Shown here: in pieces, positions 1 to 64,000 of the stretch
Position numbering within the stretch: position 1 is the first letter of the stretch
Layout: every line of letters starts with the position of its first letter
NCBI GenBank assembly: GCA_965248835.1
Contig: CBDFLJ010000001.1
Coordinates: 192,001 to 256,000, forward strand
DNA: 64,000 nt
Origin: Alphaproteobacteria bacterium
GTDB taxonomy: Bacteria; Pseudomonadota; Alphaproteobacteria; MPNO01
Reading direction: 5' to 3'
Notes under the pieces: model-generated
The model's input: the letters and a program-made list of their open reading frames with translations, nothing else
Databases searched by the model: none
Told to the model about the DNA's origin: nothing
Translations under genes and position numbers: made by a program

Positions 1-91
1 GTGAACCCTTCAACAACCGCCTCCGTCAGTTCCTGATGCACTGGGACGCGCTGCAGACCGCATGCGCCCGCGCCAGCGTACGGCTTAGATA

Positions 92-355
92 TTATTGCTC
101 CTGAACCCGCCGACTAATCCCCGCTTCGCAGTGGGCTTCTGTCGAGCCCGGATTGAAGGGCACCGGATTTTCCGCCGGGACCACCGTGCGGTGATTCAGG
201 TCCTTCAAGTGACCGTCAATCAGGTCATAGCCGTGCACGCCGTTCACCAGGCGGAGCAGTTCGGCAATGACGGCAGCGCCGGCGATTGTGCCGACGAAAG
301 GCGCTCCGACCGCCCGCCCGGCGAGCTGCGTCAGCCCGCAGCGATCAGCGCCCAA
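92..355 (-). pseudogene. C-terminal remnant of a ThiF/E1-like (ubiquitin-activating-like) protein
   Basis: DRCGLTQLAGRAVGAPFVGTIAGAAVIAELLRL resembles the catalytic-Cys/C-terminal helix region of prokaryotic E1-like proteins; the 5' part is replaced by an IS remnant. Confidence 0.45.
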
Positions 356-357
356 TG

Positions 358-411
358 ATCAAAATCGCCACAATCCGTATCTGGTTGCGAGCTTATGAGG
401 CCACGGCCTAA
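358..411 (+). mobile_element. IS5-family right-end remnant
   Basis: Translates IKIATIRIWLRAYEATA*, like IS5 transposase C-termini, and ends in TATGAGGCCACGGCCTAA (IR-like). Confidence 0.45.
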
Positions 412-533
412 TCCGCCAAGGCTGCCCACCCCGGAGGATTACGAATCATATGCTCACAGCTGCGCCCCACTTTGAATCCGCGTGATTCCCAATAGATTCC
501 CAATCACAAACTCTTTGCCACACTCTAAACATG

Positions 534-568
534 AAAAACCCCTGAAAATATTGTATTTTCAGGGGCTT
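534..568 (-). terminator. Hairpin just 3' of the tRNA fragment
   Basis: CCCCTGAAAATA-TTG-TATTTTCAGGGG inverted repeat with flanking A-tract (U-tract on the minus strand). Confidence 0.6.
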
Positions 569-571
569 AAT

Positions 572-617
<46 letters not shown>

Positions 618-654
618 TTCTGATAATGCCGATCGACCTGAAAGTATCAGGCTT

Positions 655-1239
655 TCATTCACAGCCATTGTGCCTTCGCCACATCACTGGATCGTGCCCC
701 TGGGGCACATCGGCGCAAGGATCGGAGACATACCCCCGTAGCTCTTTGTATCGTGCAATTTGATTCTCGGTCAGCAGAGCCGGGGTGCTCAGATGCGTGG
801 CGAGATGAATATGTCGGAGCTTCGACCGGCTTTTCTCGATGCCCGCCAACATCGCGCGCAGATTTTGATTTGTGACTGTGCGGGACCGAAATGCCTCTTC
901 AAGTGCCTGCTCTCGGGCAATGAAGTGCTCACCCTCGGCGATGGCGTCCGCGCGCATACGCTCAAAGATCGCAGTGATCGCCGACACCTGGTCATTAGAC
1001 AGCGGAATCTCGTTCTTCAACTCGAGTAGATGGGCAGGGCCGGGCATGCCGTTCAGCTCCGCCACCTTGGCAAGACCCCAGCCACCACCTTGCCTGAGCT
1101 CAGCGATGTCTTCATGCGAGAGGCTCTTGATGGGTCGTGCCTCCTGGCCGGCATAAGGCGATGACGGAGTGTTGCCACCTTGAGCAACCACCACGCCGGA
1201 AAAGGACAGGAATAGAGAGACGAGCATGAGGCGCTTCAT
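655..1239 (-). CDS. Secreted Spy/CpxP-like helical periplasmic protein
   Basis: Signal peptide, SPYAGQE..IKSLS, AELNG.PGP.H.LEL and LT..Q motifs; RBS GGAG. Confidence 0.65.
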   Translation of the reverse strand: MKRLMLVSLFLSFSGVVVAQGGNTPSSPYAGQEARPIKSLSHEDIAELRQGGGWGLAKVAELNGMPGPAHLLELKNEIPLSNDQVSAITAIFERMRADAIAEGEHFIAREQALEEAFRSRTVTNQNLRAMLAGIEKSRSKLRHIHLATHLSTPALLTENQIARYKELRGYVSDPCADVPQGHDPVMWRRHNGCE

Positions 1240-1552
1240 CTGACAGCTCCTGGTTCGTGAATGTATGCCTGCGCGCCCCGGTCAACCAGTACCGGGTCCG
1301 TGAAGTCCGACCCCTGAGGCTCCCTGTTCTCGGTTGATTTCCAGAGGAACACGTTATGACTCTATGCCATTTTTGCGCACATGTGCCGGTTGGAACGTTC
1401 GCACGGGCAATGGCTTCTTGTTGTCCCTCCCGGAACTATTCGACAGGGACGCGCTCCGAAGCGCGTTAGCAATTGCCAACTCGCTTGCGGTACGCTTACC
1501 GCAGCAACCATCAACGGGAAAATGTCAGAAAAACAGATTTTATAACAATGAG

Positions 1553-1779
1553 TTACGTGTAAGTGAAAAACTCTATAACGTTTGTGTCGACAGCGATCAC
1601 TGCGTGCCCGGATCGCCATAGATCAACGCCCGCAGTTCGCGCCGGGAATACCGCTCAAGCGGGTCGTTCCCATCCGGATTGCCCATTCTGAGATCGGGAA
1701 GGACGTATCCGCGTCGGAACCCGTCCTCGACCACCGTGCGCAGGGGCCGCCCGGTCTCTCTGGCATGGCGTTTGGCGTG
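1553..1779 (-). pseudogene. vapBC-like toxin-antitoxin remnant
   Basis: A frame missing from the ORF track reads HAKRHARETGRPLRTVVEDGFRR...LIYGDPGTQ* (stop 1599-1597), overlapped (GTGA) by MIAVDTNV (PIN N-terminal motif), which stops after 15 codons. Confidence 0.6.
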
Positions 1780-1917
1780 AGCGCCTCCAGTTCCGATGAC
1801 CGGCGGTCGAGGTGCTTCAGGAGGGTGTCGAGCACCTGCATGCGCTTGCCGAACGTCTCGAGATGCCCGGCGATCCCTTCCTCCTCGCTCTTCAGCTCCG
1901 CCGCCACGGCACGAAGG

Positions 1918-3179
1918 TCACGCTGCCCGTCCTTGTGGGGCTTGAACGCATGCGTTCAAGGGCAAGGCGCGAAGCGGCTTGTCCATCATATCCACGGGCG
2001 GGCCGTCTCGGTATGCCTCGGCCGGGGTTCTTCCGCCCAGCGCCGCGTGGGGCCTCTCGGCGTTGTAAAAGCGGACCCAATCGCGGATCAGGTGCCGGGC
2101 CGTGAGGCCGTCGGCGATCTCGTGCAGGTAGATCGCCTCGTATTTGAGCGAGCGCCACAGCCGTTCGATGAAGATGTTATCCATGAACCGGCCCCTGCCA
2201 TCCATCGAGATGCGCACGCCGGCCTCCTGCAGGCGGCCGGTGAAGGCGAAGCTGGTGAACTGGCTCCCCTGGTCGGTGTTGAAGATCTCCGGCGCCCCAT
2301 ATCGGGCCAGAGCCTCTTCGAGCGCCTCTGTACAGAAGCCCGCGTCCAGCGTGTTCGACAGCCGCCAGGCCAGCACATAGCGGCTCGCCCAGTCCATGAT
2401 CGCCACCAGGTAGAGGAAGCCACGCTGCACCGGGATGTAAGTGATGTCGGCGCACCAGACGTGGTTCGGCCGCTCGATCGCCAGGCCCCGCAGCAGATAC
2501 GGGTAAACCCGGTGCTCGGGGTGCGGCGCGCTGGTCCGCGGCGCCCGCCAGATCGCCTGAAGCCCCATCAGGCGCATCAGCCGTGCGGCCCGCCGGCGCC
2601 CGATACGCACGCCCTCGCGGCGCAGGTGAAGCACCATCCGGCGGGCGCCGTAAAACGGGTACTTCAGGAACAGCTCGTCGATCCGCCGCATCAACGCCAG
2701 CGTCTCGACGCTCTCCCCCTTCGGCTCGTAGTAGAGCGAGGAGCGCGCGATCGACAGCAGGCGGCATTGCCGGCTCAGGCTCAGCGCCGGGTGATCACGC
2801 ACCACCATCGCGCGCCGCTCCGTCCGGCTCATCGAACGGGCCCGCGCGACAAAAAATCCCGCTCCACGATCAGCTCGCCGATCTTGGCGTGAAGATCGCG
2901 CACCGCGCGCTCATGGTCCCGGGTCCGCCGCTCGGCGTCCTTCGAGAACACTTCAGCCAAGCCCTCGACCGCCTGGCGCTTCCATGCGCCGACCTGGTTC
3001 GGATGGACCTGGTACTGCGCAGCAATCTCCTGAAGCGTCCGCTCGCCCCGAAGCGCTTCCAGTGCCACCTTCGCCTTCAGCTCCCCCGAAAACCGGCGTC
3101 GCTTGCTGCTCATCTGCATTCCTCCGTCAGACGGGGGAATACACCTTATCGAACTGTCCGAATTTCCGGGGCCACCTCA
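1918..3179 (-). mobile_element. IS3-family element, right end missing
   Basis: orfA 2829-3119 (HTH) and orfB 1918-2832 (WCADITY, FNTDQGSQF, IERLWRSLKYE DDE motifs); left IR TGAGGTGGCCCCGGAAATTCGGACAG ends at 3179; no matching right IR found. Confidence 0.88.
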
Positions 3180-3391
3180 GTTCTTGGAAACCCTCAAATC
3201 CCGGGCGAGCTTCTTGATCGGAACGCCCTTCACCAGATGATCCCGACGGATCCGCGCAATCGTCTCCACAACCAGCATCTCCCCCCACCCCGTCCGTCCA
3301 ATGACGAGGTGTCTTCATGGACACAAACCAAGGGGGGTCAATTTTGGATGCCGATCACCCCCAATAGGGGGTCAATTTTCCACGCTTAACA
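3180..3391 (-). mobile_element. IS21-family left end with truncated istA
   Basis: End TGTTAAGCGTGGAAAATTGACCCCC with repeated AAAATTGACCCC; ATG at 3278 gives MLVVETIARIRRDHLVKGVPIKKLARDLRVSKN, cut by the IS3. Confidence 0.75.
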
Positions 3392-4017
3392 ACATCTCGG
3401 TCCGGATGGGCCGCAACGTCGCCTATCTCCACCAGTTCCTCAGCCGCGGTCAGCCCAGGGTGCTGGGCTACAAGGACAGCGAGATGCTCGCCGAGATGCT
3501 CGGCTGCGACGCGGACGAGCTCCGCCACGACACAGTGCCCAGGCGAAAGCAATCGAAGAGAAAGCGCCGCCCGGCCCCGGCCGAGCTTCCCGGCGTGCCG
3601 CTCTCGAGCGTGCCCGAGATGGAGGTCGAGGCCTCCGCGGGGCCGGGCGCGCTCGCCGACGAGTTCGTCATCGAGAAGGCGCGCTGGTTCCTGCCCGAGG
3701 GGATGATCCGCTACGAGGGCGATGCGAGCCCGGACGATCTCCGCATACTCAGGGCGCGGGGAGATTCGATGGAGCCCGAGATGCGCGAGGGCGACCGGCT
3801 CAAGGTCGACGTCGCCCGGCGGCTACCGGCTACCGGGGAGATGTTCGTCTTATGGGACGGCGCCGGTCTCGTCGTCAAGCGCATCGATCATGTGCGCGAC
3901 GCCGACCCGCCCCGGCTCCGGCTGAAATCCACGAATCCGGACTATGACGACTATACCTGCGATCCGAGGGAAGCCCACATCGTCGGAAAGGTGCTGTGGA
4001 CCGTCAAACGAGTCTGA
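3392..4017 (+). pseudogene. CI/LexA-like repressor (HTH + peptidase S24), N-terminus removed by IS21
   Basis: MGRNVAYLHQFL HTH remnant, ARGDSMEP Ser motif and VVKRI Lys motif; the reading frame starts at the IS21 end. Confidence 0.8.
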
Positions 4018-4248
4018 TCCAAGCAACCCCTAAGCAGTTCTGCCTGCCGGACCTTGTGCGTGGTTGTCCGCCGAGTTGGCAGAACGCATCGCCTGTGAAT
4101 GTCTCCGTAACCCTCTATCTGGCTCGGCGTTGGCCCAAACCCAAGCAGGCATCACCACCAGAATTCGGGATAAGCGTTGGTCATCTTGCCAATCTTGTAG
4201 TAATTTCCACCCAAGTTCAGCAATCTCGACCTTGGGGCGAGGCAGTCG

Positions 4249-4455
4249 ATGTTCGACGCAGACGTCATGACCGTGCGCGAGGTGGCTGAGTACCTGAAGG
4301 TCAAGGACCGCACGATCTATCGCTTGGTTGCCGCCGGAGACATCCCGGCATTCAAGGTCGGCGGGTCTTGGCGGTTCAGGAAGGGAGAAATCGACCAGTG
4401 GACCGAAGCACACGCAATCGGGCTGGATGACGCGGTGGATAGGGCGGAGCGCTAG
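4249..4455 (+). CDS. Excisionase-like HTH_17 DNA-binding protein
   Basis: MTVREVAEYLKV..RTIYRL....IPAFKVGGSWRF signature. Confidence 0.85.
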   Translation: MFDADVMTVREVAEYLKVKDRTIYRLVAAGDIPAFKVGGSWRFRKGEIDQWTEAHAIGLDDAVDRAER

Positions 4456-4839
4456 CAATAACAGTCCCAACGATTTTCGCGTCGGCAAGGAAAATGTCGA
4501 ATACCTCCACCCGGTACGTGTCAATTACGGTAACCGGACGTGCGCAGAACCTACCCTGTCGTCATCTGAGTCCACCGTTTCAACGACAATCGGACATCCC
4601 TTCGATCACCGCTACTGCCAGCAGGGCGGCGTCGGTGAGGCTCGCCTGGAGACATTTGACTCATAGGCATACGCATCACTGGCAGGCCAAGGCCAGATCG
4701 TGCTGCCCTCGACGGGTCGCCGGCGCCCGTAGTTTCATTGTGGAGGAGTTGGCTGGGGGGCGAATTTCGGAGACGAGTGGCCCGAAACCACCCAGCAGGG
4801 CAGAGCCATGGTGAATCCGCGAGTCGACGAGGTGCCCCG

Positions 4840-7800
4840 ATGAGTGTTCCGATCGACGAGATTAGCATCCACGTCAACCCCTTTGTGACGCGGCTAATCC
4901 GGCTCCAGCAAGACGGTAAGGAGGCAATCAGCGGCCCCGCGAACTGGCGTGAGCCGCCATTGCTCGACATCGCTACCGACTCCAACGATGCCATCGATAC
5001 GCTCCTAAAGGCGATGTGCCCATCGCCTGGGGACGCGCCTCATCGGGGTCGATGGCACTGGCTGATCGGTTCACCGGGAAACGGGAAGTCCGCCAAGCTC
5101 GGCCTGCTCGCTCGCCGCTTGCTAGAGCGCCGCTACGAGATTGTCTCCGAAGACGGCGTGGTGATCGGGGAAAGCGACGCGGACTGGCTACCGTACCTGC
5201 TCGAGGTCCGCGAAGAGGGAAAGCCCTACAGGTTTGCCTACCTCGTGCAGGATGCCTCCGTCGTCCGGAACCCCTTCGGTGCTGTCTGCAATCCTGCGGA
5301 AGATCTCGCGGCCGTTCTCAGGCTAGCTGCCGCGCGCGGTACGTCCCTTCTGGTGTGCACGAACTGGGGCGTACTACAGCGCCTCTTTGACCTGGGGCAC
5401 ACGGACCGAGGGGTGCGAGAGGAGCCCTGGTTTCGCGCCGTGAGCGGGGCAATTCAGAAGAGTGAGAGCGGCGTGACAGTCCGCGCGGGTGGCAGCACTT
5501 CCGGCGAGAAGACGGTCTTCGACGAGCTGGAGGTCACGTACGAATTCCTCGATAACCGTAGCCTGCTGGTCAACAGTGACGTCTTTGAACGCCTCTTCGA
5601 GAAGGCGACCGTTGAACAGAATTGGGATGCATGCTCCGGCTGCCCCTCCATGTCGTTGTGCCCCTTAAAGGCCAACCGAGACGATCTTGCGTCGGACGGT
5701 GTTCGCCGTAACGTCCTCGACATCCTGCGAAGAGCAGAGGTGCTGGACGGCCAGATCATCGTTTTCCGCGAGGCCGTGGCGCTCCTTTCCGTGCTACTGG
5801 CCGGATGCCCAGATGACCACGGGGGCGGTACGCCCTGCGAGTGGGTCCACGACCAGGTGCAAGGCAACAGGCTCTTCAACCTACTCGCTCGTCGAGTTCC
5901 TTCGATCCTGTTCGGGGCCACGAGATCACACGGCCTCGAAGGCCCTGAACGCCACAGCCCGGGTACGATAGCCAGTCGGCGTGACCAGATCTCCGCGCTG
6001 GAGGCAATCGATGGCTTACTCTGTGGCACGTCGCCCGTCCGTCAGGCACTCGCCGCCGTGACGCGGTCCGGAGAGCTGTCCACAGACGTCGGCGTCGAGC
6101 GGTTGCTGGGGCCGGATGGCGCGATTCCAGCTCTCGACCCGTCGATTGAGCCTCGACATGCCGTCGAACTGGACGAGTTCGTCGCGATCGCTACCTCTGC
6201 CCGATCCGCCGATGTGTCAGGAGACAAGTCTTCTTCCCCCGGGATGCGAGCGATCGAGGAACACTGTCTACGGGCTTGGGAGGAAATCTTCGACGCGATC
6301 GCCGCGAAAGGTGATCCAGTGACCGGTCAAGACCTTTACTTTTGGGCACGCCGCTGGCAGACGACTTGCCTCGCTTGGATCGCGGCTGTGACACGTGGCC
6401 TGACGGCGCTTCAGCCGGAGTTGGACAACTACCTTGCGTTCCTCAAGACACATGGAGAGTCGGCTGGGCGACTGGCCACGATAAAGAAGCTTGAGGACGT
6501 CTTAGAGCCCTTCCGGAAAGTTCTTGAATCGGAAGAATCGTTTGTGATTCTGTGCTGGGCATCCGGTTTACAGGAGGAAGCCCGATGTGGACTGCGGAAC
6601 ACCGCCGCGCGGCGGAGCGTCGCGGACTTCGCTATCCGAGTGATCTGACCGACGCCGAGTGGGCGCTGATCGCGCCAATGATCCCGCCTGCCAAGCGCGG
6701 CGGGCGCAAGCGCTCAGTCGACGTGCGCGAGGTTCTGAACGGCATCTTCACCGTGCTGTCCACGGGCTGCCAGTGGAATGCACTGCCCAAGGATCTGCCG
6801 CCGAAGTCGACGGTGTACGACTATTTCGATCTATGGGAGTGGGATGGCACGCTGGAGCGGATCCATCATGAACTCTACGTCGCGGTGCGCGATGAGGAAG
6901 GACGCGAAGCCAGCCCGTCGGCCGCGGTCATCGACAGCCAGAGCGCCAAGGCGGCGCAAAAAGGGGGGCGTCGATCGACGATCAAGGCTTCGATGCGGGC
7001 AAGAAGGTCACCGGTCGCAAGCGGCACATCATGGTCGACACGCTCGGCCTGATGCTGGGCATCGTGGTGCATTCCGGCGACGTTCAGGATCGCGACGGTG
7101 CCCACGAGCTCTTGCGCCGCACCCGGCGACGGTTCCCATTCATCGAGGTGATCTACGCCGACGGCGGCTATCAGGGACCGAAGATGGCCGCGACTGTCGC
7201 CAAGACCGGGGGGTGGCGGCTCGAGATCGTCAAGCGCAACGACGTGCCCCGCTTCGAGGTGCTGCCAAAGCGTTGGATTGTCGAACGCACCTTCGCCTGG
7301 ATCAGCCGCAACAGGCGCCTCGCTCGCGACTTCGAACGTCACGTTCGATCCGTCGTCGCCTTCATCCGACTCGCCATGATCCGCATCATGCTGCGCAGAC
7401 TCGCCGCAACCCACTCACCATAGATTCAAACTTTCCGGATCGGCTCTTAGAGAAGTTGCTCGCTCCTCGAGAACTCAACGGTGACAGTGACGTGCACGTC
7501 GAACTGGCGACGTCTCTCTGGCTAACGGGTCGATGGGCTGAGTTAGAGTTCAGACCCCGCCTCCAACACGACGGTGCCAGCGACAGTAACGCCTTGCTCG
7601 TCAAGATGAGCGAGTTCCATCCATTCGTCGTCACCGCAGAGACGTTTACATGGCTAAGTCGACAACACGAGCTGAATCTGAGCGACCTGTCGTTCAACCC
7701 GGACGTCTTGGAGTCGCTCCGCCGAACACAGGCCCAAGCGGCTGCCGCGAGCCAATATTCCGTACAAGATGATGACGTCGCAATAGTCATAGTCGACGAA

Positions 7801-7857
7801 CAGGGTACCGAGCACCGGTTCGAAAGAACGCGGGGATTCCTCCTCGAAGCGGAGTAG
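4840..7857 (+). pseudogene. P-loop NTPase with Cys motif, DptF/DndF-like (690 aa reconstructed), split by IS5
   Basis: ATG 4840 after GAGGTG; Walker A GSPGNGKS, YLVQDAS, TNWGVL, CSGCPSMSLCPLKAN; removing 6505-7449 joins ...LEDVL|EKLLAPR... in frame. Confidence 0.7.
6505..7446 (+). mobile_element. IS5-family (IS1031-like) element, 942 bp
   Basis: IRs GAGCCCTTCCGGAAAG / CTTTCCGGATCGGCTC; TTA duplication at 6502-6504 and 7447-7449; two-ORF transposase (YPSDLTDAEW; KRWIVERTFAW) with an A5G6 frameshift site near 6958. Confidence 0.92.
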
Positions 7858-7863
7858 CTGTAG

Positions 7864-9387
7864 ATGGGCAGGATCGAGAACGAGCCGGCGCTTCCAGAGT
7901 GCCTCGGTAGCAAGTCTTTGGTGTTCGCTCCGACGGCGGGGATGAGACTCGCACCGGAAGTGCTTGTGTTCGAGTTATTCCGCGAACTGGGCTACGGAGA
8001 CTCGCGAAACGCCGTCGAAACGAAAGCCCAAGAATTCTCGGACGTAGTCGATACTCCGTCCTTGTCCAAGGCAGAGCGACTTCTACTCGCGACCTGTCGG
8101 GGACGGCAGAAGAAGACGAGGGCGCGGAGAAGCGAGTTCTTCTACGCCCCACCGTACCTTGGGCTCTCTCGCCATGCCTGGCTCCGAAAGCGGACTGATA
8201 GGACCATGCGCGACTACTTCCTCGGTGGTCCTTTGGCCCACCAGGAAGCGCTTGGGAATTTCGACAAGGACCTCGTAGTTCGGGCGCTCGTGGGTCATCG
8301 CAGCGCACGTGTCGTGAAGGAGTCGCCGGGTAAGGAGATCCTGTCGTTGCTGGCTCTCGAGGAGCGTGCTGATCCGCTTCCAGACGCTGTCCTTGACTAC
8401 CTCACGAATGCGGTTTCTGACGCTCGTAGCGCGCCGCTGGCCTTCGGTCGGCACACCGATCTCTTGGCATCCATCCTGACCGAGGACTTTCTCGAACTCT
8501 GCTGCTTGGAAGCGAGGATCGCACGCCGTGAGTGGCTCTTTTTGCTAATCGCGTTCCTTAGGGTTGCAACAACTGTGTGGATGCTCGCCCACCTGCGTAT
8601 CACGATAATGGTGCGGGACTGGGTGCTCTCCGCTGCTCTGAAGCAAGCAGCACCAGCGGTAGACGAGATGCTCAGTGCGATCTGCAAGCGCCACGAAGGA
8701 GTGCTTCACCCGTCATCGTCGCCGACTCGCGAGGTGTTCGAGCACGTTGAGACGTACATGCGCGCCCGCGTGGAGCTCCGACTCCTGGTGCGGAAAATCA
8801 AGATGATGAACGCCGAATGCTTCACAGCCGCGACTGGAGAGGTCAAGACGCTGTCTCTTGATCGGCGGGGCGCGGGCTTCATTACGCTTGGCGATCTGCT
8901 AGTTCTCGCCCAGAACTCCGATTGGTCGACGGTCGTGGACGGGCAAACGCTGCGTCAGTGGCTCACTCGGGAGGCCGAGAAATACCCAGCATGGCGTTCG
9001 CCGCGAACGCGAGGTCAGGGCAAGAACATCGACGAGTTCATCCGGGTCCTCTATCGATCCGCAGACGACGATTCGGGCAGTGGCCTGCTCATCAGGTGTC
9101 CAGAAACGACTACGAAGATCGTTCCCGGCCATCGCCTGCTCCAGCTGTTTACGTTCCTCGCCGCGCGAGCCAAGTGCCGGTCACGGGGAAAGGAAGGAGG
9201 CAAGCTGGTACTGCGGGACATCGAGCAGCACCTCTATGACTACGGGATTGACTTCCGCTCCAGTTCCTTTGGACGTCCCCTGCTCATAGAGAAGCTGATG
9301 GAAGGAGGGTTTCTCGTGGGGAGCCCTGATGCCGGGGAGAGCGCGGAGGTGCTCGACACGGTTGGAGCGGCGAGGTCAGCCGCATGA
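7864..9387 (+). CDS. 507-aa hypothetical protein, positional DptG/DndG analogue
   Basis: Long ORF 6 nt after gene 1 with ATGA overlap to gene 3; C-terminal SPDAGES; no catalytic motif recognised. Confidence 0.6.
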   Translation: MGRIENEPALPECLGSKSLVFAPTAGMRLAPEVLVFELFRELGYGDSRNAVETKAQEFSDVVDTPSLSKAERLLLATCRGRQKKTRARRSEFFYAPPYLGLSRHAWLRKRTDRTMRDYFLGGPLAHQEALGNFDKDLVVRALVGHRSARVVKESPGKEILSLLALEERADPLPDAVLDYLTNAVSDARSAPLAFGRHTDLLASILTEDFLELCCLEARIARREWLFLLIAFLRVATTVWMLAHLRITIMVRDWVLSAALKQAAPAVDEMLSAICKRHEGVLHPSSSPTREVFEHVETYMRARVELRLLVRKIKMMNAECFTAATGEVKTLSLDRRGAGFITLGDLLVLAQNSDWSTVVDGQTLRQWLTREAEKYPAWRSPRTRGQGKNIDEFIRVLYRSADDDSGSGLLIRCPETTTKIVPGHRLLQLFTFLAARAKCRSRGKEGGKLVLRDIEQHLYDYGIDFRSSSFGRPLLIEKLMEGGFLVGSPDAGESAEVLDTVGAARSAA

Positions 9388-12300
9388 GGATCCTGTCACG
9401 AGTACTGAGCGATCTCGCCGCGAAGCACGTCGCGGCGGTTCGGTCCGAGGAGCGCGATTGCAGATTGATCTTCCCTGGGCTCACGGAATCGCTTGCAGTT
9501 GAGCTGCACGAGGAGTTGCGGCGCCGAGTAGCCGCAGGTGCCGACGGAAGCGCCTCTGGCATCCCAGTCTACCTGGCACTTGATTACCCGGGATCGCGTT
9601 TCGGTCCTGACAAGTCGAAGGGCTGGCTGCACTACGAGGCCGTGACGAGTGTTCGGCAGGGCAGTTTCGTCACCGTCTGCATGCCGAAGGTCCTTCCGAA
9701 GCTCCATGACTCGATCCGTGGGACTGGGAGCCCTATTCGCGGATTGACGTTTGCCGACGAGTGGCCGTGGAAGGACGGCGGCGTGGAAGCCTTTCGCTTC
9801 AGCGGGCCGGTCCTTGAGGCCATCCTGGACATGTGGACGGCCGACACAGCGTCCCGCCGATGGATCAGGGAAATAATCCTTGAGGGGCTGCTCCCAGCTA
9901 CAGCCCCGCTACGAGACGCGATCCGTGTTTCCCTGCTGTTGGAGGGGATCCTGGGGTCCTTCGAACCCGCGCTCTATCCGGAGCTCGATGACGTAGTCGA
10001 CAAGTTCTGCTTCCACTGCGGCATTCCGCGAGTGGTGTCTCGCGAGACAGTCAACCCGAAGGACTACGTCGATTCGGTCGTGAGCACCGCCAAGGCGCTG
10101 GAAGAGCAGAGAACGACAAACCCCGAGTTCCGCGACTACCTTGTGAACGAGGTAGCGGTGAGCACATTCGCGGCGCTCGACCCTGGTTCGCTTCAGCAGC
10201 TCAGGAGTTCACTCGACCTGCTATTGGACGGAGCACTCGAACTTGGAGCAGACAGCGGCCTGCTCGCGTATCGCGGTGGGCTCGGAAATGAGTCGAGTTC
10301 CGCGAGCATCGAGGCGTGGTCCGCGTTGGACGTGGACCGGCTACGGAAGCTCTTCGGCGTGGGTGAGCCGGACACAGTGCAGTGCACCGCATCTTTGCCG
10401 GAAGGCAAAGGTGTGGTGTCGACCGACGGGAAGCAAGTGGCCATCTTCGAGGGAGCGCCGCTCGCACTGAATATCGCAGTAAAGATCGGGACTGATCGTT
10501 TCGAATCCGGAGATTTCCAGATTCTATGCAAGCGACGTCAGCGCCAGCTCTACGAGCAGGAGTGCGACGAGGCGGAGTTCCAGTCAACCTTCAACGTACC
10601 GCCGAACGAGTTGCCCGGAACTCGGAACCGACACAGCTTGGTGGTTCAGCTCGTTCGATTTCAACAGATCGTGAGAGAAGCCCGCGTAGACGTCCACGTT
10701 TGCGGAACCGCGAGACCTGCTCTGTGCGTATTTGAGCCCGACTTCAATATCGTCGATCTCTTGGAGTCCGAACCGGACTCCACCGATTCAGAGTCGGTCA
10801 TGCTGACCTGTCGAGAGCCCGTACGGGCGCACGTGCTCGACTGGCGAGCAACGGACCCGTGCCGCGTGACCGCGGATGATGAGATCCTACCGCTGAATGT
10901 TGCCGAACATCCTGCCAACGGGGAGCCTGGTCCAACCCGGTACAATCTCCGAGAGGCGATTGACGTGGAGAGCTTCTCCGGCGCGCGAATAGACCTGCGG
11001 ATCGAAGCTTCAGACCTTGAGCGGGATGTGACGCTCTTTGGTGAGGACATCGAGCCTGGTGAGTTCACCCTCGAGGACGAGCTCCGAGTTGCCACTGCTG
11101 CAGCCAGCGCATCACGTCTACGCCGGGTTCTGCCGTTCTTCCGAGGCGACGGAGATTTCGTACTCCCGAAGCTTGGCGAGCTTGACGCCGCCTCCCGACG
11201 CCGCGTGGATCTCGGTCGGGTTTTCGAGGAGCCGGACGGGTGGAAGCCTGTGCTGGTCGATTTCGTTGAGGCTGCGGGGTGCGAAATCGACGCACTGGTC
11301 TCTCGGCCATTCTGGAGAACGACTGGGACGAGCCTGTCCTTCCTTGAGGACATGGAGCCGACCGACTCCTTCGACGCGGCTCTCGCGCAGTATGCCCGGT
11401 GCCGAGACACCGTCATCCAGATAGCGAGGAGCTACGTCCAGGAGTACGCCACGCCGTCAGAGCGACCCCTCTACATCGTCGCGCCGATCTATGTGGCGCG
11501 CGACGACGTGTCTATCGAGACCGCGATCTCGCAGTACCTCGACGCATACTCGGCCGTCTTGAACCTGCTCCTGGACGGTAGCTTGTCGCCGGGTGAGGTC
11601 TTTACGTTCGTCCACTTGGATTCGGTCGTGCTTGAGCGTTCTCGCGCTGATGAAAACCAGCTCGACCTACGAATTTCGCTGCTTGGCCCATGGCATCCGC
11701 TCGTCGTCGCGAAGCGCTTCATGGTCCAGCACTGGATCTACGCTGCGGCAGAGGAGAGCGGCCGCCTGGCGAAGCAGCACAGGCGGCTCGCGTCCCTGTT
11801 CGAGGGGGTGGATGGGTTCAGGGTGGTGCCGGGATTCGATGCTGACAGCCTCGGTCTGGACGTGTCGTTCGCCTTTCCCACATCCGATCCCGGGTGGCAC
11901 TTGGCGGTCGCCAGCAGTGCGTTCTCGGCCTTGGCGGGCAGCAGCCTCGGCAGCCTGCGTGGGTTTGGGGGAAAGCTTCGGCGTTCGCAGGGCCTCAGAT
12001 CGTCGCTCTACCTTGCGGGCACCGACCTTTGGAGCGAGAGCTTCGTTCGCAGTTTCCAACGCTCGCATCCCTCAAGGCGGCAGCTCGGGCTTCGCGTTAG
12101 TCGAGGGCTTGACGCCAGACCGGTGGTCGACTCTTGTGCGCGGCTGCTCGGTGACCAGCGGGCGCGGTCCGGTCGCCTTGGGGCGCTGCTGCCCGGTGGA
12201 ATCCACCTCTTCCTAGAAGAACGCCTCGACGAGCGCCAGCGGCTGCCGTGGCAACAACCGGCGGTGTTCGTCTACGAGGCGCTGCAGGACGCCCACTGCT

Positions 12301-14885
12301 ACGAGAACTTTCACCCCGACATTCTCTTGCTCCCGCAACGCGAAGAGGTGCGTCCGGCGTGGCTTCCGGGCAGGACCGACGAAGGCCTCGCGGTGCCCAG
12401 GGGACGCGATCGAGGCGCGGTGTTCTCCATGCCGCTCGTTGACCTAAGCACTGATCGCCATGGCCTCCCGGTGTCACGCATCCAGGAAAGTGGCGAGGCT
12501 GGCGTTGCTGAGCGTCACGTGGCCGAAGGTGCTCGCGAAGGTGACTTGCCTCCCGTGGGCGAGGGCTACCGCAGGGCGCTGGCGTCGATTGACGAGCTGG
12601 CAAGTCAGGTCCGCCCGCAACGACCCGCGCTCGTCCAGGAACTCGGCCTTCCACCGTCGCTTCGATGTGATTGGACCGTGCTTCCCGGGGCGCATGTCGA
12701 TGCCGGCGCGCTGGCAACCTACATCGCTGGTCGCGGTGCGGCAGAGGGAGAGGAACGGGCGTTGTGGGACTACCGGCTTGATGTCGGTCGGTCCGTGAGA
12801 AGCTACTTCATAGTTTGCAAAGTCCCGAAGTCCGTTCTGTCTTCGCTGACTGCGAAATCGCTGGCTCTCGGGCCCGAGGACGCGTCTTCGGCACTTCGAG
12901 AACTCGCCGAGGTGGGGTTCGCGGTCGGCGAGACGATGCGGTCTGGTAAGGCGGCGGTGGGTGTGCTCGGGGTCGTAGGAGCGCTCCGCCTTGCGCGAGC
13001 AGCATGGGCCGCTGGCGAGGCCAACGGGCGACGCTGGTGTACTGTCCTCCTACCAGTTGATTGTATCACGGACCTCCTGGTGGCTCCGCCCGACGTGGAA
13101 ACCCCGAGCAAGCGCACGGACTTACTCGCCATCAATCTTGCATGGAGGATCGAGGGGCCGCCAACATTGACGATTTCGCCATGTGCGGTCGAGTGCAAGT
13201 ACGTCTCGGAGACGTATGCCGCCAGCACAGTCCAAGACGCCCTTGGGCAAGCCGAGGCGACCTACCAGGTCGTGTGGCAGCTCCTCTCGCTGGCGCAATC
13301 GGAAGCCGGTATGCACGCGCGACTTGCGCTCTGCCACATACTGCGGTTCGGCCTCCGGCTCCTCGCCGCGCGGGGAGACGCGACGATGGCCGACGAGCAA
13401 GCCATCCTTGACGCGACACTCTCGGGATCGTTCGACCTCTCGCCACCTGTCGCCCCCAGCCTTCTGGTGACCACGAGTTGCGGCACGACCGGTGATGGCG
13501 CCGTCGATGTGCGTGCGGGTGGCTGGTGGGTGGGGCTAACGGCTGATTGCTGGCCCAGGGAGATCCCGTCACTCTCGAACCCGCTAGTTCGGCAGCTGTC
13601 AAAAGTGTTCCCCGCGATCGAGCCGCACACAGGCGACGGTAGCACTAGGAAGGGCGGGGAGGCGACGAGAACGAGTTCGCCAAACAGTGCCGCGGGTACC
13701 CGTGGTCTTCGTGAATCGGCAGGGCAGGAAGACGGTGCACCGTCGGCCGCTGAACTCCATGGCGAAGACGATGCAGAACGGTCTTCCCGCGCCGAAGCAC
13801 CCGAGACGCCGTCCAAGTCGGACGAACGGGAAGTGGAGGCAGGGGCCGCGGCGGCCTCCGACAACCTCATCCACCCGGTCTTCAAAGGTTTCGTAGGTAA
13901 CAGGGCTGCGGCCGAAGCACTGAGTATCCAGCTCCGGTACGTGGAACAAACGGGAACCACGGCGATCAGATCCGTCGGCTTGTTCGGTCCCAAGAGTACC
14001 GGGAAGACTGAACTCTCCCGACGATTGGCGGGCGCATTGGGGGTGCCCTATCTCCCGCTTAGCGAGACGGGCCTGCGCGATATCGACCAGCTTGCTGACC
14101 GAATGCAGGAGCGTGCCCGCGAAGCCGGGAAACCAATGACTGTGGTCGATCACCAAGGCGGGCAGGCGGTCCTCCGCTCGCCACCGATTCTCGTATTCAT
14201 TGACGAGGTGCACCAACTCAGCGCAAGGGTTCAGGATACGCTCCTGCCTGTCTTGGAAGCCGATGACCGGATGTTACGCGGCTCCCGAGTGATCATCGAC
14301 GCGCGAGATGTCAGCTTCGTCATTGCGACAACCGATTGGGGCAAGCTCCGCGAGGCGTTTCGCAGCCGAGTGCGCGCCGTCATGCTCGAGCCGTACAACA
14401 CTGATGAGGTTGTCCGGATGTTGCGGTATCGCATCGAGTCTGCCTCTCGAGATCACGACGCGGGCGCCGACGTCGACCCATCAGTTGGGCAGCTCAGCGA
14501 AGATGCGCTAGTCGCGATTTCCACTGCCGCGAGGGCGGTGCCCCGGGTGGCGCTAGACCTCCTTCGCGAGATCGGCATGGCACTTCGGATCCGCATCTGC
14601 GGACCAAGTGTGGACGCAGTCTGGGGGCACCTCCAGAAGATGGTGCCGTGCGACCGGCAAGGGCTGACGAGCCGCGACCGCAAATACCTGCGCATCGTGG
14701 CGAACCGCGGCCCGATCGGGCTGGACAACATCGCCACGGAACTGGGCACAGACCGGTCTAATGTGGAGGGAGCAATCGAGCCGTTTCTCGCCCAAATGGG
14801 CTGGGTTCAGTGGGGTTCAACCGGGCGGACGCTGACCACCAGCGGGAGACGACTCGTGGCGCAGCTCCCGCACCCAGACGGGTGA
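9384..14885 (+). CDS. 1833-aa protein: unknown N-terminus + PD-(D/E)xK-like motif + C-terminal RuvB-like AAA+ and winged helix (DptH-like position)
   Basis: RTDLLAI...AVECK (D1246, E1270, K1272); FVGN, GPKSTGKT, FIDEVHQL, ATT...FRSR, ARAVPRVA, GLTSRDRKYL..GPIGLDNIA..IEPFL..GR.LT. Confidence 0.8.
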   Translation: MRILSRVLSDLAAKHVAAVRSEERDCRLIFPGLTESLAVELHEELRRRVAAGADGSASGIPVYLALDYPGSRFGPDKSKGWLHYEAVTSVRQGSFVTVCMPKVLPKLHDSIRGTGSPIRGLTFADEWPWKDGGVEAFRFSGPVLEAILDMWTADTASRRWIREIILEGLLPATAPLRDAIRVSLLLEGILGSFEPALYPELDDVVDKFCFHCGIPRVVSRETVNPKDYVDSVVSTAKALEEQRTTNPEFRDYLVNEVAVSTFAALDPGSLQQLRSSLDLLLDGALELGADSGLLAYRGGLGNESSSASIEAWSALDVDRLRKLFGVGEPDTVQCTASLPEGKGVVSTDGKQVAIFEGAPLALNIAVKIGTDRFESGDFQILCKRRQRQLYEQECDEAEFQSTFNVPPNELPGTRNRHSLVVQLVRFQQIVREARVDVHVCGTARPALCVFEPDFNIVDLLESEPDSTDSESVMLTCREPVRAHVLDWRATDPCRVTADDEILPLNVAEHPANGEPGPTRYNLREAIDVESFSGARIDLRIEASDLERDVTLFGEDIEPGEFTLEDELRVATAAASASRLRRVLPFFRGDGDFVLPKLGELDAASRRRVDLGRVFEEPDGWKPVLVDFVEAAGCEIDALVSRPFWRTTGTSLSFLEDMEPTDSFDAALAQYARCRDTVIQIARSYVQEYATPSERPLYIVAPIYVARDDVSIETAISQYLDAYSAVLNLLLDGSLSPGEVFTFVHLDSVVLERSRADENQLDLRISLLGPWHPLVVAKRFMVQHWIYAAAEESGRLAKQHRRLASLFEGVDGFRVVPGFDADSLGLDVSFAFPTSDPGWHLAVASSAFSALAGSSLGSLRGFGGKLRRSQGLRSSLYLAGTDLWSESFVRSFQRSHPSRRQLGLRVSRGLDARPVVDSCARLLGDQRARSGRLGALLPGGIHLFLEERLDERQRLPWQQPAVFVYEALQDAHCYENFHPDILLLPQREEVRPAWLPGRTDEGLAVPRGRDRGAVFSMPLVDLSTDRHGLPVSRIQESGEAGVAERHVAEGAREGDLPPVGEGYRRALASIDELASQVRPQRPALVQELGLPPSLRCDWTVLPGAHVDAGALATYIAGRGAAEGEERALWDYRLDVGRSVRSYFIVCKVPKSVLSSLTAKSLALGPEDASSALRELAEVGFAVGETMRSGKAAVGVLGVVGALRLARAAWAAGEANGRRWCTVLLPVDCITDLLVAPPDVETPSKRTDLLAINLAWRIEGPPTLTISPCAVECKYVSETYAASTVQDALGQAEATYQVVWQLLSLAQSEAGMHARLALCHILRFGLRLLAARGDATMADEQAILDATLSGSFDLSPPVAPSLLVTTSCGTTGDGAVDVRAGGWWVGLTADCWPREIPSLSNPLVRQLSKVFPAIEPHTGDGSTRKGGEATRTSSPNSAAGTRGLRESAGQEDGAPSAAELHGEDDAERSSRAEAPETPSKSDEREVEAGAAAASDNLIHPVFKGFVGNRAAAEALSIQLRYVEQTGTTAIRSVGLFGPKSTGKTELSRRLAGALGVPYLPLSETGLRDIDQLADRMQERAREAGKPMTVVDHQGGQAVLRSPPILVFIDEVHQLSARVQDTLLPVLEADDRMLRGSRVIIDARDVSFVIATTDWGKLREAFRSRVRAVMLEPYNTDEVVRMLRYRIESASRDHDAGADVDPSVGQLSEDALVAISTAARAVPRVALDLLREIGMALRIRICGPSVDAVWGHLQKMVPCDRQGLTSRDRKYLRIVANRGPIGLDNIATELGTDRSNVEGAIEPFLAQMGWVQWGSTGRTLTTSGRRLVAQLPHPDG

Positions 14886-15592
14886 TGGGCGCCGGAGCGG
14901 TCGGCGTGGGATTTTCGAAATCGCGGCGACGGGAGTATCGGGATCGGGAGATCGTCAGGCGTTTGCTGTCGTGGTTTGACGACTACGGCCGTCAACTTCC
15001 GTGGCGGCACAGCACCATGGAGCCGTGGCAGGTGCTCGTGGTCGAGATACTGCTGCAGCAGACGCGCGCGGAGAGGATTGGCGCCTTTGTGCCAGCGTTC
15101 CTGGACGACTTCCCGTCGTTGCGTGCGCTGGCCGAAACCGACGAGCCAACGTTAGCTGAAAGGCTGGCGACACTAGGGCTGCAAAATCGGCGTGCGGGCC
15201 GGCTCGTTGCCCTAGCCGGTGTGCTACTGGCAAGGGACGGTCAGATCCCCAACTCCAAGCCGGAACTCGAATCGCTCCCAGGAGTCGGGCCCTACGTCGC
15301 TGCCGCGTACATGTCCACCGTCCTCGAACAGCCAGAGCCGATGGTTGACGTGAACATGGCACGGCTGATTGAGCGGCTCTACGGACCAAGGACGCTGGCA
15401 GATATCCGGTACGATCCGCACATTAACGGCATCGCCCACCGGTTGATCCACCTTGCAGCCCGACCCAAGGAGTTCAACTGGGCAGTGCTGGACCTCGGCG
15501 CCGCGCATTGCACGGCGCGGTCTCCATCGTGTGTCGGCTGCCCTCTACTAGAGGTTTGCCCTTTCGGTCGACCACGCGTCACGAGTGCTTGA
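14885..15592 (+). CDS. HhH-GPD [4Fe-4S] DNA glycosylase (MutY/Mig-like, no MutT-like C-domain)
   Basis: TGATG overlap with the upstream stop; RQLPWR, EILLQQT, LPGVGPY, VDVN, C-x6-C-x2-C-x5-C. Confidence 0.88.
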   Translation: MGAGAVGVGFSKSRRREYRDREIVRRLLSWFDDYGRQLPWRHSTMEPWQVLVVEILLQQTRAERIGAFVPAFLDDFPSLRALAETDEPTLAERLATLGLQNRRAGRLVALAGVLLARDGQIPNSKPELESLPGVGPYVAAAYMSTVLEQPEPMVDVNMARLIERLYGPRTLADIRYDPHINGIAHRLIHLAARPKEFNWAVLDLGAAHCTARSPSCVGCPLLEVCPFGRPRVTSA

Positions 15593-17242
15593 GCCTGGTC
15601 TGGTGCGTCGAGCAGACGTAATGGCGGCTCGGAAAGCAGTGTCGATTTCGTCGAGTTGTGACCGTGCTGTACCCTTCACATTGGGCGTCGTGTAGAACCC
15701 ACCGTCAGGCTCGAAACGGCAAGCTGGGTCCTCCTCGACGAGGAGCAGGAACTGCCTAATCCGTGCTGCCACCGCGTGGGCAAACCGTGGGGGAACCGCG
15801 TTCGCGACTTGCGTATATTGCGGGACGTAGACTCCCGCACGCCTCCGCTCCGCCCCCGTCGTTCGGACGCCCTTGAACTCGAACCAGTCGGGGAAGGTCT
15901 GGAGACGAGCAACCTCTCGAACCGTGGGAATCCTATCCTCAGCGTGGTGGACGATATCGTCGGGAAGTGACGTGACCGTGAGCATCGGCCACTCGTCCGC
16001 GAGAAGCACGCGTTGCGATGCTTTCTTGGTGACGAGCTCGGGAAACTGCTCGCTGAACTGGCGGCGAAGCCACCCGCTGCTACACCGATGCTTTCGTGCT
16101 TCTGGCGAGCTCGTTGCAGCCGTACGAAGAAGCTGGAGTTTCCGAGCCACGTCGGGGCGATGCGAAGACGCCTCGTGGTTGAAGTACTCTTCCAATGTAG
16201 CCTCGCCTGCCGAGTCCATGATCCCGCCGTCGAGGTATTGCGACTGCAGAGCCCTCACTTCGCGGAGGAACCCGCTCGGACCATGCCTCCCATTTCGACG
16301 GTACGGCTGGCTCCAGCTCTTTCCGGTCCCGTAGGGCGGCGGTGTGCCCGCCAGATCGCTGAGGATCTCCTTGGCGGCAAGAGAAGACCCTGCCGGTACC
16401 GCCGCTCCCAGGAGCCGACCGTCGGTTGGTCGGCTGTGTGGACAGGCGACCGGGAATAGCAGCCGTGGCAAACTCTCGCATGCGCTGGGATGAACGAGGT
16501 CTCGACGGACTGCTACGAGCAACAGGCGTCGTCGGGTCTGCGGGACGCCGAGAGGTTCGCCGTGGACGATCTCAGCGTACACGTAGTACCCGGGGCGGTT
16601 CTTGCCCCGGCGAGAGAGTCCCAGGCCGATCTTGCGGATCAGGTCAGCGTGACGCTCCAACATGCCCAGGACGTTCTCCAAGATGGCAATGCGCGGTTGG
16701 ACGACACCGATGACTCGAATAGCTTCGTGGACGAGTAAGTTCCGCTCGTCGTCTGGGCACGCTTTGCCGGCGGACGAGAAGCCCTGGCACGGTGGGCCCG
16801 CCACGAGCAAGTCGATGCCGGCGGGGCGGCGCTTAAGCCACGTCCGCAGCCACCGGTCTGGCAGCACCTCGCGGATGTCGCCACCACGCATGTGACGCTC
16901 GAAGTCCTGAGGGAGCGCTTCCCGGTCCTTGAGCATTTGCTGTCGAGCCTCGGCCCGGTACGCCTTGCGCGCGCGCGTGGATGGGTCATCAGGTCGTTCT
17001 GGAAACACGCCTTCCAGCGTGTCGCTAAGGATGTTGTGCCGATACGTCCACTCCGCGTCGACTGAATACTCGTTGGCGAGCACGACGTCGAAGCCTGCTC
17101 GGCGTAGCCCCAGCGAGAACCCGCCCGCTCCCGCGAAGAGGTCAATGGCTGTCGGTACTCGGTGAAGGACAGCGGCGTCGCGTCCCGTGCGTCCACGCCC
17201 ACCGGTGCTGCTCTTCGCAGTGATCCTCTCTCGTCCTCCCAC
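15548..17242 (-). CDS. DNA (cytosine-5)-methyltransferase
   Basis: Motifs I DLFAGAGG, IV GPPCQGFS, VI ENV, VIII QTRRR, IX TVREVARLQTFPD, X QVANAVPP. Confidence 0.93.
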   Translation of the reverse strand: MGGRERITAKSSTGGRGRTGRDAAVLHRVPTAIDLFAGAGGFSLGLRRAGFDVVLANEYSVDAEWTYRHNILSDTLEGVFPERPDDPSTRARKAYRAEARQQMLKDREALPQDFERHMRGGDIREVLPDRWLRTWLKRRPAGIDLLVAGPPCQGFSSAGKACPDDERNLLVHEAIRVIGVVQPRIAILENVLGMLERHADLIRKIGLGLSRRGKNRPGYYVYAEIVHGEPLGVPQTRRRLLLVAVRRDLVHPSACESLPRLLFPVACPHSRPTDGRLLGAAVPAGSSLAAKEILSDLAGTPPPYGTGKSWSQPYRRNGRHGPSGFLREVRALQSQYLDGGIMDSAGEATLEEYFNHEASSHRPDVARKLQLLRTAATSSPEARKHRCSSGWLRRQFSEQFPELVTKKASQRVLLADEWPMLTVTSLPDDIVHHAEDRIPTVREVARLQTFPDWFEFKGVRTTGAERRRAGVYVPQYTQVANAVPPRFAHAVAARIRQFLLLVEEDPACRFEPDGGFYTTPNVKGTARSQLDEIDTAFRAAITSARRTRPGSSTRDAWSTERANL

Positions 17243-17436
17243 TATTTCTTCTCTAATTTCCTGTTGTTCAGTGAGAAGGATCGCTGCAGCCGGTAACCCT
17301 CGTTGTCGAGGTGGTCCCTGATCAAGCGCGCCACCAGGGTGCTCTTCTTGAAGCCGCGTTCATCGCAGTACGCCTTGAACCGAACGTGCTCCTCCTGGTC
17401 CAGGAGCACCGTGATTTGGTACCTCTTCTCAGCCAC
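17242..17436 (-). CDS. Small ribbon-helix-helix (CopG-like) regulator
   Basis: 64 aa: QITVLL strand then two helices (FKAYC..GFKKSTLVARLIRDHL); stop overlaps the MTase GTG. Confidence 0.65.
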   Translation of the reverse strand: MAEKRYQITVLLDQEEHVRFKAYCDERGFKKSTLVARLIRDHLDNEGYRLQRSFSLNNRKLEKK

Positions 17437-17471
17437 GCGGCACCTCGCCTGCTGTTTGTGAGCTGCTTCGT

Positions 17472-17500
17472 CTGCTACCGCGAAAGTGTATAGAAGTCAA
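17472..17500 (-). promoter_or_regulatory. Candidate sigma70 promoter of the RHH-MTase operon
   Basis: TTGACT-17 nt-TAGCAG in an AT-rich gap, with TTCTA repeated on both sides of the -35 box. Confidence 0.35.
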
Positions 17501-17821
17501 TAGAAATGAATGTGAATGCATATTGGTGCTCACTTTACAGCATTTCTAGCTAGGCGTCCCGGATGTGCCCGGGGCCGCACCGGGAAGAAGGTTCGGGAAA
17601 CATATTGAGCCGGGAGGTCGTTGCCGCGCATGCAACGAAGCCCTTCGATGATTAAGATGGGGCACGCACCTCGCGCGCATCGAACGCGCGCATCGTGAGT
17701 CCGCCTTGGCCGTCATTGAAGACGATGATCTGGACTTCGAACACCCGACAGCGGCCGCGGAGCGGGCGCGGCAGTTCCATGTCGTCAAGGAATTTTTGAC
17801 CGCCACCGCGCTCGGCACGTC

Positions 17822-20050
17822 ATGAGCGGCGTAGTCAAACAGCAACCGGAATCGTCAACCCAGGAGGTTCTGGCAGGCCTCGTCGAGCGCGTGACGTTTC
17901 ACAATGCCGATAACGGGTTCTGCGTTCTGAGAACCAAGGCCCGCGGCCATCGCGATCTCGTGACGGTCGTCGGCCATGCCGCCATGGTCTCGGCCGGAGA
18001 GTGGATTACGGCATCGGGGGAATGGATCAACGACCGCACCCATGGTCAGCAATTCAAGGCGCGCTTCATGCGCACCTCGGAGCCGTCCTCGATCGAGGGC
18101 ATCGAGAAATACCTCGGCTCCGGCATGATCCGCGGCATCGGCCCGGTCTACGCCGGGAAGATGGTCAGGGCGTTCGGCGAGCAGGTGTTCGATATCATCG
18201 AGGCGGAGCCGGAACGGCTCCGCGAGGTGACCGGTATTGGCCGGGTGCGCGCCAAGCGCATCACCGACGCCTGGGCGGAACAGAAGATCATCCGCGAGAT
18301 CATGGTTTTCCTGCACAGCCATGGCGTCGGCACGGCGCGCGCGGTGCGGATCTACAAGACCTACGAAGTGGATGCTGTTCAGGTCATGACCGAGAACCCG
18401 TACCGCCTCGCACGCGACATTCGCGGCATCGGGTTCAAGACCGCCGACGCGATCGCCATGAAGCTCGGCATCGAGAAGACGGCCATGATCCGGGTGCGCG
18501 CGGGGATTTCCCATGCGCTGACCGAGGCAATGGACGACGGCCATTGCGGCCTTCCCGCCGAAGAGCTTGCGCCGCTCGCCGTCGAATTGCTGGAAGTCCC
18601 AAACGAGTTGGTTCAGACCGCTCTGGACTTCGAACTGGCCGAGGGAACGGTGGTCGCGGACACGGTTGGCGACACCCCCTGTATATTCCTTGGCGGCCTG
18701 TACCGGGCCGAACGGGCGATTGGCGAACGGTTTCTGAAGCTCGCGGACGGCAAGCTCCCCTGGCCGGATATCGATGCCGGCAAGGCACTGCCCTGGGTCG
18801 AGGGGAAGACCGGCCTGTCGCTTGCAGCGAGCCAGGCCAATGCTGTTCGCCTGGCCCTGACTTCCAAGGCCATGGTGATCACCGGCGGGCCGGGCGTGGG
18901 CAAGACGACCATCGTCAACGCCATCCTGCGCATCCTGGCCGCCAAGGGCGTGGACCTGCTGCTGTGCGCGCCGACCGGCCGCGCCGCCAAGCGAATGACA
19001 GAGGCGACCGGGTTCGAAGCAAAAACGATCCACCGGCTGCTCGAAGTCGATCCCAGGGGCGGTGGGTTCAAGCGCGATGCAGACAGCCCTCTCGACTGCG
19101 GCCTGCTGGTCGTCGATGAGACCTCGATGGTCGATGTCATGCTGATGCAGGCGCTGCTGAAGGCGGTCCCCGACACGGCTGGGCTGCTGATCGTGGGCGA
19201 CATCGACCAGTTGCCCTCGGTCGGTCCGGGCCAGGTGCTGGCCGGCATCATCGACTCCGGCGCGGTCCCGGTCGTACGGCTGACCGAGGTATTCCGCCAA
19301 GCGGCGCGAAGCCGGATCGTCACCAGCGCGCACGGGATCAACCGGGGCGTCATTCCCGATCTTTCCAAGCCCCAGGGTGACAGCGACTTCTACTTCGTAC
19401 AGGCGGACGATCCGGAAACCGCGGTGCCGATGATCATCGAGTTGGTGAAGACGCGCATCCCGAAGCGCTTCGGGTTCGATCCGGTGCGCGACATCCAGGT
19501 GCTGTGTCCGATGAACCGCGGCGGTGCCGGCGCCCGCTCGCTCAACATCGAACTGCAGGCCGCCCTCAATCCGGCCGGCGAGCGCAAGGTCGAACGCTTC
19601 GGCTGGACCTTCGCGCCCGGCGACAAGGTGATGCAGATCGAAAACGATTACGACAAGGAAATCTATAACGGCGACATCGGCTATGTCGACGATGTCGATC
19701 CCGATGAAGGCGAGCTGACCGCGCGTTTCGACGGGCGCGCCGTCGCCTATGGCTTCGGCGAGCTCGACACGCTGGTTCCGGCATACGCCGCGACGATTCA
19801 CAAGAGCCAGGGCTCGGAGTATCCCGCCGTCGTTATCCCCCTCTTGACGCAACACTACACGATGCTCCAGCGGAACCTGCTCTACACCGGCGTAACGCGC
19901 GGCAAACGGCTGGTCGTGCTGGTCGGACAGAAGAAGGCGGTGGCCATCGCCGTGCGCAACGTCTCGGGGCGGCGGCGCTGGTCGAAGCTCAACGAGTGGC
20001 TGGTAACCGTTCCGCCAGGCCGTGATAGTCCAGACGGGCGGAGGCAATGA
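17822..20050 (+). CDS. recD2: RecD2-like SF1B ATP-dependent DNA helicase
   Basis: N-terminal OB/HhH region, TGGPGVGKTT, APTGRAAKR, VVDETSM, GDIDQLPSVG, TIHKSQGSEY, LLYTGVTRGK. Confidence 0.9.
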   Translation: MSGVVKQQPESSTQEVLAGLVERVTFHNADNGFCVLRTKARGHRDLVTVVGHAAMVSAGEWITASGEWINDRTHGQQFKARFMRTSEPSSIEGIEKYLGSGMIRGIGPVYAGKMVRAFGEQVFDIIEAEPERLREVTGIGRVRAKRITDAWAEQKIIREIMVFLHSHGVGTARAVRIYKTYEVDAVQVMTENPYRLARDIRGIGFKTADAIAMKLGIEKTAMIRVRAGISHALTEAMDDGHCGLPAEELAPLAVELLEVPNELVQTALDFELAEGTVVADTVGDTPCIFLGGLYRAERAIGERFLKLADGKLPWPDIDAGKALPWVEGKTGLSLAASQANAVRLALTSKAMVITGGPGVGKTTIVNAILRILAAKGVDLLLCAPTGRAAKRMTEATGFEAKTIHRLLEVDPRGGGFKRDADSPLDCGLLVVDETSMVDVMLMQALLKAVPDTAGLLIVGDIDQLPSVGPGQVLAGIIDSGAVPVVRLTEVFRQAARSRIVTSAHGINRGVIPDLSKPQGDSDFYFVQADDPETAVPMIIELVKTRIPKRFGFDPVRDIQVLCPMNRGGAGARSLNIELQAALNPAGERKVERFGWTFAPGDKVMQIENDYDKEIYNGDIGYVDDVDPDEGELTARFDGRAVAYGFGELDTLVPAYAATIHKSQGSEYPAVVIPLLTQHYTMLQRNLLYTGVTRGKRLVVLVGQKKAVAIAVRNVSGRRRWSKLNEWLVTVPPGRDSPDGRRQ

Positions 20051-20256
20051 ACCGTTGCTGTGGGAGGAGATCGGTCGTGTGCGCGCATCGAACTCAGGGA
20101 ACGGCGGACGATTCCACGGCCTAACGGAACGGATACACTCGGGAAGGCCAACTCCGCCAGACCTGCACCATATTGCGCAGAACTTATAATGAATCCGCTT
20201 ACGGTATGCTTACGTCTTGCCATTAGCCGGCGCTCGCCGGCGAAGTTGGATATAAG

Positions 20257-20291
20257 AAAGCCCCTGAAAACTCCCTTGTTTTCATGGGCTT
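20257..20291 (-). terminator. Hairpin 3' of the second tRNA fragment
   Basis: AAGCCCCTGAAAAC...GTTTTCATGGGCTT, related to the hairpin at 534-568. Confidence 0.5.
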
Positions 20292-20295
20292 GATT

Positions 20296-20318
20296 TGGTT
20301 GCGGGGGTAGGATTTGAA
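20296..20318 (-). other. Second tRNA-fMet 3' fragment (att-like)
   Basis: TGGTTGCGGGGGTAGGATTTGAA matches 573-595 with one mismatch. Confidence 0.75.
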
Positions 20319-20560
20319 GTGCGTCAGGCTAACTGACAAAGGACAGGAGATGAAAGTTCTCCGGAACGAAGGATGAGCCGATCCACGTTTCTCCGCGAGC
20401 CGTGCGCCGGCAGCCGTGAGGTTGTCGGTGAAGCGTCGGTAGCGGCGCGTGTGGGCGGGGCTATTGAGCGCCGAAACCTACGCATTCGAAGTGCCGAGAC
20501 TCTTTCAAAGGTTGAAGGCAACACCGGTTGTGCTGCGATGGTCAGGGTCAGCGTCCGGCC
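20319..20560 (+). ncRNA. Group II intron 5' fragment (part of domain I; no RT ORF, no domain V/VI)
   Basis: Starts GTGCG exactly where tRNA homology stops; AGGAGATGAAAG, GAGCCGTGCG..GTGAGG..GAAGCGTCGGTAG, GCTATTGAGCGCCGAAA and GAAGGCAACAC resemble bacterial IIB domain I elements. Confidence 0.7.
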
Positions 20561-20612
20561 GTCGACGGCCGTAACCTCGCCGCCCTGTCCCGGGTGGGTA
20601 AAGTCGGGTGCT

Positions 20613-21560
20613 TCAGTAAAACATCCAGCAGCGGCCACGCTCTTCCCTGATGAATTCACGCCAGTCCGTCCTGCGGGAGAAAGCCTTGGCCAACGTGTTG
20701 ACGCTGTCGCTATATCCGGCAGCTTCCAGCACTTCCGCTGTCAGGCATTCCGGACTGCCTGCTAGCCAAGCCTCGTACAGCTGCCGAATGACTTCGCGCT
20801 GCTTCGACCCCGAAAACGTGTAACGCTTTCCGCGGACGGTGACCGAGGCGCCGTCGGCCGCCATGGTGATCAGATCGTTGCTCTGTTGGGAGCCCGATGC
20901 GACACGCGCCGCCAGAAGGTCGGAATCGACGACAAGCCCGGTGTGGTTGGCAACATCACGGACCGCGATAATCGAATGACCAAGGTGGACTTGCGCGAGC
21001 AGACGATCCGTTGGGGTCAGGCTGAGGACGATCCGCAACCCGGGTGCCGGGCGCGTGCCAACGGTTTCTACAAAACGGCGCCAGACCGTTGGGTCCGCAA
21101 GTCGGCGACCGACCCAGATCGGCACGCGTTTGCTGCGACCAGGTAGCCGAACCTCCCCCACTTCCCACAGCAGGCCGGGCACGAGCACCCTGGGCGAGGA
21201 CCTACTCGATAGATCCAGCCGATCAAGGAGTTGGTCGATTAGCTTGTCGAAGTCGACGCAAAACGAGGCCATCCGATCGCCCGGCACGGTCACCCAACCG
21301 GCTGACGGGCTGAAGTAGCCGTAGGACCGATGCTCGGGTGACCAGTCCAGATTGACCGGCTCGTCTTCGTGGTCCGCAAGCGAAACGGCTGCCCGCTGAT
21401 GGTCATTCGGCTGGAGGATGCCGTTCGCCTTGAGCGCCGGCGCCACCGCCCCGAAGTAGTCGTCGAGTGTCGAGCTGGTGACAATTGCGTCCGGCGTCTC
21501 GACGACCGACAGAAGGAAATCAACCGCCTGTTGGTCGAGACGTCTGTCGCGGTCAGACAT
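20613..21560 (-). CDS. Hypothetical protein with possible C-terminal wHTH (integrative-element gene)
   Basis: 315-aa ORF overlapping the upstream stop; no catalytic motif. Confidence 0.6.
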   Translation of the reverse strand: MSDRDRRLDQQAVDFLLSVVETPDAIVTSSTLDDYFGAVAPALKANGILQPNDHQRAAVSLADHEDEPVNLDWSPEHRSYGYFSPSAGWVTVPGDRMASFCVDFDKLIDQLLDRLDLSSRSSPRVLVPGLLWEVGEVRLPGRSKRVPIWVGRRLADPTVWRRFVETVGTRPAPGLRIVLSLTPTDRLLAQVHLGHSIIAVRDVANHTGLVVDSDLLAARVASGSQQSNDLITMAADGASVTVRGKRYTFSGSKQREVIRQLYEAWLAGSPECLTAEVLEAAGYSDSVNTLAKAFSRRTDWREFIREERGRCWMFY

Positions 21561-22430
21561 CGCGGAGAATGCCCCAGCGGCGAAGGTACTTCTCGCCGAT
21601 CAGCTGCTCTTCCTCGGTCTGGTCTTTGAGATTGCAGCCATGGGGCATGGTGTTCGTTAGCGGGAGCGTCCGTCCCCGCTTGGCATCGCCTTTGGGCTGG
21701 AACTTGATGGTGAGCTTCGCCTGCGTCGCGATCCATCCGCCGGCCAGCGGATCGCCGGGCCCGAACCGTTCCGCCGACATACTCCAGATGGTGCGATCGG
21801 CCTTGCGCAGGCATTCGAGGGTGACGCGTTCGCCGACATTATCGATCGGCATGAGGCGGAGCTGCTTGACCTCGACGGATTCGATCCCGTCTTCCGGCTC
21901 GGTCGGGAAGTCATAGGGCCGCAGCAGGACTCCGAGATCGTAGTTGCGGAACGGCACCTTGTCGCTCTGGAACTCGATGCCGAGCAAGTCACGCGCCATG
22001 AAGCGCACCATTTCCCCCCGGCTCTCGCGGTCGTTGGCCACGACCTCGATGACGCCGGTCACAGGCTCGTAGGTCATCGCTGCCTCGAACACCGGGTGGC
22101 GGGCGCGCCGAACGAGGGCACCCCATCGTCGAACGCCAGGAAATCGTCCGGCAACCCTTCCCGATAGATCGCGATTTGCACCAGCTCGCAGTCCTCGCCG
22201 TCGAAGGTGGGCCGGTAGCGCCCGAAGATATCGATATGAATATTATTGGACGCGAATCGCTCGAGGAGCGCGGCCTTGAAGGCGTCGAGGGATGCCTCGT
22301 CACGGCGAAGGTCGAGGTTCGGGGCCCCGATGAAGCCGTCCCAACTCCGCCCGCGCCGACGCTCGTCGGTATAGCGGACCTCCTCGGCATGACGGAAGCG
22401 AACCGGTTCGTTGAGGAACATCCAGAGTGC
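21553..22430 (-). pseudogene. 5'-truncated, frameshifted hypothetical gene
   Basis: ORFs 22074-22421 and 21553-22092 read as one protein across a frameshift near 22120; 5' end fused to the integrase remnant. Confidence 0.55.
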
Positions 22431-22885
22431 GCGAGCGTATGGCGCAGGTCGTGAAGGCGAACATCCTCGATGCCGGCTTCCCGCCGGACCGGATACCAGA
22501 GCGGGAGGTTGGGACCACGTGGCCGGGCCAGGTCACGCGGCGATGGAAACACGAAAGAGCTTGGGCCTCGCGGCTGGCGCTCGAGGATGCGCCGGGCCTG
22601 TGTATTGAGAGGAACCGTTCTCGGCCCGGTTTTGCTGTCCGCCAACACAAGGATGTCGTCTTGGACCGCGGACCAGCGCAGGCGGAGGATTTCGCCCTTG
22701 CGGCACCCGGTCAGAAGCAGGAGACGGATGACGTCGGCCTGCTGCCGGCTGCTCTTTCGGGTTTGCCTGTCCAGCACCCGGTGCAGGCGGGCGATTTCCT
22801 CCCGCGACAGGAACCGCGTGTCGTAGGCGGCCTTGCGGCGCGTGAGCGCCCTGACGCGGGCCTCGGTGAGGGTAAGGTTGGGCAT
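22431..22885 (-). pseudogene. Tyrosine integrase remnant
   Basis: Arm-domain start (MPNLTLT..VRAL) joined directly to RFLS.EEI, LTGCRKGEI, KTG and HDLRHT; the C-terminal His/Tyr region is absent. Confidence 0.8.
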
Positions 22886-23041
22886 CTATGTCTCCCGGTT
22901 TCGGTTGCAGCCGGGGAACAGACAGTTGCAGAATCCGTTCCTGGCCGGCTTCGACGGGAGAGAAAAACGACCCTTCCTCAATGGGTTAGCACCGAAGGTG
23001 CGCCGTTGTGGTGTAAGAGCATCGAGCACCGCGCGGTGCGA

Positions 23042-23257
23042 TCAACCGGCGCGGGGGTCCTCATCCATATTCGAGAAATTCGTTATGACGACTTTGCCCT
23101 GCGGAAACTCGGCGACAATGTTCAACCACCCACCCATGGCCTCGATGTAGGCGCGGGGATTGGAGACATACATGTCCGCCCGTCGTTCTAGCTTGGCGAC
23201 GGCGGGTTGCTTGACGTTGAAGGCTTCGCCAAGCGCCCTCTGAGCCTTATGCCCCAT
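23042..23257 (-). pseudogene. XRE/HigA-like antitoxin fragment
   Basis: Q..L......KQPAVAKLERRADMYVS..RAYIEAMGG.L.IVAEFP. Confidence 0.65.
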
Positions 23258-23412
23258 CCGGTGACACTCAGCTAGGCATGCCCCAAAAGCTTCTTTAATT
23301 CCAGGCGAGGACGCGCACGCGTTTGGCGAGGAGCGGAACCAAAAAATTACTCATTTACAGTTGATTACGATATCTATGACGGAAAAGGACATTGATAGAC
23401 TAGCATTGATTA

Positions 23413-23462
23413 TCAGACTGAAGGTCAGAAGGTCGTGGGTTCGAGTCCCGCCACTCCGACCA
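23413..23462 (+). other. tRNA-Pro 3' fragment (att-like)
   Basis: GGTCAGAAGGTCGTGGGTTCGAGTCCCGCCACTCCGACCA: T-arm and Pro-type acceptor end; anticodon arm degenerate, no 5' half. Confidence 0.7.
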
Positions 23463-23742
23463 ATTAAACCTTTGGTCTTTGTATTTTGGAGTGGGCCTTC
23501 GGGGCGAACGGTTCAGCCCAAAGAAAGTGGCCGCATCGGTGGCCTTCCTCGCCGCCGCGGAATTGGGTTTCGCCACCGTGCAGGTCTATAATGTGGATGG
23601 CGGTCGTATGGCCAAGCTGAGATGGCCATAGGGTCGGATCCGGCAAGCCGGCCCGGACAGAGCCGCCTGAATTCGGTTGCGTTGGTGGGTAGTTAATCTA
23701 CACTCATCAATACTCACTTACTTCGAAATAAAGGAGATCTTA

Positions 23743-24159
23743 ATGAGCATTTCAAAAGAAACGGCAACCGGGTTCTATCATGCCTGCGAAAGCGGAAAAG
23801 GCTGGTCGGGTTGCGCTGAATTCTGTCATCCGGATGCGGGGTTTTCCGCGCAGGCTGGAGCCATTGCGGACATGAAATCTCTGGAAGCCTATTGCGACTG
23901 GATGGCGGGCGTTGTGACGATCATGCCCGACGCCAGCTATGACCTCAAAGCGGTCGGGACGGACGAAGAGAACGACAAGGTCACGATCTACGGGGTTTTT
24001 CACGGAACGCACACTGCCGATGGCGGTCCGGTTCCCCTTACTGGGAAGAAGACCGAATCCGACTATGTCTACGTGGCGGATATGCACGACGGCAAAATCG
24101 CACATGTTACCAAAATCTGGAACGACGGATGGACATTTTATCAGCTCGGGTGGGCGTAG
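23743..24159 (+). CDS. SnoaL-like/NTF2-fold ester cyclase family protein
   Basis: RBS AAGGAG; F.GTHT..GGPVP.TGK, YVY....DGKI.H.TKIW. Confidence 0.8.
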   Translation: MSISKETATGFYHACESGKGWSGCAEFCHPDAGFSAQAGAIADMKSLEAYCDWMAGVVTIMPDASYDLKAVGTDEENDKVTIYGVFHGTHTADGGPVPLTGKKTESDYVYVADMHDGKIAHVTKIWNDGWTFYQLGWA

Positions 24160-24249
24160 CCTCTATTAGAGCATCTGAGGCGTCGGATTTTGGGTTGCGG
24201 TCCGCCACCGTTGACACATAGGCGCGCGGGTCGGCGCCTTGGTTCTACC

Positions 24250-24488
24250 GACGCCTTTGGGACTGTTCAGGCCATAACAACGCTTCGTTTGTAGCGATTC
24301 GGTGATGTAATCGCGTATCCGTATGGCGCTCCTTCCCGGTCGTCGGCACGGGGTGGCCACGAACGCATACCATCGCCAATAGCCGCCTCGACTTTGACCG
24401 CATCAACACCCCGATCGGTCCTCACCATGGCGGGCGGCGGTCCGGACGCATATCGTGCGAACGCCGGAACCGGGATGCCGGCAAGCAA
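24250..24488 (-). pseudogene. Eroded N-terminus of a family III (CaiB/BaiF) CoA-transferase
   Basis: LAGI.V....ASGP...M..D.G.D.VKVE...GD.MR.WPP...NR.KRS pattern, then a stop. Confidence 0.5.
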
Positions 24489-24618
24489 CCGGTTCGATTG
24501 CCGTTCGGAGCCTGCTGCGGAGCTTTCGGAAACATTTTAGTCCGTTTTGCAGCCCCCTTCGACTTCAGGCCGGACGGACTGCGGTGCGCACACTCGGATG
24601 TCCGCCACGATAATTTAC

Positions 24619-25695
24619 TTACCCTGCCGTGGCTCCGGATTCTTCTGCTTCCAGTGCGGCGAACAACTTGCGAATGCTCATCACCGCCTTGTCCGACTTG
24701 AGCGGGACTTCCGAATAGCCATCGTCGTCGTACTCGAACATCTTCTGTTGCTTCTCGAGCGCCCAACGATCCTCTTCGATTACCGTAGGGAAAGTCTCCG
24801 AGAATCTTGCCGCAACCGACTTCGAAGAATTGCCGGCGTGCTTGTAGTAAGCCGGTGAGTTGACGATCCAATGCCACTCAACATTCTCGCGATCGATAGG
24901 GAAATGTGTGTGATAGAGGACGTAACCGCGATCCTCTCCGGCACCCAGTTTCCCCGGCGGCGCCACACGAATTTCGACCCGCGTCAGTCCGGGGTTCATC
25001 ATATGGTGGGTGTGGTCGCGGTCGACGAGTTCATAGCCGAACCAGTCGACCATCATCGGCGGCTGCTTGTAGCCTTCCGCGTGCCTTATCGATTTGATCG
25101 TATGATTGCCGTCGATGATATCCTCTTCGAACCTAACGGGTATTCGGCTGTTTGCCTCGTCGCCGATATTACCGTCATGCAACGGATAGAAGTGCGTGAT
25201 ATCGAGAAGGTTCTCGATTACCAAGCGGTAATTCGCGTTCATCCGAATCGCTTCCGAGCTGACCGTATCCCAGTCGTCGCTGACGATTTCCGGCGTCCGT
25301 GGCGGGCGGCAGTTGCCGATCTTTACCGGGTCGCCGGGCCAGAGCCAAACGAGCCCCTCCTGCTCGATGACGGAATAAGGGCGCAGTCTTGCCCGTGCCG
25401 GGATCGGCCCATCGGGTTGGGACGGTATTTTAACGCAGGTCCCTTGGATATCGTAGCAAAGGCCGTGATACGCGCATTCCAGGAGGCCATTCTCCAGCAA
25501 ACGGCCGGCCGACAGCGGCATGCGCTTGTGCACACAGCGATCGTCGAAGGCGACAACCTCACCATCCGCAGCGCGCCACATGACGATCGGTTTTCCGCCG
25601 ATTACGCAACCCTGAAGGTCACCGACCGAGAACTCCGAAGTCAGTCCGGCCGCATACCAGGCGTTCACTATCAGACTGTTCGCGATCATGGTCAC
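24619..25695 (-). CDS. Rieske oxygenase, VanA/O-demethylase-like (alpha3 type)
   Basis: NAWY, DRCVH...ECAYH Rieske site, ENLLDITHFYPLH iron site, EEDRWALE.QQ. Confidence 0.88.
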   Translation of the reverse strand: MTMIANSLIVNAWYAAGLTSEFSVGDLQGCVIGGKPIVMWRAADGEVVAFDDRCVHKRMPLSAGRLLENGLLECAYHGLCYDIQGTCVKIPSQPDGPIPARARLRPYSVIEQEGLVWLWPGDPVKIGNCRPPRTPEIVSDDWDTVSSEAIRMNANYRLVIENLLDITHFYPLHDGNIGDEANSRIPVRFEEDIIDGNHTIKSIRHAEGYKQPPMMVDWFGYELVDRDHTHHMMNPGLTRVEIRVAPPGKLGAGEDRGYVLYHTHFPIDRENVEWHWIVNSPAYYKHAGNSSKSVAARFSETFPTVIEEDRWALEKQQKMFEYDDDGYSEVPLKSDKAVMSIRKLFAALEAEESGATAG

Positions 25696-25833
25696 CTCTC
25701 GATAGCTGGCGCACGCCGATGGACGAGCGATATGTTCTGCGATTGCGGCCCGATCCGCAACGCCGGTTGTGTCCCCGGAGATGGTGTAGGAGTTTTCGCT
25801 TCCCCGGTAGCTGTGGGTGACCGGCTCGCCGTC

Positions 25834-26393
25834 GGCACTGTCAGAGTAACTCGCCTTGAGCCGTGAAGAAAGCTCTCGTAACCTCCAGTGATGGTCAATC
25901 CCTTCCGTTATTTCAACAGCTCGCCCGAGGTAATCCGCCTCGCGGTGATGACGTATATCCGCTATCCGCTGTCGTTACGGCGGGGCCGCGAAGCCGCGCT
26001 CAGGTTTCTGAAGCGGGCTATGAAGCGCTATGGCCGGCCGGCCACGATCGTCACGGACAGGCTACAATCATACCAGGCAGCGATGAAGGTGATCGGCAAC
26101 GAGGGCAGCCGGGAAGACAGGCATTGGCTCAACAACCGGGCAGAAAACTCACATCGACCCTTCCGACGACGGGAACGCGCAATGGCCAAATTCAGGGACG
26201 TAAAAACTCTGCAGAAATTCGCCTCCGTCCATGCCTCGATCCACAACCATTTCGACCACCAACGCCATCTCAATCGCCGCGACATTTTCAAACAAGACCG
26301 AGCTGCTGCGCTGGCCGAGTGGAGGCAACTTGCAGCCTAAGGGGCCTTCAACTGAAGGTTCTGCAGCTCCAGGCCATTTAGTCTGACAATGCC
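25834..26393 (+). mobile_element. Internally deleted IS6-family element (560 bp)
   Basis: IRs GGCACTGTCAGAGTAA / TTAGTCTGACAATGCC; ORF 25888-26340 jumps from RYPLSLR to REAALRFL, lacking the first DDE Asp region. Confidence 0.82.
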
Positions 26394-26518
26394 AGCGCCG
26401 GGGGTTTTTCAGTAGCCTGTTGTGGGAGCGTTCAGAGACTCCGGCCGAAGTTTAACGTTTGCGGTCAGGCAATCCCCTCGACACAATCCGATAAGTCCCC
26501 TGCCGCAGGAGACGCCCA

Positions 26519-28864
26519 TTGGCCGACGCATTCAGCCGTCACCGATCAGCACAATTCACTGGCCGCCTGGAGGACAGCAGGCTGCTGCGGGGGCGTGGCC
26601 AGTTCATCGACGATCTTGGTTTCGCCGGCGAGCTTCACGGCGTCGTCGTTCGCTCAACCCAACCTTCGGCAGGTTTGCACCGGCTGGACATGACGGCGGC
26701 GCTGCGCGTTGAAAGCGTAGTGGGGATTGTTACCGGGGATGACTTAGCCAACGACGGTGTCGGCGATCTGCCGTTCATGAGCACTATTGACGCGCCTGAG
26801 GGCGGGCCGGTCCGCACCCTGGCCATGCCCCTCCTGGCCTGCGGGGTCGTGCGATATGTCGGCGAGCCGGTCGCTTTCGTGGTGGCCGAGAGTTTGTCGG
26901 CGGCGCAAGAGGCCGCCGATCGCGTCGTCATCGACTATGCGCCGCAGGATTACGTGACTGACGTACTGGCGGCCGCTGAGGCCGGTGCGCCACTTGTGCA
27001 GAAAGGCGGCGGCAATGTCGTGGGCGAGCTGCGCTTGGGCGATCCGGCAGCGTGCCGCGCTGCCCTTGCCGGGACAAGGCATCACTTCGGCCTCCGGCTT
27101 CGGAATAACAGGCTCGTTCCCCACGCTATGGAGCCGCGCGCCGCGATCGGGCTTTACGATGCGACCAGCGCGACCTGGACATTGCATTGCGCCAACCAGG
27201 CGCCGCACCATGGTCGGGCACTCCTTGCCGATGCCGTCTTCGGTGTTCCCAGAGAGCGGATCAGGGTCAAGGTCGGCGATATCGGCGGTGCGTTCGGCGG
27301 CAGGGTGACCCCCTATCCGGAGGATGGTCTGGTACTCTACGCGGCGCGGCGTTTTGGGCGGCCGGTCCGCTGGCGCGCCGAGCGCTCCGAGAGCTTCCTG
27401 GCGGATTATCACGCACGCGATCACGCCACCGAAATTGAGATTGGTTTCGACGATGAGCTCAGAATTGTGGCCTTGCGCATTGTCGATCACGCCAACCTTG
27501 GGGCTTATGCCACGCCGTTCGGCATTCCGATCGCGACGACGACCGGCAACCGGATCGCCACCGGCGCCTACCGCGTGCCCGTCGCCGACATCACGGTGAA
27601 AACCGTGCTGACCAACACGACGCCCACCGGGCCATATCGCGGCGCGGGCCGGCCGGAAGCGATTCACCGGATTGAGCGGATCCTGGACTTCGCCGCCTCG
27701 CGGCTTGGCGTCGACCCGGTCGAGCTGCGCAGGCGCAACCTGGTGCGAAGGTGTGAGCTGCCTTATCGTGTCCTCTCCGGTCTTGCCTATGACAGCGGCG
27801 ACTTTCCGCGCCTGCTCAAGCGGGCCTTGGCCGTTGCAGAGTGGGATGGTTTTGAGGCGCGCCGTGACGGCTCGCGGAAGAGGCACCGACTGCGCGGCCG
27901 GGGCCTTGCCTACCATATCGATTCGACAAGCGGGCTGTCGCCGAAGGAAACCGTGGAAGCGGTAGCGATGCCCGACGGCCGTGTGCGCCTGTATTCCGCC
28001 ACCCAAGACATGGGCCAGGGCCTGAAAAGCAGCTATGCGCAGATTGCCCGCATAATCTTCGGGTTATCCCTTGAAGCTATCGACATCGTGCAGGGCGATA
28101 CCGCGGTGACTCCTGAAGGGACGGGGAGTTACGGATCCCGCTCGCTCTACACCGGTGGAGCCGCGGTGGCCGTGGCATGCGAGGCTCTCGTTGAATGCCT
28201 GAAGACACTGGCCGGCAAGCGGCTCGAGGCCTCCCCGGAGGACATTGTGTTCGCCGATGCGAAGCTGACGATCGTCGGCACCGACCGGCACATCACAATG
28301 CGTGCGCTGGTCGCGGCGGAGCCCAACCGGGAGGTGCGGGCAATGGGAGAGGCTGAGGCGCCGTTCTGCTTTCCCAACGGGTGTTATGTCTGCGAGGTCG
28401 AGATCGACCCGGAGACCGGCAAGATTCGGATCGACCGCTTTCACGGCGTAGACGATGTGGGCCGGGTCATCAATGCGCCAATCGTGCACGGACAAACCCA
28501 CGGCGGCTTGGCCCAAGGCATAGGTCAGGCCATGTTCGAGGAAATCCGCTACGACCCGCGGAGCGGCCAGCTCTTGACCGGCTCGTTAATGGACTACGCT
28601 TTGCCCCGCGCGAGCGACCTCCTGGAATTCGAGACCCTGTTGGACGAGGAGGAAGCAACCGCGACCAACATTCTAGGGGTCAAGGGCGCAGGGGAAAGCG
28701 GCGCGGTTGGCGCGCCGCCGGCGGTGGCCTCGGCGATCCTGGATGCGCTGTGCCCGTATGGAATCGAGCATCTCGACATGCCGATCACGCCGGAGCGTGT
28801 CTGGCGAGCTCTACGCGACGAAAAATGGGCGGGAAGACGAGAGAAAGCGGCCGACCGCAGATAG
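26519..28864 (+). CDS. Xanthine dehydrogenase/CoxL-family molybdopterin-binding large subunit
   Basis: RLED.RLL.G.G.F.DD, MEPR, GGAFG, GPYRGAGRPE, GQTHGG.AQG.GQA, KGAGE; exact start uncertain. Confidence 0.88.
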   Translation: MADAFSRHRSAQFTGRLEDSRLLRGRGQFIDDLGFAGELHGVVVRSTQPSAGLHRLDMTAALRVESVVGIVTGDDLANDGVGDLPFMSTIDAPEGGPVRTLAMPLLACGVVRYVGEPVAFVVAESLSAAQEAADRVVIDYAPQDYVTDVLAAAEAGAPLVQKGGGNVVGELRLGDPAACRAALAGTRHHFGLRLRNNRLVPHAMEPRAAIGLYDATSATWTLHCANQAPHHGRALLADAVFGVPRERIRVKVGDIGGAFGGRVTPYPEDGLVLYAARRFGRPVRWRAERSESFLADYHARDHATEIEIGFDDELRIVALRIVDHANLGAYATPFGIPIATTTGNRIATGAYRVPVADITVKTVLTNTTPTGPYRGAGRPEAIHRIERILDFAASRLGVDPVELRRRNLVRRCELPYRVLSGLAYDSGDFPRLLKRALAVAEWDGFEARRDGSRKRHRLRGRGLAYHIDSTSGLSPKETVEAVAMPDGRVRLYSATQDMGQGLKSSYAQIARIIFGLSLEAIDIVQGDTAVTPEGTGSYGSRSLYTGGAAVAVACEALVECLKTLAGKRLEASPEDIVFADAKLTIVGTDRHITMRALVAAEPNREVRAMGEAEAPFCFPNGCYVCEVEIDPETGKIRIDRFHGVDDVGRVINAPIVHGQTHGGLAQGIGQAMFEEIRYDPRSGQLLTGSLMDYALPRASDLLEFETLLDEEEATATNILGVKGAGESGAVGAPPAVASAILDALCPYGIEHLDMPITPERVWRALRDEKWAGRREKAADRR

Positions 28865-28945
28865 GTCTCTTGCTGTCCCTCCCATTTATCTCCTCTGCCT
28901 TAGAAACCTTGGAATTTCGTATCACCACCGGATACCTTTTCCGGC

Positions 28946-29974
28946 ATGCACAAAATCATCAGTGTCCTCATCTCCGTCTTCCGCGAAATCGTCCTTGGCC
29001 GCGCAGCGCTTCATACAGAAATCCTTGCCCTCCGCCAGCAGGTGGCTGTCCTGAAACGGAAAAAGCCCCGGCCATCGCTTCGGAAGGCAGATAGGGTTGT
29101 CTGGGTCATCCTGTCTTACCTATGGCCTGGCTGGCGCCACTCCCTGGTAATCGTCAGGCCCGAGACCGTCATCGGTTGGCACCGCAAGGGGTTCAGGCTT
29201 TTCCGGACATGGAAGTCGCGGCGGGGAAAGCCAGGCCGGCCACCGGTGTCGAGGGAGATCCGCGATCTGGTCCGACGGATGTCGCGGGAGAACACACGGT
29301 GGGGCGCACCTCGGATCCATGGCGAGCTTTTGAAGCTTGGCTTTTCCATCTCCCAGGCCGCCGTCTCGAAATACATGGTCCGTTACCCCTCGCCGCCCTC
29401 GCAGGTGTGGCGGACATTCCTTACAAATCACGCCGATTGCCTGGCGTCGATCGACTTTTTCGTGGTCCCCACGGCCACGTTCCGCCTCCTGTTCGGGTTC
29501 ATCGTGCTCCACCACGAGCGCCGCCAGATCGTGCATTTCGGTGTAACGGCGAACCCGACGATGGCGTGGGTCGCACAGCAGATCCGAGAGGCATTCCCGT
29601 GGGAAACAACACCCCGATACCTGCTCCGCGATCGAGATCCCGTATACGGGGTCGAGTTCCGGGACCACGTATTGTCGATGGGCATCGAAGAGGTTGTCAC
29701 GGCGCCACGATCACCATGGCAAAACCCTTATGTTGAACCTGTGATCGGCACCCTTCGACGGGAATGCCTGGACCACGTAATCATCCTAAACGAGCGGCAT
29801 TTGCAGCGCATTCTTGGCTCATACCTCGACTATTATCACGGTTCGAGAACCCACTTGTCGCTCGGCAAGGACAACCCGTATGGACGATCCGTTCAGCCGG
29901 CCAGTCCCGGAAAGGTTGTTTCCCTGCCCAAGGTCGGTGGCCTGCATCATCGTTACGAGCGTCTCGCGGCCTGA
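28946..29974 (+). mobile_element. Integrase-core (rve) transposase
   Basis: WGAPRIHGEL.KLG, SIDFF, RDRD, SPWQNPYVE..IGT.RRECLD, GGLHHRY. Confidence 0.85.
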
Positions 29975-30116
29975 CTATCTCCGCTGGGCTTCGATCAATT
30001 TCTCTCTGCGGCAACATGGACGCTGCCAGAATCCGCATGCCCTTGCACAGTGTTCGCTGGCACGAACCGGAAAAATGAACATGGTGATGCTGGCTCGTGG
30101 TCGATTGCAAAATCCA

Positions 30117-31259
30117 CTAGTGGATAAAATCTAACAGACGATTCCCTTGTCCGAGCGTATGTGCGAGTCTGCGGGCATGCGCACAGGGATTACCTTCGAG
30201 GTTTGCGTCGCCGACCGTGCTCGTCTGGAAGCGGTCGTGGCGGACAGGAACAGCCCGCAGAAGCATGTCTGGCGGGCCGGGATCATTTTGGCCACGGCTG
30301 CCGGCGCGGGGACGGTCGAGATCATGCGCCGGACCGGGAAGTCGAAGCCTTGCGTCTGGCGGTGGCAGGAACGGTTCATGGCCGAGGGCGTCGATGGCCT
30401 GCTGCGGGACAAGACCCGGCCTTCGCGTATTCCGCCGCTCGAACCCGGTGTCGCCTTGCGCATCGTCGATCTGACCCTGACCGATCCGCCCGCCGAGGCG
30501 ACCCACTGGACGGCCGCCATGATGGCCGGGAAGCTCGGCGTTTCCGTCTCTTCCGTGCAACGCATTTGGCGCGCCCACGGGCTCCAGCCTCATCGGGTGC
30601 GCCAGTTCAAGCTCTCCAAAGACGCCAACTTCGCCGACAAGCTGCGCGACGTTGTCGGGCTCTATGTCGACCCGCCCGCCCATGCCATCGTGCTCAGTGT
30701 CGACGAAAAGAGCCAGATCCAGGCCCTCGATCGCACGCAGCCCGGCCTGCCGCTAAAGAAGGGCCGCGCCGGAACGATGACCCACGATTACAAGCGGCAT
30801 GGCACGACCACGCTGTTCGCCGCCCTGAACGTCCTCGACGGCACGGTCATCGGCCGCAACATGCAGCGTCATCGCCATCAAGAATTCATCCGCTTCCTCA
30901 ACACGGTCGAGGCCGGAACGCCCGCCGGCACGGTCATCCATGCCATTCTCGACAACTACGCCGTCCACAAGCACCCCAAGGTCCGACGCTGGCTCGACCG
31001 TCATCCGCGCTGGACCTTTCACTTCACACCGACTTCCTGTTCCTGGCTCAACGCCGTGGAAGGCTTCTTCGCAAAACTCGCCAAGCGCCGGCTCAAACGC
31101 GGCGTCTTCCACTCCGTCGTTGACCTTCAAGCCGCCATCAACCGTTTCGTCGCCGAGCATAACGCCAGCGAGGCCAAGCCATTTCGCTGGACCGCGGACC
31201 CGGACAAAATCATCTCCGCCGTCAAACGCGGGCATCAAGCGTTAGATTCCATCCACTAG
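30117..31259 (+). mobile_element. IS630-family element, copy A
   Basis: CTAG-bounded IRs TGGATAAAATCTAAC / GTTAGATTCCATCCA; transposase with VDEKSQIQAL, ILDNY, SWLNAVE. Confidence 0.93.
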
Positions 31260-32444
31260 TCACCCGAATCTAAAGTTGGTGGCATAAGTTTTGATCGACG
31301 CGGAGGCAGAAGCGTTTGACGGCGGCGAGGATGTCGTCGGCTGATTTGGTCCATTTGAAGGGCTTGGGGTCTTCGTTGTGTTTTTCGATGAAGGCGCGGA
31401 TGTCGGCTTCGAGCTGCTTCGTCGAGGTATGAACGCCGCGTCGCAGTTGCTTGCGCGTCAATTCGGCGAACCAGCGCTCGACCTGGTTGATCCAGGAGGC
31501 CGAGGTCGGCGTGAAGTGGACATGATAGTGCGGCCGCCGCGCCAGCCAGGCTCTGATCGCGGCGGTCTTGTGGGTGGCGTAGTTGTCCATGACGATGTGG
31601 ATGTCGAGATCCTCGGGGACGCGGGCGTCGATCTGCTTCAGAAAGTCGAGGAACTCCCTGGCCCGGTGGCGCCTGTAGCACTTGCCGATGACGAAGCCCG
31701 TGGCGACATCGAGGGCGGCGAACAGCGAGGTCGTCCCGTGCCGGACGTAATTGTACGTCCGCCGCTCGGCCATGCCCGGCATCATCGGCAACACCGGCTG
31801 TTCGCGGTCGAGGGCCTGGATCTGGCTCTTTTCATCGACACAGAGCACCAGCGCGCGGTCCGGCGGCGACAGATAGAGCCCGACGATGTCGCGGACCTTG
31901 TCGACGAACAGCGGATCGCTCGACAGTTTGAAGGTCTGCGAGCGGTGCGGCTGCAACCCGAAGGCCGTCCAGATGCGCCGGATCGTCGTGTGCGACAGCC
32001 CGGTCTCCCGGGCCATCGAGCGGAGCGACCAATGGGTCGCATCCGCCGGCGTCGCGTTGAGCGTCCGTTCAATGACCTGTGCCACTTGATCATCCTCGAT
32101 GGTCCGCGGCCGCCCCGGCCGAGGCTCATCCGACAGTCCGTCGATGCGGTCCTTCAGGAAGCGGCGGCGCCACTTGCCGACCGTGTGCTCGTGCACGCCG
32201 AGCTCGGCAGCGACCGCCTTGTTGGTCAGACCAGCCGCGCAACGCAGGATCATGCGGCAGCGGTCCGACACCGCGCGCGCGATCTGGCGACGGCGGAGCT
32301 GACGCTCGAGATACGACCGTTCTGCATCGCTCAGAACCAAAGCCGCAACCGGCCGGCCAACGCCACGCACCATCGCAAACACCTCCAAAGCCCAACGACG
32401 ATGGCCATCATATAGTGCAATTTACTTCAGTTCCAGGTGACTAG
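31256..32444 (-). mobile_element. IS630-family element (second type)
   Basis: CTAG-bounded IRs TCACCCGAATCTAAAGT / ACTTCAGTTCCAGGTGA; 372-aa transposase 31270-32388. Confidence 0.92.
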
Positions 32445-33283
32445 GCTCCAGACTCATAACCAACAAATGACGATGGCGGCGATGGTGACGGCGGCGGTGT
32501 AGGTCAGGGCGAGTTTGTCGTATCGGGTGGCGATCCGGCGCCAGTCCTTGAGTCGGGCGAAGGCACGTTCGATGACGTTGCGCAGACGGTAGGCCTGACG
32601 GTCGAACGGGTGATGCCGTTTGCGGGTCGGATTGTTGGGGATGACCGGGATGGTGCCCCGGTCGAGAAGCAGGTCGCGGAGCGCGTCGCTGTCGTAGGCG
32701 GTATCGGCGATACACAGGCCGGGCGCCATCGCTCCGATCAGGCGCGCCGCCATCGGTGCGTCGCCGCGATGGCCCGCCCCGACGATCAGCCGTCGCGCCC
32801 GGCCGTGCTCGTCGACGGCGGCATGGATCTTGGTCGTGCGCCCACCCCGCGAGCGGCCGATCGCCTGGATCTCGGCCCCCCTTTTCCGCCTGCTGCCGAA
32901 CGGTGTGCCTTGACATGGGTCGAATCCAGCATCACCGCCGCTGGCGGTCCACCAGCCTCCGCCAACCGCACGAAGACGCCCTGCCATACACCCTTGCGCG
33001 CCCAGCGGACAAAGCGGTTGTACAGCGTCTTGTGAGGGCCGTATTCCGCCGGCGCATCCCTCCACCGGCAGCCCGATTGAAGAACATGGATGATCCCCGA
33101 TATCACCCGCCGGTCGTCAACCCGCGGCACGCCGCGCGTGTCCGTCGGCAACAACGGCGCCAGACGTCCAAACTGCTCATCGCTCAGCCAAAAGCTCTCC
33201 GACATCCTCAAGCTCCCATGGTTTGGAAGCTTGAATCAGATCCAAACAGAATCATAAAGCGCTTTTATGGGTCCAGAGCCTAG
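32441..33283 (-). mobile_element. IS5-family (IS427-like) element
   Basis: IRs GGCTCCAGACTCATAA / TTATGGGTCCAGAGCC, CTAG-bounded; two ORFs joined at an A4G6 site; RNVIERAFARLKDWRRIATRYDK. Confidence 0.9.
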
Positions 33284-33399
33284 AGCACTTTGATGTCCGT
33301 TCCGGAAAACCGAGCCGTCGTTGGGAGGGCCGATGTAATAAATAGAAGGGACAGGCGAGCCGGTTTGGCATTCACCCAACGATGATCCATCAATGGAAG

Positions 33400-33565
33400 A
33401 TAGCAGATCTTCGACCTATCTCAGCGACAACGAGTAGCGGACATACATCATCACCGCGAGGCGGATGACCTCGGGCGAACCGTTGAAATAACGGAAGGGA
33501 TTTCGCATCTGGCAAAACTATGGATGCCCCATCTGCCCATCAATCCATTTTTGCCTGACAACGCC
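33400..33565 (-). mobile_element. IS6-family left-end fragment
   Basis: IR GGCGTTGTCAGGCAAA; MRNPFRYFNGSPEVIRLAVMMYVRYSLSLR then a stop. Confidence 0.7.
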
Positions 33566-33667
33566 CTGTTGCGGCCATCAGGTCTGCTGATCGCGGGTAC
33601 TCCGCTACACCTGACAAACCCGCAGGCTGAACAAAGCGCCGACAACTGTACCTAGGCAGCTACCATC

Positions 33668-34987
33668 TCAGTTCATCAATCTCGGAAAGGTCAGCGTGAG
33701 TGCCGGGAACAACACCAGCAGCGCAACCCGCACGGCATCCGAGAGCAAGAACGGGATCACCCCCTTGAACGTCTGCGTCATCGGGACGTCTTTGGCAAAC
33801 GAGTTGATGATGAAGACATTGAGCCCGACCGGCGGCGTGATCAGACCGATCTCGACCACGATCAGGGCAATGATGCCAAACCAGATCTTGGTGTCCTCGC
33901 CGTCGAGCCCGAAGTCGAGGCCGGCGATGATCGGCCACAGCACCGGGACCGTGAGCAGGATCATCGCAAGGCTGTCCATGATACAGCCGAGTGCGATGAA
34001 GAAGACCAAGACCACCGCGAGCACCATCATCGGGCTGAGGCCGCTTTCGCCGATGACCTCTGCCAGGATCAGCGGCATCCGGGTAAAGCCGAGGAACGCA
34101 TTGAAGAATTCCGAGCCCAGTAGGACCATGAAGATCGCAGCAGTGGGAACCGCGGTCCCCACCAGGCACTCGAGGAAATCGTTTAGGCCCATCCGCGCCT
34201 TGGTGAAGGCGATCAGGCCAGTACCGAACGCACCCACCGCCGCGCCTTCGGTCGGGGTAAAGATGCCGACATAGATTCCGCCGATAACCAGGATAAAGAT
34301 CAGCAGCACCGGCCATACGTCGAACAGACCCCGCCACTGTTCTCGCCGGCTCGCGCGATCGCCGACCGGTCCGGCGTCGGGACGCAACCGCACATAGATG
34401 CTGATCGCGATCATGTAGCCGAGCGCCGCCAGGATCCCCGGAATCATCGCGGCCTGGAACAGGGTGATGATGTTGGCTTCGGTGATGATGGCGTAGAGGA
34501 CGAGCACGATCGAGGGCGGGATCAGGATCCCGAGCGTACCGCCCGCAGCTAGCGTCCCCGTCGCAAGCGCGCCCGAATAGCGGTAGCGGCGGAGCTCGGG
34601 CAGCGCGACTCGCGCCATGGTGACGGCGGTTGCGATCGACGACCCACAGATGGCGCCGAAGCCGGCGCAGGCACCGACCGTCGCCATCGCGACGCCGCCC
34701 TGCCGGTGGCCGAGCCACAAATTGGCCGCCCGGAACAAGGCAGCGTTGAGTCCCGCCTTGGTCGCAAACTGGCTCATCAACATAAACAGTGGCACCACCG
34801 AAAGGTCGTAGACGTGGTACGTCCAAAACGGCGCGGTCTTGAGATAATTGAGAAGCGGGCCGGTCCCGTTTATCAGCGAATATCCGGTGAGCCCCACCAC
34901 CATCAACCCGACGGCAATAGGGATACGTAACGCCAACAGGATCAGCAGGACGACGAATCCGGCCGCCCCCATCTCCGGACCGGTCAT
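33668..34987 (-). CDS. dctM: TRAP transporter large permease
   Basis: GSSIATA, GGTLGILIPPS, FTPTEGAA, GLITPPVGLN. Confidence 0.92.
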   Translation of the reverse strand: MTGPEMGAAGFVVLLILLALRIPIAVGLMVVGLTGYSLINGTGPLLNYLKTAPFWTYHVYDLSVVPLFMLMSQFATKAGLNAALFRAANLWLGHRQGGVAMATVGACAGFGAICGSSIATAVTMARVALPELRRYRYSGALATGTLAAGGTLGILIPPSIVLVLYAIITEANIITLFQAAMIPGILAALGYMIAISIYVRLRPDAGPVGDRASRREQWRGLFDVWPVLLIFILVIGGIYVGIFTPTEGAAVGAFGTGLIAFTKARMGLNDFLECLVGTAVPTAAIFMVLLGSEFFNAFLGFTRMPLILAEVIGESGLSPMMVLAVVLVFFIALGCIMDSLAMILLTVPVLWPIIAGLDFGLDGEDTKIWFGIIALIVVEIGLITPPVGLNVFIINSFAKDVPMTQTFKGVIPFLLSDAVRVALLVLFPALTLTFPRLMN

Positions 34988-35502
34988 CGAACCGCCGCCT
35001 TGAAGTCGCGCCAAAACACATAGCCGCTCACGACGACCAACAGCGCAAGCGACAGGAGAATCGGTGGGAACGCCGACCAAATCGGCAGGCTAAGGACCAT
35101 CGACTTATCGGCGGAGGCGCGCAGGTCGATGCCACCGAGCGTCATGCGCCAAAGCAATACCGCAGCAATTAACCCGAACGCCAAGCCCCCAAGAGCGTCC
35201 ATCGCCGACCTCACGCGTTCGGGGGCCCTTGCGAGCACGAAATCGACGATGAAGTTCCCCTTGACCAACTGACAATAGGGCAGGAAGGCGACCACTGCGA
35301 TCGCGGTGCCCATCTTAATCAGCTCGAAGTCACCGGGGATCGGCGGGCCGACTAGGGCACGAAGCGAGATACTCACGGTCTCCATGATGGTCATCGCGAC
35401 CAGGATCGCCCCGCCGCCTAGCGCGAACGCGCGGGCCAGCACCTCAAGCCAACGGCCAAGCGGGCCGTCGATCGACGGCCCGCTTGAACCGGGTTCAGCC
35501 AT
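34984..35502 (-). CDS. dctQ: TRAP transporter small permease
   Basis: Four TM segments, PIPGDFEL, position between dctP and dctM. Confidence 0.88.
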   Translation of the reverse strand: MAEPGSSGPSIDGPLGRWLEVLARAFALGGGAILVAMTIMETVSISLRALVGPPIPGDFELIKMGTAIAVVAFLPYCQLVKGNFIVDFVLARAPERVRSAMDALGGLAFGLIAAVLLWRMTLGGIDLRASADKSMVLSLPIWSAFPPILLSLALLVVVSGYVFWRDFKAAVR

Positions 35503-35514
35503 AGGTCGCGACGG

Positions 35515-36549
35515 CTACTTCGCGTGTTTGGCCAGCAAGGCGCGCGCGTCGGAGAGTACCTTGGCGCCATCGATGCCGCGGCTCTTGACCAGGACGAGCC
35601 ACCGATCGATGGCGGCTTTCGATGCCTTGCGGATCCGATCGGTCTCCGCGGCGGACAGGAAGATGAATTCATTGCCACGCTTCTTGGCGGCAGTGATGCC
35701 CGGCTGCTCCGCCTTGTCCCACACCTCGGCGGCGATCGGGGCAAGTGCGCGGCCCGTCGAATCGTCCAGCACCTTCCTCAGGTCGGCCGACAGTTTCTCG
35801 TAGCTCTTCTTGTGCATGCCTAAGAAGAACACTGCGGTCTGCACGCGAGCGTTACCCGGAATGTCGATCGAGAATTTGGTCATCTCGTGCATCTTGAACG
35901 GCCAAATGATCTCGTACGGCACCAGCGCCCCATCAATCACACCGCGTGACAGAAGCGGTGTCACCTCGCCGATCGGTGTACCGACCGCCGTCGCGCCGAT
36001 GGCCTCGATAAACCAGGATCCGCCACGATGCGGTGTGCGGATCTTCATGCCTTTGAAATCCTCGAGCCGCCGCACCGGCTTGTTGCGCATGATGAACACG
36101 TTGCCGGCATGCACGTGGAGCAGCAAGATCTTGTAGTCCTTGAATTCCTTCTTGAGGTGCATCTCCTGGAAGTCTTGGAGCGCCATGTTGGTGGCATAGG
36201 TCGTCGTGTGAACGAACGGGAGGTGGAACACCTCGAGCCTCGGAAAGCGACCCGGTGTGTAGCCCGGAAGCGTCCACACCATGTCGACGACACCGTCGCG
36301 GACCTGGTCGATCAGCTGCGGCGGCTTGCCGCCAAGCTGCATCGACGGATAGACGTCGATCTTCAGTCGCTTGCCGGACTGCTCGTGGACTCGCTTGGTC
36401 CACGGCCCGATGAAAAGCCGGTGCATCGCCGAGACAGGCGGCGAGAGATGGTGGAGCCGCATCGTGTATTCCGCAGCGCGCGCGGTGTCGGTCGGACTGA
36501 CGGCGGCCAGCGCACCCAGAACGGCGAGAATACCGAGAGCTCTTGTCAT
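35515..36549 (-). CDS. dctP: TRAP substrate-binding protein
   Basis: Signal peptide, YPSMQLGG, DGVVDM.WT..GY.PGRFP, D.KG.KIR. Confidence 0.9.
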   Translation of the reverse strand: MTRALGILAVLGALAAVSPTDTARAAEYTMRLHHLSPPVSAMHRLFIGPWTKRVHEQSGKRLKIDVYPSMQLGGKPPQLIDQVRDGVVDMVWTLPGYTPGRFPRLEVFHLPFVHTTTYATNMALQDFQEMHLKKEFKDYKILLLHVHAGNVFIMRNKPVRRLEDFKGMKIRTPHRGGSWFIEAIGATAVGTPIGEVTPLLSRGVIDGALVPYEIIWPFKMHEMTKFSIDIPGNARVQTAVFFLGMHKKSYEKLSADLRKVLDDSTGRALAPIAAEVWDKAEQPGITAAKKRGNEFIFLSAAETDRIRKASKAAIDRWLVLVKSRGIDGAKVLSDARALLAKHAK

Positions 36550-36631
36550 GACGGTCTCCTCCGGTAACGATGTTCGGAATGATGATATGGGATGGCACGT
36601 TTGAGTCAAGGTCGGCTGCCGGGGTAGCTCA

Positions 36632-38467
36632 ATGACCGGCGGCCCAGACGCCCTGGATCCATTCACGTTTCAGATTATCCGCCACCGCCTGTTTCGGATC
36701 GTCGACGAGGCGGTGATCACGCTCAAACAGGTGTCGGGAAGCGCCACCACCAACGAGGGCCACGACCTGATGGTCTCGCTCTACCGCGTCGATGGCGGTC
36801 TGTTGATGGGGGGCGTCGGTTTCTTGCACCACATCACGAGCGCCGCCGCGGCATGCAAAGCGATCATTCGCCGCTTCGCAGGCGACATCAACGCAGGCGA
36901 CGTCTACTTGCTGAACGACCCCTACACCGCCGCCCTGCACACCTCGGATGTTTATCTGATTGCGCCGATACATTTCGGCGAACGGTTGGTCGCGTGGTGC
37001 GCTTGCTTCGTCCATGTCAACGATATCGGCGCGCTCAATCCGGGCGGGTTCAGCCCGGATTCGCGTGACATCTTTACGGAAGGCTTCTCCTCGCCCGGCC
37101 TCAAGCTCGTCGACCGGGGTGAGCTCCGCCACGACGTGCTCGACACCCTGCTCAACATGGTTCGTGCGCCCGACATGGTCGCGCTCGACATCCGCTCGAT
37201 GATCGCGTGCAACAACGTGGCACGCGATCGCATGCTGGCGCTGATGGGGAAATACGGCGACGAGGCGGTGGACGCGGTCGGGGGCGCGCTCATCGATCAG
37301 TCCGAGCGCATGATCCGAGCACGCCTTGCCGAACTGCCCGACGGTCAATGGCAGGCGCGTCAGTATATCGATGTGAACGGCGAGACTCACCGCGCCGTAC
37401 TGACGATGACCAAGACGGCCGACCGGTTGGTGTTCGACTTCACCGGGTCCAGCCCCCAGTCGGCCTACGGGATCAACTGTACCTACTGGGCGACATGGGG
37501 CGGGCTGATGGCACCGCTCTATCCCCTGCTCTGCTTCGATATCACGTGGAACGAAGGAGTGATCCGGCCCATCGAGCTGATTGCGCCCATCGGCACCATC
37601 GTCCACTGCACCCGTCCGGCGCCGGTCTCGATCGCGACGGTGGGTGCCATCGAGGCGGTCAATAACGTCTCGCTCACCTGTATCTCGAAGATGATGTCGG
37701 CCAGCGAAACCTATGCCGAGGAGTCGACCGCGGTCTGGCACGGCAGCCATATGACCAACTACCTGTTCGGGCGCAACCAGCGGGGCGTCCACACCATCGG
37801 CTCGACCACAGAAGCGCTCGGCGGGGCCGGCGGTGCGCGTTTCGGCGCCGACGGCGTCGATGTCGGCGGCGAAATCCCCAACCCGATCTCACGGATGGCC
37901 AACGTCGAGACCAACGAGGCGCGCTACGCCATTCGCTATCTGTTTCGGCGGCGGATGAAAGATTCGGGCGGGCCGGGCCGCTTCCGCGGTGGGACCGGCG
38001 GCGAATACGCGATCGTTCCGCATGACGCGCCGGATGGCGAAATCGGCTTCGTGCTGTCCGCAAAGGGGATTGACTACCCGATGGGCCAGGGCATCAACGG
38101 TGGCTATCCGGGTGGTCCGGGCCAAGTCGTGCTGGTTGAAGGTGACGGTGCCGCCACGCCCGCCGCGCCCCTTCGACTCGACGACATCGACGGGACAAAG
38201 CGGCGAATTTCTTGGGGCGTCTTCCGGATGACCAATAACGACACGCTCTATATACGGTGGAACGGCGCCGGCGGCTACGGCGACCCATTGGACCGGGATC
38301 CCAACAGGGTGAAGGGCGATATCGACATCGGGGTCGTGTCGAGGCGATCGGCGCGCCACATATACGGCGTTGTTATCGACGAGACCGGTGCGGCGGATCG
38401 CGCAGTGACTGAGCGACTGAGATCCGACATGCGCGCGCGGCGACTTTCGAGCGAGGCAACGAAATGA
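36632..38467 (+). CDS. Hydantoinase B/oxoprolinase (acetone/acetophenone carboxylase-like) subunit
   Basis: LNDPY...H.SD, H..DIG, DSGGPG.FRGG.G, GGYGDPLDRDP. Confidence 0.9.
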   Translation: MTGGPDALDPFTFQIIRHRLFRIVDEAVITLKQVSGSATTNEGHDLMVSLYRVDGGLLMGGVGFLHHITSAAAACKAIIRRFAGDINAGDVYLLNDPYTAALHTSDVYLIAPIHFGERLVAWCACFVHVNDIGALNPGGFSPDSRDIFTEGFSSPGLKLVDRGELRHDVLDTLLNMVRAPDMVALDIRSMIACNNVARDRMLALMGKYGDEAVDAVGGALIDQSERMIRARLAELPDGQWQARQYIDVNGETHRAVLTMTKTADRLVFDFTGSSPQSAYGINCTYWATWGGLMAPLYPLLCFDITWNEGVIRPIELIAPIGTIVHCTRPAPVSIATVGAIEAVNNVSLTCISKMMSASETYAEESTAVWHGSHMTNYLFGRNQRGVHTIGSTTEALGGAGGARFGADGVDVGGEIPNPISRMANVETNEARYAIRYLFRRRMKDSGGPGRFRGGTGGEYAIVPHDAPDGEIGFVLSAKGIDYPMGQGINGGYPGGPGQVVLVEGDGAATPAAPLRLDDIDGTKRRISWGVFRMTNNDTLYIRWNGAGGYGDPLDRDPNRVKGDIDIGVVSRRSARHIYGVVIDETGAADRAVTERLRSDMRARRLSSEATK

Positions 38468-38742
38468 CCCGCCTATTGTCGCAGTCGCTTATCGTCGACG
38501 AGTTTAAGGACGGCACGATGGTCGGTTGCCGCGCATGTCGTCATACGCTGGTCAGGGTGCAGGAACCATGGAAGCCGCACGCGGTCATGCGCGAGCGTCG
38601 GTTTCGCGACATCGATCCGATCTATACAACCAACCACGAGCTGCTGTTGCGCGAGTTCTTCTGTCCTGGATGCGGTGCCCTTCTCGACACCGAAGTCGCG
38701 CTCCCCGGCGATCCATTCCTCGACGACAAACTTACAGTCTAG
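38464..38742 (+). CDS. Acetone carboxylase gamma-like Zn subunit
   Basis: CRAC...REFFCPGCGALLDTE; ATGA overlap; the stop lies in the IS target CTAG. Confidence 0.8.
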   Translation: MTRLLSQSLIVDEFKDGTMVGCRACRHTLVRVQEPWKPHAVMRERRFRDIDPIYTTNHELLLREFFCPGCGALLDTEVALPGDPFLDDKLTV

Positions 38743-39881
38743 TGGATGGAATCTAACTCTTGATGCCCGCGTTTGACGGCGGAGATGATTTTGTCCGGGT
38801 CCGCGGTCCAGCGAAATGGCTTGGCCTCGCTGGCGTTATGCTCGGCGACGAAACGGTTGATGGCGGCTTGAAGGTCAACGACGGAGTGGAAGACGCCGCG
38901 TTTGAGCCGGCGCTTGGCGAGTTTTGCGAAGAAGCCTTCCACGGCGTTGAGCCAGGAACAGGAAGTCGGTGTGAAGTGAAAGGTCCAGCGCGGATGACGG
39001 TCGAGCCAGCGTCGGACCTTGGGGTGCTTGTGGACGGCGTAGTTGTCGAGAATGGCATGGATGACCGTGCCGGCGGGCGTTCCGGCCTCGACCGTGTTGA
39101 GGAAGCGGATGAATTCTTGATGGCGATGACGCTGCATGTTGCGGCCGATGACCGTGCCGTCGAGGACGTTCAGGGCGGCGAACAGCGTGGTCGTGCCATG
39201 CCGCTTGTAATCGTGGGTCATCGTTCCGGCGCGGCCCTTCTTTAGCGGCAGGCCGGGCTGCGTGCGATCGAGGGCCTGGATCTGGCTCTTTTCGTCGACA
39301 CTGAGCACGATGGCATGGGCGGGCGGGTCGACATAGAGCCCGACAACGTCGCGCAGCTTGTCGGCGAAGTTGGCGTCTTTGGAGAGCTTGAACTGGCGCA
39401 CCCGATGAGGCTGGAGCCCGTGGGCGCGCCAAATGCGTTGCACGGAAGAGACGGAAACGCCGAGCTTCCCGGCCATCATGGCGGCCGTCCAGTGGGTCGC
39501 CTCGGCGGGCGGATCGGTCAGGGTCAGATCGACGATGCGCAAGGCGACACCGGGTTCGAGCGGCGGAATACGCGAAGGCCGGGTCTTGTCCCGCAGCAGG
39601 CCATCGACGCCCTCGGCCATGAACCGTTCCTGCCACCGCCAGACGCAAGGCTTCGACTTCCCGGTCCGGCGCATGATCTCGACCGTCCCCGCGCCGGCAG
39701 CCGTGGCCAAAATGATCCCGGCCCGCCAGACATGCTTCTGCGGGCTGTTCCTGTCCGCCACGACCGCTTCCAGACGAGCACGGTCGGCGACGCAAACCTC
39801 GAAGGTAATCCCTGTGCGCATGCCCGCAGACTCGCACATACGCTCGGACAAGGGAATCGTCTGTTAGATTTTATCCACTAG
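38739..39881 (-). mobile_element. IS630-family element, copy B (inverted near-identical copy of 30117-31259)
   Basis: Same IRs; the 370-aa translations differ only in HQALDSIH versus HQELDSIH. Confidence 0.93.
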
Positions 39882-40930
39882 AGCATTTTCTGAGCTTTGG
39901 GAATCGAGAGGGATTCCCCGGAGGGTGGATATGTGATTCAAGATGTGATTCAAGATGCGTGCTGGAGAAGGAGGCCGGCGTGCATGGCGAAATCTCTTTC
40001 CAAGGATCTTCGAGAGCGGCTTGTCGCGGCGGTTGAAGGCGGGATGACACGGCGCTCGGCGGCGCAACGCTTCGGAGTGGCGGCTTCGACGGCGATCAAA
40101 TGGGTCGATCGGTGGCGACGGACCGGCGATGTCGGGCCGCGGCCGCGGGGCGGCGATCACCGCTCGCACCGGATCGAGGCCCATGGCGAGGAGATCCTGG
40201 CCCTGATCGAGGAGACGCCGGACATCACCTTGGCGGAGCTGGCCGAGCATCTCGCCGCGGCCCATGGTGTGGTGTGGTGTTCGCGCAGAGCACGATCTGG
40301 CGCCTGCTCGAGCGTCGCGGGATGACGTTCAAAAAAAACCGCGCACGCCAGCGAGCAGCAGCGCCCTGAGGTTGTGCGACGGCGCCACGCCTGGTTCGAG
40401 ACCCAGCCTGATCTGGATCCCGAGCGACTGGTCTTCATCGACGAAACCGGCGCCTCGACCAAAATGGCGCGGCGAGCGGTGCCGTGCCCCGGTGCCCCAT
40501 GGTCATTGGAAGACCACCACCTTCGTCGGCGCGCTTCGGCTGCACGGCATGACCGCGCCCATGGTGCTCGACGGCGCCATGAACGGCGTGGCCTTCCTGG
40601 CCTATGTGCAGCACGTGCTGGTGCCAACACTGGCCCCCGGTGACATCGTCGTGATGGACAACTTGCCCGCGCATAAGCCCGTCGCCGTGCGGCATGCCAT
40701 CGAGGGCGCCGGCGCGGAGATGCGTTTCCTGCCGCCCTACAGCCCCGACTTCAATCCGATCGAGATGGCTTTCTCCAAGCTCAAGGCCTTCCTCGAAAAG
40801 GTCGCCGCAAGAACCGTCGACGACCTCTGGGATGCTATCGCCAATGGCATCGATAGCTTCACGCCAACCGAATGCCAAAACGACTTCGCTGCAGCCGGAT
40901 ATGACCGCGAATGATCGAAATATGCTCTAG
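39878..40930 (+). mobile_element. IS630-family element (third type), degenerate
   Basis: Ends CTAGAGCATTTTC / GAAATATGCTCTAG; [25 protein letters not shown] spread over several frames; A8 slip site 40331-40338. Confidence 0.85.
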
Positions 40931-41234
40931 CCGCCTACCTACCTCTCTCCCTTCATTGCTGAGGGATTCACGTAAGTCCAAGCGGAGGATTGTGGATGAA
41001 TCGATTGTCCAGTGGCCGTTGTAGGATAAGGTCTGCGCGACCGTGAAGCGTAACTCCCTCAGCGCGTTGCGGGGAAGGGGAATCGTGGGGCACGCCCGCC
41101 TAATAATGGCAAGGAACATCACCTTGGGCACGTAGCTTCACAATTCCGGTAACTGCCCAGGTTGTCTCGTAAGAGAAAGGTGTTGACGCGAATCGGTGCG
41201 CTATAAGTCAGCCGATGTGTGAGTGCTCCTGAGC

Positions 41235-41681
41235 GTAAGCGTCCGGTCTTGCCGCCCTTGTGAGGGGTCCGTCCGAAGCCGCAGTCTCTCGTGATGTTGT
41301 GGAGTCGATAGTGTCCACTATCGGCTAGTGGACACTATCGGAGGAGGAGTTGCGGTGGGGCGCCGGACACGCCGGTTCTGGTCGGACGAGGAGAAGCGCC
41401 GGATTGTGGCGCAGAGCTATGCTCCCGGCGTGTCGGTGTCCCAGGTTGCGCGTCGTTACAACGTGAACACCAACCTCATCTTCACGTCGCGCCGCGATCC
41501 TCGCTACCAGCCGGAGACCGTCGCCGATGCTGTACCTTCCTTATCTCCCGGTGGAGGTGATGCCGGAGCCGACTCCGCCGCCGCGTGCGGCATCGGACAG
41601 GCGGATCGAGATCGCGTTGTCGAGCGGCCATCGGATGAGCGCGTTGCGCACCGCGTGGGGGCGCATGCAATAGAGGTGTGA
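41235..41681 (+). mobile_element. IS66-family left end with tnpA remnant
   Basis: GTAAGCGTCC terminus, TAGTGTCCACTA..TAGTGGACACTA palindrome, RRFWSDEEKRRIV...SVSQVARRY. Confidence 0.75.
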
Positions 41682-41725
41682 GGGACCGTCCAATTGTCTC
41701 TCCGCCGACGATGCGCAGCTGAGTT

Positions 41726-42190
41726 CTAAAGCGGCAGGTGCGAGCCAGACACAAGGAGTGTCGTCGTCAGAGCGACGTTGCGCCGCATGAACAGCGGACG
41801 TGCGCCCGAGATGTCGATCCGGTCTTCGTAGTAGCCGGTGGCGTAAAATCGCGATTCGCCTTCGAGCGTCGTATGCATGACGATCACCGAGGTGACCGTA
41901 TCGGCTTCCTCCGCTTTCTTGTCGACGTCGAGACGATAGACGCTAGCGTGTCGGTGGAACCTGCCGAGGTTGGTAAAATGATCCCCGACCGACAGACACA
42001 TTTGGAGGAGAGGTTGGCGTTCGTGATCGAACCAGGTCATGTGCTGGTCGATCTCTTCGCTGTAGGCCGTTATGCTGTAGCGGAACATGGGTACGCATAG
42101 ATCGTTGAGCCATCCCGCGTAGTCGTCAGCATTCATCTGCAGGCAAGCGGCATATATTAAGTTTTCGATATCCTTGTTCGTGATCGCCAT
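41726..42190 (-). CDS. Ring-hydroxylating oxygenase beta subunit (MsmB-like), copy 1
   Basis: Paralogous to 46052-46510; F.Y.ITAYS.EI, RHA, G.Y.D. Confidence 0.8.
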   Translation of the reverse strand: MAITNKDIENLIYAACLQMNADDYAGWLNDLCVPMFRYSITAYSEEIDQHMTWFDHERQPLLQMCLSVGDHFTNLGRFHRHASVYRLDVDKKAEEADTVTSVIVMHTTLEGESRFYATGYYEDRIDISGARPLFMRRNVALTTTLLVSGSHLPL

Positions 42191-42208
42191 CGGGTACTCG
42201 GACCGCCC

Positions 42209-43420
42209 TCAATGCACCGGTGTATGCCCGAGGCCGAACGGATCCGCCGGGTCGCGGCCCATGCGGCGGCTCCATTCGGTGAAGTAGTTGCGCAAGGGGA
42301 TGTCGTCCTGGCCGCGTTCGTCTTCCTCACGCGCGTGAATACTGAAAACCGAGCTGCCGTCACGCATGGTCACCATCTGGATTTCGGACGCGACATTGTC
42401 CTCTGGGAGATTTCGGCCAAACGGTCCCCAGATCTCGTTGTGGTGGCGAATGCGCATTTCGCGGTCGTCCTTGGTCTCCCCCTTGATGCCGAGTGCGCGG
42501 TATTCAACGATGGTGCGTGTCGGACCGAGGGGGATGACGCAATCAACCCGGGCAACGGTCGTTCGCACATTGACCATGACGTCGGGGAAAATATTGACCA
42601 GCCGCCACTCGTCCGCCGCCAGGCCGGGGAACGGTCCGTGTGTCCGGCTCTCGCCCGCCTTGCCCCCGCGCGCAAGCTTGTAGTCCGGCGAAAACGATTC
42701 GAGGAACGAGTGTCCCCGCGGCCGAGGGCGGATGCGACGTGCCATGTAGTTTGGCTGGCTCATGTTTGTCTTTACGTTATAGACGTGCATGCCCTCGTGA
42801 TACGGCTCCAGGTTGGTCAGCTGCCATAGTTTCCAGTTGGTGTTCAAAACGATCCGGTGGAAGTGAATTGGCTCGAGGGTGCGCGTGCCGAGGCACTCCT
42901 CGAGCGAGGCCAGACAACCGCTCAGAAAATCATCGAGCGGCTCGCAATCGTCATCGAGATTGACGAAGACGAAGCCAAGCCGCACCTCGGTCCGCACTTC
43001 GCGGAGCCCCATCGTCTCGGTTGCGACGTCACAATGGTCGTAGGCCTCGCTGCGCGGGATGGCGACACAGTTGCCGCCGCTGTCATAGACCCATTGATGA
43101 AACGGGCAAACCCAGCGGCGCGCATTGCCACGCGGTCGGCGCAGCACCAACGAGCCCCGGTGGGAACAGGCATTCACAAACCCGCGAACCCGACCATCAC
43201 CGTCACGGGAGATGATCAGCGGCGTACCGGCGAGTGTGGTCGTTCGATAGTCGAACGGCTCGGGCAACTCCTGGTCGTGGCAAACGAACTTCCAAACCCG
43301 ATCGAAGATCTTCTCCTTTTCTTCGAGGAAGATTTCCTCGCTGGTGAAGATCGCGTTATCCACGAAATGGCTGGCGGGCAAGCTTGGGGGTTTTGCCCAT
43401 TCGGTTGCCGTTCTGGACAT
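42209..43420 (-). CDS. Rieske oxygenase alpha subunit (MsmA-like), copy 1
   Basis: CSH-x17-CPFH, N.EPYHE.MH, HHN.IWGPFGRNL.ED. Confidence 0.85.
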   Translation of the reverse strand: MSRTATEWAKPPSLPASHFVDNAIFTSEEIFLEEKEKIFDRVWKFVCHDQELPEPFDYRTTTLAGTPLIISRDGDGRVRGFVNACSHRGSLVLRRPRGNARRWVCPFHQWVYDSGGNCVAIPRSEAYDHCDVATETMGLREVRTEVRLGFVFVNLDDDCEPLDDFLSGCLASLEECLGTRTLEPIHFHRIVLNTNWKLWQLTNLEPYHEGMHVYNVKTNMSQPNYMARRIRPRPRGHSFLESFSPDYKLARGGKAGESRTHGPFPGLAADEWRLVNIFPDVMVNVRTTVARVDCVIPLGPTRTIVEYRALGIKGETKDDREMRIRHHNEIWGPFGRNLPEDNVASEIQMVTMRDGSSVFSIHAREEDERGQDDIPLRNYFTEWSRRMGRDPADPFGLGHTPVH

Positions 43421-43475
43421 ATGCGCCTGTTCCTCTCGTCAGTGGCGACCAACCGCAATACGCTTACCGGTCCCG

Positions 43476-44408
43476 TTATTGGGCCGCGATGCCCGCCCCA
43501 GCCTCGGTGCCGAACACGCCCGCTTCTTCGAGGAGCGATCGCAGCAATGCGCGATCTTCCTCGTCAAGCATTCTGAGCGGCCGCCGCGGCGGGCCGACGG
43601 GTCGACCCAGGATGTCGAGCCCGGTATGGCCCACCCGTATATGCGACTTGGTGCAAATGAGGTCGCAGATCGGGAACAGCCCGTCCCAGATCTCACGGGC
43701 CTTGGCGACATCGTCGTCGTAGATCGCGGCACGGAAGAACGCCATCGCCTCGTCGGGCAGAAAATTGGTCACAACGGGCGCCCAGCCGGTGGCGCCGGCG
43801 CTGAATGCCTGGAGGCTTGTCGATTCCCACCCGGCGATAATGGCGACCCCGTCGTCGGTCAGCCTGCGAATCTCGCTGATCCGCGTGAGATCGCCGGTGC
43901 TTTCCTTCACGCAGCTCATATTCTCGTGCCGCGCAAGCTCGGCGAGAAACTCCGGGGGCATGTCGATGCCGGTAGTCCACGGGTTGTTGTAGACGCAGAT
44001 CGGCAGGCCGATCGCATCGGCGACGCGCTCATAATGCGCGCGCACCTCATCCAGGGTGAGTGGCCAATAGGTCATCGGCAGGATCATCACACCGTCGCAG
44101 CCCACGGCCTCGGCGTGCTGCGACAGCCGCATACAGCCCGATGTCGTGCGCGCGCCGGTGCCCGCGATCACCCCGATGCGCCGGTCCACATGCCGCGCCG
44201 CGACCTCGATGCCGCGCTTCATCTCGTCTTCGGAAAACGAGCCGTTGCCGCCGGTCGAGCCGAACACGCACACCCCGTCCACGCGGTTCTCGATCTGATG
44301 GTCGAGCACGCGGCGCAGGCCGTCTTCATCGATCGCTTCGCCGTCATCCTTAAGCGGCGTCGGGACAAAGGTGAAGACGCGCGACCAAAATTCGTGCTTC
44401 GCTACCAT
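43476..44408 (-). CDS. DHDPS/NAL-family class I aldolase
   Basis: GSTG, IAGTGA, YNNP, VKES Schiff-base Lys. Confidence 0.88.
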   Translation of the reverse strand: MVAKHEFWSRVFTFVPTPLKDDGEAIDEDGLRRVLDHQIENRVDGVCVFGSTGGNGSFSEDEMKRGIEVAARHVDRRIGVIAGTGARTTSGCMRLSQHAEAVGCDGVMILPMTYWPLTLDEVRAHYERVADAIGLPICVYNNPWTTGIDMPPEFLAELARHENMSCVKESTGDLTRISEIRRLTDDGVAIIAGWESTSLQAFSAGATGWAPVVTNFLPDEAMAFFRAAIYDDDVAKAREIWDGLFPICDLICTKSHIRVGHTGLDILGRPVGPPRRPLRMLDEEDRALLRSLLEEAGVFGTEAGAGIAAQ

Positions 44409-44460
44409 GTGCCCCCATCGCAAATATCGGGACGGTGTGGAGCCTGAACCAAAGGAGGCC

Positions 44461-44739
44461 CTAGCAGATTTTATTGATCATTCTAAGCGGCGAACCTGCC
44501 GGGCGCAAGCGCCGGTGCCCGATGGCCTCCCGTTCGATCCTCTCTCTTTTCAGCAGGATGGTCCGGCCCCGCCCGAAATAGAAATCGGCGGGCGTGAGGC
44601 TGCTCAGGCTGTCGTGGTAACGGCGGTGATTGCAATGCTCGACAAAGGCCTCGATCCGAGCCTCGAGGTCCTCAGGCAAATTGTAGTTCTCCAGCAAGAT
44701 CGGCTTCTTCAGGGTCTCGAGAATCCCGACTTTTGACAA
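44461..44739 (-). mobile_element. C-terminal fragment of an IS3-like transposase
   Basis: ILLENY.LP.DLE..IEAFVEH.NHRRYH.SL..LTPAD.YFGRG. Confidence 0.7.
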
Positions 44740-44836
44740 TAGCTCTTGACAATGTTACAGTTGGATCGAATTTGTGTCGTCCCGCGTGATCCTGATGTGC
44801 TCATCGTAAGGCCCTTCCGGGCAGGGAGGACGGTTT

Positions 44837-46048
44837 ATGTCGAGAAACCTTGCCGAGTGGGAGGCGATTCCCGCCCTACCCCACAGCCATTTCGTCGACA
44901 ACGCGATCTACACCGACGAAGCCGTGTTCCGTGAGGAACAGGCGAAGATCTTCGGCAGTATCTGGAAGTTCGTCTGCCACGAGGGCGAGATTCCCGAGCC
45001 CAACGATTTCCGGACCAGTCGGGTCGCGGGCCAGCCGCTGGTCATCGCCCGCGGTGAGGACGGCCAGGTGCGGACATTCATCAACTCTTGTTCGCACCGC
45101 GGAACGGTGGTCGTCACCGAACCCGCAGGCAATGCCAAGCACTGGACGTGCGTGTTTCACCAGTGGGTCTACGACAATCGGGGCACATGCGTCACCATAC
45201 CACGCGACGAGGCATACCAACCATGCGACATCGACCGGTCAAAACTCGGATTGCGCGAGGTGCGGACCGAGGCCCGGTTGGGCCTCGTCTTCGTCAACCT
45301 CGACGACGATGCGGCGCCGCTCGATGAGTTCCTGGGAGATGCGCTCGCTCCGCTGGAGGTGGTCTTCGGCGACCGCCCGCTCGAGCCCTTCCACTACCAC
45401 CGCTGCGTTCTCGACACGAATTGGAAGCTTTGGCAGCTGACCAACACCGAGCCCTACCACGAGTTCATGCACGTCTATAACCGCAAGACGAATCTCTCCC
45501 GGAAGGATTTCTTCGAGCGCGCGTTCACGTGCATGCCGAACGGCCATCTGAGCATCGGCTCGTTCAAGCCCAACTACGCGCGCGGGACCAATTACGGGAC
45601 GGACGAGGCTCGGATGCGGCCACTCCCCGGTCTCCAGCCCGATGAATGGATCATCGTAGACCTGTTCCCCGATGTCATGATCAACGTCCGAACCACGGTG
45701 GCGCGAATCGACTCCCAGATTCCGTTGAGCCCGACCAAGACACTGGTCGAATACCGGGGGCTCGGGATCAAAGGCGAGTCCGAAGAGGACCGCACCATGC
45801 GCATCCGCCATCACAACGACGTTTGGGGGCCGTTCGGGCGCAACCTGCCCGAAGACAACCGCGGAACCGAGTTGCAGATGATGGCGATGCGCGGCGACGC
45901 GATCCCCTACAGTATCCATGCCCGGGAAGAGGGCGGCGTCGGTCAGGACGACAAGCCCGTGCGCGCCTTCTTCGCCGAATGGGGGCGGCTGATGGGGCGC
46001 GATCCGGCAAGCCCGTTCGACGCCGCGCCGGAAGAGCGGGCGTCGTGA
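44837..46048 (+). CDS. Rieske oxygenase alpha subunit (MsmA-like), copy 2
   Basis: CSH-x17-CVFH, NTEPYHEFMH, HHNDVWGPFGRNLPED; RBS GGAGGA. Confidence 0.87.
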   Translation: MSRNLAEWEAIPALPHSHFVDNAIYTDEAVFREEQAKIFGSIWKFVCHEGEIPEPNDFRTSRVAGQPLVIARGEDGQVRTFINSCSHRGTVVVTEPAGNAKHWTCVFHQWVYDNRGTCVTIPRDEAYQPCDIDRSKLGLREVRTEARLGLVFVNLDDDAAPLDEFLGDALAPLEVVFGDRPLEPFHYHRCVLDTNWKLWQLTNTEPYHEFMHVYNRKTNLSRKDFFERAFTCMPNGHLSIGSFKPNYARGTNYGTDEARMRPLPGLQPDEWIIVDLFPDVMINVRTTVARIDSQIPLSPTKTLVEYRGLGIKGESEEDRTMRIRHHNDVWGPFGRNLPEDNRGTELQMMAMRGDAIPYSIHAREEGGVGQDDKPVRAFFAEWGRLMGRDPASPFDAAPEERAS

Positions 46049-46051
46049 TCC

Positions 46052-46510
46052 ATGGCGATCACGCGCGATGCCGTCGCGGAACTCATCTATAGCTCGTGCA
46101 TTCTCCTCGATGAAGAGCGCTACGACGATTGGCTCGATCGCCTGTGTCACCCCGCGTTTCGCTACACCATCACGGCCTATTCGAACGAGATCAAGAGACG
46201 CATGACGTGGCTGGATCACGGGACCGATGCGCTGCGCCACCTATGCACGATGATCCCCGAACACGTGACCTACCACGGGCGCTTCCATCGCCACGCGACC
46301 CTCTACCGTCTTTCTGAGACGGCCGATCGGGCCGAGGCGATCTCCTCGCTCGTCGTCATCCATACCGACCTCGAGGGCGAGTCGCGGTTCTACGCTTCGG
46401 GCCGTTACAACGACACGGTGGATCTTTCGGGCGAGGCGCCTTACCTCCTTGCCCGCAATGTCGATCTGGATACGCGCGTTCTCGATTTCGGTTCGCACCG
46501 ACCATTGTGA
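46052..46510 (+). CDS. Ring-hydroxylating oxygenase beta subunit (MsmB-like), copy 2
   Basis: LLDEERYDDWL, FRYTITAYS.EI, RFHRHA, V.LDTR. Confidence 0.82.
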   Translation: MAITRDAVAELIYSSCILLDEERYDDWLDRLCHPAFRYTITAYSNEIKRRMTWLDHGTDALRHLCTMIPEHVTYHGRFHRHATLYRLSETADRAEAISSLVVIHTDLEGESRFYASGRYNDTVDLSGEAPYLLARNVDLDTRVLDFGSHRPL

Positions 46511-46609
46511 CAGTGCGGTAGCGCGTGCTTGGCGGAGCTGTCAAATCCACCATTCCAAGTGGAGGCACGGACCACAACAAGACCCAACAGACCTAAGGGA
46601 AGACAACAG

Positions 46610-47608
46610 ATGAAAATCTCACTTGGACACCTCGTTCTTGCAGCCACGGCCGGTTTATTCTCGGCCGACGTGGGATTGCACGCGGTTGCGGCCGAAGTCA
46701 CTCTAAAGTCGCTCTCGGCGGCGCCCCGACATCTCGTCTTCATGAAGCCGATGGACGAGTTCGAGAAGCTCGTCAACAAACGGGGTAAAGGGGTCGTACA
46801 GATCGGCTATCTTGGCGGACCCGAAGCCATACCGACGCCCGAGCAATTCCGCGCCATCAGAACGGGCCTCGTGGACGTCCATGTCGGGCCGAACCAATGG
46901 TTCCAAGGCCAACTCGCGCATTCTCAGGTGTTCAATCCCAGCAACATGTCGGTCGCCGAGCTTCGCGAGGGCGGAGGCTTTGCGGCGATTCAAGCAGCCT
47001 ACCGAAAACACGCCAACCTCGAACTGCTGAACTATTTGGGGGAACCGGTCAGATTCTATCTCTATCTGCGGAAGCCACCCAAGCGGACTCCCGACGGCGG
47101 CATCGACCTGTCCGGTTTGACGATCCGCGGGACCGGTACCGAGAAGGCGTTCCTCCATAAGCTCGGTGCCCTGCATCGAACGATCCAAGTGCCGGAGATG
47201 TACACCGCCCTGGAGCGGGGAGCGATCGACGGGGTCACGTATGTCAACATCGCCGTCACCCAACTCGGGCTTCACAAGTTTTTGAAATATCGGGTTCAGC
47301 CGGTCTTTGCCCAAGGCGATCTGGCCACCAATGTCAACCTCGACCGGTGGAAATCTCTGTCGCGCGAGGCCAAGGCGATCCTCACCCAAGCAGCCCGAGA
47401 TACCGAGACCTGGACCAACGCGTTTTGGGAAAAGATCGCGTCAGAGGAACTCGCTAAGCTGCGCAAGGAGGGGATGCAGGACATCGTTTTGAAGGGCAAA
47501 GTCGCCGAGGCCTATGTCGCAAATTACAGGGATTCGCGCTGGGAAGAGATCGCCAAGAGAATCGGATCCGCAGAGTCCAAGCGCTTTTACGACCTGTTCA
47601 CGAAGTAG
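46610..47608 (+). CDS. dctP: TRAP substrate-binding protein
   Basis: Signal peptide, GGPEAIP, DLSGL.IR, EMYTALERG.IDG. Confidence 0.87.
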   Translation: MKISLGHLVLAATAGLFSADVGLHAVAAEVTLKSLSAAPRHLVFMKPMDEFEKLVNKRGKGVVQIGYLGGPEAIPTPEQFRAIRTGLVDVHVGPNQWFQGQLAHSQVFNPSNMSVAELREGGGFAAIQAAYRKHANLELLNYLGEPVRFYLYLRKPPKRTPDGGIDLSGLTIRGTGTEKAFLHKLGALHRTIQVPEMYTALERGAIDGVTYVNIAVTQLGLHKFLKYRVQPVFAQGDLATNVNLDRWKSLSREAKAILTQAARDTETWTNAFWEKIASEELAKLRKEGMQDIVLKGKVAEAYVANYRDSRWEEIAKRIGSAESKRFYDLFTK

Positions 47609-47618
47609 GGATCGTTAA

Positions 47619-48146
47619 TTGGGTGCCAAACAGGTGCGCCGTTTGGCAAGAGTCTATGACGCCGCAATCGTCGCCTCGGCGGTCGTCGCGGGCGCGCTCG
47701 TCGCATTTATCTTTGCTGCAATATTCGTCGACGTGACGGTCCACGCGCTCGGTCTTCAGCCGCCGATCTGGGCAGCGTCGGCGATCGAGTACGCAATGCT
47801 GTATCTGACGATGCTTGCCGCGCCCTGGTTGGTGCGTAAGAAGGCGCATATCGTCATCGATGTGGTCCGGACCCAGGTTTCCGAAACCGTGCAACGGACG
47901 CTCGAGCGCATCGTCTATGTCATCGCGATCATTGCGTGCCTCATATTCACGTATTATGGCGCCGACCTGACCATCGCGACATACGAACGCGGCGAACTCG
48001 ACATCCGGTCATTCGATGTGCCCCGATGGCTACTGTATGCGCCGATGCCGCTCGGGTTTCTGTTGATCGGGATCGAGTTCGTGCGCCTTCTGTTTGGCTC
48101 CGATTCACTCTATCGCGATACGCCCTCGGCAGGCAGCGGTCTATAG
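47619..48146 (+). CDS. dctQ: TRAP transporter small permease
   Basis: Four TM segments, APW.VR..HI.ID. Confidence 0.85.
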   Translation: MGAKQVRRLARVYDAAIVASAVVAGALVAFIFAAIFVDVTVHALGLQPPIWAASAIEYAMLYLTMLAAPWLVRKKAHIVIDVVRTQVSETVQRTLERIVYVIAIIACLIFTYYGADLTIATYERGELDIRSFDVPRWLLYAPMPLGFLLIGIEFVRLLFGSDSLYRDTPSAGSGL

Positions 48147-48148
48147 AG

Positions 48149-49462
48149 GTGGCGTGGTACGAAGCCGGCGGGCTGATGCTGGGGCTCGTGCTCGCCCAGA
48201 TGGCCATCGGCATGCCGGTCTTTCTCGCCTTCCTCACGACCAATGCGATCGGCGTCATGCTGTTTATGGGCGGGGCGAGCAACTTCGTCCAGCTAATCTC
48301 GAATGCGACCGTGACGGTGACCAGCTTCCTCTTGGTCCCCGTTCCGCTGTTCATCCTCATGGGCGAGATTTTCTTTCACACCGGGCTCGCGCTCCGCGTC
48401 TTCGACGGCGTCGACAAGATGGTCGGTCGCGTACCGGGTCGGTTGTCCTACCTCACGGTCGTCTGCGGCTCGATCTTTGCGACGCTCTCGGGATCGAGTA
48501 TCGCCAGCGGTGCGATGATGGCCTCGATGCTGGTCCCGGAGATGACCAAGCGCGGCTACAGCATCAACCTTTCGGTCGGGCCAATCCTCGGGTCGGGCGG
48601 TCTCGCGATGATCATTCCGCCGTCGGCGCTCGCGGTGCTGCTCGGCAGCCTGGCGCAGATCGACATCGGGAAGCTCCTGATTGCTGGTCTGTTCCCCGGG
48701 ATGATCCTAGGCGGCCTCTACGTCATCAACATCTTCATCCATGTCAAGGTGAATCCGGCCGCAGCACCCGAGTACGACGTCGCGTCAACGCCGATTTTCG
48801 AAAAGCTTCTGACATTCGCCACCAATATCCTGCCGATGGTGGTGATCGTGTTTGCGGTCGTCGGTGTCATCATCTTCGGCATCGCGACGCCGTCGGAATC
48901 GGGTGCGTTCGGGGTCTTCAGCGTTCTTGCGCTCGCTGCCGCCTATCGCCGTCTCAGCGTGGAGGCGATCATCCGCGCCATCAGAGGGACACTCGTCGTC
49001 ACCGCCATGACCTTCATCATCCTCATTGGATCGTCGACGTTCAGCCAAATCTTGGCATTCGCCGGCGCGAGCTCTGGATTGGTGACCTTGGCCGGCGAGC
49101 TTCGCCTCGGTCCCACAGAGATGTTGCTGGTGATGTTCGGCGTGCTGCTCGTGCTCGGCATGTTCGTCGATCAGCTGTCGCAGATGATGCTGACGCTGCC
49201 GATTTTCATGCCGCTGATCGTCGCCTTGGGATTCGATCCGATCTGGTTTGGCGTCGTCATGCTGCTGGCGATGGAAATCAGCCTGATCACGCCGCCGTTC
49301 GGCGTGCTCTTGTTCGTCATGATGGGGGCTGGCCCGCCAGGCGCGACATTGCCCAAGGTCGCCCTCGCTGGACTACCCTATATTGTCTGCGGAATCGTGC
49401 TTCTTGCCCTGTTGATCACGTTTCCCGGGATCGCACTCTATCTGCCGAGACTTGCGGGCTGA
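48149..49462 (+). CDS. dctM: TRAP transporter large permease
   Basis: VPLFILMGE, SGSS.A, IIPPS, ATPSES, ITPPFG; GTG start inferred. Confidence 0.9.
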   Translation: MAWYEAGGLMLGLVLAQMAIGMPVFLAFLTTNAIGVMLFMGGASNFVQLISNATVTVTSFLLVPVPLFILMGEIFFHTGLALRVFDGVDKMVGRVPGRLSYLTVVCGSIFATLSGSSIASGAMMASMLVPEMTKRGYSINLSVGPILGSGGLAMIIPPSALAVLLGSLAQIDIGKLLIAGLFPGMILGGLYVINIFIHVKVNPAAAPEYDVASTPIFEKLLTFATNILPMVVIVFAVVGVIIFGIATPSESGAFGVFSVLALAAAYRRLSVEAIIRAIRGTLVVTAMTFIILIGSSTFSQILAFAGASSGLVTLAGELRLGPTEMLLVMFGVLLVLGMFVDQLSQMMLTLPIFMPLIVALGFDPIWFGVVMLLAMEISLITPPFGVLLFVMMGAGPPGATLPKVALAGLPYIVCGIVLLALLITFPGIALYLPRLAG

Positions 49463-49822
49463 GGCGACCGAGCAAACGGGATCGAGGGACATCTCACACG
49501 CCCCTCGCCGCCGAGCCGCTTCATCTCCCTTTTGCGGCGAAAGCGACCGGCATCGACATGCGGCGGGCGCGGCGGGCGCGATCCGCACGACGGACCGGTA
49601 TGCGGTCTGTGTCATTGGGCACGACATGCCATTGATCGATGAGGAGCATATCGCGTTCAGCGCGCTGTCCAAGCCGATCAGCCCGGGCGGCCGGGGCGGC
49701 CGGGGCGGCCGGGGGGAACGCAAGAAACGGTTCTTCTTGACGACACTATGAATTCGTTGTCGACACCCGGGCCCCATGGATTCGATATACATGAAAGGGT
49801 ATGCGCCTCGTGCGGTCGCCCT

Positions 49823-50827
49823 TCACTCGCGCCGAGCAATGGCCATGGCGAAGATCAGGATGCCTCCCGTGGCCATATTCTGTGAGTAGGCGCCCACCTG
49901 CATCAGGTTCAGCCCGTTCTGCACCAGCATTATCAGCAATGTGCCCGTTAGCACGGCAAGCGTGCGGCCCTGGCCCCCTGCCAGCGCCACCCCTGAAATA
50001 ACGCAGGCCGCTATGGATTCGAGAGGCAGGCTGGTGCCTATATTTGCCTCGCCTGTTCCCAGCCTGGCCGTCAACAGCAAACCCGAAAGCGCCGCGAAAA
50101 CCCCCGCCATCACGAAAGCCGCCAGGGTAATACGTGCGGTTCTGATGCCCGATAGCTCGGCGGCGCGCGGGTTGCCACCGGCAGCGTAGAGGTGCCGGCC
50201 AAACCGAGTCCATTCCATGACCACATAGGTTATGAGGACTAGAAGCAGCGCAACTATGGCCGGAATGGGAAATCCTGCGACACGACCGAATCCGAAGATT
50301 TCACCCAGCAGCGGAGGCATGCCGTAAACGGGCACACCCCTCGAGACCAACAACGTTACCCCAAAAAGGACCGACCCCATTCCGAGGGTCATCATGAACG
50401 GCGGAATGCGAAGCAAGCTGACCCCTAGCCCATTCATTACGCCTACCATGGTCCCGATGAGTAATCCCACACCCAGCCCGGCCAATAGCGCGAGCGCCGG
50501 CCACGCAGGAAACGCGGCGTATATGGCGACCATCACCGTAGCGCCCATTACCGATGTCAGGGACACCACACTGCCGACGGAAAGATCCATCCCCCCGTTA
50601 ACAATCACAATAAACTGCCCGAGGGAGACGATCAGCAAATACACCGACTGCCGTGCAACATTTGTGAGGTTGTCAACGGTCATAAAGTTCTGCGTCCCGA
50701 CCGAGAACAGGATGAGCGCACCAACGAACATCACGGGAAGCGCGAGCGATTGGCGGTTGTCCAGGATCCAGACAAGCGCCCTGGATGCCCGACGACCGGT
50801 CCCGGTCAATACACTGGAGATGCTCAT
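49823..50827 (-). CDS. Sugar-type (RbsC-like) ABC permease
   Basis: [40 protein letters not shown]. Confidence 0.9.
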
Positions 50828-53781
50828 TCAGGGGCTCTCGAGAAAAAATGTTCCAGCACGCTGTGTTCGTCGTAGTCGTCGCGCTGAAACTCGGCAACAA
50901 AGCTGCCATTGCTCATCACAAGCATGCGATGCGTGAGGCCCAATAATTCGGGCAGGTTTGAAGATACAATCAGAATCGCCGCACCCTGGGCGCTGAGATC
51001 GGACAGGTACTGATAGATCGAGAGGCAGGCACCGATATCGACTCCCACCGTCGGCTCGTCCATGACGTATACTGAAATGGAGCTATAGCCGAATCTTGGT
51101 GACGGCTTGGGTCAGGCGGCGGCTTGAGGTTGTTGCCTGACGGCTTCGATTCCGTCGATGAACTTTACGCCGACGATCAGCTTGGGCAACTGGTTGTGTC
51201 CGTCGAGGCGGCGCCAACTGTTCTGTGCCGCCTGGGCGAGTTTGAAGACCATGGCGAGCGCCGTCTTGTTGGAGAGGCATCCCTTGGATCGCACGGTACG
51301 GTGTCGCACGGTGGCGAATGTGCTTTCGATGGGGTTGGTGGTGCGCAGATGCTTCCAATGCTCGGCGGGAAAGTCGTAGAACGCCAGCATCGTCTCGCGA
51401 TCCTTGACCAGGCATGCGGCCGCCTTGTCGTACTTGACGGCGTAGGTCTCGATGAAGGCGTCGAAGGCGCTGTCTGCGTCGTTCCTGGTCTCGGCCATCC
51501 AGATCTCCTGGAGAGCACGCTTTGCCTTCGAGTGCTGGCTCTTGGGCAGCTTGTTGAGCATGTTGGCGGTCTTGTGCACCCAACAGCGCTGGCTGCGGGT
51601 CCGGGGCCACACTTCCTCGATCGCTTCCAGAAGCCGAGCGCGCCGTCGGCGATGGCGAGTTCGGGCGCGACCGCGAGCCCGCGCCGTTTGAGGTCAAGTA
51701 GCAGCTCGCGCCACGATTGGGCGCTCTCGCGCACCCCGTCGACGAGGCCTACGAGTTCCTTCTTACCCTCCGGCGTCGCGCCGATGATGACCAGCAGGCA
51801 TTGCGCATCGTCCTCGAGCCGGGCCTGCACATGGATGCCGTCGGCCCAGAAGTAGACATAGTGCCTGGCCGACAGATCCCGCTTCAGCCAGTGCGCGTGC
51901 TCGTCCGCCCAAACCTCGGTGAGCCGCGCCACGGTCGAGGCCGACAAGCCGCCGGCGTCCGGCCCGAGCAAGGCCGCCAGCGCCTCGGCGAAGTCGCCCG
52001 TGGAGATGCCCTTGAGGTAGAGGACGGGGATCAGGACTTCGAGGCTCTTCGAGCGCCGCGCATAAGGCGGCAGGAGCGCGGAGCTGAACCGGATGCGGTC
52101 GGCGCCCAGGCCCGTGCGGTCGCGAACGCGTGGCGCGCGAACCGCAACCGGGCCGATGCCGGTCATGATCTCGCGTTCGGGCAGGTGGCCGTGGCGCACC
52201 AGCCGTCGGCGGCCTTCTTCGGTGCGCGCCTCGGAGTGGCCATCAAGGAACGCGGCAACCTCCGCCTCGACCGCCCGCGCCAGCAGGGACCGGGCGCCGC
52301 TGCGCAGCACCTCGGTCAACGGATCGGAAAACGTCGATGGCTGGGAAAGCTTCAAAACGTTATTGTCGCTCACGGCGTATCACTCCTTCGTTGGAGAGGT
52401 GGAGGCTCGATCACCCCCACGATACGCCGCCTTAACCCTTCACCCCGTCACCAACTTCTGGCCATAGCTCTACTGAAATGTCCTGTACCATGCTCTTGGC
52501 TAGAAGCACTTTCTGCTGGTTGCCACCCGACAGGTTGGCTACCCGATCGTCCAGCCTGTTGCGGTCGAGCTCCACCCGGCGGGACACCCCGTCGAGCAAT
52601 TCTGTCTCGCGCCCTGGATTGATCCACCGTCCTTTAAGAGGACCGAATCCGTATGAAGACAGCGCGATATTCTCGCGTGTGCTGCGGATCATCGCCAGCC
52701 CGTCACGCCGGCGGTCGGGAGGGCTGTACCACAACCTATTCCGGATCGCGACCGCTGGATGGCTTGCTCGACCGGATCGTCCGTCCACGATGATCCCGCC
52801 GGCCGCCAACCGTCGCAGACCGAAACAGGCTTGAGCCAGCTCGCTCTTGCCGCAACCGACGAGGCCGGCGATCCCCACGATTTCACCGGCGCGGACTTCA
52901 AGGTTCGCGTCACGCACTTGAACATGGCCGGAACGGGCAACCAGGGTGACGTTGTCCAGCTTTAGCCGAACGTCACCCAAGGTCTGACGCGGAACCGAAT
53001 ACATTTTGGACATTTGCCGGCCCGTCATCAGGCGAATCAGTTCGTCCTCGTGGGTGTCGGCACCCACCGTTGCGACCAATTGGCCGTCGCGAAGTACGGA
53101 GACGCGATCGCCGATCATCGGGATCTCGTGAATCCGATGGGTGACGTAGATGATGGAGGCGCCCTGATCCCTGAGCCGGCGCGCCAGATCCAACAGGGCA
53201 CGCGCGTCATGCTCGGAAAGCGACGCCGTCGGCTCGTCGAGGATCAGGAGGCGCGGTGGGCGGCGCAGTGCCTTGCAAATCTCGACCATTTGCTGCTTTC
53301 CGCGGGTCAAGGATACGACCTTGGCGTCCGCGTCGAGATCGAAACCGAGATCCTCGATCAGTTCCCTCGCCTGGGCGCAGGCGGCCGATTTCGACAGGAA
53401 CCCCAACCTCGTCAGGGGTTCCTCGCCCAAAGCGATGTTTTCGGCGACTGTCTGATAGGGGATAAGCGAGAATTCCTGGAACACCGCACGCACGCCATAC
53501 GCGCGCGCTTCGGCCACGGAATGGAATCGCCCTGTTATTCCGTCGATCTCGATTTCGCCGCTGCTGAGCGTGATTGCCCCGGCAAGCAACGAGATCAGGG
53601 TGGACTTGCCCGCGCCGTTTTCTCCAAACAGGACGTGAACTTCTCCAGACAGGAACTCGAGACTCACATTGTCAAGCGCAAGGGTCCTGTCGTAGCGCTT
53701 GGTCAAGCCCCACACCCGAAGCACGAGTTGCCCACCAACAGAAACGGAGGTGCTTGCGACGGATCCCGCCTGCGTCTGCAT
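50824..53781 (-). pseudogene. Sugar-type (RbsA-like) ABC ATPase split by IS256
   Basis: GENGAGKST, LDEPT, LSGGNQQK; removing the IS restores QDISV|[11 protein letters not shown]. Confidence 0.9.
51080..52470 (-). mobile_element. IS256-family element with frameshifted transposase
   Basis: IRs GAGCTATAGCCGAATCTTGGTGACGG / CCGTCACCAACTTCTGGCCATAGCTC; TACTGAAATG repeated on both sides; WADGI, IADGALGFW|QRCWVHK, RTTNPIES with a frameshift near 51625. Confidence 0.92.
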
Positions 53782-53818
53782 GGGCCAACCCTTGCTATCG
53801 GGTGCGGAGAAAACGACC

Positions 53819-54901
53819 TCAGTTGTCCAGGTTGAACACCGGGCGGAACCGGAACGGGGCCATGACGTCGCTCACGTTCATCTCGGAAATATCCCGCGTG
53901 GTATAGACCCGTCCGAGCGTGCTGATGTCGAAGTGCTCTTGCTTGCCCTCGAGGACACGCACGGTTTGATCCACGATGATGCGCGCGGTGAGAACCACCG
54001 GCGCCACCCCCGCGGCTTCCACGTTGTTGGCCTTGACATGCTCGTGAATCCCCGGGGTCATGTAGACGGACACCAGCTTCACCCTATCGTGGATACCCCG
54101 CGCCTTGAGTAGTGGAACGGCGGCCTCGGCCATTACCGCCGTGTCGGCGATGTAGTCGACATCCTTGTGCGTCTGCAATATGTCCTCGACAAGGCGAGCC
54201 TGCACTTCCTTGCCCACATCGCCGTGCTTGGTTTGGACGATAGTCACTGCGCTCCCTTTAATCGCTTCCTTGAACCCATCGTCGAAAGCGATCACGAATC
54301 CGGCGCCAGCGGGGCCAGGCAGCCAGGCTACATTCACCTGCTTGCTGCCGGTGGGATGCTTCTCGGCCAGGTATTTTCCGGCCCGATATCCTTCGGCGCG
54401 CGGGCTTGTGAGAACGCGGGCCGCGACGTCGTCAGAATTTGTTCCGTTCACCACATCAATCACCGGAATCTTCTTCCGCTTCAGCTCGCCGAGCAGGTTG
54501 TTCATGCCGTCCGCGGCGATGGCGACCATGACCACGACTTCGGCGCCCGCGGCGACGCAGTTCTCGATCTGCGAGATCTGGTTGCCCAAAGCGGTATATC
54601 CGCCGGCATCGAGGGTGTGCAGGTCAACACCCAATTTCTTGGCTTCCTCGACCATCCCATAGTTGATCGCCACGAAGAACGGGTCCTTCATGTGGGGCAA
54701 AGAAACGCAGACGTTCCAATCCTTGCTGGCCTTGCTGGACGCGCTGAGAGGCGAGTAGTCAACCTGCGTGGTTTGACCCGCGCGGGTCGTTGCGTTCACC
54801 TTCATCGGGTACCAATCGTCGGCCGCGAGCGCCGAGCCCGCGGCCAACATGCCGAGCAAGCCCAAGCCGACGCATGTCTGAACTGGCATTAGAGTCTTCA
54901 T
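53819..54901 (-). CDS. TorT-like periplasmic binding protein (ABC substrate-binding)
   Basis: W..CV..PH.KD......NYG..EEAK.LGV.....AGGY, PGP.GAG; signal peptide. Confidence 0.8.
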   Translation of the reverse strand: MKTLMPVQTCVGLGLLGMLAAGSALAADDWYPMKVNATTRAGQTTQVDYSPLSASSKASKDWNVCVSLPHMKDPFFVAINYGMVEEAKKLGVDLHTLDAGGYTALGNQISQIENCVAAGAEVVVMVAIAADGMNNLLGELKRKKIPVIDVVNGTNSDDVAARVLTSPRAEGYRAGKYLAEKHPTGSKQVNVAWLPGPAGAGFVIAFDDGFKEAIKGSAVTIVQTKHGDVGKEVQARLVEDILQTHKDVDYIADTAVMAEAAVPLLKARGIHDRVKLVSVYMTPGIHEHVKANNVEAAGVAPVVLTARIIVDQTVRVLEGKQEHFDISTLGRVYTTRDISEMNVSDVMAPFRFRPVFNLDN

Positions 54902-55385
54902 CTGGAAGTCTCCCTGGTTTGGTCGTACGCACGATAAGGCTCCTCCGGGGACACCATGAGGTCAAATAACAATACACGGTGTTTATTATAAATATATGGT
55001 AATGTTCGGGTCTCTCCGGTAATAGCGGTTCATCGCGTGGACACCTGTTGTTGCTCGCCAATATACGGCCTTCCATCCCCGATCTCCGGCGCCCGGGGAG
55101 CTTCCATCTGGGAGACAAGACTACCTGCGCAGCCTCGGGGTCGCGGCGTGGCCGGTCACGACCCGGGAGGAAACGAGCCGGACGAACGGGAGGTGCCCTG
55201 AACGGAGGCGGCGCTTCGTGGGACGCAAGGGCGCCACGACGATCGATTGCCGACAAAACCGCGCCGATCGCCAGGTCCGTTACAAGCCCGCGATATGGCG
55301 TCACCTCGCCCGGGACCGTTTCAGTCAGGGACAATGACCCATCGGGCGCCGGCGTCGGCCCGTTCGGCCCGGGCGAACCAAACGA

Positions 55386-55817
55386 TCAGTCCTTGGCGAG
55401 GAACTCGCCGATTGTCTCGTCCGTGTGAAATTCAGGCCGCTCGTAGTAGTGAGGGCCGTCATAGATCTCGATCAGGACGCTGCGTTCGTGAGCGACAGTC
55501 GGACCGTGGGGATGGTCCTTCGGATTCATGTAGAACGAGCCGGGCTTGAGACGAAAACCGACGTCGGTGTACTCGTAGTCGCCTTCCAGACAGTACATGA
55601 ACTGGTTGGACGCATGGGTGTGCTTGACCGGTATGTGCCCGCCCTTGTCGAACTCTATCAGGGCAAAGCTGGCTCCGGTCTCCGGGTTCTTCCAAAGGAA
55701 GTACTGCCGCAGCCCGTAATCGGGAAAGTCGAGCCACTTTTCCGGATCCAGGCTGTCCCGGTGAACCAGCAGCTCAAGAGTGCTGCTCAAGGTTTCTTTG
55801 GGATCCATGTTCGTCAT
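55386..55817 (-). CDS. Cupin (ChrR/Dke1/DAD-like) protein
   Basis: H-T-H...G.Y.Y...PGSFY.NP..H.HGP metal-binding pattern. Confidence 0.75.
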   Translation of the reverse strand: MTNMDPKETLSSTLELLVHRDSLDPEKWLDFPDYGLRQYFLWKNPETGASFALIEFDKGGHIPVKHTHASNQFMYCLEGDYEYTDVGFRLKPGSFYMNPKDHPHGPTVAHERSVLIEIYDGPHYYERPEFHTDETIGEFLAKD

Positions 55818-55820
55818 CTC

Positions 55821-56573
55821 CTAGTCCTCCAATTTGGGACGGCCGTCGGCCAACCATTCCCTGAATTCCTTGCGGCTCTCCGCCGTCGCCGGGAACAGAC
55901 CGAAAAGGGAACGGCCGCGCTTCAAGTGAGCGCTGACGAACGCCTCGTAGTCGACCTCCTCGACGACTTCGGCAGCGACCTCATCGGCCAGGTGCCGGGG
56001 GATGGCAACCACCCCCTCACCGTTGCCCACGATGACGTCGCCCGGATACACGGCGACCCCGGCGCAGCCGACGGGAGTATTGAACTCGACCGGATGCAAT
56101 GCGATCGGCGTGGGCGGCCCCGAGCCTTGTCGCTGAAAACACGGCAACCCGGTATCGCGTATCCCGGGGGTGTCGCGAAACCCGCCGTCGGTAATCACTC
56201 CCGAGACCCCTCGCGCCCTCAGGCGAAGCGCCATCATGTCCCCCATGGCCGAGGCTCGGGCGTCTCCGCCGGTCGCCATCACCAGCACGGCGCCCGCGGG
56301 ACACTCTTCTATGGCGCGCCGGTGGAGATTGTCGTCGCGCGCATAGAGGTTCATTGAATCGATATCTTCCCGCGCCGGTATGAAGCGCAGCGTGAAAGCC
56401 GGCCCGACCATCGGCTCCTGGTCGGTCGACAGCGGAGATATGCCATGGAGAAACGTGTTGCGGAGTCCGCGCCTGAGCAAGGCGTTACTCATGTTGGCGG
56501 CACCGCATCGCATCAGATGGACCCGCGTGAGCTCGCCGATGGGTTCCACTAACGCCGTCGCATCTGTCGTCAA
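55821..56573 (-). CDS. RraA/HMG-aldolase family protein
   Basis: GPAFTLRFIP.RED, MGDMM..RL..RG..G..TDGGFRD, V.PGD.IVG; TTG start after GAAGGAG. Confidence 0.85.
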   Translation of the reverse strand: MTTDATALVEPIGELTRVHLMRCGAANMSNALLRRGLRNTFLHGISPLSTDQEPMVGPAFTLRFIPAREDIDSMNLYARDDNLHRRAIEECPAGAVLVMATGGDARASAMGDMMALRLRARGVSGVITDGGFRDTPGIRDTGLPCFQRQGSGPPTPIALHPVEFNTPVGCAGVAVYPGDVIVGNGEGVVAIPRHLADEVAAEVVEEVDYEAFVSAHLKRGRSLFGLFPATAESRKEFREWLADGRPKLED

Positions 56574-56742
56574 ACCGTGTCTCCTTCCTTCAGGACAGGG
56601 GCAGAAAGCACGCCGATGCATTCAAACGCGACCGCGAACCGCGGGATCCGGACTCGATCGCCCGGTCGCGCGTCGGTGCAATTCGCGGGCAAGCTCCCCT
56701 TCCATCCAATCCCTCTGACTCGTGGCCGCCGGGCCAAGGCTT

Positions 56743-59217
56743 TCACGGTGGCACCTGTTCTTCCCCGGCATCGGCTATTGCCTTCCATACGGCGAACGAT
56801 GTGATCGGCGGATCGATGTCGCGAACGCCGAGCGGGCGCAGGGCGTCGACGACCGCCGCCACGATCGCCGGCGGCAGCCCGACCGTTCCCGTCTCGGCAC
56901 CGCCCTTCACGCCGAGCGGGTTTGTCTCGGTCGGGACCGGTCGCGAGGCCAGGCGAAAGTCGGGAAAATCGGCAGCCACGGGCATCGCATAGTCCATGAA
57001 GGAACCCGTCAGGAGCTGTCCCTCCCCATCGAAGAGGACGCCTTCCTTGAGCACCTGGCCCGCGGCCTGCGCGATCCCACCGTGGATCTGCCCCTCGAGC
57101 ACGAGGGGATTGATCACCACGCCGACATCGTCAACGGCGGATACTGCGACGAGTTCGACCTGCCCGGTCTCCGGGTCGACTTCCACTTCCGCGAGGTAGC
57201 AGCCGTTGGGATAGTTCTGCGGATCGGCGGAAAAATATCCGCGGCCCTCGAGGCCGGATCGTAGCTCCGGCGGCAAGGGCTTGGGAGAGGCCCAGGCGAA
57301 TGTGGCCCTTGCGACGGCGTCGAGGGTGATCCGCCGATCGCCCGGCGCTGTGGAATAAGTGCCGTCGGCGAAGTGCAATTCGCCGATATCCGCATCCAGT
57401 AGAATGGCGGCCGCCGCTTGGCCGCGCTCGACAACCTGCTCACAGGCCTGTTTGAGGGCGGAGCCGCCGACGGTCATGCTGCGCGAACCGAAGCTCCCGC
57501 GGCCGGTGGCGATCTTGTCGGTGTCGCCCTGGACGACCCGAATGCGATCCAGCGCTATGCCCAGCCACTCGTTGACCATTTGCGGAAAGCTGGTTTCGTG
57601 GCCCTGTCCGTAGGAAAAGGTGCCGGCCAAGATGCTGAGCCCGCCGGTCGGATCGAAGCGGATCTCCATGCGCTCGCTGATGGTGGCGCAGACCTCGATA
57701 TACACCGACGCACCGCGACCGCGGAGCCTGCCGCGCTCCAGGCTCCTTTTTCGCCGCATCTCGAAGCCGTTCCAGTCAGCCCGATCGAGAGCATGATCGA
57801 GGACAGCCTCGAACTCGCCGCAGTCATAAGTCTCGCCGATAGCCGTTCGGTAGGGCATTCGCTCCGGCCCGATGAGATTGCGGCGGCGAATTTCGATGGG
57901 ATCGAGGCCGAGTTCCGCAGCGGCAAGATCCATCATCCGCTCTAGGATCATCGTCGCCTCCGGGCGTCCGGCCCCCCGATAGGTGGTCAGCGTGCAGCTG
58001 TTGGTGAAGATGCCGTTCACGGTCACGTGCATCGCCGGGAACGCGTAAACCCCGGAGAGCATGCGCGTGCCCACCAGCGGCGGATGCGCGGTGGATGGGC
58101 CGAGCTGGCACCCGAGGTTGTGATGGACCGCCACGCGGATGCCGAGGACGTCGCCCTCGGTGGTGAGGGCGAATTCAGCGTCCGCAATCTGGTCGCGACC
58201 GTTGAAGTCGGACAGGAACGCTTCGCTCCGGTCGCTCACCCACTTGACCGGCCGTCCGACGCGTTGTGCCGCCCACAGGACGAGGATCTCCTCCGGATAA
58301 AGGCCTCCCTTGGTGCCGAAGCCGCCTCCGACATCGCCGGCGACGACGTGCAGCCGGAACGCCGGCACGCGGAAGATGTGCTGCGCCAACAACAGGCGTA
58401 TGCGGTGCGGATTGGCGCTGGAGGTCGTCAGGTGCCAACGCTCCTGCCCGACATGATAGTCGCCGATGCAGGTCCTCGGCTCCAGCGGATTGCCGGCGAC
58501 CCGCTGGCTCCGAATCCGGGCCCGCGTCACATGATCGGCCCTGGCGAACACCTCCGCGGTCAGGTCCGCATCGCCCATCTCGTGCACGAAACAGCGATTG
58601 CCCGCGGCGCCGGGCCAGACGAGAGGCGCGTCAGGCGCGATTGCGGATTCGACCGTCGGGGCGACATCGAGCGGTTCGTAGTCGACGACGATCCGCTCCG
58701 CGGCTTCCGCGGCCGAGGCATGGGTTTCGGCGATGACGAAAGCGACGCCAGCGCCGATGGCAAGGACCCGATCCACGGCAAGCGGCGGAAAAGGCGTGGG
58801 GTGATAGGCTCCGCCCGTTATAGTGGGCGGGATGCTCACGCAGGGAATATTGCCCAGACCTTCGGCCGCGTAGTCCTCCCCTGTCAGCACGGCGATGACG
58901 CCGGACACCTCCAGGGCGCCGGCGACGTCGATACTCCGAATCCTCGCGTGCGAAAACGGCGACCGGAGCACGTAGCCCCGGACCTGGTCGTGCTCGCGAA
59001 CGTCGTCGGCATAGCACCCGTGTCCGGTCAGCAGTCTCCTGTCCTCCAGCCTCGGAATCGCCGCGCCGATACCCTGATGGTTGGGCCGGTCGGGGATGGC
59101 GCTGCCTCCGCGCGTCGCTCCGGTATCAGCGCAGGCTGCCGTCGTCCCATCCGGCGCGCCGGCGGATGTGGCGATCAGGACGGCTTTCCCAGACATAGGC
59201 TTTCTCTCGAGGGTCAT
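56743..59217 (-). CDS. Xanthine dehydrogenase/CoxL-family molybdopterin-binding large subunit (second)
   Basis: RLED.RLLTG.G, GGGFGTK, TTYRGAGRPE, GQGHET, GQIHGG, KGGAE. Confidence 0.9.
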   Translation of the reverse strand: MTLERKPMSGKAVLIATSAGAPDGTTAACADTGATRGGSAIPDRPNHQGIGAAIPRLEDRRLLTGHGCYADDVREHDQVRGYVLRSPFSHARIRSIDVAGALEVSGVIAVLTGEDYAAEGLGNIPCVSIPPTITGGAYHPTPFPPLAVDRVLAIGAGVAFVIAETHASAAEAAERIVVDYEPLDVAPTVESAIAPDAPLVWPGAAGNRCFVHEMGDADLTAEVFARADHVTRARIRSQRVAGNPLEPRTCIGDYHVGQERWHLTTSSANPHRIRLLLAQHIFRVPAFRLHVVAGDVGGGFGTKGGLYPEEILVLWAAQRVGRPVKWVSDRSEAFLSDFNGRDQIADAEFALTTEGDVLGIRVAVHHNLGCQLGPSTAHPPLVGTRMLSGVYAFPAMHVTVNGIFTNSCTLTTYRGAGRPEATMILERMMDLAAAELGLDPIEIRRRNLIGPERMPYRTAIGETYDCGEFEAVLDHALDRADWNGFEMRRKRSLERGRLRGRGASVYIEVCATISERMEIRFDPTGGLSILAGTFSYGQGHETSFPQMVNEWLGIALDRIRVVQGDTDKIATGRGSFGSRSMTVGGSALKQACEQVVERGQAAAAILLDADIGELHFADGTYSTAPGDRRITLDAVARATFAWASPKPLPPELRSGLEGRGYFSADPQNYPNGCYLAEVEVDPETGQVELVAVSAVDDVGVVINPLVLEGQIHGGIAQAAGQVLKEGVLFDGEGQLLTGSFMDYAMPVAADFPDFRLASRPVPTETNPLGVKGGAETGTVGLPPAIVAAVVDALRPLGVRDIDPPITSFAVWKAIADAGEEQVPP

Positions 59218-59390
59218 GAAATTCGACCGGTAATCCGAAGGACCGCGGTGTCATCGACGAAGGCAATGCGCAAGAAAAATCCGTTTGGTTTGGCTATGGG
59301 CGCTCCCGTCCGGCGCCGCATCGCCGCGGCGTCGGCCGAACAGCCGCCCGGCCGGAGCCGTTGTGGACACCTTTCGCCGCGGCATCGAGA

Positions 59391-60926
59391 TTACGGCCGC
59401 TTCGGTTTGAGGATGCACACATCGTCGGGATTCACGAGGTCGGGCACGGTCCAGCCATCGAGGTCGTATTCATCCATCGCGGACTGGGCGAAGGCCTTGA
59501 ACTTGTCGACATTTCCGGTTCCCTGTGCCGCCCAGAGATTGGTCAGACGGGTGATGTCGTTGCTGCCGATGTAGTTGATCTCGTAGAGTTCGTGCCGGGA
59601 TCCGAACTCGGTTCCGATCGAATCCCAAAGCATTTTCATCACCTTGACCCGCTCGATCGCGTCGGTCCCTCCCGAGCCGCGAAGGTAGCGGTCGAGGTAG
59701 CCGCGAATTTCCGGCGCCTTGAAATCGGCGGTGTGCGAGTTGAGGTAGATGAGACCGCTGGCCACGATCTGCTCGATGATATTCTTGATCTTCGGCATCG
59801 CCTCCTGGCTGAGCACACGGTATGCGCCGGCGAAGTGCGCGTCGGGACGAATCATGTCGTTCCAGGGCTCAGCGCTCTTGGCCATCGCATCGGAGAGTGC
59901 CCAGAACGCGTTGCGCCAAGCGATCACTTCGCCCAGCTGCGCCTGGACGCCGTGGAATTTTTGGGCACCGGTGATCTCCAGCGCCCGGACCAGAAGGCCG
60001 CAGATGAAGTCCAGCTTGACCGCGAGCCGCGTACATCCGTGCAGCGAAGCACGTTCGAGGAAACCCGATCCCACGTTGAACTTGTTGGCCTGTTCGAGGT
60101 CGCCGTGAATGAAGACGTCTTCCCACGGAACGAACACGTTATCGAGCACGAGGATCGCGTCATTCTCGTCGAGCCGGGACGATAGCGGGTAGTCGAACGG
60201 ACTGCCGAGCGCCGCGGCTCGGTACTCGTTGGAAATTCGGCAAAGAAGTTTTACGCCCGGCGCACCGGTGGGAACCATGAAAACGGGCGCGAACCTGGGA
60301 TCCGCGATCGGCACCTGGGCGATATGCGCGACGAACGTGAAGTGGGTGAGCGCGGAGTTCGTCGCCACCACTTTCGCGCCGCTGACATAGATCCCGGCAT
60401 CGTCCTCCTTTTCCACCCGCACATAGACGTCCGATCCGTCGGCCGTGGGCAGGTCGCGGTCAACGGGAGGGTGCATTATGGCGTGGTTGACGTACCAGGT
60501 TCGCTCCTGCGCCTTGCGGTACCATCTCGTCGCGTTTTCCTCGTAGCCGCGATAGAAGCCCGCGTTCGCGCCCGGGGTGCCGAGAAACGAACCCTTGTAG
60601 TCGGGGGAACGCCCCATCCAGCCCCAGGTGTCGCGTTGCCACTCGGCGATCGCATCGCGCTGCGCGACCTGTTCCTCCACCGTGTTGGGAGCGCGGTAGA
60701 ACCGGTGGGTGAACCCGCCCCACTCGGTCGGTTCGGTGAGGATCTGCTTCCGCTCCGGATCGTGCAGCGCATCGTAGAGGCGTGCGATCATGCGCGCAGT
60801 ATTGCGGAACGCCGGATGCTCGGTAATGTTTTCGACGCGCTCGCCGTAGATCCAGACCTCCCGGCCGTCGTCGAGGCTGTCGAGGTATTCCTTCCCCGTG
60901 AAGGGCTCCACCGCGTTGTCAGGCAT
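59391..60926 (-). CDS. FADH2-dependent monooxygenase, HpaB/PvcC family
   Basis: PFTG.EYL.SL.DGREV.IYGE, WMGRSPDYK, NHAI.HPP.DR, DENDA.L..DNVFVPWE, RHELYE.NY. Confidence 0.92.
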   Translation of the reverse strand: MPDNAVEPFTGKEYLDSLDDGREVWIYGERVENITEHPAFRNTARMIARLYDALHDPERKQILTEPTEWGGFTHRFYRAPNTVEEQVAQRDAIAEWQRDTWGWMGRSPDYKGSFLGTPGANAGFYRGYEENATRWYRKAQERTWYVNHAIMHPPVDRDLPTADGSDVYVRVEKEDDAGIYVSGAKVVATNSALTHFTFVAHIAQVPIADPRFAPVFMVPTGAPGVKLLCRISNEYRAAALGSPFDYPLSSRLDENDAILVLDNVFVPWEDVFIHGDLEQANKFNVGSGFLERASLHGCTRLAVKLDFICGLLVRALEITGAQKFHGVQAQLGEVIAWRNAFWALSDAMAKSAEPWNDMIRPDAHFAGAYRVLSQEAMPKIKNIIEQIVASGLIYLNSHTADFKAPEIRGYLDRYLRGSGGTDAIERVKVMKMLWDSIGTEFGSRHELYEINYIGSNDITRLTNLWAAQGTGNVDKFKAFAQSAMDEYDLDGWTVPDLVNPDDVCILKPKRP

Positions 60927-61329
60927 CGCCGCACCCGGCCACCGCCTGGCAGGTGATTTCGACGAGGATATCGGGATCGGCCAAACCCGAGACCTCTACC
61001 AGGGTAGAGCACGGAAAGTCGCCGGTGAAGAACTCCCGGCGCGCACGCCAGACTTCCCTGTTCTCGGCAATGTCGGTGACGTAAATCGTCATGTTGACGA
61101 CGTCTCCCATCGCGCCTCTCGCCTCTTCGAGACAGTTCTTCACCTTGGTGAAGATGATCTTCGCCTGTTCGTAGGCGCTGCCCTTCCCGCCTATCGTCTT
61201 GAGGTCCGCGTCTCTCGCCGTGAAGCCCGAAAGCCAGATCTGGTCTCCGACGCGCAGACAGTTGGACCAATGCCCGGGCGGATATTCCGCGACCTTTGGG
61301 GATACAAACCGTTGTCTCTTTTGCGCCAT
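60919..61329 (-). CDS. RidA/YjgF family protein
   Basis: LSG.TA, Q...IF, R.EFF...FP.STLVEVS.L..P...VEI. Confidence 0.88.
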   Translation of the reverse strand: MAQKRQRFVSPKVAEYPPGHWSNCLRVGDQIWLSGFTARDADLKTIGGKGSAYEQAKIIFTKVKNCLEEARGAMGDVVNMTIYVTDIAENREVWRARREFFTGDFPCSTLVEVSGLADPDILVEITCQAVAGCGDA

Positions 61330-61366
61330 CGCCTGGACCTCGCTCCTTGTTCGGCTCCGCGGCTAG

Positions 61367-62305
61367 TCAGTCGAAAAAGTCGGGCGTCGGATCCATACCC
61401 CATTGTGTCGTGTCTTCCACCGCCACCGCGTAGCTGCGGGTCTCGTAGCTGCTGTCGCTGACGTCGCCGTCGGTGTAGTGCTCGACGCGGAAGTCGAACG
61501 GATCCCGCCAATAGTCGAAGATCTGGCTGCCTATGAGGTGGCGGCCGACGCCGCAATCGTGCCGGTAGCCCTTGGCTCTCAGGTAATCGTGCGCGCCCAT
61601 CACCGAGTCGACGTCCTGCATCTCGAAACTGCAATGATGCACCCCGACCGCCGAAGACTGGTTGATGAGAACGCAGTGATGGTCGACCGGCTCATCGCCG
61701 CGATCGAAGCGCACGAAGGTACCGATGACCCGGTCCTCGTCGCCGGACACCCGCATCACATCCGAAGCGAGCAGGCCGAAACGCTCGCGGAACCAGGACA
61801 GCATGGCGTCATGGTCGCTTACGCGGAGGACGAAATGGCCCAGCCGCAGCGCCATTCCCGGCTCGCGCCTGGGTCTCAGGGACTGGTTGACCCGCTCCTT
61901 GCGCTCTCCCGAGTTGAACGGGTTGGGCGGTCGATGCGGCAGAGCCGGCGTCTCTTTCTGTCCCCAGACGGCATCGATGAGAAAACCGTCGGGGGCCGTC
62001 ATGCGAACCCGCCACCCGCCGCCCGGCGCCGCCTCGATCGGTTCGACCGGCGAGGAGCCCGGGAGCCGGGCGAGGGTTTCCAGGTCGGCCCGGGTTGCCA
62101 TCTTGAAGCCGCCGCCGATGAAGCGGTTCTCCGAACCCAGATGGCTGATATGGACATAGGGTGCGGATCCCGCCGTCCTCATGAAGAGAGTCTCGGCGGT
62201 TTTCTCCGCCGTCGCCAATCCGAAATCGCGCAGGAACGTTTCCATCAGGTCCAGATCGGTGACCTGATAGACGACATGGGACAAGTCGATGGCTCTCGGC
62301 ATCAC
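61367..62305 (-). CDS. Two-domain VOC extradiol-type dioxygenase (trihydroxytoluene oxygenase DntD-like)
   Basis: LGHFVL, VDHH, HHCSFE, GVGRH.IGSQIFDYW.DP, EHYTDGD. Confidence 0.8.
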   Translation of the reverse strand: MMPRAIDLSHVVYQVTDLDLMETFLRDFGLATAEKTAETLFMRTAGSAPYVHISHLGSENRFIGGGFKMATRADLETLARLPGSSPVEPIEAAPGGGWRVRMTAPDGFLIDAVWGQKETPALPHRPPNPFNSGERKERVNQSLRPRREPGMALRLGHFVLRVSDHDAMLSWFRERFGLLASDVMRVSGDEDRVIGTFVRFDRGDEPVDHHCVLINQSSAVGVHHCSFEMQDVDSVMGAHDYLRAKGYRHDCGVGRHLIGSQIFDYWRDPFDFRVEHYTDGDVSDSSYETRSYAVAVEDTTQWGMDPTPDFFD

Positions 62306-63885
62306 GAAACCTCCCTCGGCTGGACGTCTTGCGGCTCGCCCGCAATGTTGTGCAGGTCACTGACGTCGTCGTTGTTGATAAGGTCCGGCGCCGTCCACCC
62401 GTCGAGGTCGTATTCCGCCATGCACCGGTCCACTAGCTCGGTCATGGCATCAAGACCGCCCGATCCCTGCGCTTCCCAGAGGTTCGACAGCCGCGTCAGG
62501 TCGTTGGAGCCGAGATAGTTGATTTCGTAGAGCTCGCTGCGCCCGCCGAACTCCGCGGCGATGCAGTCCCAAAGGAGTTTCATCACCTTGACGCGGGTTT
62601 CGGCGCTCGCCCCGCCGGTGCCGCGCAGGTACCGGTCGAGCTGCGCCCGTAGTTCGGGCACCGCGAAGTCGTCCGCGTGAGAATTGAGATAGATCAGCCC
62701 GCTCGCGATTATCTCCTCGATACTGCTCTTGATGGACGGAAACGCGATCTGGGAGACCGTTCGAAAAGCGGTGCCATAGCGCGCGTCCGGCTGCACCATG
62801 CCGTTCCACGGGACGCTGCTCTTGGCCATGGCATCGGACAGCGCCCACATCGTGTTGCGCCAGGCCAGCACTTTGCCGAACCGCGATTGCACCCGTGAAA
62901 GACCTTGGACCCCGTGATGTCCAGGGCCTTGGACAACACGCCGCATATGAGGTCGAGCTTGACCGCGAACCGTGTGCGGCCGTGCATCGCGGCGCGTGCA
63001 TTGAATCCCGATCTGTCGGAAAACTGGTTGGCGCGGACGGCATCGCCATACATGAAGACGTTCTCCCAGGGGACGAAGACGTTGTCCAGGATCAGGATCG
63101 CGTCGTTTTCGTCCGCCCGACTCGACAGGGGATAGTCGAACGGGCTTCCCAGCACGGCGGCGCGTTGTTCGTTGGAGGCGCGCGAGACCATCTTCAGCCC
63201 CGGCGCGCCGGTGGCCACCATGAATACCGGCGCGTAGGCCGGATCCTTTATCGGCACCTGTCCCGCGTGGGCGATGAAGGTGAAGTGGGTCAGGGCGGAC
63301 CCGGCCGCCACGACCTTGGCGCCGGTGAGGTAGATGCCGGCATCCGTTTCCTTCACTACTCTGACGAAAACGTCCGATGAATCCGCCGTCGGCAGGTTGC
63401 GATCGACAGGCGGATTCAGGATGGCGTGGTTGATGTACCAAGTGCGCTCCTGGGCTTTGCGATACCGGTCGAGCGAGTTCTTCTCGTATCCCTCGTAGAA
63501 GGCCGCGTTCGCCCCGAGCGTGGCGAGGAACGATCCCTTGTAGTCGGGCGTCTCCCATCCACCCGTAAGAGATGCGCTGCGACTCCGCGACCGCGTCGCG
63601 CGCGGCGATCTGATCCTCGACACTGCTCGGCGCCTGGAAATAGCGGTGCGTCCGCCCGCCCCACTCGGTCGGCCCGGTCAGGACGTCGCGCTGCGCCGGG
63701 TCGTGCATCGCATCATAGAAGCGTGCCACCATGCGGGCGGAGTTGCGGAACGCCGGGTGGTCGACGATGTTCCCGACCTTCCTGCCGTAGATCCACACTT
63801 CGCGCCCATCGTCGAGGCTGTCGAGATACTCCTGACCGGTGAAGGGGACAAATTGCCGGGCCGCATCCAGGACTGATGCGCTCAT
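62302..63885 (-). pseudogene. Second HpaB-family monooxygenase with two frameshifts
   Basis: N- and C-termini are in ORF 62302-63969 and the middle (TPDYK...KVFHG) is in ORF 62709-63623; shifts near 63552 and 62892. Confidence 0.85.
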
Positions 63886-64000
63886 CGTCGATCCTCCGAC
63901 ATGAACACCGCTCCGCCAGCTCCGGTAGCGCTGTTCACTACCTGGCCACGATGTCCGCTCATGAACCATGAAGTCAATTGACTATTGGAGGCAGTTTATA

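Follow-up and report, generated by a model that had tools for sequence, protein, structure and literature searches.

What does a RuvB-like module do at the C-terminus of an 1833-aa protein, and what kind of protein has acquired it? The protein, here called H, lies in a 64,000-nt stretch of alphaproteobacterial DNA (the window). The original prediction had described it as a DndH/DptH-type protein in which the usual HerA/FtsK motor had been replaced by a whole RuvB-like module. Reanalysis of the window places H within a cassette composed of the following features:

4837-6504, + strand: 5' part of the F gene for a DptF-like P-loop protein, truncated by an insertion sequence (IS); assigned by homology to F of related locus L027
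6505-7446, no strand assigned: IS5-family insertion sequence inside F, flanked by a TTA(G) direct repeat (6502-6504 and 7447-7449)
7450-7857, + strand: 3' part of the F gene, assigned by tblastn to the F C-termini of L027 and L028 (6e-58 and 3e-51)
7864-9387, + strand: G gene, 507 aa, with a predicted DndG-like fold (structure match to 7exx)
9384-14885, + strand: H open reading frame (ORF), 1833 aa
9384-13637, + strand: DptH-type body of H, residues 1-1418, assigned by hhalign to the DptH body and BLASTP to P0392
13119-13199, + strand: PD-(D/E)xK nuclease motif of H, D1246...E1270-x-K1272, invariant in 24 of 24 aligned sequences
13638-13865, + strand: low-complexity linker of H, residues 1419-1494, the apparent breakpoint of motor exchange
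13866-14882, + strand: RuvB-like AAA+ module of H (ATPase, lid, winged helix), residues 1495-1833
14885-15592, + strand: putative HhH-GPD [4Fe-4S] glycosylase of the Mig/MutY-catalytic-domain type, 235 aa
15548-17242, - strand: C5 cytosine DNA methyltransferase (Pfam DNA_methylase, 145.7 bits; TIGR00675, 124.8 bits, over cut-off)

The C-terminal module carries all the motifs named in the original prediction, in RuvB order: FVGN (residues 1503-1506), Walker A GPKSTGKT (1535-1542), Walker B FIDEVH (1605-1610), sensor-1 ATT (1648-1650), the arginine finger R1662, LEPY (1668-1671), sensor-2 VPR (1719-1721) and a winged helix reaching as far as GRTLT (1814-1818). Walker A, Walker B, sensor-1, R1662 and R1721 are invariant in all 24 aligned family members. 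The module had been placed at residues ~1500-1833; its end and identity hold, while its start shifts to about residue 1495 (window position 13866), behind a linker whose low complexity was read from the residue composition of H. A Pfam scan bore out the expected domains in part: the RuvB_C winged helix (PF05491, residues 1759-1823) scored 51.3 bits against a cut-off of 24.7 and AAA 41.3 bits against 21.2, but RuvB_N stayed under its cut-off of 27 with 22.1 bits. In precomputed domain lists, RuvB_N (PF05496) is annotated in many relatives of the module. Both NCBIfam RuvB equivalogs fell far under their cut-offs (TIGR00635 and NF000868; 92.6 bits versus 282 and 83.9 bits versus 299.05), with DnaX as a secondary match.

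Structural comparisons agreed on RuvB. In a phmmer search of the Protein Data Bank (PDB), the best 18 distinct sequences were all RuvB (E 1.5e-21 to 3.7e-10). An AlphaFold2 (AF2) model of the module (pLDDT 95.2, pTM 0.90) retrieved RuvB in 20 of the 20 Foldseek matches listed down to rank 42 (E 1.4e-22 to 1e-15; alignments of about 316-349 columns; TM 0.63-0.73; similar chains left out past rank 10), and the first non-RuvB protein among the matches listed was Lon at rank 46 (1.4e-10). These sequence and model data confirm the module as a complete and, judging by its residues, catalytically intact RuvB-like AAA+ unit. It shares with RuvB (TIGR00635; PDB 9dx4, 7x5b and 1in4) the three-domain fold, all catalytic motifs and RuvB_C, but differs in its fusion to a 1.4-kaa nuclease body, its low equivalog score, a 21-residue insertion ahead of Walker B and the lack of adjacent ruvA or ruvC. 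The hairpin through which RuvB contacts RuvA is also shortened, by 6 residues in the window's protein and by 3-6 over the six module rows that were compared, and the GEGPAA tip is absent. Together with the insertion, this shortening suggests that the mechanics of the module may differ from those of RuvB. A three-copy complex prediction (score 0.25, mark 0.42) weighs neither way.

The genome has its own RuvB. A ruvC-ruvA-ruvB operon, whose ruvB scores 448.3 bits, is located elsewhere, and neither ruvA nor ruvC stands next to the cassette in the window, as had been predicted. Likewise, ten of ten module-bearing genomes also encode a ruvB over cut-off. The phylogeny proposed at the outset was computed as a quick tree of 13 housekeeping RuvB and 44 module rows: the housekeeping proteins formed one clade (SH-aLRT 99) and 43 of the 44 module rows lay opposite (92), the exception being the short row P0238 on the housekeeping side. 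RuvB-like modules outside recombination occur as nuclease fusions, among them one with a PD-(D/E)xK nuclease alone (L039, 617 aa), or as short proteins of ~350 aa, some possibly fragments, which stand beside methylases and other defence genes. The tree and these neighbourhoods show that the module belongs, at the sequence level, to a separate lineage outside housekeeping RuvB and in defence-gene contexts. Current annotation mislabels such modules as Holliday-junction helicase.

For the part of H preceding the linker, the closest known counterpart is DptH. Residues 1-1393 aligned end to end with the DptH body in hhalign (local Prob 98.4%, E 5.5e-15, 1071 columns). This decisive match needed an alignment of DptH proteins rather than one sequence; against a single DptH sequence, the H family gave Prob 27% and E 6.7e-4, confined to the nuclease region. 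There, D1246...E1270-x-K1272 of H aligns with the D...EVK motif of DptH, and both bodies have SP.HPL and D...E.K motifs in common. Standard searches gave no such signal: the DptH model TIGR03237 had no match at E≤1 in the organism's own genome, DptH and DndH profiles of NCBIfam or PADLOC did not match H at E≤0.01, and a PDB sequence search with the H body returned 0 matches at E≤1. PDB entries for this protein group comprise only the DptH ATPase domain (7es4) and DndG (7exx), and a protein atlas offered unnamed clusters only. The profile alignment shows H to be a DptH/DndH-type protein that, by its motif, has kept an intact PD-(D/E)xK nuclease.

The original prediction of a replaced motor is best examined in the closest relatives of the body, which are 30% identical to H and collinear with it over residues 1-1418 but then continue into a HerA_C/TrwB-type P-loop. 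In BLASTP with one of them, P0392 (named hypothetical protein of Dehalococcoides mccartyi CG4 at NCBI; the sister loci are L105-L153), similarity stops at residue 1418. Of 99 body matches, 36 carried PF10412 and lacked RuvB_C; HerA_C and TrwB_AAD_bind exceeded their cut-offs in this sister clade, and such matches occurred only there. When P0392 was compared with 121 genomes of one class, only its motor region matched. These collinear sequences show that, past a disordered linker, a RuvB-like module takes the place in H of the HerA/FtsK-type motor present in the closest relatives. The exchange appears to have happened repeatedly. In body trees, the window's RuvB-ended clade (100) was nested in a HerA-ended clade (100), with other RuvB-ended clades outside. 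Forcing all RuvB-ended bodies together cost 34.3 lnL (AU p 0.018), the trees being of the quick or FastTree kind and the group for the AU test having been chosen with a tree already at hand. Trees and AU test indicate at least two motor exchanges.

Upstream of H, the F gene is broken. Relatives encode F as one ORF of about 690 aa, and F of L027 (6393-8477, 694 aa) is 73% identical to both window halves. The intervening IS5-family element encodes a DUF4096 transposase domain and has 11 more full-length copies in the genome (99-100% identity). The ORF at 6778-7857 (P0003) was rejected as a gene: it begins as an out-of-frame reading of the element, and F sequence is confined to its final 135 residues. 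Interruption by the element probably disables this genome's copy, so that the window's locus cannot itself show function. The F family matched DptF in hhalign (Prob 95.7%, E 1e-8), with cross-controls of F versus DptG and G versus DptF below 0.1%. F also had a weak PADLOC match to SspF (3.6e-5, 103 residues), whereas G and H had no PADLOC matches to SspG and SspH. For G, the sequence profile comparison with DptG was not significant (E 0.033), and the AF2 model (pLDDT 65.6) was confident for residues 200-503 and poorly folded in the N-terminal 190. Its best PDB match was DndG (7exx; VIA-align Z 11.1, rmsd 5.1, 252 aligned residues; next Z 5.5), which also ranked first in Foldseek (E 0.072, prob 0.98). 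None of H, F and G reaches any curated DptFGH cut-off; the upstream gene products resemble DptF by profile and DndG by predicted fold.

Downstream, the start codon of the glycosylase gene overlaps the H stop codon (TGATG), an arrangement of translational coupling. Its product contains the Pfam domains HhH-GPD and EndIII_4Fe-2S and matched MutY (1.2e-34) and 1kea, a 'possible G-T mismatch repair enzyme' (5.3e-27), in the PDB. The window's methylase is 69% identical to the one in the same place at L028. Across phyla, the cassette recurs with the usual order methylase-F-G-H-glycosylase. Related loci in genome contigs were found with an alignment query, a single-protein query having found none; body plus module were present in 25 of the 59 loci examined. 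Among the 16 RuvB-ended loci whose flanks reach 5.2 kb or more upstream and 2.5 kb or more downstream, 15 had the methylase, 15 F, 14 G and 14 the glycosylase. HerA-ended metagenome loci with enough flank (n=17) gave corresponding counts of 17, 17, 17 and 13. The HerA/FtsK-ended sister cassette thus has the same five genes in the same order and differs in the P-loop motor past the linker. The methylase and Mig-like partners, the IS-disrupted F and the repeated swap are points absent from the original prediction.

This arrangement both parallels and departs from DndFGH/DptFGH (TIGR03237). Common features are the F-G-H order, the P-loop region of F, the fold of G and a collinear H body followed by a linker and a C-terminal ATPase motor; the motor is RuvB-like AAA+ here and HerA/FtsK there. 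The neighbours also differ, dndABCDE there versus a C5 methylase and a glycosylase here, and the organism's own genome (100% complete) yielded no DndC or DndD at E≤0.001. The cassette is not linked to phosphorothioation, its partner genes encoding a C5 methylase and a Mig-like glycosylase in place of Dnd proteins. From this gene linkage, we infer 5-methylcytosine as the self mark. The putative glycosylase recalls Mig.MthI/Vsr-type repair partners, which are likewise linked to C5 methylases; it lacks the MutY C-terminal domain and is, here, translationally coupled to H.

On the whole, we regard it as probable that the 1833-aa protein serves as H subunit in a restriction module of the DptFGH/DndFGH type with a swapped ring motor, and that this module is embedded in a distinct five-gene cassette completed by a C5 methylase and a T:G-type, Mig-like glycosylase. 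Its RuvB-like module is, on comparative grounds, most likely a ring-forming double-stranded DNA translocase that feeds the nuclease. The module would assemble as a ring on duplex DNA and pump it at the expense of ATP, the same job as that of the HerA/FtsK motor; the body would recognize unmethylated, foreign DNA, which would then be drawn towards the nuclease for nicking or cleavage. Self DNA would be marked by the methylase, and T:G mismatches arising by deamination of 5-methylcytosine would be repaired by the glycosylase. A comparable design is known from McrBC, whose AAA+ ring motor translocates DNA before a coupled PD-(D/E)xK nuclease cuts it; its motor protein McrB, a GTPase, belongs to a different AAA+ clade, and the system is directed at modified DNA. 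In H, motor and nuclease share one chain, and the linked methylase suggests unmodified DNA as the target, unlike in McrBC. For DndFGH itself, nickase and translocase activities are reported in the available text of PMC11662687.

The module could instead act as an ATP-driven assembly or licensing switch that oligomerizes H and, once a target has been recognized, gates the nuclease, similar to AAA+ initiator, clamp-loader or McrB-type assemblies, with no long-range translocation. Clamp-loader subunits are among the AAA+ proteins near RuvB in sequence space, as the secondary match to DnaX reflects, the clade-specific insertion could be regulatory, and the fusion to a nuclease alone in L039 would suit such a role. 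Yet a HerA/FtsK-class motor is replaced at exactly the same position, and the RuvB-specific DNA-binding winged helix is kept over its Pfam cut-off, which makes a pure switch rather unlikely.

More improbable still is that the swap altered what is attacked instead of merely replacing a pump, by retargeting the nuclease to branched invader DNA such as Holliday junctions and stalled or rolling-circle forks, possibly via host RuvA. This idea comes from the original prediction, as does that of a self-loading enzyme, and both stay conjectural. All three RuvB domains are kept, winged helix included, as is a short form of the RuvA-contacting hairpin, and the host has ruvA; captured motors have, moreover, been proposed to aim DndH at different invader processes (Krishnan et al., PMC10853773, in its available text). 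Against this stand the shortened, tipless hairpin and the position of the module outside the housekeeping RuvB clade, and no ruvA or ruvC was noticed in the cassettes examined (no dedicated search). The same cassette also works with a HerA/FtsK motor, for which we know of no junction specificity.

A fusion that merely reflects faulty assembly or annotation, or a pseudogene in decay, as the IS-broken F gene next to it and the IS-rich region might suggest, is scarcely credible: the frame is open over all 1833 codons with invariant catalytic residues, the module is matched at E≤1e-3 by 124 long proteins (1008-3208 aa), all 30 bins of positions 9000-15600 are covered by contigs from four runs of four studies, and one independent contig record (13236-14126) bridges the linker-module junction. 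In a plasmid collection, 0 of 54 matching records covered at least 80%, and the fusion was not found there.

C-terminal motor exchange between DndH lineages has been described as 'HerA/FtsK capture' (Krishnan, Burroughs, Schaffer and Aravind, NAR 2024, PMC10853773), with captures, as far as its available text goes, within the HerA/FtsK class only; the words 'RuvB' and 'glycosylase' have 0 occurrences in its main text, and our literature search found no paper naming both DndH and RuvB. The present case extends the reported motor capture beyond that class. It is conceivable, but unlikely, that HerA/FtsK and RuvB-like motors, ring motors of two unrelated ATPase classes, are plug-in parts of one 5-methylcytosine-keyed Dnd-like machine and that the swap is adaptive and not neutral, directed at a different invader stage or DNA form. 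Were this true, the target could be, for instance, branched intermediates of replication or recombination, whether or not host RuvA took part, and a whole lineage of RuvB-like modules would be dedicated to defence.

Nature has in effect performed a domain swap here: the cassette exists with both motors, and the breakpoints lie in a single disordered linker. The expectation that follows is a generic job for the motor, translocating duplex DNA as a ring, and the case suggests that bacterial immunity can exchange DNA motors between unrelated families. A large branch of DndFGH-type restriction is, moreover, associated with a C5 methylase and a glycosylase of the mismatch type, which suggests that such restriction does not depend on phosphorothioation and bears on self/non-self discrimination in Dnd-type restriction. 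The RuvB-like AAA+ modules that stand outside recombination, finally, seem to form a lineage of their own.

The open reading frame at 9384-14885 on the forward strand encodes a protein of 1833 residues (P0001, here H) within a cassette of five genes. The original prediction that a whole RuvB-like module is fused to its C-terminus held up, as each of the RuvB landmarks it had named was found, in the correct order, in residues 1495-1833. The features discussed are as follows.

4837-6504, forward strand: 5′ part of the DptF-like gene F, ending at the IS element
6505-7446, no strand assigned: IS5-family element of ~0.94 kb, in codon phase inside F, with a DUF4096 transposase domain and a TTA(G) repeat on both sides
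7450-7857, forward strand: 3′ part of F, resuming after the IS element
7864-9387, forward strand: G, with a DndG-like fold
13866-14882, forward strand: RuvB-like module of H (~340 residues)
Downstream of H, forward strand: HhH-GPD [4Fe-4S] glycosylase of 235 aa, its ATG sharing bases with the stop codon of H (TGATG)
15548-17242, reverse strand: C5 cytosine methylase, convergent with the glycosylase gene

Pfam searches of H returned RuvB_C at 51.3 bits (cut-off 24.7), generic AAA at 41.3 bits and RuvB_N at 22.1 bits, slightly below its cut-off of 27, while the RuvB equivalogs of NCBIfam scored 92.6 and 83.9 bits, far short of their cut-offs of 282 and 299. When solved structures were searched with the module, the best 18 distinct sequences were RuvB throughout (E 1.5e-21 to 3.7e-10). 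An AlphaFold2 model built from a 62-row alignment (pLDDT 95.2, pTM 0.90) retrieved RuvB chains in 20 of 20 listed Foldseek rows down to rank 42 (E 1.4e-22 to 1e-15, TM 0.63-0.73 by query length); among the matches listed, Lon was the first protein other than RuvB, with 1.4e-10 at rank 46. None of the 24 long family members aligned departed from Walker A, Walker B, sensor-1, R1662 or R1721. The module is confirmed as RuvB-like in all three of its domains, against a generic AAA+ or MgsA-type domain without a winged helix.

The fusion is genuine, and conserved in other proteins, rather than an assembly artefact. Four runs, drawn from four studies, yielded contigs that cover the region 9000-15600 in 30 of 30 bins, with a single record (13236-14126) spanning linker and module. 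The module matched 124 proteins of 1008-3208 aa at E<=1e-3, the majority measuring 1700-1850 aa and carrying it at the extreme end. A 50%-identity library yielded 3148 matching proteins at E<=1e-3, of which 86 reached E<=1e-30; their architectures measured about 1750, 1150, 600, 470 and 350 aa. Of 60 species-level relatives, only G015 shared a long RuvB-like-ended frame with the window's genome, so the H gene is accessory.

Other uses of related modules were also observed. Long proteins (1566-1831 aa) with a related RuvB-like end, encoded at loci L062:1289-11059, L063:702-10930, L055, L058 and L010 (G015), resembled the H family only in the nuclease region (about 1093-1305), with hhalign values of 86-96% for L010, L058, L062 and L063 and 62% for L055. 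No methylase or glycosylase was found near them, and the first gene of the L063 triad carried a DruA domain. At L039:9203-11056, a 617-aa protein joins PDDEXK_1, a PD-(D/E)xK nuclease, directly to the same module and adjoins a 708-aa AAA_16/BrxC-like ATPase. This two-domain architecture is widespread (some 20 such proteins, each ~600 aa long, occur in the 50%-identity library) and may represent a minimal nuclease-motor defence unit. The module lineage also occurs unfused beside modification genes, because a 363-aa RuvB-like protein without a fused body (L042:8889-11062) directly follows an N6/N4 DNA methylase, near a DUF5131 gene.

The module is not the RuvB of the cell. A canonical ruvB (448.3 bits, above cut-off) lies ~0.9 Mb from H in a ruvC-ruvA-ruvB operon, and ruvB also exceeded the cut-off in 10 of 10 other genomes with a RuvB-like-ended gene. 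In a quick IQ-TREE phylogeny of 60 rows, the 13 housekeeping RuvB sequences included from diverse genomes formed a single clade (SH-aLRT 99), and 43 of 44 fused or defence-linked module rows fell opposite it (support 92), the exception being the short row P0238, grouped on the housekeeping side at 80. Two differences from housekeeping RuvB were common to the six aligned module sequences: a 21-residue insertion directly before the Walker B strand, modeled as an extra beta-hairpin, and a pre-sensor-1 hairpin shorter by 3-6 residues. In the window's protein, this hairpin is shorter by 6 residues, and the subgroup to which that protein belongs had an additional lid insertion.

No curated model matched the first 1400 residues of H. 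We compared profiles of 45 non-redundant bodies (residues 1-1393) and eight bona fide DptH bodies drawn from one genome, annotated plasmids and database matches. Profile-profile comparison aligned the two locally over 1071 columns (10-1352 versus 15-1197; Prob 98.4%, E 5.5e-15) and globally at 99.7%. The body includes a PD-(D/E)xK triad, D1246/E1270/K1272, which was invariant in 24 aligned family members and with which the D...EVK motif of DptH aligns. In the description of Krishnan et al. (PMC10853773), DndH consists of a body, an REase and, at the C-terminus, an ATPase of the HerA/FtsK class, the last ‘captured’ from several sources. The term ‘RuvB’ does not occur in the main text of that paper, and none of the literature searched links DndH or DptH with RuvB; the supplements of the paper might list such forms.

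The motor itself has been exchanged. A query with residues 1-1390 returned 99 proteins, comprising 56 with RuvB-type domains, seven short ones without a recorded domain and 36 of about 1850 aa, which bear PF10412, with or without PF05872 or PF01935, and match the entire body (100%) at ~30% identity. A direct scan of the C-terminus in the sister group, relatives of H with a HerA/FtsK-type motor, gave HerA_C at 38.4 bits (cut-off 22) and TrwB_AAD_bind at 36.0 bits (cut-off 20.5). H and its sister-group relative P0392 are collinear (1-1418 versus 1-1379, 433/1454 identical) and showed no significant similarity beyond residue 1418, the break point lying inside the low-complexity linker, which bears out the proposed motor-domain replacement. 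With canonical DptH as root, body trees (a FastTree of 70 rows by 1377 columns and a quick IQ-TREE of 26 rows by 1327 columns) nested the window's RuvB-ended clade (support 100) in an otherwise HerA-ended clade (100), outside of which the larger RuvB-ended clades fell. On these trees, the motor label changed at least twice, counted without direction. Constraining all RuvB-ended bodies together, a group named after the tree was seen, cost 34.3 log-likelihood units (AU p 0.018). In the module tree, the window's module stood apart from those of the main RuvB-ended clade, consistent with repeated exchange. The motor of the H family was, thus, swapped more than once.

H belongs to a conserved gene set. 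Among 59 loci (58 species-genome loci obtained with the family alignment plus L010), 25 encoded a DptH-like body with a RuvB-like end; iterated profiles detected F, G and the glycosylase in 22 each and the C5 methylase in 19. The usual order on a single strand is methylase-F-G-H-glycosylase. In the 16 loci whose sequence reaches >=5.2 kb beyond H on the upstream side and >=2.5 kb on the downstream side, methylase and F were present in 15 each and G and glycosylase in 14 each; L047 was degraded, L028 and L043 lacked the glycosylase and L029 had no recognizable G. Loci came from Acidobacteriota, Chloroflexota, Planctomycetota, Gemmatimonadota, Nitrospirota, Verrucomicrobiota, Bacillota and Pseudomonadota. 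The same cassette accompanied HerA-ended metagenome loci (n=56), where all 17 with enough flank contained methylase, F and G and 13 the glycosylase. Given these counts and the absence of DndC, DndD and TIGR03237 DptH from the window's 100% complete genome, the linked modification enzyme is a 5mC methylase and the five-gene cassette has no phosphorothioate link. The catalytic domain of MutY matched the glycosylase at 1.2e-34, and 1kea, described as a ‘possible G-T mismatch repair enzyme’, did so at 5.3e-27; from linkage and the likeness to 1kea, we infer a deamination-repair partner of the methylase.

F, a single ORF of about 690 aa in relatives, matched DptF over the P-loop region (hhalign 95.7%, E 1e-8), with cross-controls of F against DptG and G against DptF below 0.1%; SspF models matched F weakly. 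By sequence profile, G did not match DptG (E 0.033). For the G model, of which residues 200-503 are confident, the best solved match was DndG 7exx (VIA-align Z 11.1, rmsd 5.1, 252 residues; runner-up Z 5.5), also at rank 1 in Foldseek (E 0.072, prob 0.98). In the window, the IS copy splits F in codon phase, so an apparent 359-aa ORF (6778-7857) is false and reads out of the element into the end of F. The insertion is recent, as 11 further full-length copies in the genome are 99-100% identical; two copies lie head to tail on contig 1 (G000:C1:129397-131292). G, H, glycosylase and methylase have open frames, and the interruption of F probably disables this copy of the system.

The cassette lies in an IS-rich region, bordered at 1.9-4.0 kb by genes for an IS3-type transposase and an S24 repressor-like protein and, on the opposite side, at 17.8-22.9 kb by those for RecD2 and a tyrosine integrase. 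The RecD2 helicase gene (17822-20050; TIGR01448, 873.5 bits), just downstream, also matched several PADLOC candidate-defence models; a profile search of relatives' loci found none beside the cassette. Farther on, several ORFs between 28946 and 39851 break up a catabolic stretch (Rieske oxygenase, molybdopterin dehydrogenase, hydantoinase): an rve-type transposase gene (28946-29974), two ORFs with IS630-type (DDE_3) transposase domains (30147-31259, forward; 31270-32388, reverse) and a third ORF that equals these two in length, 370 aa (38739-39851, reverse). The closest whole-cassette relatives, L027 and L028 (H 72% and 62% identical), come from MAGs labelled Bryobacterales (Acidobacteriota), and another genome of the window genome's phylum carries a DptH identical to a gammaproteobacterial protein, which suggests transfer between phyla. 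L027 has a glycosylase reduced to 84 aa and a methylase other than that of the window (32% identity).

Nickase and translocase activities have been reported for DndFGH (PMC11662687), as has damage to unmodified DNA by SspFGH (PMC8092258). Less probably, the module would retarget the system to branched DNA, as the original prediction proposed, or would be a non-translocating ATP switch. Under the likeliest reading, as a replacement motor, which goes beyond the directly observed anatomy, homology, catalytic-residue conservation, linkage and motor exchange, the RuvB-like module would form a ring on duplex DNA and translocate it, standing in for the HerA/FtsK pump. The body would recognize unmethylated sites, the PD-(D/E)xK domain would nick or cut, the methylase would shield self DNA and the glycosylase would limit 5mC-to-T mutation. 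The methylase-glycosylase cassette around H thus contains a DptFGH-type module in which RuvB-like AAA+ domains have displaced the HerA/FtsK motor.
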